DNA of 64,000 nucleotides, taken from positions 3,456,001 through 3,520,000 of the forward strand of contig CM000153.2 in the NCBI GenBank assembly GCA_000004695.1. The letters run 5' to 3'. Positions 1 through 64,000 of this stretch are shown here, one piece after another. Numbering within the stretch: the stretch's first letter is position 1; each line of letters starts with the position of its first letter. Under the pieces are notes generated by a model that did no database searches, was not told the origin of the DNA, and worked only from the letters and a program-made list of their open reading frames with translations. Position numbers and translations under genes: made by a program. The DNA comes from Dictyostelium discoideum (Eukaryota).

Positions 1-500
1 AATAATAATAAATATTTTATTTAACAATGAAAATAAGCATTTTATTACTTTGTTGAATTCAAAAATGATAAAAACTAAAAATAATTTATACCAAAAATAA
101 ACCTTGAAAAAAAAAAAAAATTAAAAATTAAAAATAAAATTAAAAAAATAAAATAAAATAATTTTCATAACTTTTTCTCGATTTTTCAAACCATTTATAA
201 AAAAAAGCCTGGTAGTATGATTTCGAAAAAATTGCGCTAGTTGTTATTATTGCAAAAAAAATAATATGAAATTAAAAGCCTTTTTTTTAATTTCCAATTA
301 AAAATGAATGAATATTCAAACAAAACTAATATTTTTTTTTTTTTTTTTTTTTTCGCAGATCGATCCTTTTCAGTCACTCTTTTTTAGATATTATCACTTT
401 GTTTTTAAAGAAAAATAAGGAATTAAAAAAAAAAAAAAAAAAAAGAAATAAAAAAAAATAAATAAAATAATATAAATTTGTTTATTTATTTTTAGTTAAT

Positions 501-1527
501 TTAAAATTGTTTTTTACTAATATTAATACTATTATCATCTTGATAAAAGAATAAATTGTCAACCTCGCCAGCTATTTGTAATTTTTCTCTTTGATAGTTA
601 CTATCAGTACCACCACTACCATCATCGATATCAGCCTCACCATTGCTAACATGTAAAAGAGATTGATTTTCATCAGCACTTGGTATATGATCCAATTGAG
701 AGAATTTTAAATCCATTCTATTTTTAGCACGTTTTTCAAGCATAGAGTCAACTGTTTTCTTTAGAGTGACCCTATAGAAAATAAACAATGTAGCTAGCAC
801 TAGGAGAACACAACCACTAACTAATAAACCAATTAAAAGCTTTTGAGAAGATGTTAAATTTTTTGGATTTTTTTTAATTTCACCATTGAAATAACATTGA
901 TCACATAGATAAATTTCATCAGTATTTGAAATATAGGTTTGAGTATCACTTGAGATATAAGAGTTTTTACCAATAATTGGATAACTTGAAAAGAGTACAC
1001 TATTAATTAAATTTACTGTTGAATTAATTAAATTTAAATCACTAAAACCTATTCCTTTATCCCTAAATTGAACATTATTAAAAGTATAAGCACCACAATT
1101 ATTTAATGAAAATAATGACATTCCACTATTATTATCATTATCACTACTACTACTATCACCATTACTGTTTGTATAATTTAAATTATTTTGAATTGAAATA
1201 TCTTGAAATGTAAAATTATTATTAAAATTATTTGAAATATTATCAGTAAATTGAATACTTATCAATGAAATAGCATTATCAGATGAGGTGGTAACATCTA
1301 AGAATTGATTGAGATTAATATTCAAATCATTAACTATTATATAATCATATTGATATAATTGTAATTGTCCATTATTTTGACTTTGATAAAATTGAATTGA
1401 TTCATTTTGGAAAATACTTAAAAAACTATTTAAATTATTATTTTGAGTTATTAAATTTGATTCAAATCTAATATTTGTATTACAATTTAATAAGAATATA
1501 AAAGGTGATATATTATTATTATTATTA

Positions 1528-1586
<59 letters not shown>

Positions 1587-2534
1587 GTTGCTTGTTGTAT
1601 CATAGAAATCATTATATTTAATTGTCGATGAAAACATTCTTATTCCACCATTTTCAATACTAATGAATGAATTATTTGAAAATTTAGAATTTTTAATAGT
1701 ACTTGTTAAAATTTGAAGTTTTGAATTTATAATTTTAAATGTTGGTAATAAAGTTGGATTTGTATTATTAAAAGTACATGATACAATTATAATTGAATTT
1801 AATGTTAATTTATTATTATTACTATTATTATTATTATTATTAGCTGTATTATTATTAATTGATATTGAATTTACTATTACACCATTAATCTGATAAAAAT
1901 TTGAATTATAAATATGAAATAATGATAATGTTGAAGCATTGGTTTGAATATCAAATATTGTTGTGTTATTATTAAATTGTGTGAATGTGAAATTACTAAT
2001 TCTTATATCCATATATTTTAATTGATATTGATTAGTTTGTTTAATTGTTAAAAATGGTAAATTTATATTATTATTTTCACTATTGATTATTATATTGTTA
2101 TTATTATTATTGGTGTTATTAATATAATTGTTTATATATATTGACGAAAATCCAAATAAATTACCCAAAACTGATGTTGAATCATTATTGGTTATATTAT
2201 AAAATGGATTTGTTAATTGGATTATTAATTGAGTAGAACTTGTAAAATTATTTAAAAGGAATGATCTTGCTCTATCACCTGCATCCCCTAGTTTAATACA
2301 TGGTGGTTCATTATTATCTATATTACCACATTTACTATTATTATATTTTATAGGACTATTACTATTTACAAATAATGTTAGTGTTGGTGGTAATATTGGT
2401 GTTGGTGTGGTTGTTGTTGTTGTAGGTGAAGGTAGTTGTGTGGATAATAATAATAATGATGATGTTGATGATGATGATGATGATGATGTTTGTATTAATA
2501 AATTAATTAAAAGAAATAAATAAATATTTATCAT
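501..2534 (-). CDS. L-family type-I membrane glycoprotein (divergent member), 677 aa
   Basis: This is an intact ORF. It has a hydrophobic N-terminal signal (MINIYLFLLINLLIQ) and a Thr/Pro stretch. It carries the L-family Cys motif K-C-G-N...PPCIKLGDAGDRA and LGNLFGF, plus long poly-Asn tracts and many NxS/T sites. The C-terminus has one TM helix (LLIGLLVSGCVLLVLATLFIF) and then a charged tail. It appears to be a single exon. Confidence 0.6.
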
Positions 2535-2595
2535 TATTTTATTTTATATTTTATCACCACAACTAATTCAAAATAAATAAAAATAAAAAAAAAAT

Positions 2596-2700
2596 TTATC
2601 CAAAATATTAGTGATGTAACCGGTAGTCATAAACAAAAAAAAAAAAAAAAAAAAAGTTATCCAAAATATTAGTGATGTAACCGGTAGTCATAAACAAAAA
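2596..2700. repeat. Two tandem copies of a 61-bp unit (ttatccaaaatattagtgatgtaaccggtagtcataaac + A-run)
   Basis: The two units show an exact 38-bp match at 2596..2633 and 2657..2694. They lie in the divergent intergenic region between genes 501..2534 (-) and 3087..4253 (+). The GC-containing core gtgatgtaaccggtagtcat stands out in poly-A/T background. Confidence 0.8.
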
Positions 2701-2726
2701 AAAAAAAAAAAAATTTCTAAATTATT

Positions 2727-2760
<34 letters not shown>

Positions 2761-2862
2761 AAACAAAATTTTATTTTAAATTTAATTATTTAATCTAATC
2801 TGGTTCACATTAAAAATAAAATTAAAAAAAAATTAACAAAAGAAAATCAACAAATAAATATT

Positions 2863-2951
<89 letters not shown>

Positions 2952-3086
2952 TTTTTTTTTTTTTTTTTTTTTTTGAAAATTTAAATTTTATGAGAGAAAA
3001 TAATTTTTTACCCTTTTTTTTTTAAATATTTATATGATTTTTTTTTTTTTACGCATCCAAATTTTTTTTTTTTTTTTTAAAAAAAA

Positions 3087-4253
3087 ATGTTCCCAGGACA
3101 AGAAAGAAGAGAAATTGAAATATGTGTTGCAAAAGTTGGAGAACTTTATTCATTTTTGGGGGTTTCAAAAACATCAACAACAAAAGAGATAACATTTGAG
3201 TTTTTAAGAATTAAAAATAAATTGGGTATTGAGGGGGATGAAATTAATAATTTGGAAATGGATAAATTAAAAAAAAATTATTATGAACCATCGTTATTAT
3301 CATACAATATTTTAACAAATCCAATAGCCAGATCAATGTATGATAATGAATATTATGAAATTGCATTATTATTAAGTGAAATTAATAATAATAATAAAAA
3401 AAAAAAAAAAAAAATTTTCATTTATCAATTACTATCAAACACACTTGATTTAATATTAGTTAATATGAGTAAAAAAGGAAATCAATCAATTTTAAAAATG
3501 GCTGAAATGATTTATGAAAGAAATGGTCCAACTTCATTCTTTATTGGTGGTGCATATAACCTATGTGGTGCTATAATTCATTCGAAATTAATCTGTAATC
3601 CAATCAATGCAATCATTTTAATGTTAGTTGGCGAGGAAAGTGAAAAAATAATGATAAACTCTGATGGTATATTAAGTGCAATAACATATTATCCAATTAG
3701 ATTTATTATTGATTGTCTTTTCTTATCACCTTTTACAACTTCACCAATTAAAGTTATAAATGATATAATACTAGGTAGAGATGGTAGTGCCGTTGGTGAT
3801 AGTGAAAGTTCAAATTTATTTTATTCATTTACTTCAAGTATTTCAATATTATTACTCAAAAAATTAATTGATATTTCAATTATTAAAATTGATAAAATAA
3901 TATTAGAGAATGTTAAAAAAAACAACAACAACAACAGTAATGAATCAAAATTTTGGAAATATTGTGAAATTATTTATTGTAATTCAATTACTCAAGGTAT
4001 ATTAAGGGCATCTTTATTACATCCACTACAAATCATTCGTTTACAATATCCATACGAATTTGTTGAATCTTATTTACAAGGCACTCCAATTCCAGAAGTA
4101 ATCGGTCCAATTTCAATGGCTATTAAAGTTTATAATCAACAAGGTTTTTCAAAATTCTTTAATGGTTTCTCACTTGCAATTCCATTTTATATTATTCGAT
4201 CTATTTCAACTAGAATTTCTCCTCCAAGAAATTTAAATCTTTATTCTGATTAA
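3087..4253 (+). CDS. C-family protein: degenerate J-like N-terminus (no HPD) plus carrier-like C-terminal motif, 388 aa
   Basis: The ORF starts at an ATG directly after an A-run. Residues 19-46 (ELYSFLGVSKTSTTKEITFEFLRIKNKL) resemble helices I-II of a DnaJ domain, but the HPD tripeptide is absent. The C-terminal region has HPLQIIRLQ and GFSKFFNGFSLAIPFYIIR. These resemble the P-x-D-x-x-K-x-R-x-Q and G-x-x-G-[LF]-[YF]-x-G motifs of mitochondrial carrier repeats. It is a paralog of 7966..9387. Function is unassigned. Confidence 0.5.
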   Translation: MFPGQERREIEICVAKVGELYSFLGVSKTSTTKEITFEFLRIKNKLGIEGDEINNLEMDKLKKNYYEPSLLSYNILTNPIARSMYDNEYYEIALLLSEINNNNKKKKKKIFIYQLLSNTLDLILVNMSKKGNQSILKMAEMIYERNGPTSFFIGGAYNLCGAIIHSKLICNPINAIILMLVGEESEKIMINSDGILSAITYYPIRFIIDCLFLSPFTTSPIKVINDIILGRDGSAVGDSESSNLFYSFTSSISILLLKKLIDISIIKIDKIILENVKKNNNNNSNESKFWKYCEIIYCNSITQGILRASLLHPLQIIRLQYPYEFVESYLQGTPIPEVIGPISMAIKVYNQQGFSKFFNGFSLAIPFYIIRSISTRISPPRNLNLYSD

Positions 4254-4735
4254 GAATCTAGATTTATTTTTATAAAAAAAAAAAAATTAAAAAAAAAAAA
4301 TGAAAAAAAAAAAAAAAAAAAAAAAAATGAAAAAAAAGGATTTAATTTGTACTAAAAATTCTAAATTAAAATAAATAAAATTTCAAATTACTTGAAAATT
4401 TAATAAACATCTCAGTGCATGTAACCCTAACTTTCTGTTTCTGGCGAATTGTTTAATTGATTTCTTTTAAATAAATATTTATTTTAATATGAAACCAAAT
4501 GATATTTTTTGATTTTTTGATTTTTTTTTTTTATGATTTAAAAAAAAAAAATTGAGAAAAAACCTTTGACCAAAAATTAATATATAATTTATTTAATTTA
4601 AAGAATACAAACCTCATTTTTTTTATAAAAATAAATAAATAAATAAATAAATAAAGCTATACAACTCCTTTTTTAATTTTTGATTACTAAATTTTTATTT
4701 TATTTTTATTTAAATTAATTAATAATAATAATTTT

Positions 4736-4780
<45 letters not shown>

Positions 4781-4887
4781 CTTTTTAAGAGTTGGTTATA
4801 ATTTTTAACTCCTAATTTTTAATGAAATGAATAATATATAATTTATTATTATTATTAATTGGTAAAAACCATTTGTAAAATTATTAT

Positions 4888-6448
<1,561 letters not shown>

Positions 6449-6608
6449 TTTTATTTTTTTTTTTTTTTTTTTTTTTTTCTAAATCTAATTTATTTATTAA
6501 TTTTATAAAAATAATTTATTTGTTTTATTAATTTTGATTTCAATGACAATAATAATTTTTTAAAATTTTTTTTGGCTTTTATAGAAAAAAAATATATATT
6601 ATAATAAT

Positions 6609-6639
<31 letters not shown>

Positions 6640-7157
6640 TATGATATTTATTTTCGTCTTTCTTGTTTATCAGAGATTATACTGCAATATTTTTTTTTTA
6701 TAATTTGGTTTCAGAAAAATTTTAATTCGGTTGAAGGTTTTTTTAAAATATTAACTCCATTAGTTTTTTTTTATTTTTTTTTTATCATAATTTTATTAAT
6801 ATTTGAAAAAAAAAGACATCCTTTTTGTTCGAGAAATCCTTAACTATCAAAGACTAATTATCAGTTCATTGTAATTAAAAAAAAAAAAAAAATACGAAAA
6901 TGAAAAGGAACCCACCCAAAAAGCGGATAATATATTTTCCACTTTTTTTTTCGACACACTAGACTTAGATTTTTATTTTTTTTATTTTTTTTTTTTTATT
7001 TTTTTTTTTTTTGTTTATTTAATTGAATTAAAATATTATTTTACGTAACCGTTTTTTTTTAATCATGATTGCATTTCTTTTTTTTTTTTTAATAATTATT
7101 TTTATTATTTTTATTATTTTTTTTTTTTTTTTTTTTTTCTGTTAAAAAATTTTTATT

Positions 7158-7193
<36 letters not shown>

Positions 7194-7331
7194 ATTACAT
7201 GCAGAATTTTGTGGAATTTTTATTATAATTTTTTTCATGTATTTTGTGGGTCTGTGTTTGAATTAAAAACCATTTTTGGAACTTTTTATTAATAAATAAA
7301 ACGCAATTAATTTTCTATTAAAAAAAGATAT

Positions 7332-7370
<39 letters not shown>

Positions 7371-7573
7371 ATTTTTAATGATAATAATCCCCATCATAAT
7401 TTAATTATTAAAAATTCATAATGGAAAGAGATTTCGCAATTATTACCAACTTTGGGGAATATTTTTAGCCTAAAAATCAAGGTAGGTGTTTTTTTTTATA
7501 AATAACATTCTCCTTATTTTTAAATTTATCTGTTACAAGCATTTAATATTTTTTTTTTTTTTATTCGAAATCT

Positions 7574-7606
<33 letters not shown>

Positions 7607-7965
7607 TTTATTAAAATCATCCCGATTTTAATTCGATATCCGATTTCATAAAATTTTATTAAAAATATGTCATCATAAAAAAAAAAAAAAAAAAAATTTT
7701 ATAAATAATATATTTTATTAATTCATTATTAAATATTAATAATAATTCAAATAACTAAATTTCCAATTCAACTTTTGGAAAGTGAATTTTCATTTTTATT
7801 TGTTTGAAAACACTTTCCAAAAGTTGACTAAAAAAAAAAATAAAAAAAAAATAAAAAAAATAAAAAAAAAAATAAAAAAAAATAAAAAAAAAAATTTTGA
7901 TTCACCATTTTTTTTTTTTTTTTTTTATATATTTTATTCAATTTGTTGTTATTTTGGGTTTTAAA

Positions 7966-8032
7966 ATGAAAAAAAAGGTATTATTACACACTCAAGTCGA
8001 ACTTGATGAATTAAAAGAATATATGCTATCAG
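7966..8032 (+). CDS. C-family paralog, exon 1 (MKKKVLLHTQVELDELKEYMLS + 1 nt)
   Basis: The ATG is at 7966. The exon ends with a GTAAAT donor at 8033. The 84-nt AT-rich intron ends in AG at 8115-8116. Phase-1 junction keeps the downstream ORF in frame. Confidence 0.5.
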
Positions 8033-8116
8033 GTAAATATTTTTTTTTTTCTTTTTTTTTTCTTTTTTTTCCATTTCAATTAATTTAAATTGATTATTTA
8101 AAAAATATTACACCAG

Positions 8117-9387
8117 GTGATCCCTATGGAAATTTAAATTTAAATAAGAATGAAACAACTAAAGATCCAAGATTGATTGAAAAAAGTTATAAAGTTTTGA
8201 TTAGAAAACATAAAATAGCAATGAGCGAAAAAAGAAAACAAGAGACCAAACCAAATAAAGATGAACTTGAAAGAGACGAAGAACATTTTATAAAATTAAC
8301 AAATTCATATAAACTCTTATCAAATCGTAGAATGAAAGAATTATATGATCATTATTACTATGAAAAAATGGTAAAAATAAATAAAAGTAATGAAAAAAAT
8401 GAAAGTAATCCTTCATTTTCAAAAAGTTTATCTTCAACCTCAACTTCAGCATCAACATCAACAACAACATCACAAACATCACAAACATCAAGGTCACACA
8501 CATTATTATTATTAAAAGATTTATCACATTTATTAATGAATATTACATATTATCCAATTAGAGAATATTGTTATTTCATTCAAAGTTCAGTTAATATTAA
8601 TGGAGGATTCGATGAAAATGTATTTAATTTTAAAGAGTTACCAAAATATGGATTAGGAAAACTTTATAGAGGAATATTATTATCATCAATTGGTTTAAAT
8701 CAACTCAATGCTTTTAGAAGTATTATATTGAGCAAAGTTGCTGGTGGTTTATTGCAATTAAAACCTCACTCTTTGGTTGGTAGAATTTTAAGGTTTGCCT
8801 CCAAGTTTGCTGTTCTTATTCCATTTTGTTTGGTTGTTGACGTTTATGTTTTGGCACCAACCGAGTATTCTTTAATTAAAGTAATTAGAGATTGTATTCT
8901 AAAGAGAGGTGGTGACGGTATCAAATTTAGTAATTTATATTACTCTTTGTTCCCATCACTATCAATATTGGTTTCCAAGAAATTAATTAGAGGATCCGTT
9001 GAATTTTTAAAAGAAAGAATTAGTAAAAAATATGAAAATAATAAAGAAAGTAAGAAATTGGCCATATTGAATTCACTATTTTCAAATGTTGGTCTATTAT
9101 CAAGTTTCCTGTGTTGCCCTTTACAAGTGATTTATATTCAATATCCAAAGTTAATCATTAATTCTTATTTAGAAAATAATATTAGTTCAATACCATCACC
9201 TACTTTAAATCCAATCTCAATTGCAATTGAAATTTATAAAAATAACAATAACTCATTAAGTAAATTCTTTTGTGGTTTAGTTCCATATATATTATCAAAT
9301 GTTTATTTACATTATATTACCTCGGCCGCTATCATTAATACTAATAATAAAAAGTCAACTTATGATTATTTTGATATTTTTTCTTAA
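8117..9387 (+). CDS. C-family paralog, exon 2 (J-like segment DPYGNLNLNK...YKVLIRKHKIAM, carrier-like C-terminus)
   Basis: The long ORF (track 8173..9387) extends upstream in frame to the acceptor at 8117. Shared blocks with 3087..4253 are ITYYPIR, IKVI.D.IL.R.G, PLQ[IV]I.[LI]QYP, PIS[MI]AI[KE][VI]Y and SKFF.G. The protein has Ser/Thr-rich and poly-K low-complexity inserts. Confidence 0.55.
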
Positions 9388-9391
9388 GAAG

Positions 9392-9422
<31 letters not shown>

Positions 9423-9605
9423 TTTTGATTTTTAATTTATTTCATTTTTTATTTATTAAATTTTTTGATGTATCGAAAACTCCTAAAAATAAAATAAAAA
9501 AAAAAAAAAATAAAAAAAAACAAAAAAAAAACAAAAAAAATTTTGAATTTATATAATTATTATTTCTTCTAAAAAAAAAAAAATAAAAAAAAAAATAATA
9601 AATAA

Positions 9606-9636
<31 letters not shown>

Positions 9637-9799
9637 ATATAAGTATTATTTTACATCGTTGCGGCACAATTATAAATATAATTAAAATTTTAGAGTATTA
9701 GAAACTCCTAAAATAAAAAAAATAAAAATAAATAAAATTTATAAAAAAAATAAAAATAAATAAAATTTTATTTACTTAATCTTTTTTTTTCGAACATTG

Positions 9800-9831
<32 letters not shown>

Positions 9832-10392
9832 TGTTGTGTCTCATTAATTATTAATAGAAACTTTAAAATATCTTTTTAACACAAAAATTTGGGGGAAATA
9901 AAAATCTAAATCTGTGATTAATTTAATTTCATTTTTATTTTTTTTTTTTTTTTATTTTTTTTCTTTTTTTTTTTTTTTTTTTTTTTTTTTGTAAAAACAA
10001 ACCATTTTTTTTTTTTTTTTTTTTTTTAACCATTTACCATTAACCAAAAAAAATAACTTTAGAAAAGTCGCAAATGACCAGAATTTAAAAATAAAAAATT
10101 AAAAAAAAATTTAAAAATAAAAATAAAAAAAAAATATAAAAAAATAAAAAAAAATAAAAAAAAATAGAAAACTGTCAGACGATAAAAATATTTTTTTTTT
10201 TCAAAACACACTTTCCGAGGAGACACCACCCAATCAATAATTTTTTATTTTTTTTTTTTTTTCGTTTTCTTTTTTTTTTTCTTTTTTTTTTTTTTTCTTT
10301 GTTCTTTTTCTTTTTTTTTTTAAAAACAAAAAAAAAAAAAAAAAACTTAAAATTCTTTTAAAAGAGAGGAGAATAAATAAAATTTTCAAACT

Positions 10393-12270
10393 GTGATGAA
10401 TAAAAATTTTTTATTTACATTATTTTTAGTGTTTGTAAATGTAATTTTTGTTGCATCACAAAGAGTCAATATTTCAGTTGATTACAGTATTAATAAAGGA
10501 TATAGCAATTCACAATGTGGTGTTGATACAGAACCAGCCTGTACGTCATTAGAAGATGCAGGAAATAGAGCAATTTTGGAATCTGTAGAGAATAATGCAA
10601 CCCCAATTTTAATTTATATCCTCAGTAATATTAATGGATCAGCGCCTGCTTCTCTTGGTAATTTGTATTCAGTTTGTGCATTTATTCAAATTCTATCACC
10701 AAATGCAAGCAATCCATTCACAATTGATGGATCAAATACAGATCAACCATTTTTAACAATTGAAGAACCAAGTGAACAACAAACAACATCATCAACATCA
10801 TCATCATCATCATCATCACCAACATGTTTAATTCAAAGAAAAATTTATATATCAAATTTAAAATTTACAAATTGGAAACAAACCCTTATTAAAATCCATA
10901 TAAATCAAGAAACAAAAGAAACACCAACTGACCAATCAAAGAGTATTATATTACAAGTTTTCAGAACAGAGGTATCTTATTCAAGTAGTATTTTATTAAT
11001 TTATCCAAAGAATCAAAATGAATATTATAATTATAATTCAATAGCGATTTTGGCTATGATTACAGCTAAATATATGACCTCTTCACCAAACTTACTCGCT
11101 CCAAATTCTATTGATGAATTATTACCACCTTTATATATCGTCGGTGCTGCGGTTCAAGATCAAATTTATCTTGAAAATAGTAATATCTCATTAACTCCAT
11201 TTTTCTACATTGAAAAGTGCCTTTGGAAAGGTGGTATCAGAAACATCTCTAATAATATCTTTTCTTGTAACCCTTATATGTTCTTTGTTAAAAGTCATAT
11301 GTTCAGTATAGGTATGATTTCATTTTTTAACAATGAAGTTATGACCTATATTTATATTTTAGAACAACAAGCCGATTTTGTAGCTATCACACCAGTAGCA
11401 GATTTAGCCAATATTTCAACGCCAACCTATTGTCATAAAAACAAATATTTAAACCATCAATACTATAACTCATTTACTGTATTTATAAGAGGAAATTCAA
11501 CTTTTTCTGATCTTTATTTTAATATGCTCAGCTACTATAAATCAAATATTGATTTTTTTTATGCCCAAGATTCAAATATCAATTTTGAATTTGCTGCTAC
11601 TTATCCACCAAATCGCGGATATGCGAATCTATTCAAAATTATCAATTGCACCCTCAGAATTTATAATGTAGATATGTCCGTCTATCAATTCCCAATTGTT
11701 GGCTCAAATTCGTCTGTATACCTTGATAGCTATTATTTAAATAACACTCTCATTTTCAAAAATGAAACCTTTTGTAATTGTAGTGATTGTTTATATTATG
11801 AATATTTAAATTCAAATATCAAAAGAATTGATACTTCTTTTAGATATTCCTTATGCAACCCTAAACTTACTCCAACTCCATCAACTACCACTACTCCAAC
11901 ACCTTCAACAACTACAACTTCAACATCTACAACTATTACAGATCCAACAGCAACAACTACCACTACAACCACTTTAATTCCAACTTCAACAACTTCAACA
12001 ACTACATCAACAACTTCAACAACAACTACAACAACAACGACAATAATAACAACAACAGCTGCAACAACGATGACTGCAACAACAGCTGCAACAACGACAA
12101 CTTCAATTCCAACTACCTCAATAACCACTTCAGACATAACCACATCTCCCATACAAACAGGTTCACATTCAACTTCAAGTGCAGAAAAAATATCAATGGC
12201 CGAGCCAACTTCAAAAAGAACCTCAATAATGGTATTGTTTATTGTGGTAATAGTGTTTATTTTCATGTAA
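10393..12270 (+). CDS. L-family glycoprotein with Thr/Pro mucin-like stalk and C-terminal hydrophobic end (GPI-anchor-like), 625 aa
   Basis: It has a signal peptide. Motifs are SQCGVDTEPACTSLEDAGNRA, LGNLYSVCAF, FTNWKQT, YPKN, LPPLYIVGA and C-N-C-S-D-C-L-Y-Y. The stalk is about 100 aa rich in T/S/P (ACA/ACT repeats). The protein ends with IMVLFIVVIVFIFM followed directly by stop, with no cytoplasmic tail. Confidence 0.7.
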   Translation: MMNKNFLFTLFLVFVNVIFVASQRVNISVDYSINKGYSNSQCGVDTEPACTSLEDAGNRAILESVENNATPILIYILSNINGSAPASLGNLYSVCAFIQILSPNASNPFTIDGSNTDQPFLTIEEPSEQQTTSSTSSSSSSSPTCLIQRKIYISNLKFTNWKQTLIKIHINQETKETPTDQSKSIILQVFRTEVSYSSSILLIYPKNQNEYYNYNSIAILAMITAKYMTSSPNLLAPNSIDELLPPLYIVGAAVQDQIYLENSNISLTPFFYIEKCLWKGGIRNISNNIFSCNPYMFFVKSHMFSIGMISFFNNEVMTYIYILEQQADFVAITPVADLANISTPTYCHKNKYLNHQYYNSFTVFIRGNSTFSDLYFNMLSYYKSNIDFFYAQDSNINFEFAATYPPNRGYANLFKIINCTLRIYNVDMSVYQFPIVGSNSSVYLDSYYLNNTLIFKNETFCNCSDCLYYEYLNSNIKRIDTSFRYSLCNPKLTPTPSTTTTPTPSTTTTSTSTTITDPTATTTTTTTLIPTSTTSTTTSTTSTTTTTTTTIITTTAATTMTATTAATTTTSIPTTSITTSDITTSPIQTGSHSTSSAEKISMAEPTSKRTSIMVLFIVVIVFIFM

Positions 12271-12382
12271 AACAAAATCTTTCCATTATTTATATTTTTA
12301 TATTCTAATAAAATTTATGCGCAAAATTTTTTTTTTTTTTTTTAAGTAAATATTATTTAAAACATTCAGCGAAAAGGGTTTT

Positions 12383-12417
<35 letters not shown>

Positions 12418-12438
12418 TAATTAAAATTAAAAACAATA

Positions 12439-12480
<42 letters not shown>

Positions 12481-13351
12481 GTAACAAGCCTTGTTAACAA
12501 CAAATCGAAAGTTTTATAATAAAAAAAACTTTTAATAATAATTGATGGTTTTAATAAAATTAAAAAAAAAAAAAAAAAAAAAAAAGATGAAAATAAAACA
12601 AGTATATTTGCGTACTTATACATATTTTTGAGAAATTGCGAAATCTCAAATTTGAGTCCACTTTTATTTAAAATACAAAAAAAAAAAAAATAATTCTTCG
12701 AAATCAGCTGTTTAGGAGGTTTGATCTTTTTTTTATTTTTTGTTTTTATTTTTTTTTATTTTTTGAAATTTTAACAATAAACCTCGGAGCCCCTATGAAA
12801 CATATGTATTGTTTTTTATTTTTTTAAAAAAAGAATTCAGAGAATTTTAATTTAATGGGACATTGGTAATATATATATCAACCAATCTTGACAATGATTT
12901 TAAAAAAAGTTCGCATATTGGGGAATTCGCAATTTTTAAAAAAAAAAAAAAAAAAAAACTTAATAATTTGATTAAAAAAAAAAAACAATACATTTCGTTT
13001 GGTTCTTTGAAAGTTTAATTAATTTTTAAAAAATGAACAGCAATTCACAAATGAGAAAATCGTGTTTGTATAATTTTACAAAAATTACTCTGATGGCAAT
13101 AAAATACTAAAATAAACATAATTTCTTGTAATTTCAATGCAATTATCCACTTTTTCCTAATTTTTTAATTTTTTTTTTTTTAAAAAAATAAAAAAAACAA
13201 TACTATTTAAGCAATAAATAATTTTTTTTTTTTTTTCATTCTTATCATCTTTAAAAACAATTACTTATAAACTAAATAATATCATTTAATTCTTTCTTCC
13301 TTTCTTTTTATATATATAACAAAAAAAAAAAAAAAAATTCTAAACCATAAA

Positions 13352-14119
13352 ATGTTTAAATTAAATTTTAAAAATAATTATAAAGTTTTAACACTTTTAT
13401 TCTCTTTGACTCTTTCAATGTTTGTTTCAAATGCTCAAGTTTATTACCCAGGCTATTTAAATAATGTATCTAGTATTTCAACGGTTTCTGCAGATTATTT
13501 CCCACTTTTAGTTCACAATCCTCCATTAACCAATTCTACAACTTATTCTTTTAATGAGGCTATTAATTTACTTGACACAGTTACTGATCCAATTTTTAAT
13601 GCTACTCAAATTCAAGCATTACTTAATACATGGGCCTCAAATGTTAAAGCCGTTATTGGTCTTTCTTTACCAATTTATGTTACACAACTCAATAGAATTA
13701 ATCGTATTGATTTACTCTCAATTCAAATGTATACAGAAACCAATAGTGCCTTCATCCTCAGTGCTACAACCTATGCTCCATTAAAACCACAAGGTGTGTC
13801 AATTCTCAACCAAGTTAATGCAATTAAAGCTTCATTGAATGGTATTACTTTAACAACTACTCAACAAGCTCAATTGACTCAATTCAATGCTGCAATTTCT
13901 AAAATTCAACTTTCTGTCTCAAATAGCCATTTAATTACTTTTGGTGCTAATGATGTTATTCCATTCAACTCTGACTCTTTATCTTACATGGAATATATTG
14001 CTGATGATATTTTAACATTAGATGATGCTATTGATATAATTAAACAAAATAATGTTAGAATTTTAAATTATATTTATGATTTATATTCAACACACAAAAC
14101 TTTAAGCTTAAATTTTTAA
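13352..14119 (+). CDS. S-family secreted protein (divergent member), 255 aa
   Basis: The ORF has a signal peptide (LTLLFSLTLSMFVSNAQ). Size and N/S/T/L/I-rich composition match the other S members. The C-terminus DSLSYMEY...LYSTHKTLSLNF resembles S-family ends (DSLTSDEDYMGNM...LYSRSLLFTRL). It sits about 1.1 kb downstream of an L gene. Confidence 0.5.
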   Translation: MFKLNFKNNYKVLTLLFSLTLSMFVSNAQVYYPGYLNNVSSISTVSADYFPLLVHNPPLTNSTTYSFNEAINLLDTVTDPIFNATQIQALLNTWASNVKAVIGLSLPIYVTQLNRINRIDLLSIQMYTETNSAFILSATTYAPLKPQGVSILNQVNAIKASLNGITLTTTQQAQLTQFNAAISKIQLSVSNSHLITFGANDVIPFNSDSLSYMEYIADDILTLDDAIDIIKQNNVRILNYIYDLYSTHKTLSLNF

Positions 14120-14917
14120 ATGTAAAAAATATATATAATCCAATAGCGTAATCTTTTATTTTATTTTTTTTTTATCGAAATTTAATCAACCAAAAAAAAA
14201 AAAAAAAAAAAAAAAAAATAATTAAAAAAAAAAAAAAAATAATAATAATAAAATAAATAAATAAAACAAAAAAAAAAGAAAAATAATAAAGACCAATCTT
14301 TTTTTTTTAATTTTTTAAATTTTTGATGTGTTTTGGTTGAGGTTTTTTTTTTTTTTTTATTTTCATATCTGATTTTCATTTCCAGGGGGTTTTTTTTTTT
14401 TTTAATTTTTTGAGTTTTGGTGTAATTTTAGAAATTTTATTATAAAAAAAAAAATTTCTTTGCAGGATGTGCACAAAAACCTGCATTTTAAAACTAAAAA
14501 AAAAACCATTTGCGAGATATTTTTTTATTAAAAAAAAAAAAAAAATATCTTATATTTGTTTTATATTTTTTTTTTTTTAATATATTTTTTTTTTTTTTTT
14601 TATAATATATTTTTTTTTTCTCCCCTTAAAAATAATCCTAAAGAACAATGATCATTTGAAAACAAAATCTATTTATTTTTTTTTAAAAAAAAAAAAATAG
14701 AAAAAAAAAAGGTCCAATTACACCACACACATAAGTGGTAGGATCAGCAAACTCATGGGCCACAAACTTTTAAACCCTTATTACTTGTATACACTTCCTA
14801 TTTACATAGCGCAACTCTATAGATTTTATTGGATTGATTAGATAGCGGGTTCAACCTCATCAGTTTACAGATCATATCACTAAGCGCCAAGGTATTTTTT
14901 TAAAAAAATTTACATAT

Positions 14918-14963
<46 letters not shown>

Positions 14964-15618
14964 TTAATAATTAAAATAAATATTCCGAATCAAAACAATA
15001 TTTTTTTTTTTTAGTCAATTAATTTTGATAGGCCATAATTTGGTTTTTGTATTGTTTATTCTTTTTTTTTTTTTCCTTTTTCCTTTTAAATTTTTTTTTA
15101 TATTTTCGCATATCCTCGGTCGTTCAAGGCACTCCTCCAATTCCAAGAATATATATTTTTTTTTTTTTTTTTTTTTAATTTGCTTGTTGGGTTGGTTTTT
15201 ATGGTGTTTTTTTTTTTTTTAATTATTTGAACAAATATCAACCGAAAATTTACCCTTTTTTTTTTTTATAATAAATTTTAAAAGAAAAAAAAAAATATTT
15301 TCCTTTGCAGGATATGCACAAAAATATTCATTACAATTAATACGATGATGGAAAGTAATTTTGTAAATTTGAAGAGTTTAAAGTTATAATAAAAAACCTA
15401 ATTGGTGTATGCTTTCTAACTCTCCTTTTTTTTATTTTTTTTTTTTTTTTATTTTTTTTTTTTTTATAATGGGTTTTTTTTTCTTGGCCATCGAAAACAT
15501 ATCTATTTATTTATTTTTAAAGATACCCCAATAATTTTTCTTGCGTAACGAGTATTATTTTTAAAAAAAAATTTTTTTTTAAATTTTTTATATGTATATT
15601 TATATAAATATTTATATA

Positions 15619-15676
<58 letters not shown>

Positions 15677-15926
15677 GAATTTTTTTTCTTAAGAGCAAAT
15701 ATAGCAAAAAAGAAAAAAGACGTTATTAATTATTAATACCAATGCGGATTGAGTTCTCGGTGATTTTGAAAATATCTTCAATCAAGTGACTTTTTTTTTT
15801 TTTTAAATTTTTAAAATTTTAATGTATTTTTTGAATAAAAACAAAAAACTTTTTTTTTTTTAATTGTTGTCGTTCTCACACTTCAATAAACTGATATTGT
15901 TGTACAACAATTTACAATTTTATTTA

Positions 15927-15957
<31 letters not shown>

Positions 15958-15997
15958 TTTCCAACCAAAAAAAAATAAAAAAATAAAAAAAAAAAAA

Positions 15998-17428
15998 ATG
16001 AAAAATAATGTTTTTTTTTCAATTTTATTTTTAACCATCAGTTTTTTGATTTGTGTTCCAAATGCAACATCTCAAACACTTTCAACAGCCATCACATTGA
16101 AAGTTGATTTCGGTTCTATAACACCATATGTCAATAGTGAGTGTGGTGGCATTTTGGATAGTAGCGATACCACAATCTATCCACCATGTAAAAGTTTTAA
16201 AGACGCAGGCAATAGAGCCAGACAATATCTCAACAGTGGACTTGCAATTCCAAATAGTAACTACCTCACCATCAGTGTTATTAATACTGCAATTACACCA
16301 AACATTGACGGTGAATCAGCTCAACTTGGAAACCTTTTTGGATTTTGTACTGTCGATATTTTAATTGCCACCACCACATCACGTGCAATTGTAGATGGAA
16401 CTTTATCAACATCTCACTTTGTCAGTCTCCAAGAACCAAATGTTCCAAACACATCATACCAATGTAGTTCTGGAAAAACATTAAGAATTAGAAATATTGA
16501 ATTTAAAAATTGGGGTAACCAAACAATCGTATACACCAATTTAAATCAAGTTTTCAATAGCCTCACCAAGCAATCCATTTTCTTCGCAACAGTATACACA
16601 TGGTTTTCCAACAGTATTATCAACGTTCAACCAAAAGGCACAAACTTTGAATATGGATCTGTAGCTTTTCAATGCAGTATTTGCTATTTTAATAACATCA
16701 ATTCATCATTAACTTTACCACCATTCAACTTTAATGGTGCCAATGTAGTTATTATAGGCTCTCGTTTCCTTAATTCCATATTAAACTCATCACCATTTAT
16801 TTACTCAAATATCGGTCTCTTCAATTTAAAGGCAACAAGTTTAATTGATAATGTCGTTATCAATAATGGTCATCCATTTGTAAAAACTTTGAATGTTGGC
16901 GATAATTTTTACTACACTGGCGTTACAGTCTCCAATTGCCAATTCTCAAAATTTATACAACACGAAAATAACAAAATCAATGCTCCAAGAGAATCTGCAA
17001 TTCTACATATCTCAACTATGTATTTAATTAATAACATTATCACCTCAAACTACAATGATCCAACAAATTCATTTTTTTCATTCCAAAATTTCATTGGTGC
17101 GTCTTATACCTTGGATTTTAATACTATATCTTCATCAGGTAACATCGTTCTCGGTCAAAACAAATCTTTTATTTCTAATCAAAATTCAAATTCCACGAGC
17201 TCTTTCTCAGAACCTCCAAGTGATTTCCAAATAGGGTTTAACACTGAAAATTCACACACTGATATATTATATTCAAGCGTTTTATCAACCATTCCTTTTG
17301 TTGGATCCAATTCAATCTTTACTTTCTCCTCCTCTGGTGATTGTATTATCGCAAACACTGCAAATTATAACCATTGTGGTACCTGTCAAATTATAGTTGA
17401 TTCTGATATAAAATATGATAATCTATAA
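15998..17428 (+). CDS. L-family secreted glycoprotein, subtype B, 476 aa (inverted duplicate of 4993..6417)
   Basis: This is an intact ORF with signal peptide. Residues of about 25-330 are roughly 95% identical to the 4993..6417 product. The last third is only about 50% identical. Confidence 0.7.
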   Translation: MKNNVFFSILFLTISFLICVPNATSQTLSTAITLKVDFGSITPYVNSECGGILDSSDTTIYPPCKSFKDAGNRARQYLNSGLAIPNSNYLTISVINTAITPNIDGESAQLGNLFGFCTVDILIATTTSRAIVDGTLSTSHFVSLQEPNVPNTSYQCSSGKTLRIRNIEFKNWGNQTIVYTNLNQVFNSLTKQSIFFATVYTWFSNSIINVQPKGTNFEYGSVAFQCSICYFNNINSSLTLPPFNFNGANVVIIGSRFLNSILNSSPFIYSNIGLFNLKATSLIDNVVINNGHPFVKTLNVGDNFYYTGVTVSNCQFSKFIQHENNKINAPRESAILHISTMYLINNIITSNYNDPTNSFFSFQNFIGASYTLDFNTISSSGNIVLGQNKSFISNQNSNSTSSFSEPPSDFQIGFNTENSHTDILYSSVLSTIPFVGSNSIFTFSSSGDCIIANTANYNHCGTCQIIVDSDIKYDNL

Positions 17429-17639
17429 GCAAAATAAATATTTTTTTTAAAATCAATTTTTTTTATTAAATATAATAGAAAAAAAAAAATAATAATAAAA
17501 AAAAAAAAAAAAAAAAAAAAATCATTATCTATTTTCTTTTTTTTTTTTTTATTTTATTTTTTATTATATTTTTATTTAAAACAAAAATAAATCAATTTTT
17601 TTTTTTTTTTTTTAAAAAAAGAGATAACCACCTTTAGCA

Positions 17640-17770
17640 CAATGAATAATCAGTGAATAGTTATAATTTTAAAAAAAAAATTTTAAAAAATTTAATAGAA
17701 CAGGATAACTTTCATTTAAAGATAAAAAAAAAAAATTTTCAAATTATAATTATTCACTGATTATTCATTG
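17640..17770. repeat. 30-bp near-perfect inverted repeat (29/30) with 71-bp spacer; MITE-like or hairpin
   Basis: The left arm is caatgaataatcagtgaatagttataattt (17640..17669). The right arm is aaattataattattcactgattattcattg (17741..17770). The arms contain non-low-complexity sequence. The element lies about 210 bp downstream of the stop of 15998..17428. Confidence 0.75.
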
Positions 17771-18238
17771 GCTAATTACAATCAGCAAAAAAATATGGGT
17801 TTTATTATTACGCAACACATTCAAAAATAAAAAATTAAAATAAAAATAATTATGTTCAAAATTTTACCGCCTGCAAAGAAAAAAAACAAATCATAACAAA
17901 TTTGTTTATTTTTTTTTTTTTTTTTTATTTTATTTTTCTTTTTTTTATTTTTCTTTTTTTATTTTTCTTTTTTTTTCAAAAAACGGTTTAACAAAAATAC
18001 ACAATTTAAATGTGTTGTATTGCGTAATAAAAAAAAAAAAATCAAAAAAAAAAATATCTTTTGTGAAGTTTGCACATCGACGAACTATTTTCCTTCCCTT
18101 TTCGGTTTTTTTTTTAAATTTATTATTTTGATTATTTTAATTTTTTTTTTTTTAAATTTATTTTTTTGATTATTTTCCTATTCTTTTTTTTTTTTTTTTT
18201 TTTTAGATTTATAATTTTTATTTTATTTTCTTCCTTTT

Positions 18239-18285
<47 letters not shown>

Positions 18286-18511
18286 ATTTAGTTTCTTTGA
18301 AGGTTCATTGAAATATATACAATATGAAAAAATTCGAGTCTATATTTAACCACATTATCTAGATAAATAGTTCGCGAGCAAAACACGAAAGTAACTTTTT
18401 TTATTTTTAAAGAAATGAACAACCTACTTTACTAAGAAATTGATCAAATGGTTTTTTTAATTTATTTTTATTTTTTTTTATTTTTTTTTTTTTTTTTTTA
18501 AGATATTTTCT

Positions 18512-18564
<53 letters not shown>

Positions 18565-18786
18565 ATGAGACAATTTTTTAATATTTTAACCAAATTTTTT
18601 TTTTTTTTTATTTTAAAAATAAATATACTCTTTACACTCTTTGCTTTTTAATTATCTTAATTGTAAGTTTCCATCATTTATTTATTTTTTGTTTTATTAA
18701 TTTTCTTTTTTTTTTTTTTTTTTTTTTTCATACAATAATAAATTTCATAAATTAATAATTTTTAATTTAAAGAACCAAATACAGAA

Positions 18787-19530
18787 ATGACAATAACCAA
18801 TTATCCATTTGTTACTGGTTCAAACCTTACATCACCATGCGATATTCCTCGTGTCGCTCTTCTTGCTTATACAAACCAAAGTCTTGCATTAAATGCTGCT
18901 GGAGGTACAATTGAAAGCGCATCAGATTTATTCTCAATCACTCTTTGCAAATATTATTTGAATAGCGTCGTTTCTCTCTCTCCAACCAATGTATTTGGTG
19001 GTGTTGCACATTATTCCAGTTTAACAACACTTATGAATAATCTTGACTCTGCCGCTGATACCATTCTCAATGCACTCTACGCATCCATCAATACTTGTGG
19101 TACTTTCACTGATTTGACTGCAACAAAATTCGACACACTCTCAACAGCCTTTAGTGGTTATAGAACAACTATTTTATCACTCCAAACTAGTTCTAATACT
19201 TTAAAAACAGCAATCACTACAACCAGAGACAGTTTAACATTGACCACTGACATTTATAACACTGTAAAAACATGTTACACAAATGTTATCACTGCTTTAG
19301 AAGGTTTGAGTGCTCGTTTGGGTCAAGTTGCATCTTTACTTAATACTCATAACGCAAATTTCCCAACATTTAAGGATAATGTTACCTCTTATACTGATCC
19401 AGAAGGTCCAGGTGATCAAAGCAATTATATGTCTTCAATGAACTATTCCATGGTTACTTATTTGATTAGCTCAAATACCATTTTTTCAAAACTTTATTTT
19501 TATAAAAGATTACGTGGTGTTATCTTTTAA
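18787..19530 (+). CDS. S-family protein lacking an in-frame signal peptide (possibly 5'-truncated), 247 aa
   Basis: The ORF begins MTITNYPFVTGSNLTSPCDIPRVALLAYTNQ. This aligns to the mature N-terminus of the other S proteins (VTNYIPAIGRDLINPADIPRAALPTYSNQ). It also has LCKYYLNSVVSLSP and the C-terminal SKLYFYKRL. No upstream in-frame ATG or signal was found. Confidence 0.5.
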   Translation: MTITNYPFVTGSNLTSPCDIPRVALLAYTNQSLALNAAGGTIESASDLFSITLCKYYLNSVVSLSPTNVFGGVAHYSSLTTLMNNLDSAADTILNALYASINTCGTFTDLTATKFDTLSTAFSGYRTTILSLQTSSNTLKTAITTTRDSLTLTTDIYNTVKTCYTNVITALEGLSARLGQVASLLNTHNANFPTFKDNVTSYTDPEGPGDQSNYMSSMNYSMVTYLISSNTIFSKLYFYKRLRGVIF

Positions 19531-19619
19531 ATATATTAAATTTAATTTAATTAAATAGATCTGTAATTTTAGAAAAGATTCATAAAAATAAATAAATAAA
19601 GAAATTGTCTTCTTTTAAA

Positions 19620-19658
<39 letters not shown>

Positions 19659-19929
19659 TTATAATTTTATTCACAATTAGCGCCACCCTCACCAAAAAAT
19701 CTTGAGATTTTAAAATTTTTTTTTTTGAATTTTTTTTTTTTTTGAAATTAAAAGATTTAGATATTTATTTTTTTTTTTGATAAACGGGAAAAAGTTGTAA
19801 AAAAAAAAAATTCGAAAAAAAAAAAAAAATTAAAAAAAAAATTAAAAAAAAATAAAATTAAAATAAAAAAAAAAAAAAAAAGCCAACATCACTTTTTTTA
19901 ATTTTTTTTTTTAATGTTTTTTTCGCTTG

Positions 19930-19962
<33 letters not shown>

Positions 19963-19965
<3 letters not shown>

Positions 19966-21627
19966 ATAAATCAACCAAATTATTTATTATTTTTTTTATT
20001 ATTTATTTATTTAAATATTTTGGTTGTGAATTCAGATGAAAATATCTTTGTAAATTACAATGTTAATAGAAATTATATTAAACCAGAGGAATGTGGTTCA
20101 TTGGAAATTCCATGTGTTTCTTTAGAAGATGCTGGAAATAAAGCAATTTTAGAAAATAAAAATGGAATTGAAAAAATTATTATCAATATTATTGGAAATA
20201 TCAATGGGTCTACATCGGCATCATTTGGTAATTTATATAGTTTTTGTGGTGTTTTGGAAATTAATTCCTATGACACTCAAAAAATAACGATTGATGGATC
20301 AAATTCAAATAACCCATTTATTAATATTCAAGAGAATCAGTATGAAAGTTGTTTAATTCCAAAAAAATTTCCGATTAGAAATATTAATTTTAAAAACTGG
20401 GAGCAAACATTGGTAAATATTAATATCAACCAAGAAACAAATCAAACTGTAAATGTGGAATCACTATTTATATATTTTACCAATAATACCATGAATTCTT
20501 TAAGTAATATTATTTCTGTTTATCCAAAGAACATGGGAGAGATTTTCAATTCAAAATCAATTTCGATACAGTTTGATAATTCTTTGGCTGAAAAATTAAA
20601 ACCATCGTCAACTTTTGCACCAAATTCAAATACTGATTATTTACCACCCATTTATGTTGTTGGAGCTACAATTAAAAGTATACCTAGTTTAAATGATAAT
20701 AACTTTACCACCACTCCTTTTATTTATCTCAGTCAGGCAATTTTAAGATCTTCACTTCAAACAATCACTAACAACAATTTTTGTTATCCATTTGCAATTT
20801 CAACAAATAAGAGTACTGTGAGCTTTGCAAATTTGTTTGCACCTTTTGACAATAATAAGATTAAAACTCTTCTTTTCATTTCTGACTCATATAATGTTGA
20901 TAGTCTTTTCTTTAACTTTACCAATAATATGCCAGCCGTTTGTTCCAGTAAACAATACCTAGGTAATATATTTGATGACTCTTTTATCACAGTAAAAAAT
21001 TCTTTCAATTCGACTCTTATTACTGGTATTTCACCAAATAAACCTTTACCTGTTTCAATATTTAATAGTGTCACCGAATTAAATTCAATTGATTTAAACC
21101 GTTTTAATTTTAATATTGTCAATAGTGTTGTCATCTTTCGTTTTAATCTTACACTTTCTGAATGTACTATCACTGGAAGTAACTCTGCTCTATACCTAGA
21201 ATATAATGAAACTTTGTGTAGTTGCCCAGGTTGTGACTACTATATGAATGAAAGAAAAGCTTTCTCAACAGATTGCAATCCACCAACTGTAACTCCAACC
21301 ACTACAGGTATAGATACAACCAGAGAACCATCACCATCACCATCATCATCATCGTCATCATCTCCAAAAAATAACTCCATTAGAAACATTGTCATAATTA
21401 TTGTTATTTTGGGGTCAGCATCTATTGCTTCAATTGTACTCTTTTCTTTCATCTACAAAAGACATAAAAATAAAAAGTATATACTAAATTCCATTTCTTC
21501 AAGTAATACTATGAGTGAAGAAGATAATGACTTAGCAGGTGCAGCTGCCGATAATGATGTATCACCAAATCTCGAATCTACTACTGCCTTTGAAGATGAT
21601 GATTGTGCACAATTAGAACATATTTAA
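19963..21627 (+). CDS. L-family type-I membrane glycoprotein, 554 aa
   Basis: It has a signal peptide. Motifs are EECGSLEIPCVSLEDAGNKA, LGNLYSFCG, FKNWEQT, YPKN, LPPIYVVGA and C-S-C-P-G-C-D-Y-Y. A Ser/Pro stretch precedes the TM helix (IVIIIVILGSASIASIVLFSFI). The tail is YKRHKNKKY...DNDVSP...FEDDDCAQLEHI. Confidence 0.7.
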
Positions 21628-21653
21628 TTTATAATCAATTGTTTTTTTTTTTC

Positions 21654-21701
<48 letters not shown>

Positions 21702-21836
21702 TACATAATCATTCACACTAATTTGCAAAAAATAAAATAAAATAATTAACTATTAATATTATCATTTGAATCATAGATTTTTAATTTCACTTTTTAATTT
21801 AATATTTAATAAACTAAAAAAATAATAAATGGCAAC

Positions 21837-21881
<45 letters not shown>

Positions 21882-21973
21882 CCAAATTTTAAAAAACCCC
21901 CAGGTTTTTATAATTATGGTTTTTTTTTTTAGGGGGGCCCCCCAAAATTTTTATTCCTTTTTTTATGGGGGGG

Positions 21974-22016
<43 letters not shown>

Positions 22017-22481
22017 AAATAATAATAATAAGAATTAAACATTAAACCAATAAAAACAATCCCACATTGTTATAAAAAAAAAAAAAAAATTTTTTCAACT
22101 ACCATCGGTAAGAAACTTTTTAGCAAAAAATAAAAAAACAAACATTGGATAAAAAAAAAAAAAAAAAAATTAAAAAAAAAAGATTATGAAAACCGATTGT
22201 TTTTTTTTTTTTTTTTTTAATATTTTATTATTTTCTAAGATCCAAAAATACCAAATATTACCCCCTTTCCCTAAAAAAAAAAAAAAAAAAAAAATTAATA
22301 GAAAAATATTGTTTATCACAGGTTAAGAGGATATTTTTTCAAAGATCCTAATTTTTTGGCAAACGAAATTGATTTTTTTATTTATTGCGACGATCCTTTT
22401 CTTCTTTTTGATTTTTATTTTTTTTTATTTTTTTTTTTATTTTTTATTTTTTTTTTCAAAATATCTAACTTCCAAATTTTT

Positions 22482-22529
22482 TTATTATAAAACGATCAAT
22501 ACCACTTAGGAACACAAGAACTCTTTTTT
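22482..22529 (+). promoter_or_regulatory. Conserved upstream element of duplicated L-soluble genes (copy 1)
   Basis: The element is ttattataaaacgatcaataccacttaggaacacaagaactctttttt, 105-150 bp upstream of the ATG at 22635. A near-identical block (43/48) sits at the same offset upstream of 30954. In both cases it is flanked by poly-T. Confidence 0.4.
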
Positions 22530-22634
22530 CTTTTCTTTTTTTTTTTTTTTTTTTTATTTTTTTTTTTTTTTTTTTTAATGTAATTTTTCTTTTTTTTTTA
22601 TTTTTTTTTTTATACATTAGATTTACTATAAAAA

Positions 22635-24047
22635 ATGTATAAAGGATTTAATTTTCTTTTTTTGATTTTATTTTTATTGTTAGCATTTAATATCTCATTC
22701 ATAGTTTCACAAAACACTATTTCAGTTAATTATAATGTGCAAAGAAATTATAATTCATTTGAAGAATGTGGTTTAATTGGTGAACCAGTTTGTACATCAT
22801 TGGAAGATGCAGGTAATAGAGCAATTTTATTATCAAAAACAAGTAACCCAACAAACTTCATCAATATCATTGGTAATATTGATGGATCAACACCTGTCAC
22901 ATTTGGTAATTTATATAATTATTGTGGTAGATTGTTTATTAGATCAAGTAATAGCAATATAAGTATTAATATTAATGGATCAAATTCGACTCAACAACCA
23001 TTCCTCACCATTCAAGAAGCTGATCAACCAAATTCGACTTTTCCATGTTCAATTCCAAGAATATTTCAATTCCAATATATTAATTTTACAAACTGGAACC
23101 AAACACTTGTAAATATTAATATTAATCACGAAACAGATTTAAATTCAGTTAATCCATCAAAGAGTTTAACAGTTTATTTTCAACTTGTAAACATAATTTC
23201 TTCAAGTAGTATTTTAAAGATTTATCCAAAGAACTTTGGTGAAAATTATAATTTACAAGCAATTACTGTGGCATATTTATCAACAATTGGTATAGATTTA
23301 AAATCATCATCGGTTTTATTTTTACCAAATTCGACCCAATTTTATTTACCACCAATTTATTTAGTTGGTGCATCAATAATTTCAATTTTAAGTTTATCAG
23401 ATAGTACATTTGAATCAACACCATTTATTTTCTCTGACAATGGAAGTGTATCTTCAGTAGATTCCGAAGTTTCAAATAATAACTTCTATTCATATCCATT
23501 CATTATGGCCGTCAATGGTGGAAAGGTATTACTTCCTATCCTTTCTTTTACAAATAATAGTCTTTCAACTTTTGTTTACTTTTCAAATTTTAATAATCAA
23601 CCATCAATTAAAGTTACATTTTCAAATAACATCTTTGGAAATTCATTCATTCAGAATAGTAAATTTATGAAATATAAATATGAAAATTCTATTTTTGTAA
23701 TAAAAGATAGTGACTTTTCCACCATTGATCTTTTAGGTTATTCAATTTTAAATCAAAACACCATCACCAACGATTTAATATACATAGTAAATAGTAGTTT
23801 AAATTTAGATAATAGTGTAATTAGATCACCAATGTTAGTTCCTCAACATATAATTAATTCAATTAATAGTTCAGTTTCAATTATTAATTTTAACCTTACA
23901 ATCAGCGAACTACCAATTGTTGGTTATAATTCAAATATACATCTATTTAGTTCAGTTTTCACAAACAATGTTTATTGCGGTTGCCAAGGCTGCTCCTATT
24001 ATATTCAATTGGATTTGGTTAATTTAAATCAGTATTCATCTCAATAA
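22635..24047 (+). CDS. L-family secreted glycoprotein (soluble type), 470 aa; copy 1 of duplicated module
   Basis: It has a signal peptide. Motifs are FEECGLIGEPVCTSLEDAGNRA, LGNLYNYCG, FTNWNQT, YPKN, LPPIYLVGA and C-G-C-Q-G-C-S-Y-Y. It has no TM. It is near-identical to 30954..32375. Confidence 0.7.
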   Translation: MYKGFNFLFLILFLLLAFNISFIVSQNTISVNYNVQRNYNSFEECGLIGEPVCTSLEDAGNRAILLSKTSNPTNFINIIGNIDGSTPVTFGNLYNYCGRLFIRSSNSNISININGSNSTQQPFLTIQEADQPNSTFPCSIPRIFQFQYINFTNWNQTLVNININHETDLNSVNPSKSLTVYFQLVNIISSSSILKIYPKNFGENYNLQAITVAYLSTIGIDLKSSSVLFLPNSTQFYLPPIYLVGASIISILSLSDSTFESTPFIFSDNGSVSSVDSEVSNNNFYSYPFIMAVNGGKVLLPILSFTNNSLSTFVYFSNFNNQPSIKVTFSNNIFGNSFIQNSKFMKYKYENSIFVIKDSDFSTIDLLGYSILNQNTITNDLIYIVNSSLNLDNSVIRSPMLVPQHIINSINSSVSIINFNLTISELPIVGYNSNIHLFSSVFTNNVYCGCQGCSYYIQLDLVNLNQYSSQ

Positions 24048-24409
24048 TCTCTAAAACTATTAAATTAATAACTTTCTTAAAAAATTTTTAAAAATAAATA
24101 AAATTTTTTATTCAGTTTAATTGGTGTATTATACTTTTATTTATTTTTTAAAATAACTCTTTTAGTCTGATAACAATAATGATGGTATAGTATTAAAACT
24201 TTGAATCTACATTTTCAAATAACCTTTTTAATAGAAATTTTCAAAACAAAAAAAACTAATATGTAATTTTGAACAATTTTCTTTTTTTCTTTTATTTTAT
24301 TTATTTATTAATTTTTGATTTAAAACTAAAACCAATTAATTATAAAAAAGAGTTTAGAATAAATTTTTTTATATTTTTATTTTATAAACATTTTAATTTA
24401 TTTGAAGTT

Positions 24410-25210
24410 TCAAAACAATTCTTTTAATCTGGTAAATAGTAATGATCTACTATAAAGGCTATTGGCATATATAAAAATGAGCTTCATGTAAGAATTCATA
24501 TTTCCCATATAATCTTCATCTGATGTAAGAGAATCAACATAAAATTCTACTTCTTCTTTACAAGTTGGCATTAAAGATAAAATATCACTAAGTTCATTTT
24601 TAATTAAATTAAAACGGTTTGAAATTAAAATAACAGATTTGATAGCCAAATCATAATTATCTTTAACAACTTGAACAGTGGCTGCATTGGGAGTACTTGG
24701 TAATAAAGAATTTTTTGTTGAATTCATTGCTGAGGCCAAAGATGTTGCTGATTGTTTTATTGTGTCAATGCTTGATTTTAAATTATTAATTGATGTTGAA
24801 ATTGTATCAAATTTTGAAGGGTCATAATTGGTGTATTTTGTAATTGTATTAATATTACCAATAGTATTATTTAAAATGGCAAAGGCAATGTTGTTGGCAT
24901 CATTATATAATGATATTAAATTATTATAATGAGATACGGCTCCAAATGTATTACTTGTCGAGAGAGCTACGATATTATTTAAATAATATTTACTAAATGT
25001 AATATTAAACACCTCCTCTGGCACTTCATAACTAATAGCTTTAGAAAATTGTAAAGCATCTAATTGATTTGAGTATGTAGGTAATGCAGCACGGGGTATA
25101 TCGGCAGGGTTTATAAGATCTCTACCTATTGCCGGTATATAATTTGTAACTAATGAATTTGAAAAACAAACTAAAGAAAGAATAATGACCAAAGGAATTT
25201 GAAAAAACAT
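24410..25210 (-). CDS. S-family secreted protein, 266 aa; copy 1
   Basis: Signal peptide is MFFQIPLVIILSLVCFSNS. Motifs are DIPRAALPTYSNQ, FSKYYLNNIVALSTSN and C-terminal SRSLLFTRLKELF. It lies between the two L genes of the module. Confidence 0.7.
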   Translation of the reverse strand: MFFQIPLVIILSLVCFSNSLVTNYIPAIGRDLINPADIPRAALPTYSNQLDALQFSKAISYEVPEEVFNITFSKYYLNNIVALSTSNTFGAVSHYNNLISLYNDANNIAFAILNNTIGNINTITKYTNYDPSKFDTISTSINNLKSSIDTIKQSATSLASAMNSTKNSLLPSTPNAATVQVVKDNYDLAIKSVILISNRFNLIKNELSDILSLMPTCKEEVEFYVDSLTSDEDYMGNMNSYMKLIFIYANSLYSRSLLFTRLKELF

Positions 25211-26004
25211 TTTTAAAATTATATAAAAAATTAAGAAACTAATGTAAATAAAAAAAGTAAAATTTTGAATATTTTATTATTGAACGAATGAATATAATAA
25301 TGAAATTTTTTTTTTTTTGGTTTAAATAGTAAAAAATTTTATTAAGAAGAAAATTAATTTTTAAAACCAAAGAAAATTGTTGTCGCCAAAGTATTTTTTT
25401 TTTTAAAGTGCAAACATTTTCTAATTTACAAGAATACAAAAAAAGAATGAAATTAACAATCGCAGATCAAACTTGATAGCTCACACTAATTTTCTTATTG
25501 GTCTTTTTTTAAACCCCATCGAAAATAAATTGTTTTTGGTTTATGAAGATTTTCTTGTAAATTGGGTTTTTTTTTTTTTTTTATGTTCACCACCTCAACA
25601 TATTTTTCTTTTAGTTTTAGGAGTTGTGGTATGAGCAAAGGATCATTCCTTGGTTGAAAAAAAAAAATCCTGGCGAATAAGGATTAGAAAAAAACTTTTT
25701 AAAAATTTCAGAAAAAAAAGTAATTTTAAGAAATTTCTCATTCCGACATTGTTGAATTTTTCTTAGAAAAAAAAAAAAACTTGAAAGAAAAAAAAAAAGA
25801 AAAAATTAATTAAAAAAAAAATAATCAAAATAAATTGTTTTTTTAGTATAAAAAACCAATATTATTTTTTAGTATCCACCTAAAAAAAAAAAATTAAAAA
25901 TAAAAAAATATTACCTAAATAATTTTTTACTTCACAGATTTCAAAAAAATAATAAAAATAATGAATAACAATCAAATTAATTTTCTAATTAATACAAATA
26001 AATA

Positions 26005-26053
<49 letters not shown>

Positions 26054-26505
26054 ATGAATAACAACATCAAACAAAACTAAATAAAAAAATAATAAAAAAA
26101 GAATAAAATAAAAAAGAAGAGAAATAAAAAAAACTTGAATAATTAAATTTAGAAATAAAAAAATATAACCCATCCAACTAATGAAAATGAGTATCTCCAA
26201 GAGAACCTGATTTATTTTTTATTATTTTTTATTATTTTTTTTTTATCTGGGCAATTAGTTAGATAAAACTTGAATAGATAATTAGAATATATATGAATAG
26301 ATATCATCTAAGGCCAATAGATAGAGATATAGCCAATTTTGAACATTAATTAAGATTTATAAACTTGGTTGTTTTTTTGAAAAGATTTAGATTCTTTATA
26401 GGCTTCAAATTAACAAATTTACAAATTTTGGTTGGATTTTACTGCTTCATTAATCTTTTTAATCTCTAATTTACTTAAATACTGTAAAGTTATTCAATTA
26501 TTAGA

Positions 26506-28356
26506 TTATAACCTTTCTAGTTGTGCGAAATCTTCATACTCTTGTTCATAAGCCACTACCGATATGTCAATGGTCGGAGAAACTGCTTTTTCATCCTCAT
26601 CTGCAACAGCAATACATGTGCCATCATTAAGTACACTATCATTTGAACTAATTTTATCATGATTATGGAGCTGTGAGTTTGAGATATATTTATTATTTTT
26701 ATGTCTTTTATAAATGAATGAAAATATAATAAGGGATCCAATAGACGCAATACCCAAAACTGAAGTGATAATAGCAATATTCCTTGATCTGCTACTTTTT
26801 GGAGAATTTGGTGTTGCAGTTGATGTTGGTACTGGTGTTTGAGTTGGTTTTTGAGTTGATGTTTCGGTTGTTGGGCTTTCCGTTGGTGTATCTGTTGGTG
26901 TGTCTGTTGGTGTGTCTGTTGGTGTGTCTGTTGGTGTATCTGTTGGTGTATCTGTTGGTGTGTCTGTTGGATTAGAACCACATGGATAGTTTGTGTTATC
27001 ATGTATGGTTTCTCCTAAATAATAACTGCAATTTTGGCAACCACAAAAAGATTCATTTGTAAAGGTGAAAGGATTTAAAAAAAATATGGAGGAATTGCTT
27101 CCAATAATGGGTGTATCAGAATTACTTAGGTCCAAACCAGATAAACTGACTGAACTACTTTCTGTTTTTAAAAAATAATTGGGTGATATAAGTGAAGAAA
27201 TTTCCCTGAATGCAAAAGAGAGTGAACTGTTTTCAACAAAAACTAAAAAGTTTTCAATTGAATTTAAGGAAAGAGTTGATTGCAAACAATCTTTAATTTC
27301 TACGTGGCTCTTTTTGATTACTGCAAATGAATCTTCATATTCAAGTCCAAGATATTTATTTCTGTGATAAAATGGTGTTTGTGTGGTATTCTCGTATTCA
27401 AAGTTAAATAGTGTTGCGCCATTGCAATCATATAAATATATGAATGTGGAGAGTTGGTTGTTTTTGAAAATTAATAATTTCAGTGTGACCAAGGAGCTGA
27501 TTGACAAAATGAATGGATTCACCGAGAAATTATTGTTTGACATTGTTTGAGTTGGAATGTTAATCTCTCCACCTTGGATAAAAACAAACGGAGTAGACAA
27601 GAATGTTCCATTATCTATATTCATACCTCTATTAATAAAACCACCGACCACATAAATAGGTGGTACATAATCGGTAACTGAACCTGGTGCAAACAGACTT
27701 GAAGACGACTTTAAGTTATAACCTAAGGTTGATATAAAATGTACAGTGGTGAACCTTGCGTTGTAAATCTGGCCTAAATTCTTTGGATAAACCATTAATA
27801 TGCTACTTGATGAATATATATTTACACGATTGAAATAAAGAGCAAACGATTTTGAATTGTTAGTTGAAGTTAAATTTGTTTCTTGATTAATGTTGATTTT
27901 TGCAATTGTTTGGTCCCAATTTATGAAATTTATATATTGCAAATAGAAATATCTTTGTGATGTACATGAATAGGTTGAATTTGGTTGATCTGGCTCTTCA
28001 ATATTGAGAAATGGTTGTTGCGTTGAGTTCCAACCATCAATGTTAATATATACAGTGTCACTACCCGATTTAATATATAATTTACCACAATAATTATATA
28101 AATTTCCCAATGAAACAGGTGTTGATCCATTAATATCACTAATAATAATAATATTATTACTTGTATTGGTTTTTGATAATAAAATAGCTCTATTTGAAGC
28201 ATCCTCTAATGATGTACAAACTGGTTGATTATCTACACCACATTCTTCAAAAGAATTGTAATTTCTTTCAACATTATAATTAACTTTAATATCTGTTGCA
28301 ACGCAAATATTTAATAAAAAAAATAATAAATAAAAATATTTTAATTTTTCAATCAT
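26506..28356 (-). CDS. L-family type-I membrane glycoprotein with (PTDT)n stalk, 616 aa; copy 1
   Basis: It has a signal peptide. Motifs are FEECGVDNQPVCTSLEDASNRA, LGNLYNYCG, FINWDQT, YPKN, VPPIYVVGG and C-G-C-Q-N-C-S-Y-Y. The stalk is PTDT x7-8. The TM helix is IAIITSVLGIASIGSLIIFSFI. The tail is YKRHKNNKY...AVADEDEKAVSPTIDISVVAYEQEYEDFAQLERL. Confidence 0.75.
   Translation of the reverse strand: MIEKLKYFYLLFFLLNICVATDIKVNYNVERNYNSFEECGVDNQPVCTSLEDASNRAILLSKTNTSNNIIIISDINGSTPVSLGNLYNYCGKLYIKSGSDTVYINIDGWNSTQQPFLNIEEPDQPNSTYSCTSQRYFYLQYINFINWDQTIAKININQETNLTSTNNSKSFALYFNRVNIYSSSSILMVYPKNLGQIYNARFTTVHFISTLGYNLKSSSSLFAPGSVTDYVPPIYVVGGFINRGMNIDNGTFLSTPFVFIQGGEINIPTQTMSNNNFSVNPFILSISSLVTLKLLIFKNNQLSTFIYLYDCNGATLFNFEYENTTQTPFYHRNKYLGLEYEDSFAVIKKSHVEIKDCLQSTLSLNSIENFLVFVENSSLSFAFREISSLISPNYFLKTESSSVSLSGLDLSNSDTPIIGSNSSIFFLNPFTFTNESFCGCQNCSYYLGETIHDNTNYPCGSNPTDTPTDTPTDTPTDTPTDTPTDTPTDTPTESPTTETSTQKPTQTPVPTSTATPNSPKSSRSRNIAIITSVLGIASIGSLIIFSFIYKRHKNNKYISNSQLHNHDKISSNDSVLNDGTCIAVADEDEKAVSPTIDISVVAYEQEYEDFAQLERL
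26879..26970 (-). repeat. 12-nt tandem coding repeat (tctgttggtgtg) x about 7.7 encoding (PTDT)n
   Basis: This is a direct perfect or near-perfect repeat inside the 26506..28356 CDS. The paralog 34502..36259 carries only about 2.7 units at 34863..34896. Confidence 0.85.
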
Positions 28357-28715
28357 AAACGAAGTTTAATATGTATATATATATTATATATATATAATAT
28401 AATTTATTTAAAATTTCACTATTTTTCGATGATTTATAACCGCTTTAAAAAAAAAAAAATTGAATTAAAAGATCAAATCTCACAATTTTTTTTTTTTTTT
28501 AATTTTTTTTTTTTTAAATTTTTTTTTTTTTAAATTTTTTTTTTTTTTAGTGTTTGAAAAATATCTGGGTGCTTATTTAGATATTAAAGACTTTGGCAAA
28601 ATAAAAAAATATTGAAAAAAAAAATAAAAAAAAAAACTTTGAAAAATGACAGAAGAATAATAATAATAATAAATAAGAATAATGATAATAATTATAACTT
28701 AAGTAAATAATTATA

Positions 28716-28849
28716 CAACTTTAAGTTATTTAAAAAATATTTCCCACCTTCATTTTTTTTTTTTTATTTTTTTTTTTTTTAACCTAAAATTGATCGAGGA
28801 ATCTTAAAGTAAATAAATTAACAACTTTAAAAAAAATATTTCCCACCTT

Positions 28850-28885
<36 letters not shown>

Positions 28886-28943
28886 TGAATATTTCGTTTT
28901 TTTTTTTCATTTTTTGTGAATATTTCGTTTTTTTTTTTCATTT
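28716..28943. repeat. Cluster of short direct repeats in the L-gene 5' region
   Basis: The block acaactttaa...aaaaaatatttcccaccttcattttttttt occurs twice (about 28716..28760 and 28822..28860). The block gtgaatatttcgtttttttttttcatttt is repeated in tandem (28888..28943). These lie 360-590 bp upstream of the start of 26506..28356 (-). Confidence 0.6.
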
Positions 28944-29471
28944 TATTTTAAAATGGATTTTCCCACTGGGACTGTTGTTCTTTTTTTTTTTTTTTTAAAA
29001 AATAAAATAAAATAATATAAAAGTATATTTAAATATAAAATATAAAACAAAACTAAACAAATATATTTAAATAATTGTTTATTTTATTTTTTTCCAAAAA
29101 CAATTTTAATTTTTAATTTAATTTATTTTCCTATTTTTATATTGTTCTATTTTACTTTTACTTTTATTTTATTTTATTTTATTTTATTTTATTTTGATCT
29201 TTTTTTTTTATAATTTTTATTTTCCAATCTAGCGGGTTTTATATATATTTTTTTCTTTGTGTATAATTTTTTATTTTTTTTTATTTTTTTTATTTTATAT
29301 TTACTACTAATTAAAGTGAATGAAAACTACCCTCTCTTTCTCATTTTTTTTTATTGTTTTAAATTTTTTAAAAATAAAGTTAGTAGTTCAGTTTTTTTAA
29401 AAAAAAAAATGACGAAACATGGGTTTAACAGAAAAAAAAAAAAAAAATCTGTTGTATTTTTTGCATTTTCT

Positions 29472-29504
<33 letters not shown>

Positions 29505-30789
29505 CTCTTCTTTACAAATTACGACAATAGTCAAAAAAAATTAATTGAGCAAAGATGAATTTGGTGTAGAAGATATTGGTCAACCAAAAGAAAACAAAAT
29601 ATAAATCAATTAAAGCATACCAAATCATTTATGTGTAGGTTGTTTTTTTTTTTTTTTTTTTTTAAAAAAATAATAAATTAATAGTTACTAATTTTTTTTT
29701 TTCAAAAATTTAGATTATACCGTATTGGTTTGTTGGATCATTAAAAATTTTAGTTCCAACATGTAAAACTCGTGTAGTGAGAATTGCAGTGGCATTAAAA
29801 GAAAGAGCTCATTGGTAAAAGAACACTTAAATCCGGGTTTAGCTCCAATTAGTAGAAAATTTCGTACGAGAGGGTTGTAATGATGATACCTTTCCACACT
29901 TTGTTTCACATCGTTCCATTAAAGCTGCATTGAGATCAAGTGGTCATACCGCCATTGGTTCTGTTGGTAGTTCTGGGTATACTCGTTCTTTTTGTGCCCT
30001 TCTACCACCTGGCCATTGATTCACCCACCAACTGCTCCAAAACCTTTTTATCGTGGTGCAGCCGGTAATGCAACAACAGCAGGAAACAACTTCACAATTT
30101 CAAAATAAATTGGAGACTCAAATACCACACACCAAATTCATAGATAATGTGGCTCATTTACTACACACACTGCAATTGGTGGGGATGTCCAACCTATGTA
30201 ATCGTTTCAACCATATGGTTGATATGAAGAATAAATATAGTAGAATTGCAATGTTGTGGATTTCGATATTCACCATGGTAATGGAACACCACTCTTGAGA
30301 TCCAAAATCAAATTCAATATCAGATTTGGTCGGGGTGTTAATGCGGCACCCATCATCAGTGATGATTAGTAAAAATATGTTCAATATTTTAATATAGTTG
30401 GGATTTCAAAGAGGTACCATTGGAGGAAATATTTTAAAAGTCGATTATCAGCAGTGAATCCAACCAAGTACAACAATTTAATTTTAAAAAAAAATATTAA
30501 AAAATTTATTAAAAATATTAAATAAAATTTATTAAAAGTTTATTTTCACCAGAATAACCGATACCAGAAAAAAAAAAAAAAAAAAAACAAAAAAAAAAAA
30601 AAAAATTAAATTTGAAAAATATCGTTCATCCTTAATTATGAGGAAAAACTATTTTTTTTTTTTTTTTAAAAAGACTTTTATCTAGTTTTTGGCAAATGGT
30701 GTCAAGAAAAAAAAATATTTTTACTTTAATTTTTTTTTATTTTTTTTTTTTTATTTTTTTTTTTTCAAAATATCTTGCTCGAACTTATT

Positions 30790-30837
30790 TTTATTATAAA
30801 ATGATCAAAAACACTTAGAAACACAAGAACTCTTTTT
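30790..30837 (+). promoter_or_regulatory. Conserved upstream element of duplicated L-soluble genes (copy 2)
   Basis: The element is ttattataaaatgatcaaaaacacttagaaacacaagaactctttttt. Its partner is at 22482..22529. Confidence 0.4.
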
Positions 30838-30859
30838 TTTTTTTCTTTACTTTTTTTTC

Positions 30860-30890
<31 letters not shown>

Positions 30891-30893
30891 TAT

Positions 30894-30940
<47 letters not shown>

Positions 30941-30953
30941 ATTTGTAATAAAA

Positions 30954-32375
30954 ATGTATAAAGGATTTAATTTTCTTTATTTGTCAGTAGTCTTATTGTT
31001 AGCATTTAATATCTCATTCACATTTTCACAAAACACTATTTCAGTTAATTATAATGTGCAAAGAAATTATAATTCATTTGAAGAATGTGGTTTAAATGGT
31101 GAACCAGTTTGTACATCATTGGAAGATGCAGGTAATAGAGCAATTTTATTATCAAAAACAAGTAATCCAACAAACATCATCAATATCATTGGTAATATTG
31201 ATGGATCAACACCTGTCACATTTGGTAATTTATATAATTATTGTGGTAAATTGTTTATTAGATCAAGTATTAGTAATGTCAATATTAATATTAATGGATC
31301 AAATTCGACTCAACAACCATTCCTCACCATTCAAGAAGCTGATCAACCAAATTCGACTTTTCCATGTTCAATTCCAAGAATATTTCAATTCCAATATATT
31401 AATTTTACAAATTGGGATCAAACACTTGTAAATATTAATATTAATCAAGAAACAGATTTAAATTCAGTTAATCCATCAAAGAGTTTAACAGTTTATTTTC
31501 AACTTGTAAATATAATTTCTTCAAGTAGTATTTTAAAGATTTATCCAAAGAACTTTGGTGAAAATTATAATTTACAAGCAATTAAAGTTTCATTTATATC
31601 AACAATTGGAATAGACTTAAAATCATCATCGGTTTTATTTTCACCAAGTTCAACCCAATATTATTTACCACCAATTTATTTAGCCGGTGCATCAGTAACT
31701 AGAATTTTAAGTTTATCAGATAGTACATTTGAATCAACACCATTTATTTTCTCTGATAATGGAGGTGTATCATCTGGAAGTTTCGTCGTTTCAAATAATA
31801 ACTTCTCTTCAAATCCATTCATTATGGCCGTCAATGGTGGAACTGTAGCACTTCCTACCCTTTCTTTTACAAATAATATTCTTTCAACATTTATTTACTT
31901 TTCAAATTTTTATAATCAACCATTAATTCAGGCTACATTTTCAAATAACATCTTTGGAAATTCTTTCGTTCAGAATAATAAATTTATGGAATATGAAAAT
32001 GAAAATTCTATTTTTGTAATAAAAGATAGTGACTTTTCCACCATTGATCTCTTAGGTTATTCAATTTTAAATCAAAACACCATTGCCAACGATTTAATAT
32101 ACATAGTAAATAGCAGTTTAAATTTAGATAATAGTGTAATTAGATCACCAATGTTAGTTCCTCAACATATAATTAATTCAATTAATAGTTCAGTTTCAAT
32201 TATTAATTTTAACCTTACAATCAGCGAACTACCAATTGTTGGATTTAATTCAAATATACATCTATTTAGTTCAGTTTTCACAAACGATGTTTACTGTGGT
32301 TGCCAAGGCTGCTCATTTTATATTCAATTGGATTTGGTTGACCCATTAGAATACTTATCTCAATGCAATCTCTAA
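30954..32375 (+). CDS. L-family secreted glycoprotein (soluble type), 473 aa; copy 2
   Basis: It is near-identical to 22635..24047. Substitutions are clustered and the C-terminal end is altered (…SFYIQLDLVDPLEYLSQCNL). Confidence 0.7.
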   Translation: MYKGFNFLYLSVVLLLAFNISFTFSQNTISVNYNVQRNYNSFEECGLNGEPVCTSLEDAGNRAILLSKTSNPTNIINIIGNIDGSTPVTFGNLYNYCGKLFIRSSISNVNININGSNSTQQPFLTIQEADQPNSTFPCSIPRIFQFQYINFTNWDQTLVNININQETDLNSVNPSKSLTVYFQLVNIISSSSILKIYPKNFGENYNLQAIKVSFISTIGIDLKSSSVLFSPSSTQYYLPPIYLAGASVTRILSLSDSTFESTPFIFSDNGGVSSGSFVVSNNNFSSNPFIMAVNGGTVALPTLSFTNNILSTFIYFSNFYNQPLIQATFSNNIFGNSFVQNNKFMEYENENSIFVIKDSDFSTIDLLGYSILNQNTIANDLIYIVNSSLNLDNSVIRSPMLVPQHIINSINSSVSIINFNLTISELPIVGFNSNIHLFSSVFTNDVYCGCQGCSFYIQLDLVDPLEYLSQCNL

Positions 32376-32591
32376 ATTTATTAAATCTAAAGTAATAAAT
32401 ATAAATATATTACTGTAAACGTGTTTTAAAAAAGAATTAATATTTAATTTTGAACAATTTTTCTTTTATATTCTAAATTTTCTTTTATTTTTTTATTTTT
32501 ATTAATTTTTAAAAACAAAAAAAAACAATTGATTTTTAAAAAAGAGTTTAAAATAAAATTTATATCTTTTTATTTTTATTTATTTGATGTT

Positions 32592-33392
32592 TTAAAACAA
32601 TTCTTTTAATCTGGTAAATAGTAATGATCTACTATAAAGAGTATTTACATTTTTAAAAATGAGCTTCAAATAAGAATTCATATTTCCCATATAATCTTCA
32701 TCTGATGTAAGAGAATCAACATAAAATTCTACTTCTTCTTTACAAGTTGGCATTAAAGATAAAATATCACTAAGTTCATTTTTAATTAAATTAAAACGGT
32801 TTGAAATTAAAATAACAGATTTGATAGCCAAATCATAATTATCTTTAACAACTTGAACAGTGGCTGCATTGGGAGTACTTGGTAATAAAGAATTTTTTGT
32901 TGAATTCATTGCTGAGGCCAAAGATGTTGCTGATTGTTTTATTGTGTCAATGCTTGATTTTAAATTATTAATTGATGTTGAAATTGTATCAAATTTTGAG
33001 GTATCATAATTGGTGTATTTGGTAATTGTATTAATATAACCAATTGTATTGTTTAAACAAACAAGAGAAATGTTGTTGACTTCATTATATAATGATATTA
33101 AATTATTATAATGAGTAACGGCTCCAAATGCATTACTTGTCGAGAGGGCAACGATATTATTCAAATAATATTTACTAAATATAATATTAAATACATCACC
33201 TTGAACTTCATAACTCATAGCTTTTGAAAATTGTAAAGCATCAATTTGATTAGAGTATGTAGGTAATGCAGCACGGGGTATATCAGCAGGGTTAATAAGA
33301 TCTCTACCTATTGCGGGTATATAATTTGAAACCAATGAGTTTGAAAAACAAACTAAATAAAGAATAATGACCAAAGGAATTTGGAAAAACAT
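32592..33392 (-). CDS. S-family secreted protein, 266 aa; copy 2
   Basis: It is a paralog of 24410..25210. The C-terminal half is almost identical (one change, M-to-L, across about 115 aa). The N-terminal half carries about 15 substitutions. Confidence 0.7.
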   Translation of the reverse strand: MFFQIPLVIILYLVCFSNSLVSNYIPAIGRDLINPADIPRAALPTYSNQIDALQFSKAMSYEVQGDVFNIIFSKYYLNNIVALSTSNAFGAVTHYNNLISLYNEVNNISLVCLNNTIGYINTITKYTNYDTSKFDTISTSINNLKSSIDTIKQSATSLASAMNSTKNSLLPSTPNAATVQVVKDNYDLAIKSVILISNRFNLIKNELSDILSLMPTCKEEVEFYVDSLTSDEDYMGNMNSYLKLIFKNVNTLYSRSLLFTRLKELF

Positions 33393-33824
33393 TTTTAAAA
33401 TTTTAAAAAAATGTATAAATTAATGTAAATAATAATTTAAAGGATAAATATTTGAATATTTTATTATTGAATGAATGAAAATGATAATGGAATTTTTTTT
33501 TTTTTTGGTTTAAATAGTGGAATATTAATTTTTTAAAACCAAAGAAAAATGTGTATTTTTTTTTTTTGTCATTTGCAAAAATTATTACAAACATGATTGT
33601 TGAAGATTTTCTTGGAATGGGTTTTTTTCTTTTTTTTTGTTCAACACCTTAACATATTTTTCTTTTTGTTTAAAGAGTTGTGATGTGATCACAGGATTAT
33701 TCCTTGATATCAAAAAAAAAACCTGGCCAATAAGGATTAAAAAAAATCTTTTAAAATTCCAGGAAAACAATGAATTATGTAAAATTTTTCTAATTTTTTA
33801 ATTTAATAAAGAAAAAAAGAAATG

Positions 33825-33870
<46 letters not shown>

Positions 33871-34501
33871 AAAAAATAAAAATGATTAAAAAAATTACTA
33901 AATCAAAGAAAGTTTAATTTTATTTGTTTGTATTTTTAAATTTTAATTAAAAAAACCAATATGCTTTTTAGTGTTTAAAATTTTTTATTAAAGAAAAAAA
34001 AAATAAAAAAAAAAAAATAAATAAATAATATATAATAAAAATAACTCCAAACAAAAGTAAATAAAGGAAAAAAAAAAAAAAAAAAAAAAAAAAATAATAA
34101 CTCTATGCAACTAACGAAAAGGAGTATCCCTAAGAGGACCTGATTTATTTTTGATTGTTTTTTAATTTTAATTTTAATTTTATTTTTTAAATTAATATTA
34201 TTTTTTCTTGGTTTAAATTATTAGTTATTATTATTTATTGTCACTAAAATGAGTTTGTAAAAAATGAAGATTTGTTTATTGGCAATTTAAAAACTTTTAT
34301 TAACCGTTACACCATTTTATCTAGTCATTTAATCTTATATTTAAGATTTATAATCTATGTTATTTTTTTTTTTTTTTGAAAAGATTTAGCTACTTCATGG
34401 GCTCCCAAATTTAACAAGGATCTAAATTTAATTGAAATTTACTGATTCATTAATCTTTCTAACCACTACTTAAAATTCTATAAGATTTATTCAATGATAG
34501 A

Positions 34502-36259
34502 TTATAACTGTTCTAGTTGTGCAAAATCTTCATACTCTTGTTCATAAGCCACTACCGATATGTCAATGGTCGGAGAAACTGCTTTTTCATCCTCATCTGC
34601 AACAGCAATACATGGGCTATCATTAAGTATGCTATCATTTGAACTAATTTTATCATGATTATGGAGTTGTGAGTTTGAGATATATTTATTATTTTTATGT
34701 CTTTTATAAATGAATGAGAATATAATAAGACATGCGATAGATGCAATACCTAAAATTGAAATAATAATAGAAATGTTCCTTGATCTGCTACTTTTAGGAG
34801 AGTTTGGCGTTGAAGTTGATGTTGGTGCTGATGTTTGAGTTGATGTTTCGGTTGATGGATTTTCTGTTGGTTGATCTGTTGGTGTGTCTGTTGGATTAGA
34901 ACTACAAATATAGTTTGTGGTATCATGTATGGTTTCTCCTAAATAAAAGCTGCAATTTTGGCAACCACAAAAGGATTTGTTTGTAAAAGTGATATGACCA
35001 AAAAAAAATATGGAGGAGTTACTTCCAATAATGGGTGTATCAGAACTACTTAGGTCCAAACCAGATAAACTGACTGAACTACTTTCTGTTTTTAAAAAAT
35101 AATTGGGTGATATAAGCGAAGAAATTTCAATGAATGCAAAAGAGAGTGAACTGTTTTCAACAAAAACTAAAAAGTTTTCAATTGAATTTAAGGAAAGAGT
35201 TGATTGCAAACAATCTTTAATTTCTACGTGGCTCTTTTTGATTACTGCAAATGAATCTTCATATTCAAGTCCAAGATATTTATTTCTGTGATAAAATGGT
35301 GTTTGTGTGGTATTCTCGTATTCAAAGTTAAATAGTGTTGCGCCATTGCAATCATATAAATATATGAATGTGGAGAGTTGGTTGTTTTTGAAAATCAATG
35401 CTTTCAGTGTGACCAAGGAGCTGATTGACAAAATGAATGGATTCACAGAGAAATTAATGTTTGATATTTTTTGAATTGGAATATATATCTCTCCACCTTG
35501 GATAAAAACAAACGGAGTAGACAAGAATGTTCCATTATCTATATTCATACCTCTATTAATAAAACCACCGACCACATAAATAGGTGGTACATAATCGGTA
35601 ACTGAACCTGGTGCAAACAGACTTGAAGACGACTTTAAGTTATAACCTAAGGTTGATATAAAATGTACAGTGGTGAACCTTGCGTTGTAAATCTGGCCTA
35701 AATTCTTTGGATAAACCATTAATATGCTACTTGATGAATATATATTTACACGATTGAAATAAAGAGCAAACGATTTTGAATTGTTAGTTGAAGTTAAATT
35801 TATTTCTTGATTAATGTTGATTTTTGCAATTGTTTGATCCCAATTTAAATGTCTTTGCGATGTACATGAATAGGTTGAATTTGGTTGATCTGGCTCTTCA
35901 ATATTGAGAAATGGTAGTTGCGTTGAGTTCCAACCATCAATGTTAATAGATACATTATCACTACTTGATTTAATATATAAAGTACCACAATAATTATATA
36001 AATTTCCCAATGAAACAGGTGTTGATCCATTAATATCACTATTAATAACAATACTATTATTACTTGTACTGGTTTTTGATAATAAAATAGCTCTATTTGA
36101 AGCATCTTCAAATGATGTACAAACTGGTTGATTATCTACACCACATTCTTCAAAAGAATTGTAATTTCTTTCAACATTATAATTAACTTTAATATCTGTT
36201 GCAACGCAAATATTTAATAAAAAAAATAATAAATAAAAATATTTTAATTTTTCAATCAT
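34502..36259 (-). CDS. L-family type-I membrane glycoprotein, 585 aa; copy 2 (shorter stalk repeat, internal 10-aa deletion)
   Basis: It is a paralog of 26506..28356. It has only about 2 PTDT-type units. It lacks YFYLQYINFI, which includes the family-wide INF.NW motif. The TM and tail are conserved (…VAYEQEYEDFAQLEQL). Confidence 0.7.
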   Translation of the reverse strand: MIEKLKYFYLLFFLLNICVATDIKVNYNVERNYNSFEECGVDNQPVCTSFEDASNRAILLSKTSTSNNSIVINSDINGSTPVSLGNLYNYCGTLYIKSSSDNVSINIDGWNSTQLPFLNIEEPDQPNSTYSCTSQRHLNWDQTIAKININQEINLTSTNNSKSFALYFNRVNIYSSSSILMVYPKNLGQIYNARFTTVHFISTLGYNLKSSSSLFAPGSVTDYVPPIYVVGGFINRGMNIDNGTFLSTPFVFIQGGEIYIPIQKISNINFSVNPFILSISSLVTLKALIFKNNQLSTFIYLYDCNGATLFNFEYENTTQTPFYHRNKYLGLEYEDSFAVIKKSHVEIKDCLQSTLSLNSIENFLVFVENSSLSFAFIEISSLISPNYFLKTESSSVSLSGLDLSSSDTPIIGSNSSIFFFGHITFTNKSFCGCQNCSFYLGETIHDTTNYICSSNPTDTPTDQPTENPSTETSTQTSAPTSTSTPNSPKSSRSRNISIIISILGIASIACLIIFSFIYKRHKNNKYISNSQLHNHDKISSNDSILNDSPCIAVADEDEKAVSPTIDISVVAYEQEYEDFAQLEQL

Positions 36260-36366
36260 AAATGAAGTTAATAGTTTAATATTTTTATATATATATTTTT
36301 AAAAAATTTTACTATAATAACATTAAAAAAAAAAGATCAAATCTCATAATAATTTTTTTCAACTCG

Positions 36367-36402
<36 letters not shown>

Positions 36403-36496
36403 CCAAAAACAGCGTTTTTTTCTCTTAAGAAGCAGTTGAACTTGATTTTTATTTTAAAAAATTTTTGAGAACTTATTTGGGCTTTAATTTTGGCCC

Positions 36497-36547
<51 letters not shown>

Positions 36548-36736
36548 AAAAAATATAAATATAAAAACTAAAAGAAACCTTAGTTTGAGAATTAAAAATT
36601 ATATAGGTTTAAAACAAAATTTTTTTTTTTCTTTATTTCTTTTTTATTTTTTTTATTTTAAAAGATAAAAGATAATCACTTTTTTTTTTTTTTTTTTTTT
36701 TTTTTTTCTTTCTTGATAATAATACAGTGTAAAAAC

Positions 36737-37654
36737 GATATGAGATCATGAAGTTGAGTTAACCATATCCAGCATAATCTTCAAATTGACGTTCATAGTC
36801 TACCACATGCTATAGATCAAGCCCAAAATAACTGTAACAATGATAATATTCCTAGTCTTACTATCAATTGGACTTGTTGTTGTTGATGTTGATGGTAATG
36901 TAGTTGAGGTAGTTATAGTTGTTGTAGTTGATGTTGTAGTTGTAGTTGATGTTGTTAAAGCTGATGTGGTTGGTGTTGTTGCAGCTGAAGTAGTTGATGT
37001 TGTTCCAGCTGATGCGTTTGATGTTGTTGAAGTAGTTGTGGTTGATGTTGTGGAAGCAAATGTAGTAGATGTTGTTGAGGTTGTTGGTGTCGGTGTCAGT
37101 GTCGGATCAATGCAAGTGTGGTTAACGATGGGAATAAATTGAGAACCATATATAAGAAAATATTTACATTCTTCACAACCACAATAAATGTTATTTAATT
37201 TAGTGCTTTTTTTTGATAAATTCACATCTGAATTATTTCCAATCCCAACTTGTGAAATTCATATATTGAAAGAAGAGCCATCTTGAACATGATTGAGTTT
37301 GGTTATTTTCTTCTTCTGGTTCATATGTCAGAAATGGTTGGGTTGAGCTTGATCCTCGATTATTGTATAATTATTATTTTCATTATTGATATTTTCTGAA
37401 GTGATCCACAAGGCACCACAATAATTACCCAATGTAATTTGTTCTGATGTTACACTTATATTACCAATGATACCAATACAAACACGACTATTATTTGATA
37501 TTAATAAAAATGCTCTATTAACAGCATCTTTGAGTGATGTGCATATAGGTTCATTATTCATACCACATCCTTTTGATGAATTATAAACAGTTGGGATGTT
37601 GTAATTTAATAAAATCGTTGAATTTGGGCATAGCGGCGATGAAATATTTGCCAT
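36737..37654 (-). pseudogene. Partial tandem copy of the 37674..39545 L gene with two internal deletions
   Basis: Tracks 37328..37654 and 36800..37225 match the N-terminal 100 aa and the C-terminal stalk region of the neighbouring gene. The central roughly 815 bp and about 150 bp of the TM/tail region are missing. Both unit boundaries share the sequence tatgagatcatgaag. Confidence 0.6.
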
Positions 37655-37673
37655 ATGAGATCATGAAGATGAA

Positions 37674-39545
37674 TTAGTCATATTCAGCATAATCTTCAAA
37701 TTGATGTTCATAGGCTACCAATGTGAGATCAATAGTTGGAGATACTGCTTTCTCATCTTCTTCAGCCACAGCATATAGGTTACTATCAAAGCTCGGTTTT
37801 TCAGTGGATGAGGTATGTGATATGAATCTCCTATTTTTATACATTTTATAGATTAATGAGAATATTATGAGAGATGCTATAGACGCAGTGCCCAAAATAA
37901 CCGTAACAATAATAATATTCCTAGTCTTACTATCAATTGGACTTGTTGTTGTTGTTGTTGATGATGATAATGATGATGATAATGTAGTTGAGCTTGTTGC
38001 AGCTGATGTAGTTGATGTTGTTCCAGCTGATGTAGTTGATGTTGTTGGAGTAGCTGTGGTTGATGTTGTTGAAGCCAATGTAGTTGATGTTGTTGAGGTT
38101 GAGGTTATTGTTGTTGTTGGTGTAGGTGTTGGTGTTGGTGTCGGATCAATGCAAGTGTGGTTAACGATGGGAATAAATTGATAACCATATATAAGAAAAT
38201 ATTTACATTCTTCACAACCACAATAAATGTTATTTAATTTAGTGCTTTTTTCTGATAAATTCACATCTGAATTATTTCCAATCACTGGAAACATATTTGA
38301 TTGTCCACCTACAGCATCTTGTAAACTGACTGAACTATTGATAATGATAAGTATATGATCCACTTGGATTGGAAATAAACTACTATATGTTATTTTTAAA
38401 GAACTTTCTTCTGCAAAAAATAGACAGTGTACAGAGACATTTGGATTGAGTCTGTTGACCAAATAATTTTTTATACCAAATGTTTTGCCACTGGAATTCT
38501 TCATTGTTATTGATGAATTCTCTAATTGGTATCCTAAATAACTCTTTCTTTGATAATTGAGTGGACTTGATACATTTTTGAAGTATATACGACTAAATAG
38601 ATCTCTTTCAGTGGTTTGTGGGAACTGTGAGATAAAGAGAAATGTACTCATTATAGTGTTGGAGAAATTAGAGTGACCAATAAAATCCAAGCTTGAATTA
38701 ATGAGAAACATGAATGGATTCTCGAAGAAATTACAATTTTCTATCGTTGATTCAGCAGAATATACAAATGATCCTTTTTCGATGTATATAAATGGAATTG
38801 CTTCTAATACACTATCAAATAAACTTAAATTGAAAGTAATTGAACCACCCATCACATAAATTGGTGATATAAAATCGGTCAAGGAATTTGGAGCTAAAAT
38901 GGTGGGCGGTTTTAGGTTGAACACTTTTGTATAAGTAAAGCCTATCCTCAAAGATTGATAGTTATAAATAAAAGCAATACTTCTTGGTGAAATTATATTA
39001 CAACTTTCGAAATATATGAAACTTGATTGTTTCTCGGAATTATCTGAAATTTGATTGGTCACAGAGACAATTGGTCTATCCCAATTTGTAAAATTTATAT
39101 ATTGAAAGAAGAACCATCTTGAACATGATTGAGTTTGATTATTTTCCTCTTCTGGTTCATATGTCAGAAATGGTTGGGTTGAGCTTGATCCATCGATTAT
39201 TGTATAATTATTATTTTCATTATTGATATTTTCTGAAGTGATCCACAAGGCACCACAATAATTACCCAATGTAATTTGTTCTGATGTTACATTTATATTA
39301 CCAATGATACCAATACAAACACGACTATTATTTGATATTAATAAAAATGCTCTGCTAACAGCATCTTTGAGTGATGTGCATATCGGCTCGTTATTAAAAC
39401 CACATCCTTCTGATGAATTATAAACCGTTAGGATGTTGTAATTTAATAAAATCGTTGAATTTGGGCATAGCGGCGCTGAAACCACAAAAACAATTTTTAA
39501 AAATATTGCAAACAAAATTGAAAAATTATTTGATTTTCTAATCAT
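37674..39545 (-). CDS. L-family type-I membrane glycoprotein, 623 aa
   Basis: It has a signal peptide. Motifs are EGCGFNNEPICTSLKDAVSRA, LGNYCGALW, FTNWDRP, ISPIYVMGG and C-G-C-E-E-C-K-Y-F. The stalk is T/P/S-rich. The TM helix is IIIVTVILGTASIASLIIFSLI. The tail is YKMYKNRRF...AVAEEDEKAVSPTIDLTLVAYEHQFEDYAEYD. Confidence 0.7.
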   Translation of the reverse strand: MIRKSNNFSILFAIFLKIVFVVSAPLCPNSTILLNYNILTVYNSSEGCGFNNEPICTSLKDAVSRAFLLISNNSRVCIGIIGNINVTSEQITLGNYCGALWITSENINNENNNYTIIDGSSSTQPFLTYEPEEENNQTQSCSRWFFFQYINFTNWDRPIVSVTNQISDNSEKQSSFIYFESCNIISPRSIAFIYNYQSLRIGFTYTKVFNLKPPTILAPNSLTDFISPIYVMGGSITFNLSLFDSVLEAIPFIYIEKGSFVYSAESTIENCNFFENPFMFLINSSLDFIGHSNFSNTIMSTFLFISQFPQTTERDLFSRIYFKNVSSPLNYQRKSYLGYQLENSSITMKNSSGKTFGIKNYLVNRLNPNVSVHCLFFAEESSLKITYSSLFPIQVDHILIIINSSVSLQDAVGGQSNMFPVIGNNSDVNLSEKSTKLNNIYCGCEECKYFLIYGYQFIPIVNHTCIDPTPTPTPTPTTTITSTSTTSTTLASTTSTTATPTTSTTSAGTTSTTSAATSSTTLSSSLSSSTTTTTSPIDSKTRNIIIVTVILGTASIASLIIFSLIYKMYKNRRFISHTSSTEKPSFDSNLYAVAEEDEKAVSPTIDLTLVAYEHQFEDYAEYD

Positions 39546-39635
39546 ATATTAATAAATTTACAAAGAAAACTGTTTTTTTTGATGTGAGCAAAAAAATTTT
39601 TAAACCTTTTTTTTCATCAATATTTATTTTTTTTT

Positions 39636-39671
<36 letters not shown>

Positions 39672-39890
39672 AATCGGTGGGGAGGAGACACCCAAAGTGA
39701 TTGAAAAAAAAAAAAAAAAAGAAAACAATAAAAAAAAAAAAAAAAAAACAAAAAAATAAAAAAAAAAAAAAAAATCTGAAGTTCTTCCAATATAAACAAG
39801 AAAATAAAGAAGTATAATAAATAATCAAAATAAAAAAAAAAAAATAAAAAAAAATTAAAATAAAAAATTATTTAATATTATTTATTTGTA

Positions 39891-39944
<54 letters not shown>

Positions 39945-39962
39945 ATTTAATATTATTTTTGT

Positions 39963-39997
<35 letters not shown>

Positions 39998-40018
39998 TAA
40001 AAAAGTTTAAAAAAAAAA

Positions 40019-40093
<75 letters not shown>

Positions 40094-40906
40094 AAAACTG
40101 AAAAGCTGGTCCATTTGCACAAGTTTGCATTTTTTTATTTTTATTTTTTTTTTTGTTGCCAAAAAGTATCATTTAATTATGGATGCGAGGCTTTTGGTAG
40201 TTGCGCTAGTTTGTGAGATTTCAAATTTAGTGTGGAATTGTTAACAAATTTTTTTGTATGCTTTTTCTTATGTTAGGTACATTAAAATTTAATGATCTTA
40301 ATTTTTTGAGGGCTTTAAAATTAAACAATTGTTAGAAAAATAATGTGGGGTTTTTTAAAAAAATAAAAAACTAATCTTGAAAATAATATTTTGTGGTTGA
40401 ATAATTTTTTTAAACACACGCAAAATGGGTTGTAAAACAAAAAAAAACGAAACAATTTGTCGATAATCACCTACCACCATGGATTTTCATCTCCAAAAAA
40501 AAAACAAATAATAAAAAAAAAAAAAAAAAAAAAGCCATCCCCTTAAAATATATTATTTTATTGATATTAATAGGGTTTTCTTTTGAGTTTAAAAATACTG
40601 TATAGTTTCGCAAAAAAATGCATCTTCATATTTTAAGTGTAAGAAGTTTCTTGGTTTTAGGAAATTAATTGATACCAATAATTAAAAATTATTTAACGAG
40701 TTTTTTTAAAAATTCTTATTTAAACAAAATTTTTTTTTTTTTTATTCATTAAATTCAAAATTAAAAATAATAAATATATAAATACAAATAAATAAATATA
40801 AATTATTAAATTAAATAAATAAATAAAAAAATAAAAATCAAATAGAATAATTATTACATTTCTCTTTAAAATAAAATCTTTTCTATAAATAAATAATATA
40901 AATAAA

Positions 40907-41686
40907 ATGAACAAATCTATTTTCTTTAAAATAATCATATTTTTCTCTTTATTCAGTTTTTCAAATTGCATAATAACAGATTATGTATTTTCTATTGGCC
41001 ATAATTTAAACTCCCCAGTTGATATTCCTCGTGCTGCCGTTCCTACTTTCGACAATCCATTGAATGAAAATATTGGTCATCTCCCATCAAGTGTATATAA
41101 TATTACACTTTCCACATTTTATTTAAATAACATTGTGTCTCTCTCAACAAACAATCAATTTGGTGCCTTGTTCCATTATAATAATTTAAATGCTTTATTT
41201 ACCAAAATGAATAACATAACCAAAGTAAATCTAAATAAAGCCTATAATGATATCAATGCTATTGGAAAGTTTTCAACTTTAAATCAAATAACTATCATTC
41301 AAATTAGAGAATATTGGCTAAATGCCCAATCAAATTATCATATTCTCCAAAATACTATAACCTCATTAATCATTTCTATTCAACAAACAAAAAATAATTT
41401 GCTCGTAAACTCTCCAAATTCTAATTTATATAATATTGTATTAAATAATTACGAGATCTCTATTAATGGATTAATACAACTAAATTCAACATTTCAAAAT
41501 ATTAAAACTACTCTTGATATTACTTATTCAGCCTTTAGTTTAATACTACAACAAAACCTAGAGTATAATCAAAGTCCTTTCAATGAAGCATATTACATAA
41601 CAAAATTAAATGAAGGATTAAAGGAATTATTGAAAAGTTTCAACAGTTTTTATCTTCAATCATTTTTATTGTGTAGATTAATATAA
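40907..41686 (+). CDS. S-family secreted protein, 259 aa
   Basis: Signal peptide is IIIFFSLFSFSNC. Motifs are DIPRAAVPTFDNP, FYLNNIVSLSTNN and C-terminal SFLLCRLI. It lies divergent from the L gene 37674..39545. Confidence 0.6.
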   Translation: MNKSIFFKIIIFFSLFSFSNCIITDYVFSIGHNLNSPVDIPRAAVPTFDNPLNENIGHLPSSVYNITLSTFYLNNIVSLSTNNQFGALFHYNNLNALFTKMNNITKVNLNKAYNDINAIGKFSTLNQITIIQIREYWLNAQSNYHILQNTITSLIISIQQTKNNLLVNSPNSNLYNIVLNNYEISINGLIQLNSTFQNIKTTLDITYSAFSLILQQNLEYNQSPFNEAYYITKLNEGLKELLKSFNSFYLQSFLLCRLI

Positions 41687-42173
41687 TAATAAATAAATAT
41701 ATAAATAAAATTCATATAATAATTAGTTTTTTAAATTGTAATTATAATATTATTATTATTATTATTATTTTTTTCAAATAATTTTAAATTAGATAAATAT
41801 GGGTACAAAAAAAAAGCATATCCAAAAAATGGTTTTTTTAAGTATAATTCCATTGGAGGTTTAGATCTTTGGGGTTTTTTTTTTTTTTTTTTTTTTTGTA
41901 TTTATAGTAATAATTTATAATTTGTAATAGAAGTAAAATAAAAAAAAAAAAAAAAAAAAAATGTGTTTACATGTAAATTTACAACTATTAAAAAAAAAAA
42001 TTTATCCTTTTATTATTATTATTTAAATGTAAAGGTTTTTGAAAAATTAATTTTCTTTCTCTTCTAATTTTGCTTTTTCATCTTCAATTTGATCATCTTC
42101 AATTTTTTGCTCTCGTTCTTTTTCATATTGTTTTCTTCTTGTTTTTGTTTTTCATTATCATTATTATTATTAT

Positions 42174-45129
<2,956 letters not shown>

Positions 45130-45223
45130 CTAATAAAATAAAAAAATAATAATAAAAAAAAAAAAAAAAATTTGTTAATATTATAATTATTAATATTTAT
45201 AAATAATATTATTATTAACATAC

Positions 45224-45384
45224 CCATTATTTATATATTTATAACAATCATTTAATGTTGATAAAATTATTCCACCACTTTCATTGGTTGAAAGATTTTC
45301 ATCGTCCTTTTTATTATTATTATTACCATTATTATTATTTTTATTTAAAGTGGAGTTTCTTGTTCTCCGTATCAGAATTGACAT
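45224..45384 (-). CDS. CCCH zinc-finger protein, exon 1 (MSILIRRTRNSTLNKNNNNG...DCYKYINNG)
   Basis: The ATG is at 45384. The donor GTATGT is at 45223. The 94-nt AT-rich intron ends in AG. Phase-2 junction to exon 2 gives G|CEYNADVEAPC... in frame. Confidence 0.45.
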
Positions 45385-45634
45385 ATTTTATTTAATGATT
45401 TTATTTTATTTGAAATGGAGAGAGAGAGAGATAGGACTGAAATTTATTAATTTCAATTTATACTAAATACATTATTTCATTTCGTTTGAAGAAAAAACGA
45501 CTTAAAAAAATAAAATTTTATTTTTTTTTTTTTTTTAATTTTTTTTTTTTTTTTTTTATTTTTTTTTTTTATTTTTTATTTTTTTTTTTTTTTTTTTTAT
45601 TTTTTTTTTATTTTTTATATTTTATCTTGAATAT

Positions 45635-45679
<45 letters not shown>

Positions 45680-46102
45680 TAAATACTGTTTTTATGGCAC
45701 CTATCGATCTAAATTTATTGTTCAATGAATAAATTAAATAAAATGAATAATAAAATTAAAAATAAAATCAAAATATTCAATAATTTCCATTTTTAAAATT
45801 ATTTATCAACCCAACAAAACCTTCAGTAGAAATTACCAATTTGGCCGAAAAAAAAAAATAAAAAAAAAAAAAAAAAATTAAATTTTATCATAATTATTAA
45901 TAATGTAACGAAACCTATAGTTGTTCGTTAAAATTATTAAATTATTAACTCACTTCGTTCATTATTATAATTATTATTTCTAAAATTAGTATATTATTTT
46001 AATTATTCTCTTTTAGTAAATTATGTCAACTCATTTTGTATAAAATGAAAATGAAAATTTTTTTTTCTGTTTTATTAGATATCTCAATAATTAAATATAT
46101 TA

Positions 46103-46143
<41 letters not shown>

Positions 46144-47513
46144 AATTAATCAATTAAAATAAATTGAATAAATATTAAATTAAATTAATAAAATAAATAT
46201 AATTAAAATAAATTTAAAATTAAATCAAAAAATAAATTAAATAAAATAAAGTCCTAGAGTATACCACTTCCGTTACAATAGTTAAATAAAGTTCATAAAA
46301 GTTTTTCATTAAAAAATTTTAGTAAAAGTGGAGTTTTGAATCGATAAAACTGAGGTATATTTATACGAAATATATAGTTAAATAGAGGAATTCAAGGCGA
46401 ATATAATCATATATGTGGTTATAATTAAAATTAAAAAATTAAAAATTTTCCACCCTTTTTCGAAAATATTTATTTTTTCATTTTTTTTATCATTTTTTTT
46501 TAAAGGAGATCGAAAACTAAGGCTTGTTATATAATCAATTGAAAATGGTAATCGTTTATTGATTCAAAGTTAGTAATAGTTATATTTTATTTTTAATTTT
46601 AAAATTAATATTATTTAATTTTATTATTATTCTTTATTTAATTATTTTTTTAATTTTTTATCTACTGAAAAAATTAAGTTTAAATCTACTTGTTACAAAA
46701 AAAAAAAAAAGATTCGATGGACAGATAATAATAATAACTAGATTGAGATCAAAAAAAAATCTAGTTCAATGAAAATAAAATAAACGATTAATTCTAAAAA
46801 TAGAGCAATCATTTTAAATTTTATTTCAATTTTCTACATATGCCTTTTTACAATTGGGAATACAAATTTGTAAAACTGGGTTGTTTTAATTTGAATTACA
46901 CATTCTTACTAAAGTTTGAGTGACTACTCAAAAAAATGAGTTTTGGAAAAAAAAAAAAAAAAAAAATAAATGTTTTAATTAATAATTTAACAATTCTTTG
47001 AATGAATTAATAATGGGGTGACCAAATTTTTTTTTTTTTATTTTTTTTGAAAGGGTGAGAAATGGGGTTGAATAAATATTTTCAAACCTACCTTTTTTTG
47101 TTTTGAAACCCCGAGTCTTTAGGGTTTTTTTTTTTTTTTTTTTTTTTTTATTACCAACCTCTTATACTATTTAATAATTTATTTTCATGGTTTTAATTTT
47201 TAAAAAAAAAGAATTAGTTTATTTTCAATTTTGATGGGGTTTTAAAAATAAGCTTTCTCAACTTCTTTACTACAACGCTTTATTTTCACTAATTTAATTA
47301 GTATTTCATTTTTCCTTGCAAAGAAAATAAGTTTTTCTTTTTATTTTTTTTTTTTAATTTTTTAATTTTTTCTTTTTATCCTTTTTTTTTTATTTTATAA
47401 AAAGAAAAAATTTTGAGTTTTAAAAAATCATTATTAATTATTTAATTAACAATTGTGTATTTTTAAAAAAAAAATTCTATATTTAATTAAACTTTAAAAA
47501 AAAAAAAAAAAAA

Positions 47514-48284
47514 ATGAAATTTAAATCATTACAAATATTAAATTTAATTATAATTTCTTTTTATTTTAATTTATCAAATTCTACAATTACAAATTATGTA
47601 CTATTAATTGGAAGAGATTTAAATTGTACTGAAGATATTCCAAGAGCTTCTTTGTTAACAATTACAAACCAAGCCTATGCTATGAATATAAAATTTGAAA
47701 CCAATGATGAAGTTTTTAATTTTACTTTTAGTAAATATTATTTAAACAATTTAGTTTCATTAGGAATTAATGAATCTCCAATAGCTCTTTTCAATTATAA
47801 TAATTTCACAAATTTAATAAATAATTTAACAAATGAATCTCAGTTTGGTTTAAATAATACTTTTAATTATATAAATACAGTTAGTAAATTTTCAAATTTG
47901 GATAATTTAAAATTGACAACAATTTCAAATTCAGTTTCTCAAATGTTAACTAAAATAAAATCAATTAAAAATGTTACAGTTGCTTTAGATAATAATATTA
48001 AAAGTATTAATAGTCCCACTAAAGTTGTAATGGATAGTTATCAACTTGTTAGTTCCTCTCTCAATTTTGTAAATAATCGTATATCTAATATTATTACCAC
48101 ACTAAACTCAATGAAACAAAATGTGAATGATTTTCAAAATGAGTTGGATTATTATTCAATTATTGGTGATGATGATGATCATATGACAACAATGAATGAC
48201 ATTATGAAATCTTTCTTAAATAATTGTTTTATGTATTACAATTATTCGGTTTTTTTTTCAAGATTTATGATTGATCTTAATTAA
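47514..48284 (+). CDS. S-family secreted protein, 256 aa
   Basis: It has a signal peptide. Motifs are TNYVLLIGRDLNCTEDIPRASLLTITNQ, FSKYYLNNLVSLG and C-terminal FFSRFMIDLN. It sits 330 bp upstream of an L gene on the same strand. Confidence 0.6.
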   Translation: MKFKSLQILNLIIISFYFNLSNSTITNYVLLIGRDLNCTEDIPRASLLTITNQAYAMNIKFETNDEVFNFTFSKYYLNNLVSLGINESPIALFNYNNFTNLINNLTNESQFGLNNTFNYINTVSKFSNLDNLKLTTISNSVSQMLTKIKSIKNVTVALDNNIKSINSPTKVVMDSYQLVSSSLNFVNNRISNIITTLNSMKQNVNDFQNELDYYSIIGDDDDHMTTMNDIMKSFLNNCFMYYNYSVFFSRFMIDLN

Positions 48285-48615
48285 ATCCTTAAATAAATAA
48301 AAAAAATAAAAATAAAAAAAATAAAAAATAAATAAAAATAAAAAAAAATATGTAAATTAAAACCCCAAAATTTTTTTTTTTTTTTTTTTTTTTTTTGATT
48401 ATTTTTTTTTTTTCAAATATTTAAATCTAGTGATTCTATTATTAGATTTTTTTTTTTATTTTTTTTAACCCATACTTTTTTATTTTCATTTTTTATTTTT
48501 TTTTTGATCTATTTTTTGTAAACCAACCAAATGTTTTTTTTTTTTTTTTTTTTTACCTCATATTTTTTTTTTTTTTTTTTATAAATTAAAGTAATAAATA
48601 AAATTAAATAAAACC

Positions 48616-50448
48616 ATGAAAGAATTTATATATTATTATTTTTTATTTTATTTTTTTATTAAAATTATAAATTCTGAAAATATTATTTTTGTAGATTATA
48701 ATATTAAGAGGAATTATAATTCATTTGATGAATGTGGTAGCAGTGATCAACCAATTTGCACATCTTTCGAGGATGCAATCAATAAAGTAATTTTAATATC
48801 AATCAATTCTTTAGATACTCCTACTATTTATATAAATATAATTGGTGATATTAATGGTACAAATATAATATCATTAGGTAATTTATATAATTTTTGTGGT
48901 ACTCTATATATTAGATCAAATAGTAGTAATTCCAATATAAATATTGATGGAACAAATTCAACTCAACAACCATTTCTAATAATTCAAGAACCAGATGAAA
49001 TTAATTTAACAATTTCAAAATGTACAAAAAAAAGAGTTTTTATATTTCAACGTTTAAATTTTATAAATTGGGATCAAACTATTATTAGTATAAATATTAA
49101 TCAAGAAATTAACGATCAACCAATTGATCAATCAAAATTTTTTCAAATATTAATGGTTGATACTTTTATAATTTCATCAAGTAGTATAATATTTGTAAAT
49201 CCAAAGAATTCAAAAGATTTATTTAAAAATTATAATTTTAAGGGTTTACAATTTTATTTTACAACTTCATATTGTATTAATATGAAATCTTCAAAACTAT
49301 TAGCTCCGAATTCTACAGATAATTTTTTACCACCAATTTATATTATTGGTGGTTCGATTATAAGGTTTTTTAATATTCAAAATAGTTCAATATTATCAAC
49401 TCCTTTTATTTATATTAAAAGTGGATCATTGGAATTTGTTAATGATATTTCAATATCAAATAATAACTTTTCAATTTATCCAATTGTTTTATTAATAAAT
49501 TCAAAGTTTTCAACTTTAAAAACAATTTCATTCAATGAAAATGAATTTTTTACTTTTTTTTTATTTTATGAATGCCAAACTCAACCAATCACACCAATTA
49601 ACTTTTTTAATAATATTCAACCACATCAATCAAATTATCAGAGAAAATTATATCTAGGAATTCAATTGGAAAATTCAGTAACTGTAATAAAAAATAGCCA
49701 TTTTACAATACAGGAATATTTAAAGTTTACTTTAAATTTAAATAATACTATTGGAAATGATATATTTTATGTTGAAAATAGTAATTTTATTATTCAATTT
49801 TTGGGATTGGAAAGATTGATTCAAGGTAATCATATGATTAAGGTAATCAATAGTATAGTAACTTTTCAAAATATAGATTTAAAATGGGACGGATTTCCAA
49901 TTATTGGTTCAAACTCAACAATTGATTTCATATATTGTAAAAATTTAAATAATTCATTTTGTGGTTGCTCTACTTGTAATTTTTTAAATCAATCTTTTAA
50001 TTGTGATTTTAGTTCTTCAACAGCATCATCTTTTGAACCAACCGAAACTCCAACTCTTTCTGAAACTAATTCTCCCACAAACACTCAAACACCACCTACA
50101 ATAACCGAGACTCCAACTCATTCTAAAACCAATACCCCAACAAATACTCAAACCCCAAAAATAAACGAAACGCAACCATTTATAACAAATACCCCAACAC
50201 CAACACAAACTTTAAAAAAATCAAATAAAAATAGGAATATAGCTATTATTGTTGTAACTATAGTTTTAGGTGTCACATCAATTGTTTCACTTTTAATATT
50301 TTCAATATATAAAAGATATAATTCTAAATTATCAATTAGGGATAATGATAACATGTTTGGAGCTGGTGATGAAAAAGCATTCTCACCAAGTTTTGATATT
50401 GTGACACCCAATATAAATGAAGATTGCGGTCAAAAAGAAGGATTATAA
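48616..50448 (+). CDS. L-family type-I membrane glycoprotein, 610 aa
   Basis: It has a signal peptide. Motifs are FDECGSSDQPICTSFEDAINKV, LGNLYNFCG, FINWDQT, NPKN, LPPIYIIGG and C-G-C-S-T-C-N-F. The stalk is a T/P/Q-rich repeat (ETPT.S.TNTPTNTQTP). The TM helix is IAIIVVTIVLGVTSIVSLLIFSI. The tail is divergent (…DEKAFSPSFDIV…). Confidence 0.7.
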   Translation: MKEFIYYYFLFYFFIKIINSENIIFVDYNIKRNYNSFDECGSSDQPICTSFEDAINKVILISINSLDTPTIYINIIGDINGTNIISLGNLYNFCGTLYIRSNSSNSNINIDGTNSTQQPFLIIQEPDEINLTISKCTKKRVFIFQRLNFINWDQTIISININQEINDQPIDQSKFFQILMVDTFIISSSSIIFVNPKNSKDLFKNYNFKGLQFYFTTSYCINMKSSKLLAPNSTDNFLPPIYIIGGSIIRFFNIQNSSILSTPFIYIKSGSLEFVNDISISNNNFSIYPIVLLINSKFSTLKTISFNENEFFTFFLFYECQTQPITPINFFNNIQPHQSNYQRKLYLGIQLENSVTVIKNSHFTIQEYLKFTLNLNNTIGNDIFYVENSNFIIQFLGLERLIQGNHMIKVINSIVTFQNIDLKWDGFPIIGSNSTIDFIYCKNLNNSFCGCSTCNFLNQSFNCDFSSSTASSFEPTETPTLSETNSPTNTQTPPTITETPTHSKTNTPTNTQTPKINETQPFITNTPTPTQTLKKSNKNRNIAIIVVTIVLGVTSIVSLLIFSIYKRYNSKLSIRDNDNMFGAGDEKAFSPSFDIVTPNINEDCGQKEGL

Positions 50449-51241
50449 ATAAAATCTATCCACCAGAGAAATCTACAAATTCTCCCAACTTAGAAAGAAC
50501 GCGACCCTCCACATATCAAAGAAACAATGTTTCAAACGAGTTCAAAAAGGAACGATTCTAAAATATTTAAACAAAGAAATATTAGTTCAAGAAAACTAAA
50601 ACAGATTCATTGAAAATAAAGATGACTCCTGAGAACAAAGAAAAACTCACCTCCAAATAACTCAAAAAATTCGTCAAGAAGAATCAATTCCAACTCAAGG
50701 AGTAACAAAAATCACATTATTCAAATCCACAAAAAAAAAAAAAAAATTGTAAATTGACCATTTGTATCCTAATTATTTGTAATAAACATACTTTTTTAGA
50801 CCAACTTTATTTTATTATTATTATTATTATAAATTTTTTTTATTATTAACTATTAATTATTATCAAGATATTAAATATTATTTAATTTATTACTGTTTTA
50901 TTATTAAAACATTCTTAATGTCTTAGATAAATTTATAATCTCTCCAATCTCACTGGGTTCAAACAATTGACATTAACCATTTGATGGTTATGGTACTAAT
51001 AAATCCTTTCTCTATTATTTGATTGGTACCTATTTTTTAAAATTGCAAATACAGAGCAACAAAGTCATTTTACTTGTAATAACTGATATATACAGTTCCA
51101 AGATTATGCATTTGAACCAGGCTATGTATATGTATGAGAATTGATGAACCTGAAAAACCTGATGAAATTGTTAAACCTATACATATTAAACCTGCTAAAC
51201 CTGCTAAACCTGTACCTGTTAAACCTGTCAAACCAAATGAC

Positions 51242-51292
<51 letters not shown>

Positions 51293-51640
51293 CCAAATTA
51301 TATTTACCTATAATAGATATCTTTATTAAATTATATTTTCATTATTTGTTTTTTTTTTAAACTAGTAATTTCTTTGTTTGAGTTGGTTAATAAATTGGCT
51401 AATTAATAGTTGGGTATATCCAAGCTCTTTTTTTTTTTATTTATTTTTTAATTATTTTTAATAGTTTACATAAAAAAAAAAAAAAGTTTAAAAACAGTTT
51501 AATATTTCTATGTTAAAGGATATCTAAAAAGATACCTCTTTTAAGATTCTCAATTAATAAATGCAAACAAAATTTTGTGTTTCATAATTGACATTATTAA
51601 GTACATTCATGTACTTTTTCAAATAATATATTAGATTCAG

Positions 51641-51683
<43 letters not shown>

Positions 51684-51767
51684 TTGGGTTTAATTATTGA
51701 TAATTTGGGGGTAATAAACTTTTATCTGTTGATTTCCAATTAATGTGTGGTGTTTTTTTATTTTATT

Positions 51768-51802
<35 letters not shown>

Positions 51803-52065
51803 TTTTTTTTGATGGAATAATATTACATATACACCCCCCCACACACACATTACAATTTCAATTTTTATACAAAATTTCCTATTTTATATGGTCAAAATAA
51901 AAAAAAAAAATTAAAAAATAAAAAATAAAAAATAAAATTTAATATAAATAAAAAAAAAAAAAAAATACACTAAATTTAAGTATTTAAAGCAATTTAAATT
52001 TTCACTCTTTTTTTCATTAATAAAATAATTCAATAAACAAATAAAAAACAAAAAAAATAAAAAAA

Positions 52066-52104
<39 letters not shown>

Positions 52105-52113
52105 AAAAATAAA

Positions 52114-52581
52114 ATGAATTTTAATAAATTATTTGTAATATTATCAACAATATTCTTTTTAGCAACAAATTATATTAAGATTGGAGAGGCATCATGTTCA
52201 GAACAATTAGCAGGTTATTTCAATGAAAAAAATCAAAATGTTCAATTAACATTTGTTCGTCCACAAGGTGATGTAGTTTACATAAGCAATACCCTATCAT
52301 ATTATCCCTATGGAAGTTTCTTAACAAATGGTAATTCATTTCCAGCATTGTTTTCATCCAGGACCAAAACAACTCCATCAGGTGTGCAACCATTTGATAT
52401 TGATCAAAAACAAACATCATTCTATGATAGAAGTGGTATTATATTAAGACAAGATGGTTCATTATCAATGAGAGCTTTATGGTCTGGTCCATTCACTGTG
52501 AATTTAACATGTACAAATTCTGGTTCTCTTAATTATGGTATTGCTGATAATGGTTATTTAGTATCATTACAATTTAAATAA
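52114..52581 (+). CDS. Small secreted hypothetical protein, 155 aa
   Basis: This is an intact ORF with a signal peptide (LFVILSTIFFLATNYIKIGEA). Codon usage is ordinary coding-like. It is not low complexity. I recognised no domain. Confidence 0.4.
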   Translation: MNFNKLFVILSTIFFLATNYIKIGEASCSEQLAGYFNEKNQNVQLTFVRPQGDVVYISNTLSYYPYGSFLTNGNSFPALFSSRTKTTPSGVQPFDIDQKQTSFYDRSGIILRQDGSLSMRALWSGPFTVNLTCTNSGSLNYGIADNGYLVSLQFK

Positions 52582-52801
52582 AATTATTTATTAAATAAAA
52601 TTATTTATTAAATAAAAAATATAAAAAAATAAAAAAAATAAAAAAAAACAGGCTCTATTCATTAATTTATTTTTTTTTTTTTTAAATTTTTTTTTTTTTT
52701 TTTTTTTTGATTTTTTTTTTTTTTTTTTTTTTCATACATTTCATTTTTTTTTTTTTTTTTCATATATTTTTAAAGTATCGAATAAACTTATATTTATAAA
52801 A

Positions 52802-52929
52802 ATGACAGAAATTCTTAGATATTGTCAAGGTATCATGCAACGTGGTATCAAAGAATCTATTAAAACATTATATTACACAGGTGAACTCAAATTTGGTACA
52901 TTAGTTGGTGTTGATAAAGTTGGTAATAG
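52802..52929 (+). CDS. ndufa12: NADH dehydrogenase (ubiquinone) 1 alpha subcomplex subunit 12 (NDUFA12/B17.2 family), exon 1
   Basis: Exon 1 is MTEILRYCQGIMQRGIKESIKTLYYTGELKFGTLVGVDKVGN(R). This matches the NDUFA12 signature GTLVG-x-DK-x-GN. The donor GTAATG is at 52930. Confidence 0.7.
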
Positions 52930-53087
52930 GTAATGATCAGAATTCTCTTTAAAAAGTACAAAATAAAATAAAATAAAAAATAAAGAAACAGTTTAGAACA
53001 ATAGCATTTAATATCGATATATAATAATAAATTTAGCAATAGTGTAATAGAATAGTATTAGTAATTGTAATTAGTAATAGTAATAGT

Positions 53088-53330
53088 AGTAAAAGTAATC
53101 AATAATCAGTAATAGTAATAGTAATAGTAATAGTAATAGTAATAGTAATAGTAATAGTAATAGTATAATAGTAATAGTAATAGTAATAGTAATAGTAATA
53201 GTAATAGTAATAGTAATAGTAATAGTAATAGTAATAGCAATAGCAATAGCAATAGTAATTAGTAATACTAATGGTAATAGTATTAGTAATAGCAATAGCA
53301 ATAGCAATAGTATTAGTAATAGTTAAAGTA
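53088..53330 (+). repeat. (AGTAAT)n hexanucleotide microsatellite, about 40 units, intronic
   Basis: Long stretches are perfect (taatagtaatagtaatag...). Variants agcaat and attagt appear toward the 3' end. It lies inside the 582-nt intron 1 of the NDUFA12 gene. Confidence 0.9.
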
Positions 53331-53511
53331 TAATAACAAAATTAGTGATCAGAAAGTGAAACAGAATAATAAAGTGAAATAACAGCAATATTAATAAAGT
53401 GTGAAAAAAATAATAAAAAAATAATAATATTGATTATTTGCAAATTATGATTAGAATGAAAATTGATATTAATTATGTATTATTTTTATTATTTCATATA
53501 TATAAAAAAAG

Positions 53512-53650
53512 ATATTATGAAAATAGACAAGAAATCTATGGAAGACATAGATGGGTAGAATATGGAGATTACAAATCAAATGATCCAACCACCATCCCAC
53601 CAGAATATCACAGTTGGATTCACCACGTTTCTGATAAACTCCCAAGTGAA
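53512..53650 (+). CDS. ndufa12: NDUFA12 exon 2 (…YYENRQEIYGRHRWVEYGDYK…PPEYHSWIHHVSDKLPSE)
   Basis: The acceptor AG is at 53510-53511. The exon contains the NDUFA12 family core Y-Y-E-[ND]...G-R-H-R-W-V...P-P-E-[WY]-H-x-W-[IL]-H. The donor GTAAGT is at 53651. Confidence 0.75.
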
Positions 53651-53735
53651 GTAAGTTAATAAACACAATCATATACTCTAACCTTTATTTTCATTTTTTT
53701 TTAACCCTACTTTATTATTATTATTATAATTTTAG

Positions 53736-53885
53736 ATGCTTCCATTTTCACCAACATACAAAAGACCACATATTGCCAATCCAACTGGTACTGATGGTGC
53801 CTATACACCACCAAATTTCTTATTCAATATTGAAAAATCAAAAGAAGAACTTCAAAAAGAAGAAAAGAATGATAACAAACAATAA
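53736..53885 (+). CDS. ndufa12: NDUFA12 exon 3 (MLPFSPTYKRPHIANPTGTDGAYTPPNF…KQ*)
   Basis: The acceptor AG is at 53734-53735. The exon is in phase 0. The stop TAA is at 53883-53885. The assembled protein is 138 aa, typical for this subunit. Confidence 0.7.
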   Translation: MLPFSPTYKRPHIANPTGTDGAYTPPNFLFNIEKSKEELQKEEKNDNKQ

Positions 53886-54009
53886 TTTAGTATGAATAAT
53901 AATAATAAAATAATAATAAATAATATAATATATAAAAAAAAAAAAAAAAAAATAGTGATAATAAAAAAAAAAAAAAAAAAAAATAAAATTTTTTAAAAAG
54001 GGTAGTAAA

Positions 54010-56232
54010 TTAATTTATTATTTTATTTGAAAGTAATTGAATTTCATTTGGATTACCATTCAATTCTTCAATTATAATGATTGTTGCATATTGATTATTA
54101 TAGTTATTATTAAATAACCAATCTATTGGCACACTATATATTGATTGACTTGGTTTATTACAATCGATACGATAATTTGAAGGATCATATTCACCAATAT
54201 AACTATAATTCTCAATTGCTGATTGATTACAAATTGATTGAGTTGCCTCTATTAACCAATATCTACCAATTGAATATCCATTAACCCAAATCATACCTTT
54301 ATTCATGCTTGACATATCCAATGCATAAACTGTTGAACTAATATCAATTGGTAATCCAACCAATGATATATTTAATTTATACCATGTTAATGGTTTTTGA
54401 ATTAATGAGGATGATGATGATGATGGTGAAGTTTGCCAATTAATTGTATTATCGTTATTGAATATTTTAATATTTTCACCAATTAAACCAGATTTCATTA
54501 ACCATTGATTATTTGTTAAATTTTGAGAACCAATTAAAATTGAACCTAATATACCACGAGTATAATTTTCCATATGAGAAGCATAATTCTCTAAACCAAT
54601 TGTCATTGATAGAATTTGTAATTGAAAAGTTGTTGAATTATTAATTGGATTTAATTGTAATTGACATAATGATGGTGAAAATGCTGAACCTTGATATTCG
54701 TTATCAATGAAAATATGAACATAATCATAAAATTCTGTAATCGTTAAAAATATATTACCTTTCTCATTATAACTTAATGATGTAGTTGTTACATTTGTAC
54801 TATACCAACAATAATCACTTGTATCTTTTGTAATTAATAATTGTTCAATTGGTGATACTGAATTCACACTATTACCATCACCATCACCACCACCACCACC
54901 ACTGTTTAAATTAAAATCTGAAATTTGAAAAATTGATTGAATTATATTTTGATTAATTGGTTTAAAATTATTAATTGTATTATTATTGAATAATGTATTT
55001 GGTGGAATGAAAGAAGTGTCAAATAGAATTTCATTATTATAAATTATTAAAACTGACCATGGTTGAATTGTATAGGTTTGATTCATCCATTGAATAATTT
55101 TAGGTGTAGTGGATGTACCGTAATTTGTAATGAATGATAAATTTATACCATATTGATGAACTTCTATGAATTGTGATAGGAATGTTGGTGATTTTGGTGG
55201 TTGATTATTTAATAGGTCTGATTCAATTGCATGTAAAACTTGATGAAATTTTGAAGACAATGAAAATTTTGGTTCATTTGGTTGACCAAATTCATCTAAT
55301 GGTGCATCATAATCATAGGATGTGATAATCCAAGGACCACCTGAAGTTCTACCAAAATTTGTACCACCAAACCACATATAATAGTTTATCAATGAACCAC
55401 CATATGCAATGAATCTAGCATTGGAGTACAGTATATCTTGAACTGGTCTTTTTGGTTTTGCTTGACCCCAATTCTCAAACCAACCTATCCAATTCTCTGT
55501 CCAGAATGAAGGTTGATTAGGAAATTGTTCCCAATGACTTGAGATCCAATCATGGCAATAATAACCATTACAAGTGTTAATCGCACTTTCAATATCATTT
55601 TGTTGGCACATTATCCAAGGTATACCAATATTTAAACTTTTTGCAAAATCAATTGACCACTTGGCATACTCTGTCCCGTTGATACCGTATTCTTGTTCCA
55701 ACCATCCATACTCGTTTTCAACTTGTGCCAATATGATTGGACCGCCATTGGGTGCGAAATAATTGTCTAGATATTTCACAACGAATTCCATCCAAATTGA
55801 CATTTCATTCATCCATTGTTGATTATAATCTCTGTAGACAATATTGGGGATTTCTTTTAACCAAATTGGGAATCCACCATAGGTCCACTCTGCACAAACA
55901 TAAGGACCAATTCTAAGATTAACATATAAATCAAACTCTTTACATAAATCTAAAAATTTGGTTATATTTGCATTACCATCGAAATAATATTCACTCGGTG
56001 AATTTGGTTGATGAATATTCCAAAATATATAGGTATCAATAATATCAATACCTGCATCTTTACTTTGTTTCAATATAATTGGCCACATCTCTTCACTAGT
56101 TCTTGGATAATGAATTGATCCACTAAATAATAATTTTCTTTCACCATTAATTATTAATGATCTACCATCATATGTAACATTTATTATTTCATTTTTATTA
56201 TTATTATTATTTTTATTAATTGATTTACCATT
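54010..56232 (-). CDS. Beta-galactosidase, glycoside hydrolase family 35, exon 2 (mature enzyme)
   Basis: GH35 hallmarks are present: SGSIHYPR, GGPIILAQVENEYG (acid/base Glu in ENEYG), TENWIGWF...WG (nucleophile Glu region), and CHDW. It is about 740 aa with a C-terminal beta-sandwich-like region. The acceptor AG is at 56234-56233. Confidence 0.85.
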   Translation of the reverse strand, partial: NGKSINKNNNNNKNEIINVTYDGRSLIINGERKLLFSGSIHYPRTSEEMWPIILKQSKDAGIDIIDTYIFWNIHQPNSPSEYYFDGNANITKFLDLCKEFDLYVNLRIGPYVCAEWTYGGFPIWLKEIPNIVYRDYNQQWMNEMSIWMEFVVKYLDNYFAPNGGPIILAQVENEYGWLEQEYGINGTEYAKWSIDFAKSLNIGIPWIMCQQNDIESAINTCNGYYCHDWISSHWEQFPNQPSFWTENWIGWFENWGQAKPKRPVQDILYSNARFIAYGGSLINYYMWFGGTNFGRTSGGPWIITSYDYDAPLDEFGQPNEPKFSLSSKFHQVLHAIESDLLNNQPPKSPTFLSQFIEVHQYGINLSFITNYGTSTTPKIIQWMNQTYTIQPWSVLIIYNNEILFDTSFIPPNTLFNNNTINNFKPINQNIIQSIFQISDFNLNSGGGGGDGDGNSVNSVSPIEQLLITKDTSDYCWYSTNVTTTSLSYNEKGNIFLTITEFYDYVHIFIDNEYQGSAFSPSLCQLQLNPINNSTTFQLQILSMTIGLENYASHMENYTRGILGSILIGSQNLTNNQWLMKSGLIGENIKIFNNDNTINWQTSPSSSSSSLIQKPLTWYKLNISLVGLPIDISSTVYALDMSSMNKGMIWVNGYSIGRYWLIEATQSICNQSAIENYSYIGEYDPSNYRIDCNKPSQSIYSVPIDWLFNNNYNNQYATIIIIEELNGNPNEIQLLSNKIIN

Positions 56233-56427
56233 CTTTTTTTTTAACAAATATTATTAATAATAAAAAAAAAAAAAAAAAAAAAAAAAAAGAGTTAGTTTTT
56301 TTAATTTTTTGAGAATATTCTATTTTTAAAAACAAAAAAAAAAAAAGAGATTTGATCTCAGTGTGTGTGGTTTAAATTTTTATTTTTTATTTTTATTATT
56401 TTTTTTTTTTTTTATTAATTTACTCAC

Positions 56428-56490
56428 AACTAAAACAACGATTAATAATATTAACCACAATAACTGAAAGTTATTTTTAATAGTACCCAT
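56428..56490 (-). CDS. Beta-galactosidase exon 1 (signal peptide MGTIKNNFQLLWLILLIVVLV)
   Basis: The ATG is at 56490. A 21-codon hydrophobic signal is followed by a GTGAGT donor at 56427. The intron is 195 nt and AT-rich. Phase 0 joins to NGKSINKNNN...VTYDGRSL. Confidence 0.55.
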
Positions 56491-57398
56491 TATCAATATT
56501 TGTTTCTTAAAAAAATAATAAAAAAATAATAAAAAGTTACAGTGCGATTTAGAGAATTATCTTGAAAATTATTTGTAAACTGAAATGATTTTTTTTTTTT
56601 TTTTGTTTTTTTTTTTTTTTATTTTTATAACTTTTTTTTTTTTTTTTTTTATTTGATTGATCTTTTATTTGTAAATTATAAAATAATATATACTAATTTA
56701 TTTTTATTTTTATTTTATTTTATTTTTTTTTTTTTTAATTTCTTAAAAAAAAAAAATAATTAGAAAATAAAAAAAAAATAAAAAATTAAAAAAAAAAAAA
56801 TTAAAAAAACTATAAAAATTAACCAACCCCACACTTTACCACTAGGTTTACCAATTTTGTTTGGTAATTGGGTAAGTTATTTTTTTAAAAATAATATCTG
56901 GGTTGTTGTTATTTTTAAAATAATTATACATTATTGCCATTGATTGTGCATTCTTAAACATTTTTTATTTTTTTTTCTAATTTATTTTTTTATTGTGGGT
57001 TAAAAAAAAAAAAATTGTTAATAAAAACCTATTTATTGTTATTTAATATTTTCTTAAAAAATATATTATTATAATTTATATATATTTATTTATATTTATT
57101 TGTATTTTTTTTTTTTTAATATTTTTTTTTTAATATATTAATTAATTTTACTTTCACATTCCAATCAAACGGTAACATATACTTTTTTTACCCACATTCT
57201 GACCCCCACCCCTTTTCAAAAACATTTTTTTTATTTAATTTTTTTGTTTTTTTTAAATACCAAATCATAGATGATCAAAATAATTTATTTTAAAATCATT
57301 TTATTTATTTATTTTTTTTTAAAATTTTTTTTATATTTTCTTTTTTTTATCTAAATTATTTTAAAATCATTATTTTATTTATTAATTTATTTTAATTA

Positions 57399-57433
<35 letters not shown>

Positions 57434-58136
57434 GTATTATACAATTCACTATAAAAATTTGACCACACATACCAACCCAAAAATTTAACACACAAAAATA
57501 TTTATTTACCCACACTCAAATTAAACAAATCGTATGTACTCATAATACTTGAAAAAGTTCACAATCAAGAACAACAATACATAATATCAAATAATTTAAT
57601 TAATTCAAAAAATAAATTTCACACCAAAATAAAAAATAATAAAAAATAATAAAAAAATAAATTAAAAATAGAAATAAAATAAAAATAAAAAAATAAAAAT
57701 ATAAATATAAATATCACACACTTTCTCAATTAATTAAAAAAAAATAAACAAAACACCACCATACAAATATTATTATAATCAATTCAAAAATCAAATAAAT
57801 CAAAAAATAAATTAAATTAAAATAAATTTAATAAAAAAAACATATTTGCGCTATATATAAATATTTCGCTTTATATATATACAAAAAATAATAATAAAAA
57901 TAATAAAAATTAAAATAAAAAAAAATAAAAAAATAATAACAACAAAAATATTTACATATCATAAATTAATTTTTTTTTTTTTTTATTTTTTTTTTTTTTT
58001 TATTAACATTTTTTTTTAATTTTTTTTGTATTATTAATAAAATAAATATAAAAAACATAGTAAAATAGTAAAATAGTAAAATAGTAAAATCAATTTCCAT
58101 TTACTTTTTTTTTTTTTTTCTCCAAACACATAAAGA

Positions 58137-58188
<52 letters not shown>

Positions 58189-58191
<3 letters not shown>

Positions 58192-58402
58192 AAAAATAAA
58201 ATTATTTTTTTATTTTCAATTTTATTTTTTTTAAATTCTGTTTGTATGACAGTGACAAATTGTGAAGCATTAAATAATTGGTTACAAGATAAAAAAGGAA
58301 TTCACAATGGTTTCAATGTTTGTGCAAGTATTATTATTGGTGCCTTCATTGTAGGTACACCAATATTTTTAATTGTGAAATTAATTCTTGATCATGTAAA
58401 TA
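58189..58402 (+). CDS. Membrane/low-complexity protein, putative exon 1 (signal or TM N-terminus)
   Basis: The ORF is MKNKIIFLFSILFFLNSVCMT...CASIIIGAFIVGTPIFLIVKLILDHVN. A GTGAGT donor is at 58403. The intron is 134 nt and AT-rich, with the acceptor AG at 58535-58536. Phase 1 joins in frame to the long downstream ORF. Confidence 0.4.
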
Positions 58403-58418
58403 GTGAGTATCTTTTATT

Positions 58419-58468
<50 letters not shown>

Positions 58469-58536
58469 AAATTATACTTATTTTTATTTTTATTTTTATT
58501 TTTATTTTTATTTTTTAAAATTATTTAAATAAAAAG

Positions 58537-61190
58537 GTCAAAATAAAGAAAAACAACAAATTCAAGAAGCACAAAAAAGAATTAGTAAAAAGAATGAAAT
58601 GATGAAACAAAATACAACAGTGACTAATGGTGCAAGTTCACCAAAATCGACAACATCAGATTCATATAATAGTTCAAAGATGTTAAGAGAAGTTATTGAA
58701 AGAACACCATCATTAGATAAAATATTTGTAAATAATAATAGTAGTAATAATAATAATAATAATAAGAGTAATAGTTCATCAACCTCATCAACACCAGGCA
58801 ATCAATCACCATCAATAGGCGCTGGTGGGGGAGGTGGAAGTGTTGTTGACCCAAATAATACTAGTCCAAATTACTCATCACCAACATCATTATCACCAAG
58901 TTCAACAAGAAAAAATAATACAACAAAAGTTGAAAATTCATTAGTAAATTTAAAAAATAATGCAACTTTAGATATACATTCAACAGAAATTATTCAAACT
59001 TATTTAATAAAGAAAGAATGTGAACCACAATTATTAGTAGTTGATGGTGTTAATCAATTATTATTTAGTCCACCATCACCTGTTTTATCAACATTTGGTA
59101 AATCAACAATTGGTGCGAATAGTGCCAATGGTAATAGAAATTCAGAGGTTTCACCAATTTTAGAAGCAACCTTTTTTAATGGTACAGGTATCAGAAGGTC
59201 AACAACAATCATTGATGAAAATGATCCACAACAAATTCAAAATAAACAAAAGAATAAAGAATTAATTGATTCAATTGATAGTTTAATGAATGCAACTCTA
59301 ACATCATCACAACAATATCAATTACGTAAATTAAGTAACGCATCCTCAACATCTATAAACCAACATCATCATTATTCACCAAATATCCAATCTGGTAATA
59401 ACACACCAACTAGACAATCAGTATTAATTCAACAAGGTCCATTAAATACAAGTAATAGTAGTAATGGTGGTGGTTGCAGTAATCAAAATAGTGGATTTAG
59501 ACCAAAATCACTATCAATGTCACAAAATATATCATTGTTAAATTATTTATCAACAAATGTAATGCCAAAAGATTATCAATGGGGTTGTGTTGTTCAAAGA
59601 CTGTTGGAATTATTTCAATCTTATTTAATTTATACAAATAATCAAAGTTCACATGGAAAGTATACCGATAGTAGTACCACTAGTCAAGCAACATTCACCT
59701 CATTGAATCAATTTGAAATGGCAATTTCAAGCTATTCCGATGCAGAAAAGATTAAAAAGCGTATCTCCACTATCAACGATCAACGTTATTTCTCACCAAT
59801 CACATTTGAACTCTATAATAGAATAGTGCAAACACATGAATTCATTAGACAAAGTAAACGTACCTCTGAAAGGGACGTAACTGGTATCATTGGTATTTTC
59901 TCAATACTGATACCACCATTATTCAGATCAGTTTCGAAATATTATGATCAAGATTCCTCAAATCAAGATTTCCTAGAGAAGTTAAAAACTTTTGAAAGAA
60001 CTAAATTCAATTTACAAGAATTCACATCTTTATCATTGTTGGCATCTTATCAATCAAAGAAATTGGTTCATAAAGTTTCAACCTATAATTTAATTGATTA
60101 TTTAAAAACCATAACTACAATATCTTATAAAGCAAATACTTTTACAACTTTATTCCCAATCATTGATCAAGTAATGGGTATAAGTGATGAAATTGATAAA
60201 ATCTTATTTCAATCTGAAGAATTTAAAAAAGAATTATTTTTACAAACTCAACCACAACCACAACCACTACCAACTCAAATTTCTTCACCATCTTCAGGAA
60301 AAGGTACAAGAGGTTCTCAAAGTATTCCAATTGATCATGATATTTTAGATATGGTTAAATTAGATTTATTACAAAAACCACCACAATCACCACAATCACC
60401 ACAACAACCACAACAATCTCAACAATTAGAATGTGCAATTGAAATTAATGATTGCTTACCACAAACTCCAAATATTCAATCACCATCAAAACCAATTATA
60501 CCACCAATTAAAGTACAACAACAACCACAAATGTCACCACAAATTACACCAAGAACAGGTGGTGGTGGTATTAAATATTCACCAAGATTACAAACATTAC
60601 CTTCACCAAGACCATCACCAAGATTACAATTACAACAACCATCATCACCAAGACATTCACCAAGATTACAACAACCTCAAAATATTTCACCAAGACCAGT
60701 TTATGAATTCAATAAAATGGATGATGATTTAAAGTTTTTAGATTTCTTAAATACAAATAATAATTCAATTAATAGATCAATTTGTAATAAATTGGATGAA
60801 ATTGATATAAAAATTAGATCAAAACCAATAATTGACCAATCGAATAATAATAATAATAATGATTTTAATTTACAAAAACAAAAAAATATTTTATCAAGTT
60901 GTTATTCAAGTTTAGAATCTTGTTTAAATTTATTTAGTTTAACTGATAGATTCCATTCAAAATGTAAAGCTGATTCAATACCAATCATAAAATTATTATT
61001 ATCAACACTTCAAAACCTTGAAGATTATGTCGATACCGGTATCTCTATTGAGCAAATGATAACTTTAGATTTTATGGAATGGACAAATAATTATTCAAAA
61101 ACTATAACCTCTTTAAATAATACTTTAATTAAAAATTATCAAAATTTTAATAATAGTCCAAAAGTTGTTTCTCCAAATATACAATCAATA

Positions 61191-61252
<62 letters not shown>

Positions 61253-61814
61253 AAATAATAATACAAATAATACAAATAATAATTTTAATAATAATAATAC
61301 TTCAAGATTATCGAAAATTAGGACATTATCAACACCATTTGGTATACCTATCTCTGAAAATAATAATAATAATAATAATAGTAATAATGGTAGTATTAGT
61401 CCAAGATATAATAATAATGGTAGTAGTAGTAGTCCAAATATTAGTCCAAGATTAATTGGTTCAAATAATAATAATATAGAAGAGGAAGAATTAGGTATGA
61501 ATAATAATGATTGTTTAATTTTAAGAAGAATTAGAGAATTTAAAATTCCAAATGTTTTAGAAAGAAGTCAACATTTAATTGATTTATCTCAAGAGTGTGT
61601 TATGATTACAATTTTATCATCGTTTTCATTATGTTATAAAGAATTAAATAGTGTAGCTCAAAAATCACCATCAACAATCCCACAATTACCACAATTAACT
61701 GATGATAAACAAGCTACTGAATTTTTTAATAATTCTTTATCAATTTTCTTATCATCAATTAGAACAAGTATATTTTGTACAACTTTATTATTATCTCCAG
61801 TTTATTTTCCATAA
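58537..61814 (+). CDS. Large poly-N/Q/S/P-rich protein of unknown function (exon 2, about 1090 aa)
   Basis: This is a long uninterrupted ORF. It has Ser/Asn/Gln/Pro low-complexity stretches (SPRxSPRLQ repeats, poly-N) interleaved with non-repetitive blocks. I recognised no domain. Confidence 0.55.
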
Positions 61815-62038
61815 GATCAGTAAAAGAGAAAATTAAAAAAAAGATTTTTAAAAAAATAAAAAAAAAAAAAAAAAAAAACCAGAGTACCATTATGTAACAC
61901 TATGTAAATAAAAAAATAAAATAAAATAAAATTAAATAGTTTTTTTATTAATAATTTCGATGCGTGTTAATTTTATTTTACTTTAAAAAAAAACTGGATA
62001 AATTGATGTCATTAAATTAATTAATTAATTATTAATAT

Positions 62039-62088
<50 letters not shown>

Positions 62089-62235
62089 TATAAATAAACT
62101 TTTTTTTTTTTTTAATTTTCATTATTAAACAAAATAAAAAAAAAAAACATATTAAAAAAAATATAAATATTAAATATATAAAATATTTCTCTAATCTCTA
62201 ATAAAACTAAATAAAAAAATAAAAAAAATAAAAAA

Positions 62236-62697
62236 ATGATTATTAAAATTTTATTATTAATTATTTCAATTTCATTATTTTTAAATATTTCAATTGGAAT
62301 TGATGAAAATCAAATTTGGAAATCATGTGGTACACCTCAAGATATTTTTCACATCAATTCAATTGTAGTTAAACCAACACCACCAGTTAAAGGAAAATTA
62401 GTAAAAGTTAATGTTAATGGTACTTTCATTAAAGATGTCGTTGCTGGTGAAGCTAAAATCATTGCAAAGTATAATAATATTATGACATTGTATAATGAAA
62501 CCAACGATTTATGTTCACCAACTGCTCAAGCTATCATTGGAAATTGTCCATTTAAAAAAGGTCCAACCTATTTACATTCTGCAAATTTCACAATTCCAGC
62601 TTCTGCTCCAAATGGTTATTATAGTGGTAATATCTTATTAACTGATAATTTTAATAATACAATCACTTGCATTAATGTTGCTTTTAATTTACAATAA
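62236..62697 (+). CDS. ML (MD-2-related lipid-recognition) domain secreted protein, 153 aa
   Basis: It has a signal peptide. It is about 130 aa mature, with spaced Cys (C-x...C...C-P...C) and the W..C, DLC and G.CP..KG pattern of Der p 2/NPC2-like ML domains. Confidence 0.55.
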   Translation: MIIKILLLIISISLFLNISIGIDENQIWKSCGTPQDIFHINSIVVKPTPPVKGKLVKVNVNGTFIKDVVAGEAKIIAKYNNIMTLYNETNDLCSPTAQAIIGNCPFKKGPTYLHSANFTIPASAPNGYYSGNILLTDNFNNTITCINVAFNLQ

Positions 62698-63332
62698 ATT
62701 AATCAAGTATGCAAATTATTTTATTATTTTCAATAATAATAATAATAATAATAATAAATAATAATAATAATAATAATAATTTAATAATATCATATTATTA
62801 CTTTATATAAAATAAAATATAAAAAAATAAAATATAAAAAATAAAAAATAAAAAATCTGATTTTATTATAAAATTCATTATATATTTTTTCATCTTTTTT
62901 TTTTTTTTATTTTAGATCAAGATAATTAAATTGATTATAAAAAAAAAAAAAAAAAATTGATTAAAAAAATAAAAAAAACCCAAAATTAAAACAATTGAAA
63001 ATATCTCAAATATTGGGTCATTTTTCATTACTTGAAAAAAAAAATAAAAATTAAAAAAAATAAAAATAAAAAATAAAAAAAAAAATAAAAAAAATAAATA
63101 AAAAATAAATTTAATGAAAAAAAAAAAAAAAAAAAAAAAAACAAAACTATAATCCACAACAACATAGTAAAAAAACAATTCCATTAAAATAAAACAAAAT
63201 AAAAGATAAAAATAAAAAACACTTTTTTTTGATTTTGATTGTTCAACACCCACACACACAAAATATAGAAGGGAACAGTTATTTTTTTTTAAACCACACT
63301 TTTTTTTTTTCTCACACCAAACAGCGATAGGG

Positions 63333-63379
<47 letters not shown>

Positions 63380-63772
63380 TTCATAAAAGAAAATCAAAGC
63401 CAAAGAGATCCAAAACAAAAACAAAAATAGCAACAAAATAAAAATTTAAAATAAAATAAATACAAAATAAAATAAAATAACGTTCAATTATTCATCTTCT
63501 CCTTTATTAAATAATATTGTACTATTAATGTTGCGAATTTAGTTGTAATTTTTATATATATAAAAACATTTTGTTTTTTTATTTTATTTTATTTTTTTTT
63601 ATTTTTTTATTTTATTTATTTTTATTTTATATTTCTTTGTCATCCAATAATTAGATAATATTAGATTCAAATAAAACACACTTGTAATTTTACATAATAA
63701 AAACTAAATAATATATTATAATATTATATAATAAAACCAAACAAAAAAAAAACAAAAAAACAAAACAAAACC

Positions 63773-63803
<31 letters not shown>

Positions 63804-63878
63804 CAAATATCCTTGTATTTTTAATATTAAAAAAAAAAAAAAAAAAAATCCAGAAATAATAATAAAAAAAAAAAAAGA

Positions 63879-64000
63879 ATGGAAGAACAACAACCACCAT
63901 CAATAAAGAAAAAAATTGTTGATTTTTTAACAAATTTTTTAAAGAAAAGACCATCACATGAAGATTTAAGAAGGGATAATATTTTAGTTGCGCCAAATAA
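63879..64000 (+). CDS. Partial ORF at window edge (MEEQQPPSIKKKIVDFLTNFLKKRPSHEDLRRDNILVAPN…)
   Basis: It starts at an ATG after an A-run. The frame is open to the window end. An RP-x-x-x-[ED]-L-x-x-x-N-I-L segment is vaguely RPEL-like. The sequence is too short to assign. Confidence 0.25.
   Translation, partial: MEEQQPPSIKKKIVDFLTNFLKKRPSHEDLRRDNILVAPN

Follow-up and report, generated by a model that had tools for sequence, protein, structure and literature searches.

Mosaic divergence of two tandemly duplicated S genes in Dictyostelium discoideum points to recent non-allelic gene conversion

Why do two tandem copies of a gene share one long stretch without a single substitution and differ markedly on both sides of it? 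The question is raised by the S gene pair that lies in the window, that is, the whole stretch of 64,000 nucleotides of Dictyostelium discoideum DNA analyzed here. The initial annotation offered two answers, a recent gene-conversion tract over the C-terminal half or diversifying selection on the N-terminal half. We consider it highly probable that the mosaic is a recent non-allelic gene-conversion tract of 236-329 bp that arose in the AX4/AX2 lineage between old tandem paralogs. The key features of the locus are summarized in Table 1.

Table 1. Coordinates of the S gene pair, its segments and the duplicated units (positions within the window)
Feature	Coordinates	Strand	Remarks
S gene copy A (DDB_G0285623)	24410..25210	-	single exon, 266 aa; ORF and exact match to XP_638170.1
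S gene copy B (DDB_G0285629)	32592..33392	-	266 aa; XP_638175.1
Putative conversion tract, copy A	24489..24817	-	CDS nt 394-722, codons 132-241; 329 nt identical to B
Putative conversion tract, copy B	32671..32999	-	same 329 nt, identical to copy A
Apparently unconverted 5' part, copy A	24818..25210	-	CDS nt 1-393; 42 differences; dS 0.32, dN 0.068, omega 0.21
Apparently unconverted 5' part, copy B	33000..33392	-	CDS nt 1-393
Diverged 3' end, copy A	24410..24488	-	CDS nt 723-801; 9 differences, 8 within nt 723-753
Diverged 3' end, copy B	32592..32670	-	CDS nt 723-801
Paralog-fixed island, copy A codons 63-67	25010..25024	-	VPEEV in A, VQGDV in B
Paralog-fixed island, copy A codons 104-114	24869..24901	-	DANNIAFAIL in A, EVNNISLVCL in B
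Tandem duplication unit A	22406..28782		self-BLAST, unit alignment; genes L' 22635-24047 (+), S gene A, L 26506-28356 (-)
Tandem duplication unit B	30718..36662		self-BLAST, unit alignment; genes L' 30954-32375 (+), S gene B, L 34502-36259 (-)
Identical patch, L gene pair, 265 nt	27207..27471	-	partner 35131-35395
Identical patch, L gene pair, 315 nt	27563..27877	-	partner 35487-35801
Identical patch, 5' end of L gene pair, 152 nt	28208..28359	-	partner 36111-36262

The mosaic itself is borne out. Both minus-strand open reading frames are present, each with a CDS of 801 nt, and encode proteins with 91.4% amino-acid identity; the copies differ at 51 nucleotide and 23 amino-acid positions, and the nucleotide differences are distributed as 42, 0 and 9 across nt 1-393, 394-722 and 723-801, respectively. 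The paired strings on which the initial annotation relied are all found (EVPEEV/EVQGDV, DANNIAFAIL/EVNNISLVCL and KLIFIYANSLYS/KLIFKNVNTLYS), and its statement that the C-terminal end differs again holds, with 5 changes in residues 242-251, but some of its figures need adjustment. The near-identical block, described as about 115 residues with a single M/L difference, exists but consists of 110 fully invariant amino acids (residues 132-241), and the M/L change, although real, is at residue 242, just beyond the block. The roughly 15 N-terminal changes are actually 18 amino-acid (13.7%) and 42 nucleotide (10.7%) differences in residues 1-131. The island at codons 63-67 is fixed in AX4 and two other isolates, synonymous sites included, and the one at codons 104-114 is located about 50 nt 5' of the invariant tract.

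The S genes are an orphan gene family. The product of copy A appears to be a secreted helical-bundle protein (AlphaFold2 model, pLDDT 79), and none of the six proteins encoded in the two units has a Pfam match above threshold. A profile search with the S protein against 1.8 billion proteins retrieved only 8 cluster representatives; the 90% cluster of this protein has only two AX4 members, and the remaining members of the S family in the window reach at most 36% identity to the pair. Six S-family genes in the window adjoin L-family genes, an order that is retained in D. firmibasis. A full-text literature search with six gene identifiers, taken from both units and an adjacent gene, returned no paper. 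Assignment of the S protein to the ClyA-type alpha-helical pore-forming toxin components (ClyA, Nhe, Hbl, YaxAB, Mak) was considered and rejected: the structural match is of a kind that long helical bundles give in general, the protein has no Pfam match at threshold that would place it in these sequence families and, by eye, no hydrophobic segment beyond the signal peptide that could correspond to the hydrophobic head or beta-tongue.

The distribution of differences between the two copies lies far outside what chance would produce. When 51 differences were placed at random on 801 sites, an identical run of at least 329 nt was obtained in 0 of 200,000 placements (the largest run was 233), and an analytic bound on the chance of a 329-nt run is about 1e-10; a GENECONV-style test, performed on 171 polymorphic sites among 9 sequences, also gave 0/200,000. 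The excess of differences in nt 1-393 over the tract (42/393 vs 0/329) is highly significant (Fisher p = 4e-12), also for synonymous changes only (22 vs 0; Fisher p = 5e-7). Synonymous divergence is far from equally high in the two halves, with dS of 0.32 in nt 1-393, 0 in the tract and 0.22 in nt 721-798, and dN follows the same course (0.068, 0 and, at the 3' end, 0.085). GC enrichment, a signature of biased conversion, is not seen in the tract, which is neutral evidence.

The conversion alternative is strongly supported by this loss of dS in combination with the gene pairs of other isolates, incongruent trees and shared derived states. Alleles from other isolates, an addition that the initial annotation had advised, reveal orthologous paralog pairs that retain differences between A and B within nt 394-722, 19 nt at locus L001 and 21 nt at locus L002, with dS of 0.13-0.16, so the synonymous sites of the tract are free to vary; given these counts, the Poisson probability of zero differences in the AX4 tract is below 1e-8. 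Neighbor-joining trees (300 bootstraps) built separately for the two segments disagree: in nt 1-393, the sequences group by paralog across strains (A clade 99.7%, B clade 100%), whereas in nt 394-722, AX4_A and AX4_B come together with 100% bootstrap. At nt 462, 509 and 626, both copies share AX4-specific derived states compared to 7 other sequences including outgroups. Among the paralog-fixed differences across three strains, 20 of 21 are located in nt 9-393 and one at nt 800, and the segment nt 448-626 contains 9 of the 12 shared polymorphisms. That the minority allele matches the other paralog at all 33 of 33 paralog-specific polymorphisms, in both directions, was discarded as evidence because this is trivially true for biallelic sites.

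The D. discoideum genotypes compared are only three and deeply diverged from one another, so the conversion event is dated only loosely. The isolates used for comparison belong to lineages from Central America that are reported to be genetically diverged from AX4 (PMC12745789), and a neighboring non-family gene already has a dS of 0.063 (AX4 vs locus L005), only about twofold below the between-strain dS of the two S genes (0.10-0.13); an interpretation of the high between-strain divergence as hyper-polymorphism was accordingly rejected.

Other explanations of the invariant stretch fare much worse. Strong purifying constraint that extends to synonymous sites, for example, through an overlapping RNA or regulatory element, could hold the C-terminal half invariant, and the identity of A and B over nt 394-473 in two other isolates agrees with this. 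Against such constraint stand not only the differences within the isolate pairs described above but also those between AX4 and its orthologs in nt 394-722 (16-21 nt, dS about 0.10-0.14) and the 61 of 329 sites that are polymorphic among the nine sequences. We regard constraint as extremely improbable; it is already refuted by the ortholog divergence. A recent duplication, the age of which would be reflected in the identity, with flanks that diverged fast by hypermutation or by import from a third donor, is scarcely credible. Nothing specific speaks for it. In nt 1-393, the A and B lineages each extend across strains (bootstrap about 100%), so the duplication is older than the strain divergence, and the whole 8-kb unit averages only 87-91% identity. 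The window contains no plausible third donor, given the low similarity of its other S-family genes, and no further genomic copy with more than 95% identity to the tract was seen, either among these genes or among the AX4 members of the 90% cluster. The trans-strain paralog clades already refute recent duplication. It is also hardly conceivable that the identical stretch was produced by collapsed or chimerized reads of the two copies in the reference, even if near-identical tandem repeats are hard to assemble in a 78% A+T genome. The assembly GCA_054883475.1, which we infer to be the AX2-214 long-read assembly of PMC12745789, contains both S CDS nucleotide-identical to those in the window. It is no copy of the same assembly because the surrounding locus, at 99.3-99.8% identity, shows 23 mismatches and 21 gaps in 17.5 kb; as both CDS are unchanged in an independent assembly, the mosaic is not an assembly artefact. 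Furthermore, the paralog-specific flanks are at most 400 nt away on either side of the tract, within the length of a single Sanger read.

The second answer of the initial annotation, that positive selection pushed the N-terminal halves apart while the C-terminal half simply stayed unchanged, is very improbable and, as the cause of the mosaic, largely refuted. In its favor, the non-conservative changes cluster at codons 63-67 and 104-112, and the paralogs show these clusters as fixed differences in three strains. However, dN/dS is well below 1 throughout (0.21 for nt 1-393 and 0.38 for the 3' end), and no 30-codon window in the sliding-window scan exceeds 0.48. A McDonald-Kreitman-type test with 11 non-synonymous and 9 synonymous fixed differences vs 17 and 23 polymorphic ones is not significant (p = 0.42). 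The fixed differences include synonymous ones as well (codons 63, 67, 109, 114, 130 and 131), as expected of old unconverted DNA, and selection on the N-terminal half cannot account for dS = 0 in the tract.

Under gene conversion, homologous-recombination repair in the AX4/AX2 lineage would have used one S copy as the template for the other, overwriting 236-329 bp (the minimum, nt 462-697, is set by informative sites and the maximum is nt 394-722). The tract would then be identical at synonymous and non-synonymous sites because it was overwritten from the other copy, and the flanks would retain the original divergence of about 11%. The 5' limit can be placed only to nt 394-462 because A and B are identical over nt 394-473 in two isolates. 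The likely route is break repair in which a strand invades the misaligned paralog or the sister chromatid, and heteroduplex extension was probably rejected where mismatches are dense at the tract edges, with 16 in the 82 nt at the 5' edge (nt 312-393, which contains the codon 104-114 island) and 8 in the 31 nt at the 3' edge. The tract limits may also be due in part to selection for keeping the residues that distinguish the paralogs at codons 63-67 and 104-114. When diagnostic sites of the tract are compared with the other isolates, 9 (nt 518-625) resemble copy B and 6 (nt 515 and 680-697) resemble copy A, so that assignment of a donor from these sites is contradictory; either more than one event occurred or the strains used for comparison acquired changes of their own. 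A cryptic sister lineage (locus L003) carries an independent identical tract of 356 nt (nt 371-726), the 5' and 3' ends of which are within 23 nt and 4 nt, respectively, of those in AX4.

The initial annotation treated the mosaic as a feature of the S genes alone, which it is not: the S tract is one patch in a mosaic that spans the whole duplicated unit, a direct tandem duplication of 8.2 kb with three genes. The L and L' gene pairs contain identical patches of 128-315 nt in AX4, other strains carry different patches, and similar patches occur in each of the three gene pairs and also in each strain examined. The duplication dates from after the divergence of D. firmibasis, within the discoideum clade, and is common to AX4/AX2 and three other isolates.

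A more speculative possibility, which we consider unlikely, is that the S proteins, as secreted helical bundles, are partners of the beta-helix surface proteins encoded next to them (L and L'), in paired modules that duplicate together, such that conversion freely homogenizes the C-terminal helices and selection repeatedly stops it at codons 63-67, at codons 104-114 and in the last helix. The near-coincident tract ends in AX4 and the sister lineage would then follow from selection stopping conversion at paralog-specific determinants. If true, Dictyostelium would have a second polymorphic gene cluster for recognition or interaction, with both conversion and selection shaping it.

Conversion tracts that are not masked will distort any paralog tree, dN/dS scan or short-read variant call made in the S/L/L' cluster. 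As an example of gene conversion between tandem duplicates, rather than of diversifying selection, the S pair is clear-cut but unremarkable. It adds one more case of a well-known process and changes no concept; the same standard process has been reported for globins, opsins and numerous further tandem duplicates. Its value lies in well-documented concerted evolution in a protist with a poorly characterized recombination landscape and in a usable estimate of conversion tract length for a 78% A+T haploid genome, to which the tract of the sister lineage adds a second figure.

The textbook case of interlocus gene conversion between tandem duplicates is that of the human fetal globin genes HBG1/HBG2. 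The S pair resembles such cases in that direct tandem paralogs a few kb apart share a patch of identity with sharp boundaries, set in older divergence and stripped of synonymous differences; in trees, the patch follows the genome and the flanks follow the paralog, and tract length is a few hundred bp. Unlike these cases, the S genes belong to an orphan family in a haploid, A+T-rich amoebozoan, and their unit has several patches in all three gene pairs and no visible GC bias. Genome-wide surveys of interlocus conversion are available for Drosophila (PMC2588116) and human (bioRxiv 10.1101/135152). The ATP1A1 paralogs of Leptodactylus are reported to evolve in concert, and a few selected differences resist conversion (bioRxiv 10.1101/2020.08.04.234435). 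The parallel is that conversion homogenizes most of the gene and small paralog-specific islands persist across lineages; in contrast to the frog differences, which have a known function in toxin resistance, the S islands at codons 63-67 and 104-114 are without known function and, containing synonymous differences, may be just unconverted DNA. The tgrB/tgrC recognition family of Dictyostelium shows mosaicism and interlocus conversion or recombination (PMC12745789; bioRxiv 10.1101/2025.10.22.684067). S, L and L' are not tgr genes, have no Pfam match and a different predicted fold, and the AX4 identifiers of their cluster are in the chromosome-4 range, unlike the tgrBC locus, which lies elsewhere; the S genes have no known recognition role, and their between-strain dS is only about double that of the non-family neighbor. 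The two systems are alike in belonging to the same organism, in consisting of clustered duplicated genes for secreted or surface proteins, in the intermingling of paralogs in trees and in gene content that varies between strains.

The mosaic divergence of the two tandem S genes of AX4, copies A and B, is the product of a non-allelic gene-conversion tract in the AX4/AX2 lineage. The gap-free alignment of the two 801-nt coding sequences (CDS), from a window with 78% A+T, contains 51 nucleotide and 23 residue differences, of which 42 nucleotide differences fall in nt 1-393, none in nt 394-722 and 9 in nt 723-801. An identical run of this length did not occur in 200,000 random placements of the 51 differences (longest run 233); the analytic bound on such a chance run is ~1e-10, and in a GENECONV-like test restricted to the 171 sites polymorphic among nine sequences, the run was never reached. 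All peptide strings quoted in the initial annotation, which named the small gene of the repeated three-gene unit "S", are present in the two proteins, and the invariant block that it described exists, although with 110 rather than about 115 residues; the N-terminal changes number 18 in residues 1-131, not about 15, and the M/L change assigned to the block is real but located directly after it.

Features of the S/L gene cluster and of the duplicated S genes (window coordinates)
Feature	Coordinates	Strand	Description
S/L cluster	4993-50448		small secreted S-family genes between larger L-family genes
S-family genes	18787-19530, 24410-25210, 32592-33392, 40907-41686, 47514-48284; possibly 13352-14119
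L-family genes	4993-6417, 10393-12270, 15998-17428, 19963-21627, 22635-24047, 26506-28356, 30954-32375, 34502-36259, 37674-39545, 48616-50448
S copy A	24410-25210	-	DDB_G0285623, AX4 hypothetical protein; exact match; single exon; 266 aa
S copy B	32592-33392	-	DDB_G0285629, AX4 hypothetical protein; exact match; single exon; 266 aa
Invariant S stretch, 329 nt	copy A 24489-24817, copy B 32671-32999		residues 132-241
Tandem duplication, direct	22406-28782 vs 30718-36662		holds both S genes; genes per unit (A/B): L' 470/473 aa, S, L 616/585 aa

A look-up of the copy B protein led to a 5.58-Mb contig of a separate assembly, GCA_054883475.1, which appears to be the long-read genome of AX2-214 (PMC12745789). 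The S CDS of both copies are nucleotide-identical there to those in the window; in the surrounding 20 kb, mismatches and indels number a few dozen (99.3-99.8% identity), and hence the assembly was produced independently, from a sister laboratory strain.

Gene conversion over the C-terminal half and diversifying selection on the N-terminal half were both proposed initially as causes of the mosaic, and the codon analysis separates the two. Nei-Gojobori estimation for the AX4 pair gives dS 0.32, dN 0.068 and omega 0.21 in nt 1-393; dS 0 and dN 0, with omega not defined, in nt 394-720; and dS 0.22, dN 0.085 and omega 0.38 in nt 721-798. Synonymous divergence is thus unequal between the two halves (synonymous changes only, 22 vs 0, p = 5e-7), which supports conversion. 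The maximum pN/pS in sliding 30-codon windows is 0.48, so that dN/dS is well below 1 throughout, and we therefore dropped diversifying selection as the cause of the mosaic.

Conversion is further attested by orthologs that a homolog search identified in recently deposited Dictyostelium genomes (Holland et al. 2025, PMC12745789), with the DNA of four loci retrieved. In that study, CR116C and OT3A are D. discoideum genetically diverged from AX4, and M4B and S6B are possible cryptic species (PMC12745789). The tandem S pair is present in two D. discoideum isolates (L001, L002) and in one "cf. discoideum" isolate (L003); the other "cf. discoideum" isolate (L004) has a single S copy, with 10 kb covered on either side, and in D. 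firmibasis the unit is single, without duplication. In nt 1-393, AX4 copy A differs by 14-18 nt from other A copies and by 38-42 nt from B copies, with copy B mirroring this pattern, and neighbour-joining trees (300 bootstraps) recover the A and B clades with 99.7% and 100% support, respectively. In the tree of nt 394-722, the two AX4 copies group together (bootstrap 100%); within this segment, A and B differ by 19 nt in L001 and 21 nt in L002 (dS 0.13-0.16) vs 0 in AX4. At nt 462, 509 and 626, both AX4 copies carry states unlike those in all seven other sequences, outgroups included, and therefore a mutation in one copy was passed to the other. Among the 21 sites fixed between the paralogs over three strains, 20 are in nt 9-393 and one is at nt 800, and 9 of the 12 polymorphisms common to both paralogs lie within nt 448-626. 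At nt 448-453 (24758-24763, 32940-32945), both AX4 copies and both copies of the sister lineage L003 have A,C,A,A at 448-451 and A at 453; in L001 and L002, both copies instead have T,T,G,G and C. Given that these haplotypes are common to both paralogs within lineages, the paralogs must have exchanged this segment in those lineages too. The dS of orthologous S genes between strains (0.10-0.13) is only modestly above that of a neighbouring non-family gene (42174-45227, AX4 vs comparison locus L005: dS 0.063, dN 0.016), and accordingly we do not claim hyper-polymorphism for the two S genes.

The tract is at most 329 bp long (nt 394-722), with at least 236 bp (nt 462-697) backed by informative sites. 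The conversion postdates the split of the AX4/AX2 lineage from the Central American isolates. Given 0 differences between the AX4 copies vs 16-21 between AX4 and orthologs, and with 3 expected differences as the 95% Poisson bound, we infer that the event belongs to roughly the last sixth of this divergence. Among the diagnostic sites, at which copies A and B are fixed for distinct bases in the other isolates, nine (nt 518-625) carry the B state in the AX4 tract and six (nt 515, 680-697) the A state, reflecting either two events in opposite directions or the comparison strains' own changes. Mismatches cluster at the tract limits (16 in nt 312-393, 8 in nt 723-753); such dense mismatches may have halted heteroduplex extension and so set these limits.

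The mosaic, initially seen as a feature of the S genes, holds for that pair but is not special to it. The duplicated units are 87-91% identical in coding parts and far less so in spacers, and in their L and L' pairs, patches of 265, 315, 152, 129 and 128 nt are perfectly identical in AX4, with patchiness at different positions in other strains; the L003 S copies share an independent identical tract of 356 nt (nt 371-726). The units have therefore undergone conversion repeatedly, a case of concerted evolution in progress. Copies remain distinct at codons 63-67 in all four genomes with the pair, and at codons 104-114 in AX4, L001 and L002, the latter island being homogenised in L003. Because the islands include fixed synonymous differences, they may be old DNA that has merely escaped conversion, not sites under selection.

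Along the window, S-family genes alternate with L-family genes, as if S+L modules duplicated jointly; D. firmibasis (L007) retains this order, with the A/B unit in single copy. The inverted pair of L-related genes at 4883-6624 and 15791-17528 (474/476 aa; 81% DNA and 80% protein identity) stems from an older duplication, the second in the cluster. The count of PTDT repeats in the stalk is not the same in the two L copies (~26800-26960 vs 34790-34890; L-alignment columns 401-500), and AX4 copy B of L has a copy-specific in-frame 24-nt deletion in the beta-helix region (...SQRHLNWDQT... vs ...SQRYFYLQYINFINWDQT...). Directly upstream of the L-family gene 37674-39545, fragmentary duplicates of its parts (36807-37644 vs 37874-38283 and 39078-39481; 80% and 95% identity) are probably a pseudogene remnant; a 221-aa gene is called at this site in the putative AX2-214 assembly. 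Locus L005 contains an extra L/S pair (15326-19714, locus tags ACTFIR_), downstream of the ortholog of 48616-50448; nothing in the AX4 window corresponds to this pair (33-44% identity at best), implying presence/absence polymorphism in the cluster. The S-family gene DDB_G0285633 (40907-41686, +) has only 77% protein identity to L005 3464-4243 (dS 0.33, dN 0.135), its dS being five times that of the neighbouring non-family gene, and could stem from an ancient allelic lineage or from replacement by a non-ortholog.

A literature search on the identifiers of these genes found no paper that mentions them. Interlocus gene conversion is a textbook process in animals, and the S-gene tract is a clean new case of a known process, not a surprising one, useful for the tract length that it documents and as a warning for evolutionary analyses of the cluster. 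The tgr genes of the same species have been suggested to undergo interlocus conversion (PMC12745789; bioRxiv 10.1101/2025.10.22.684067).
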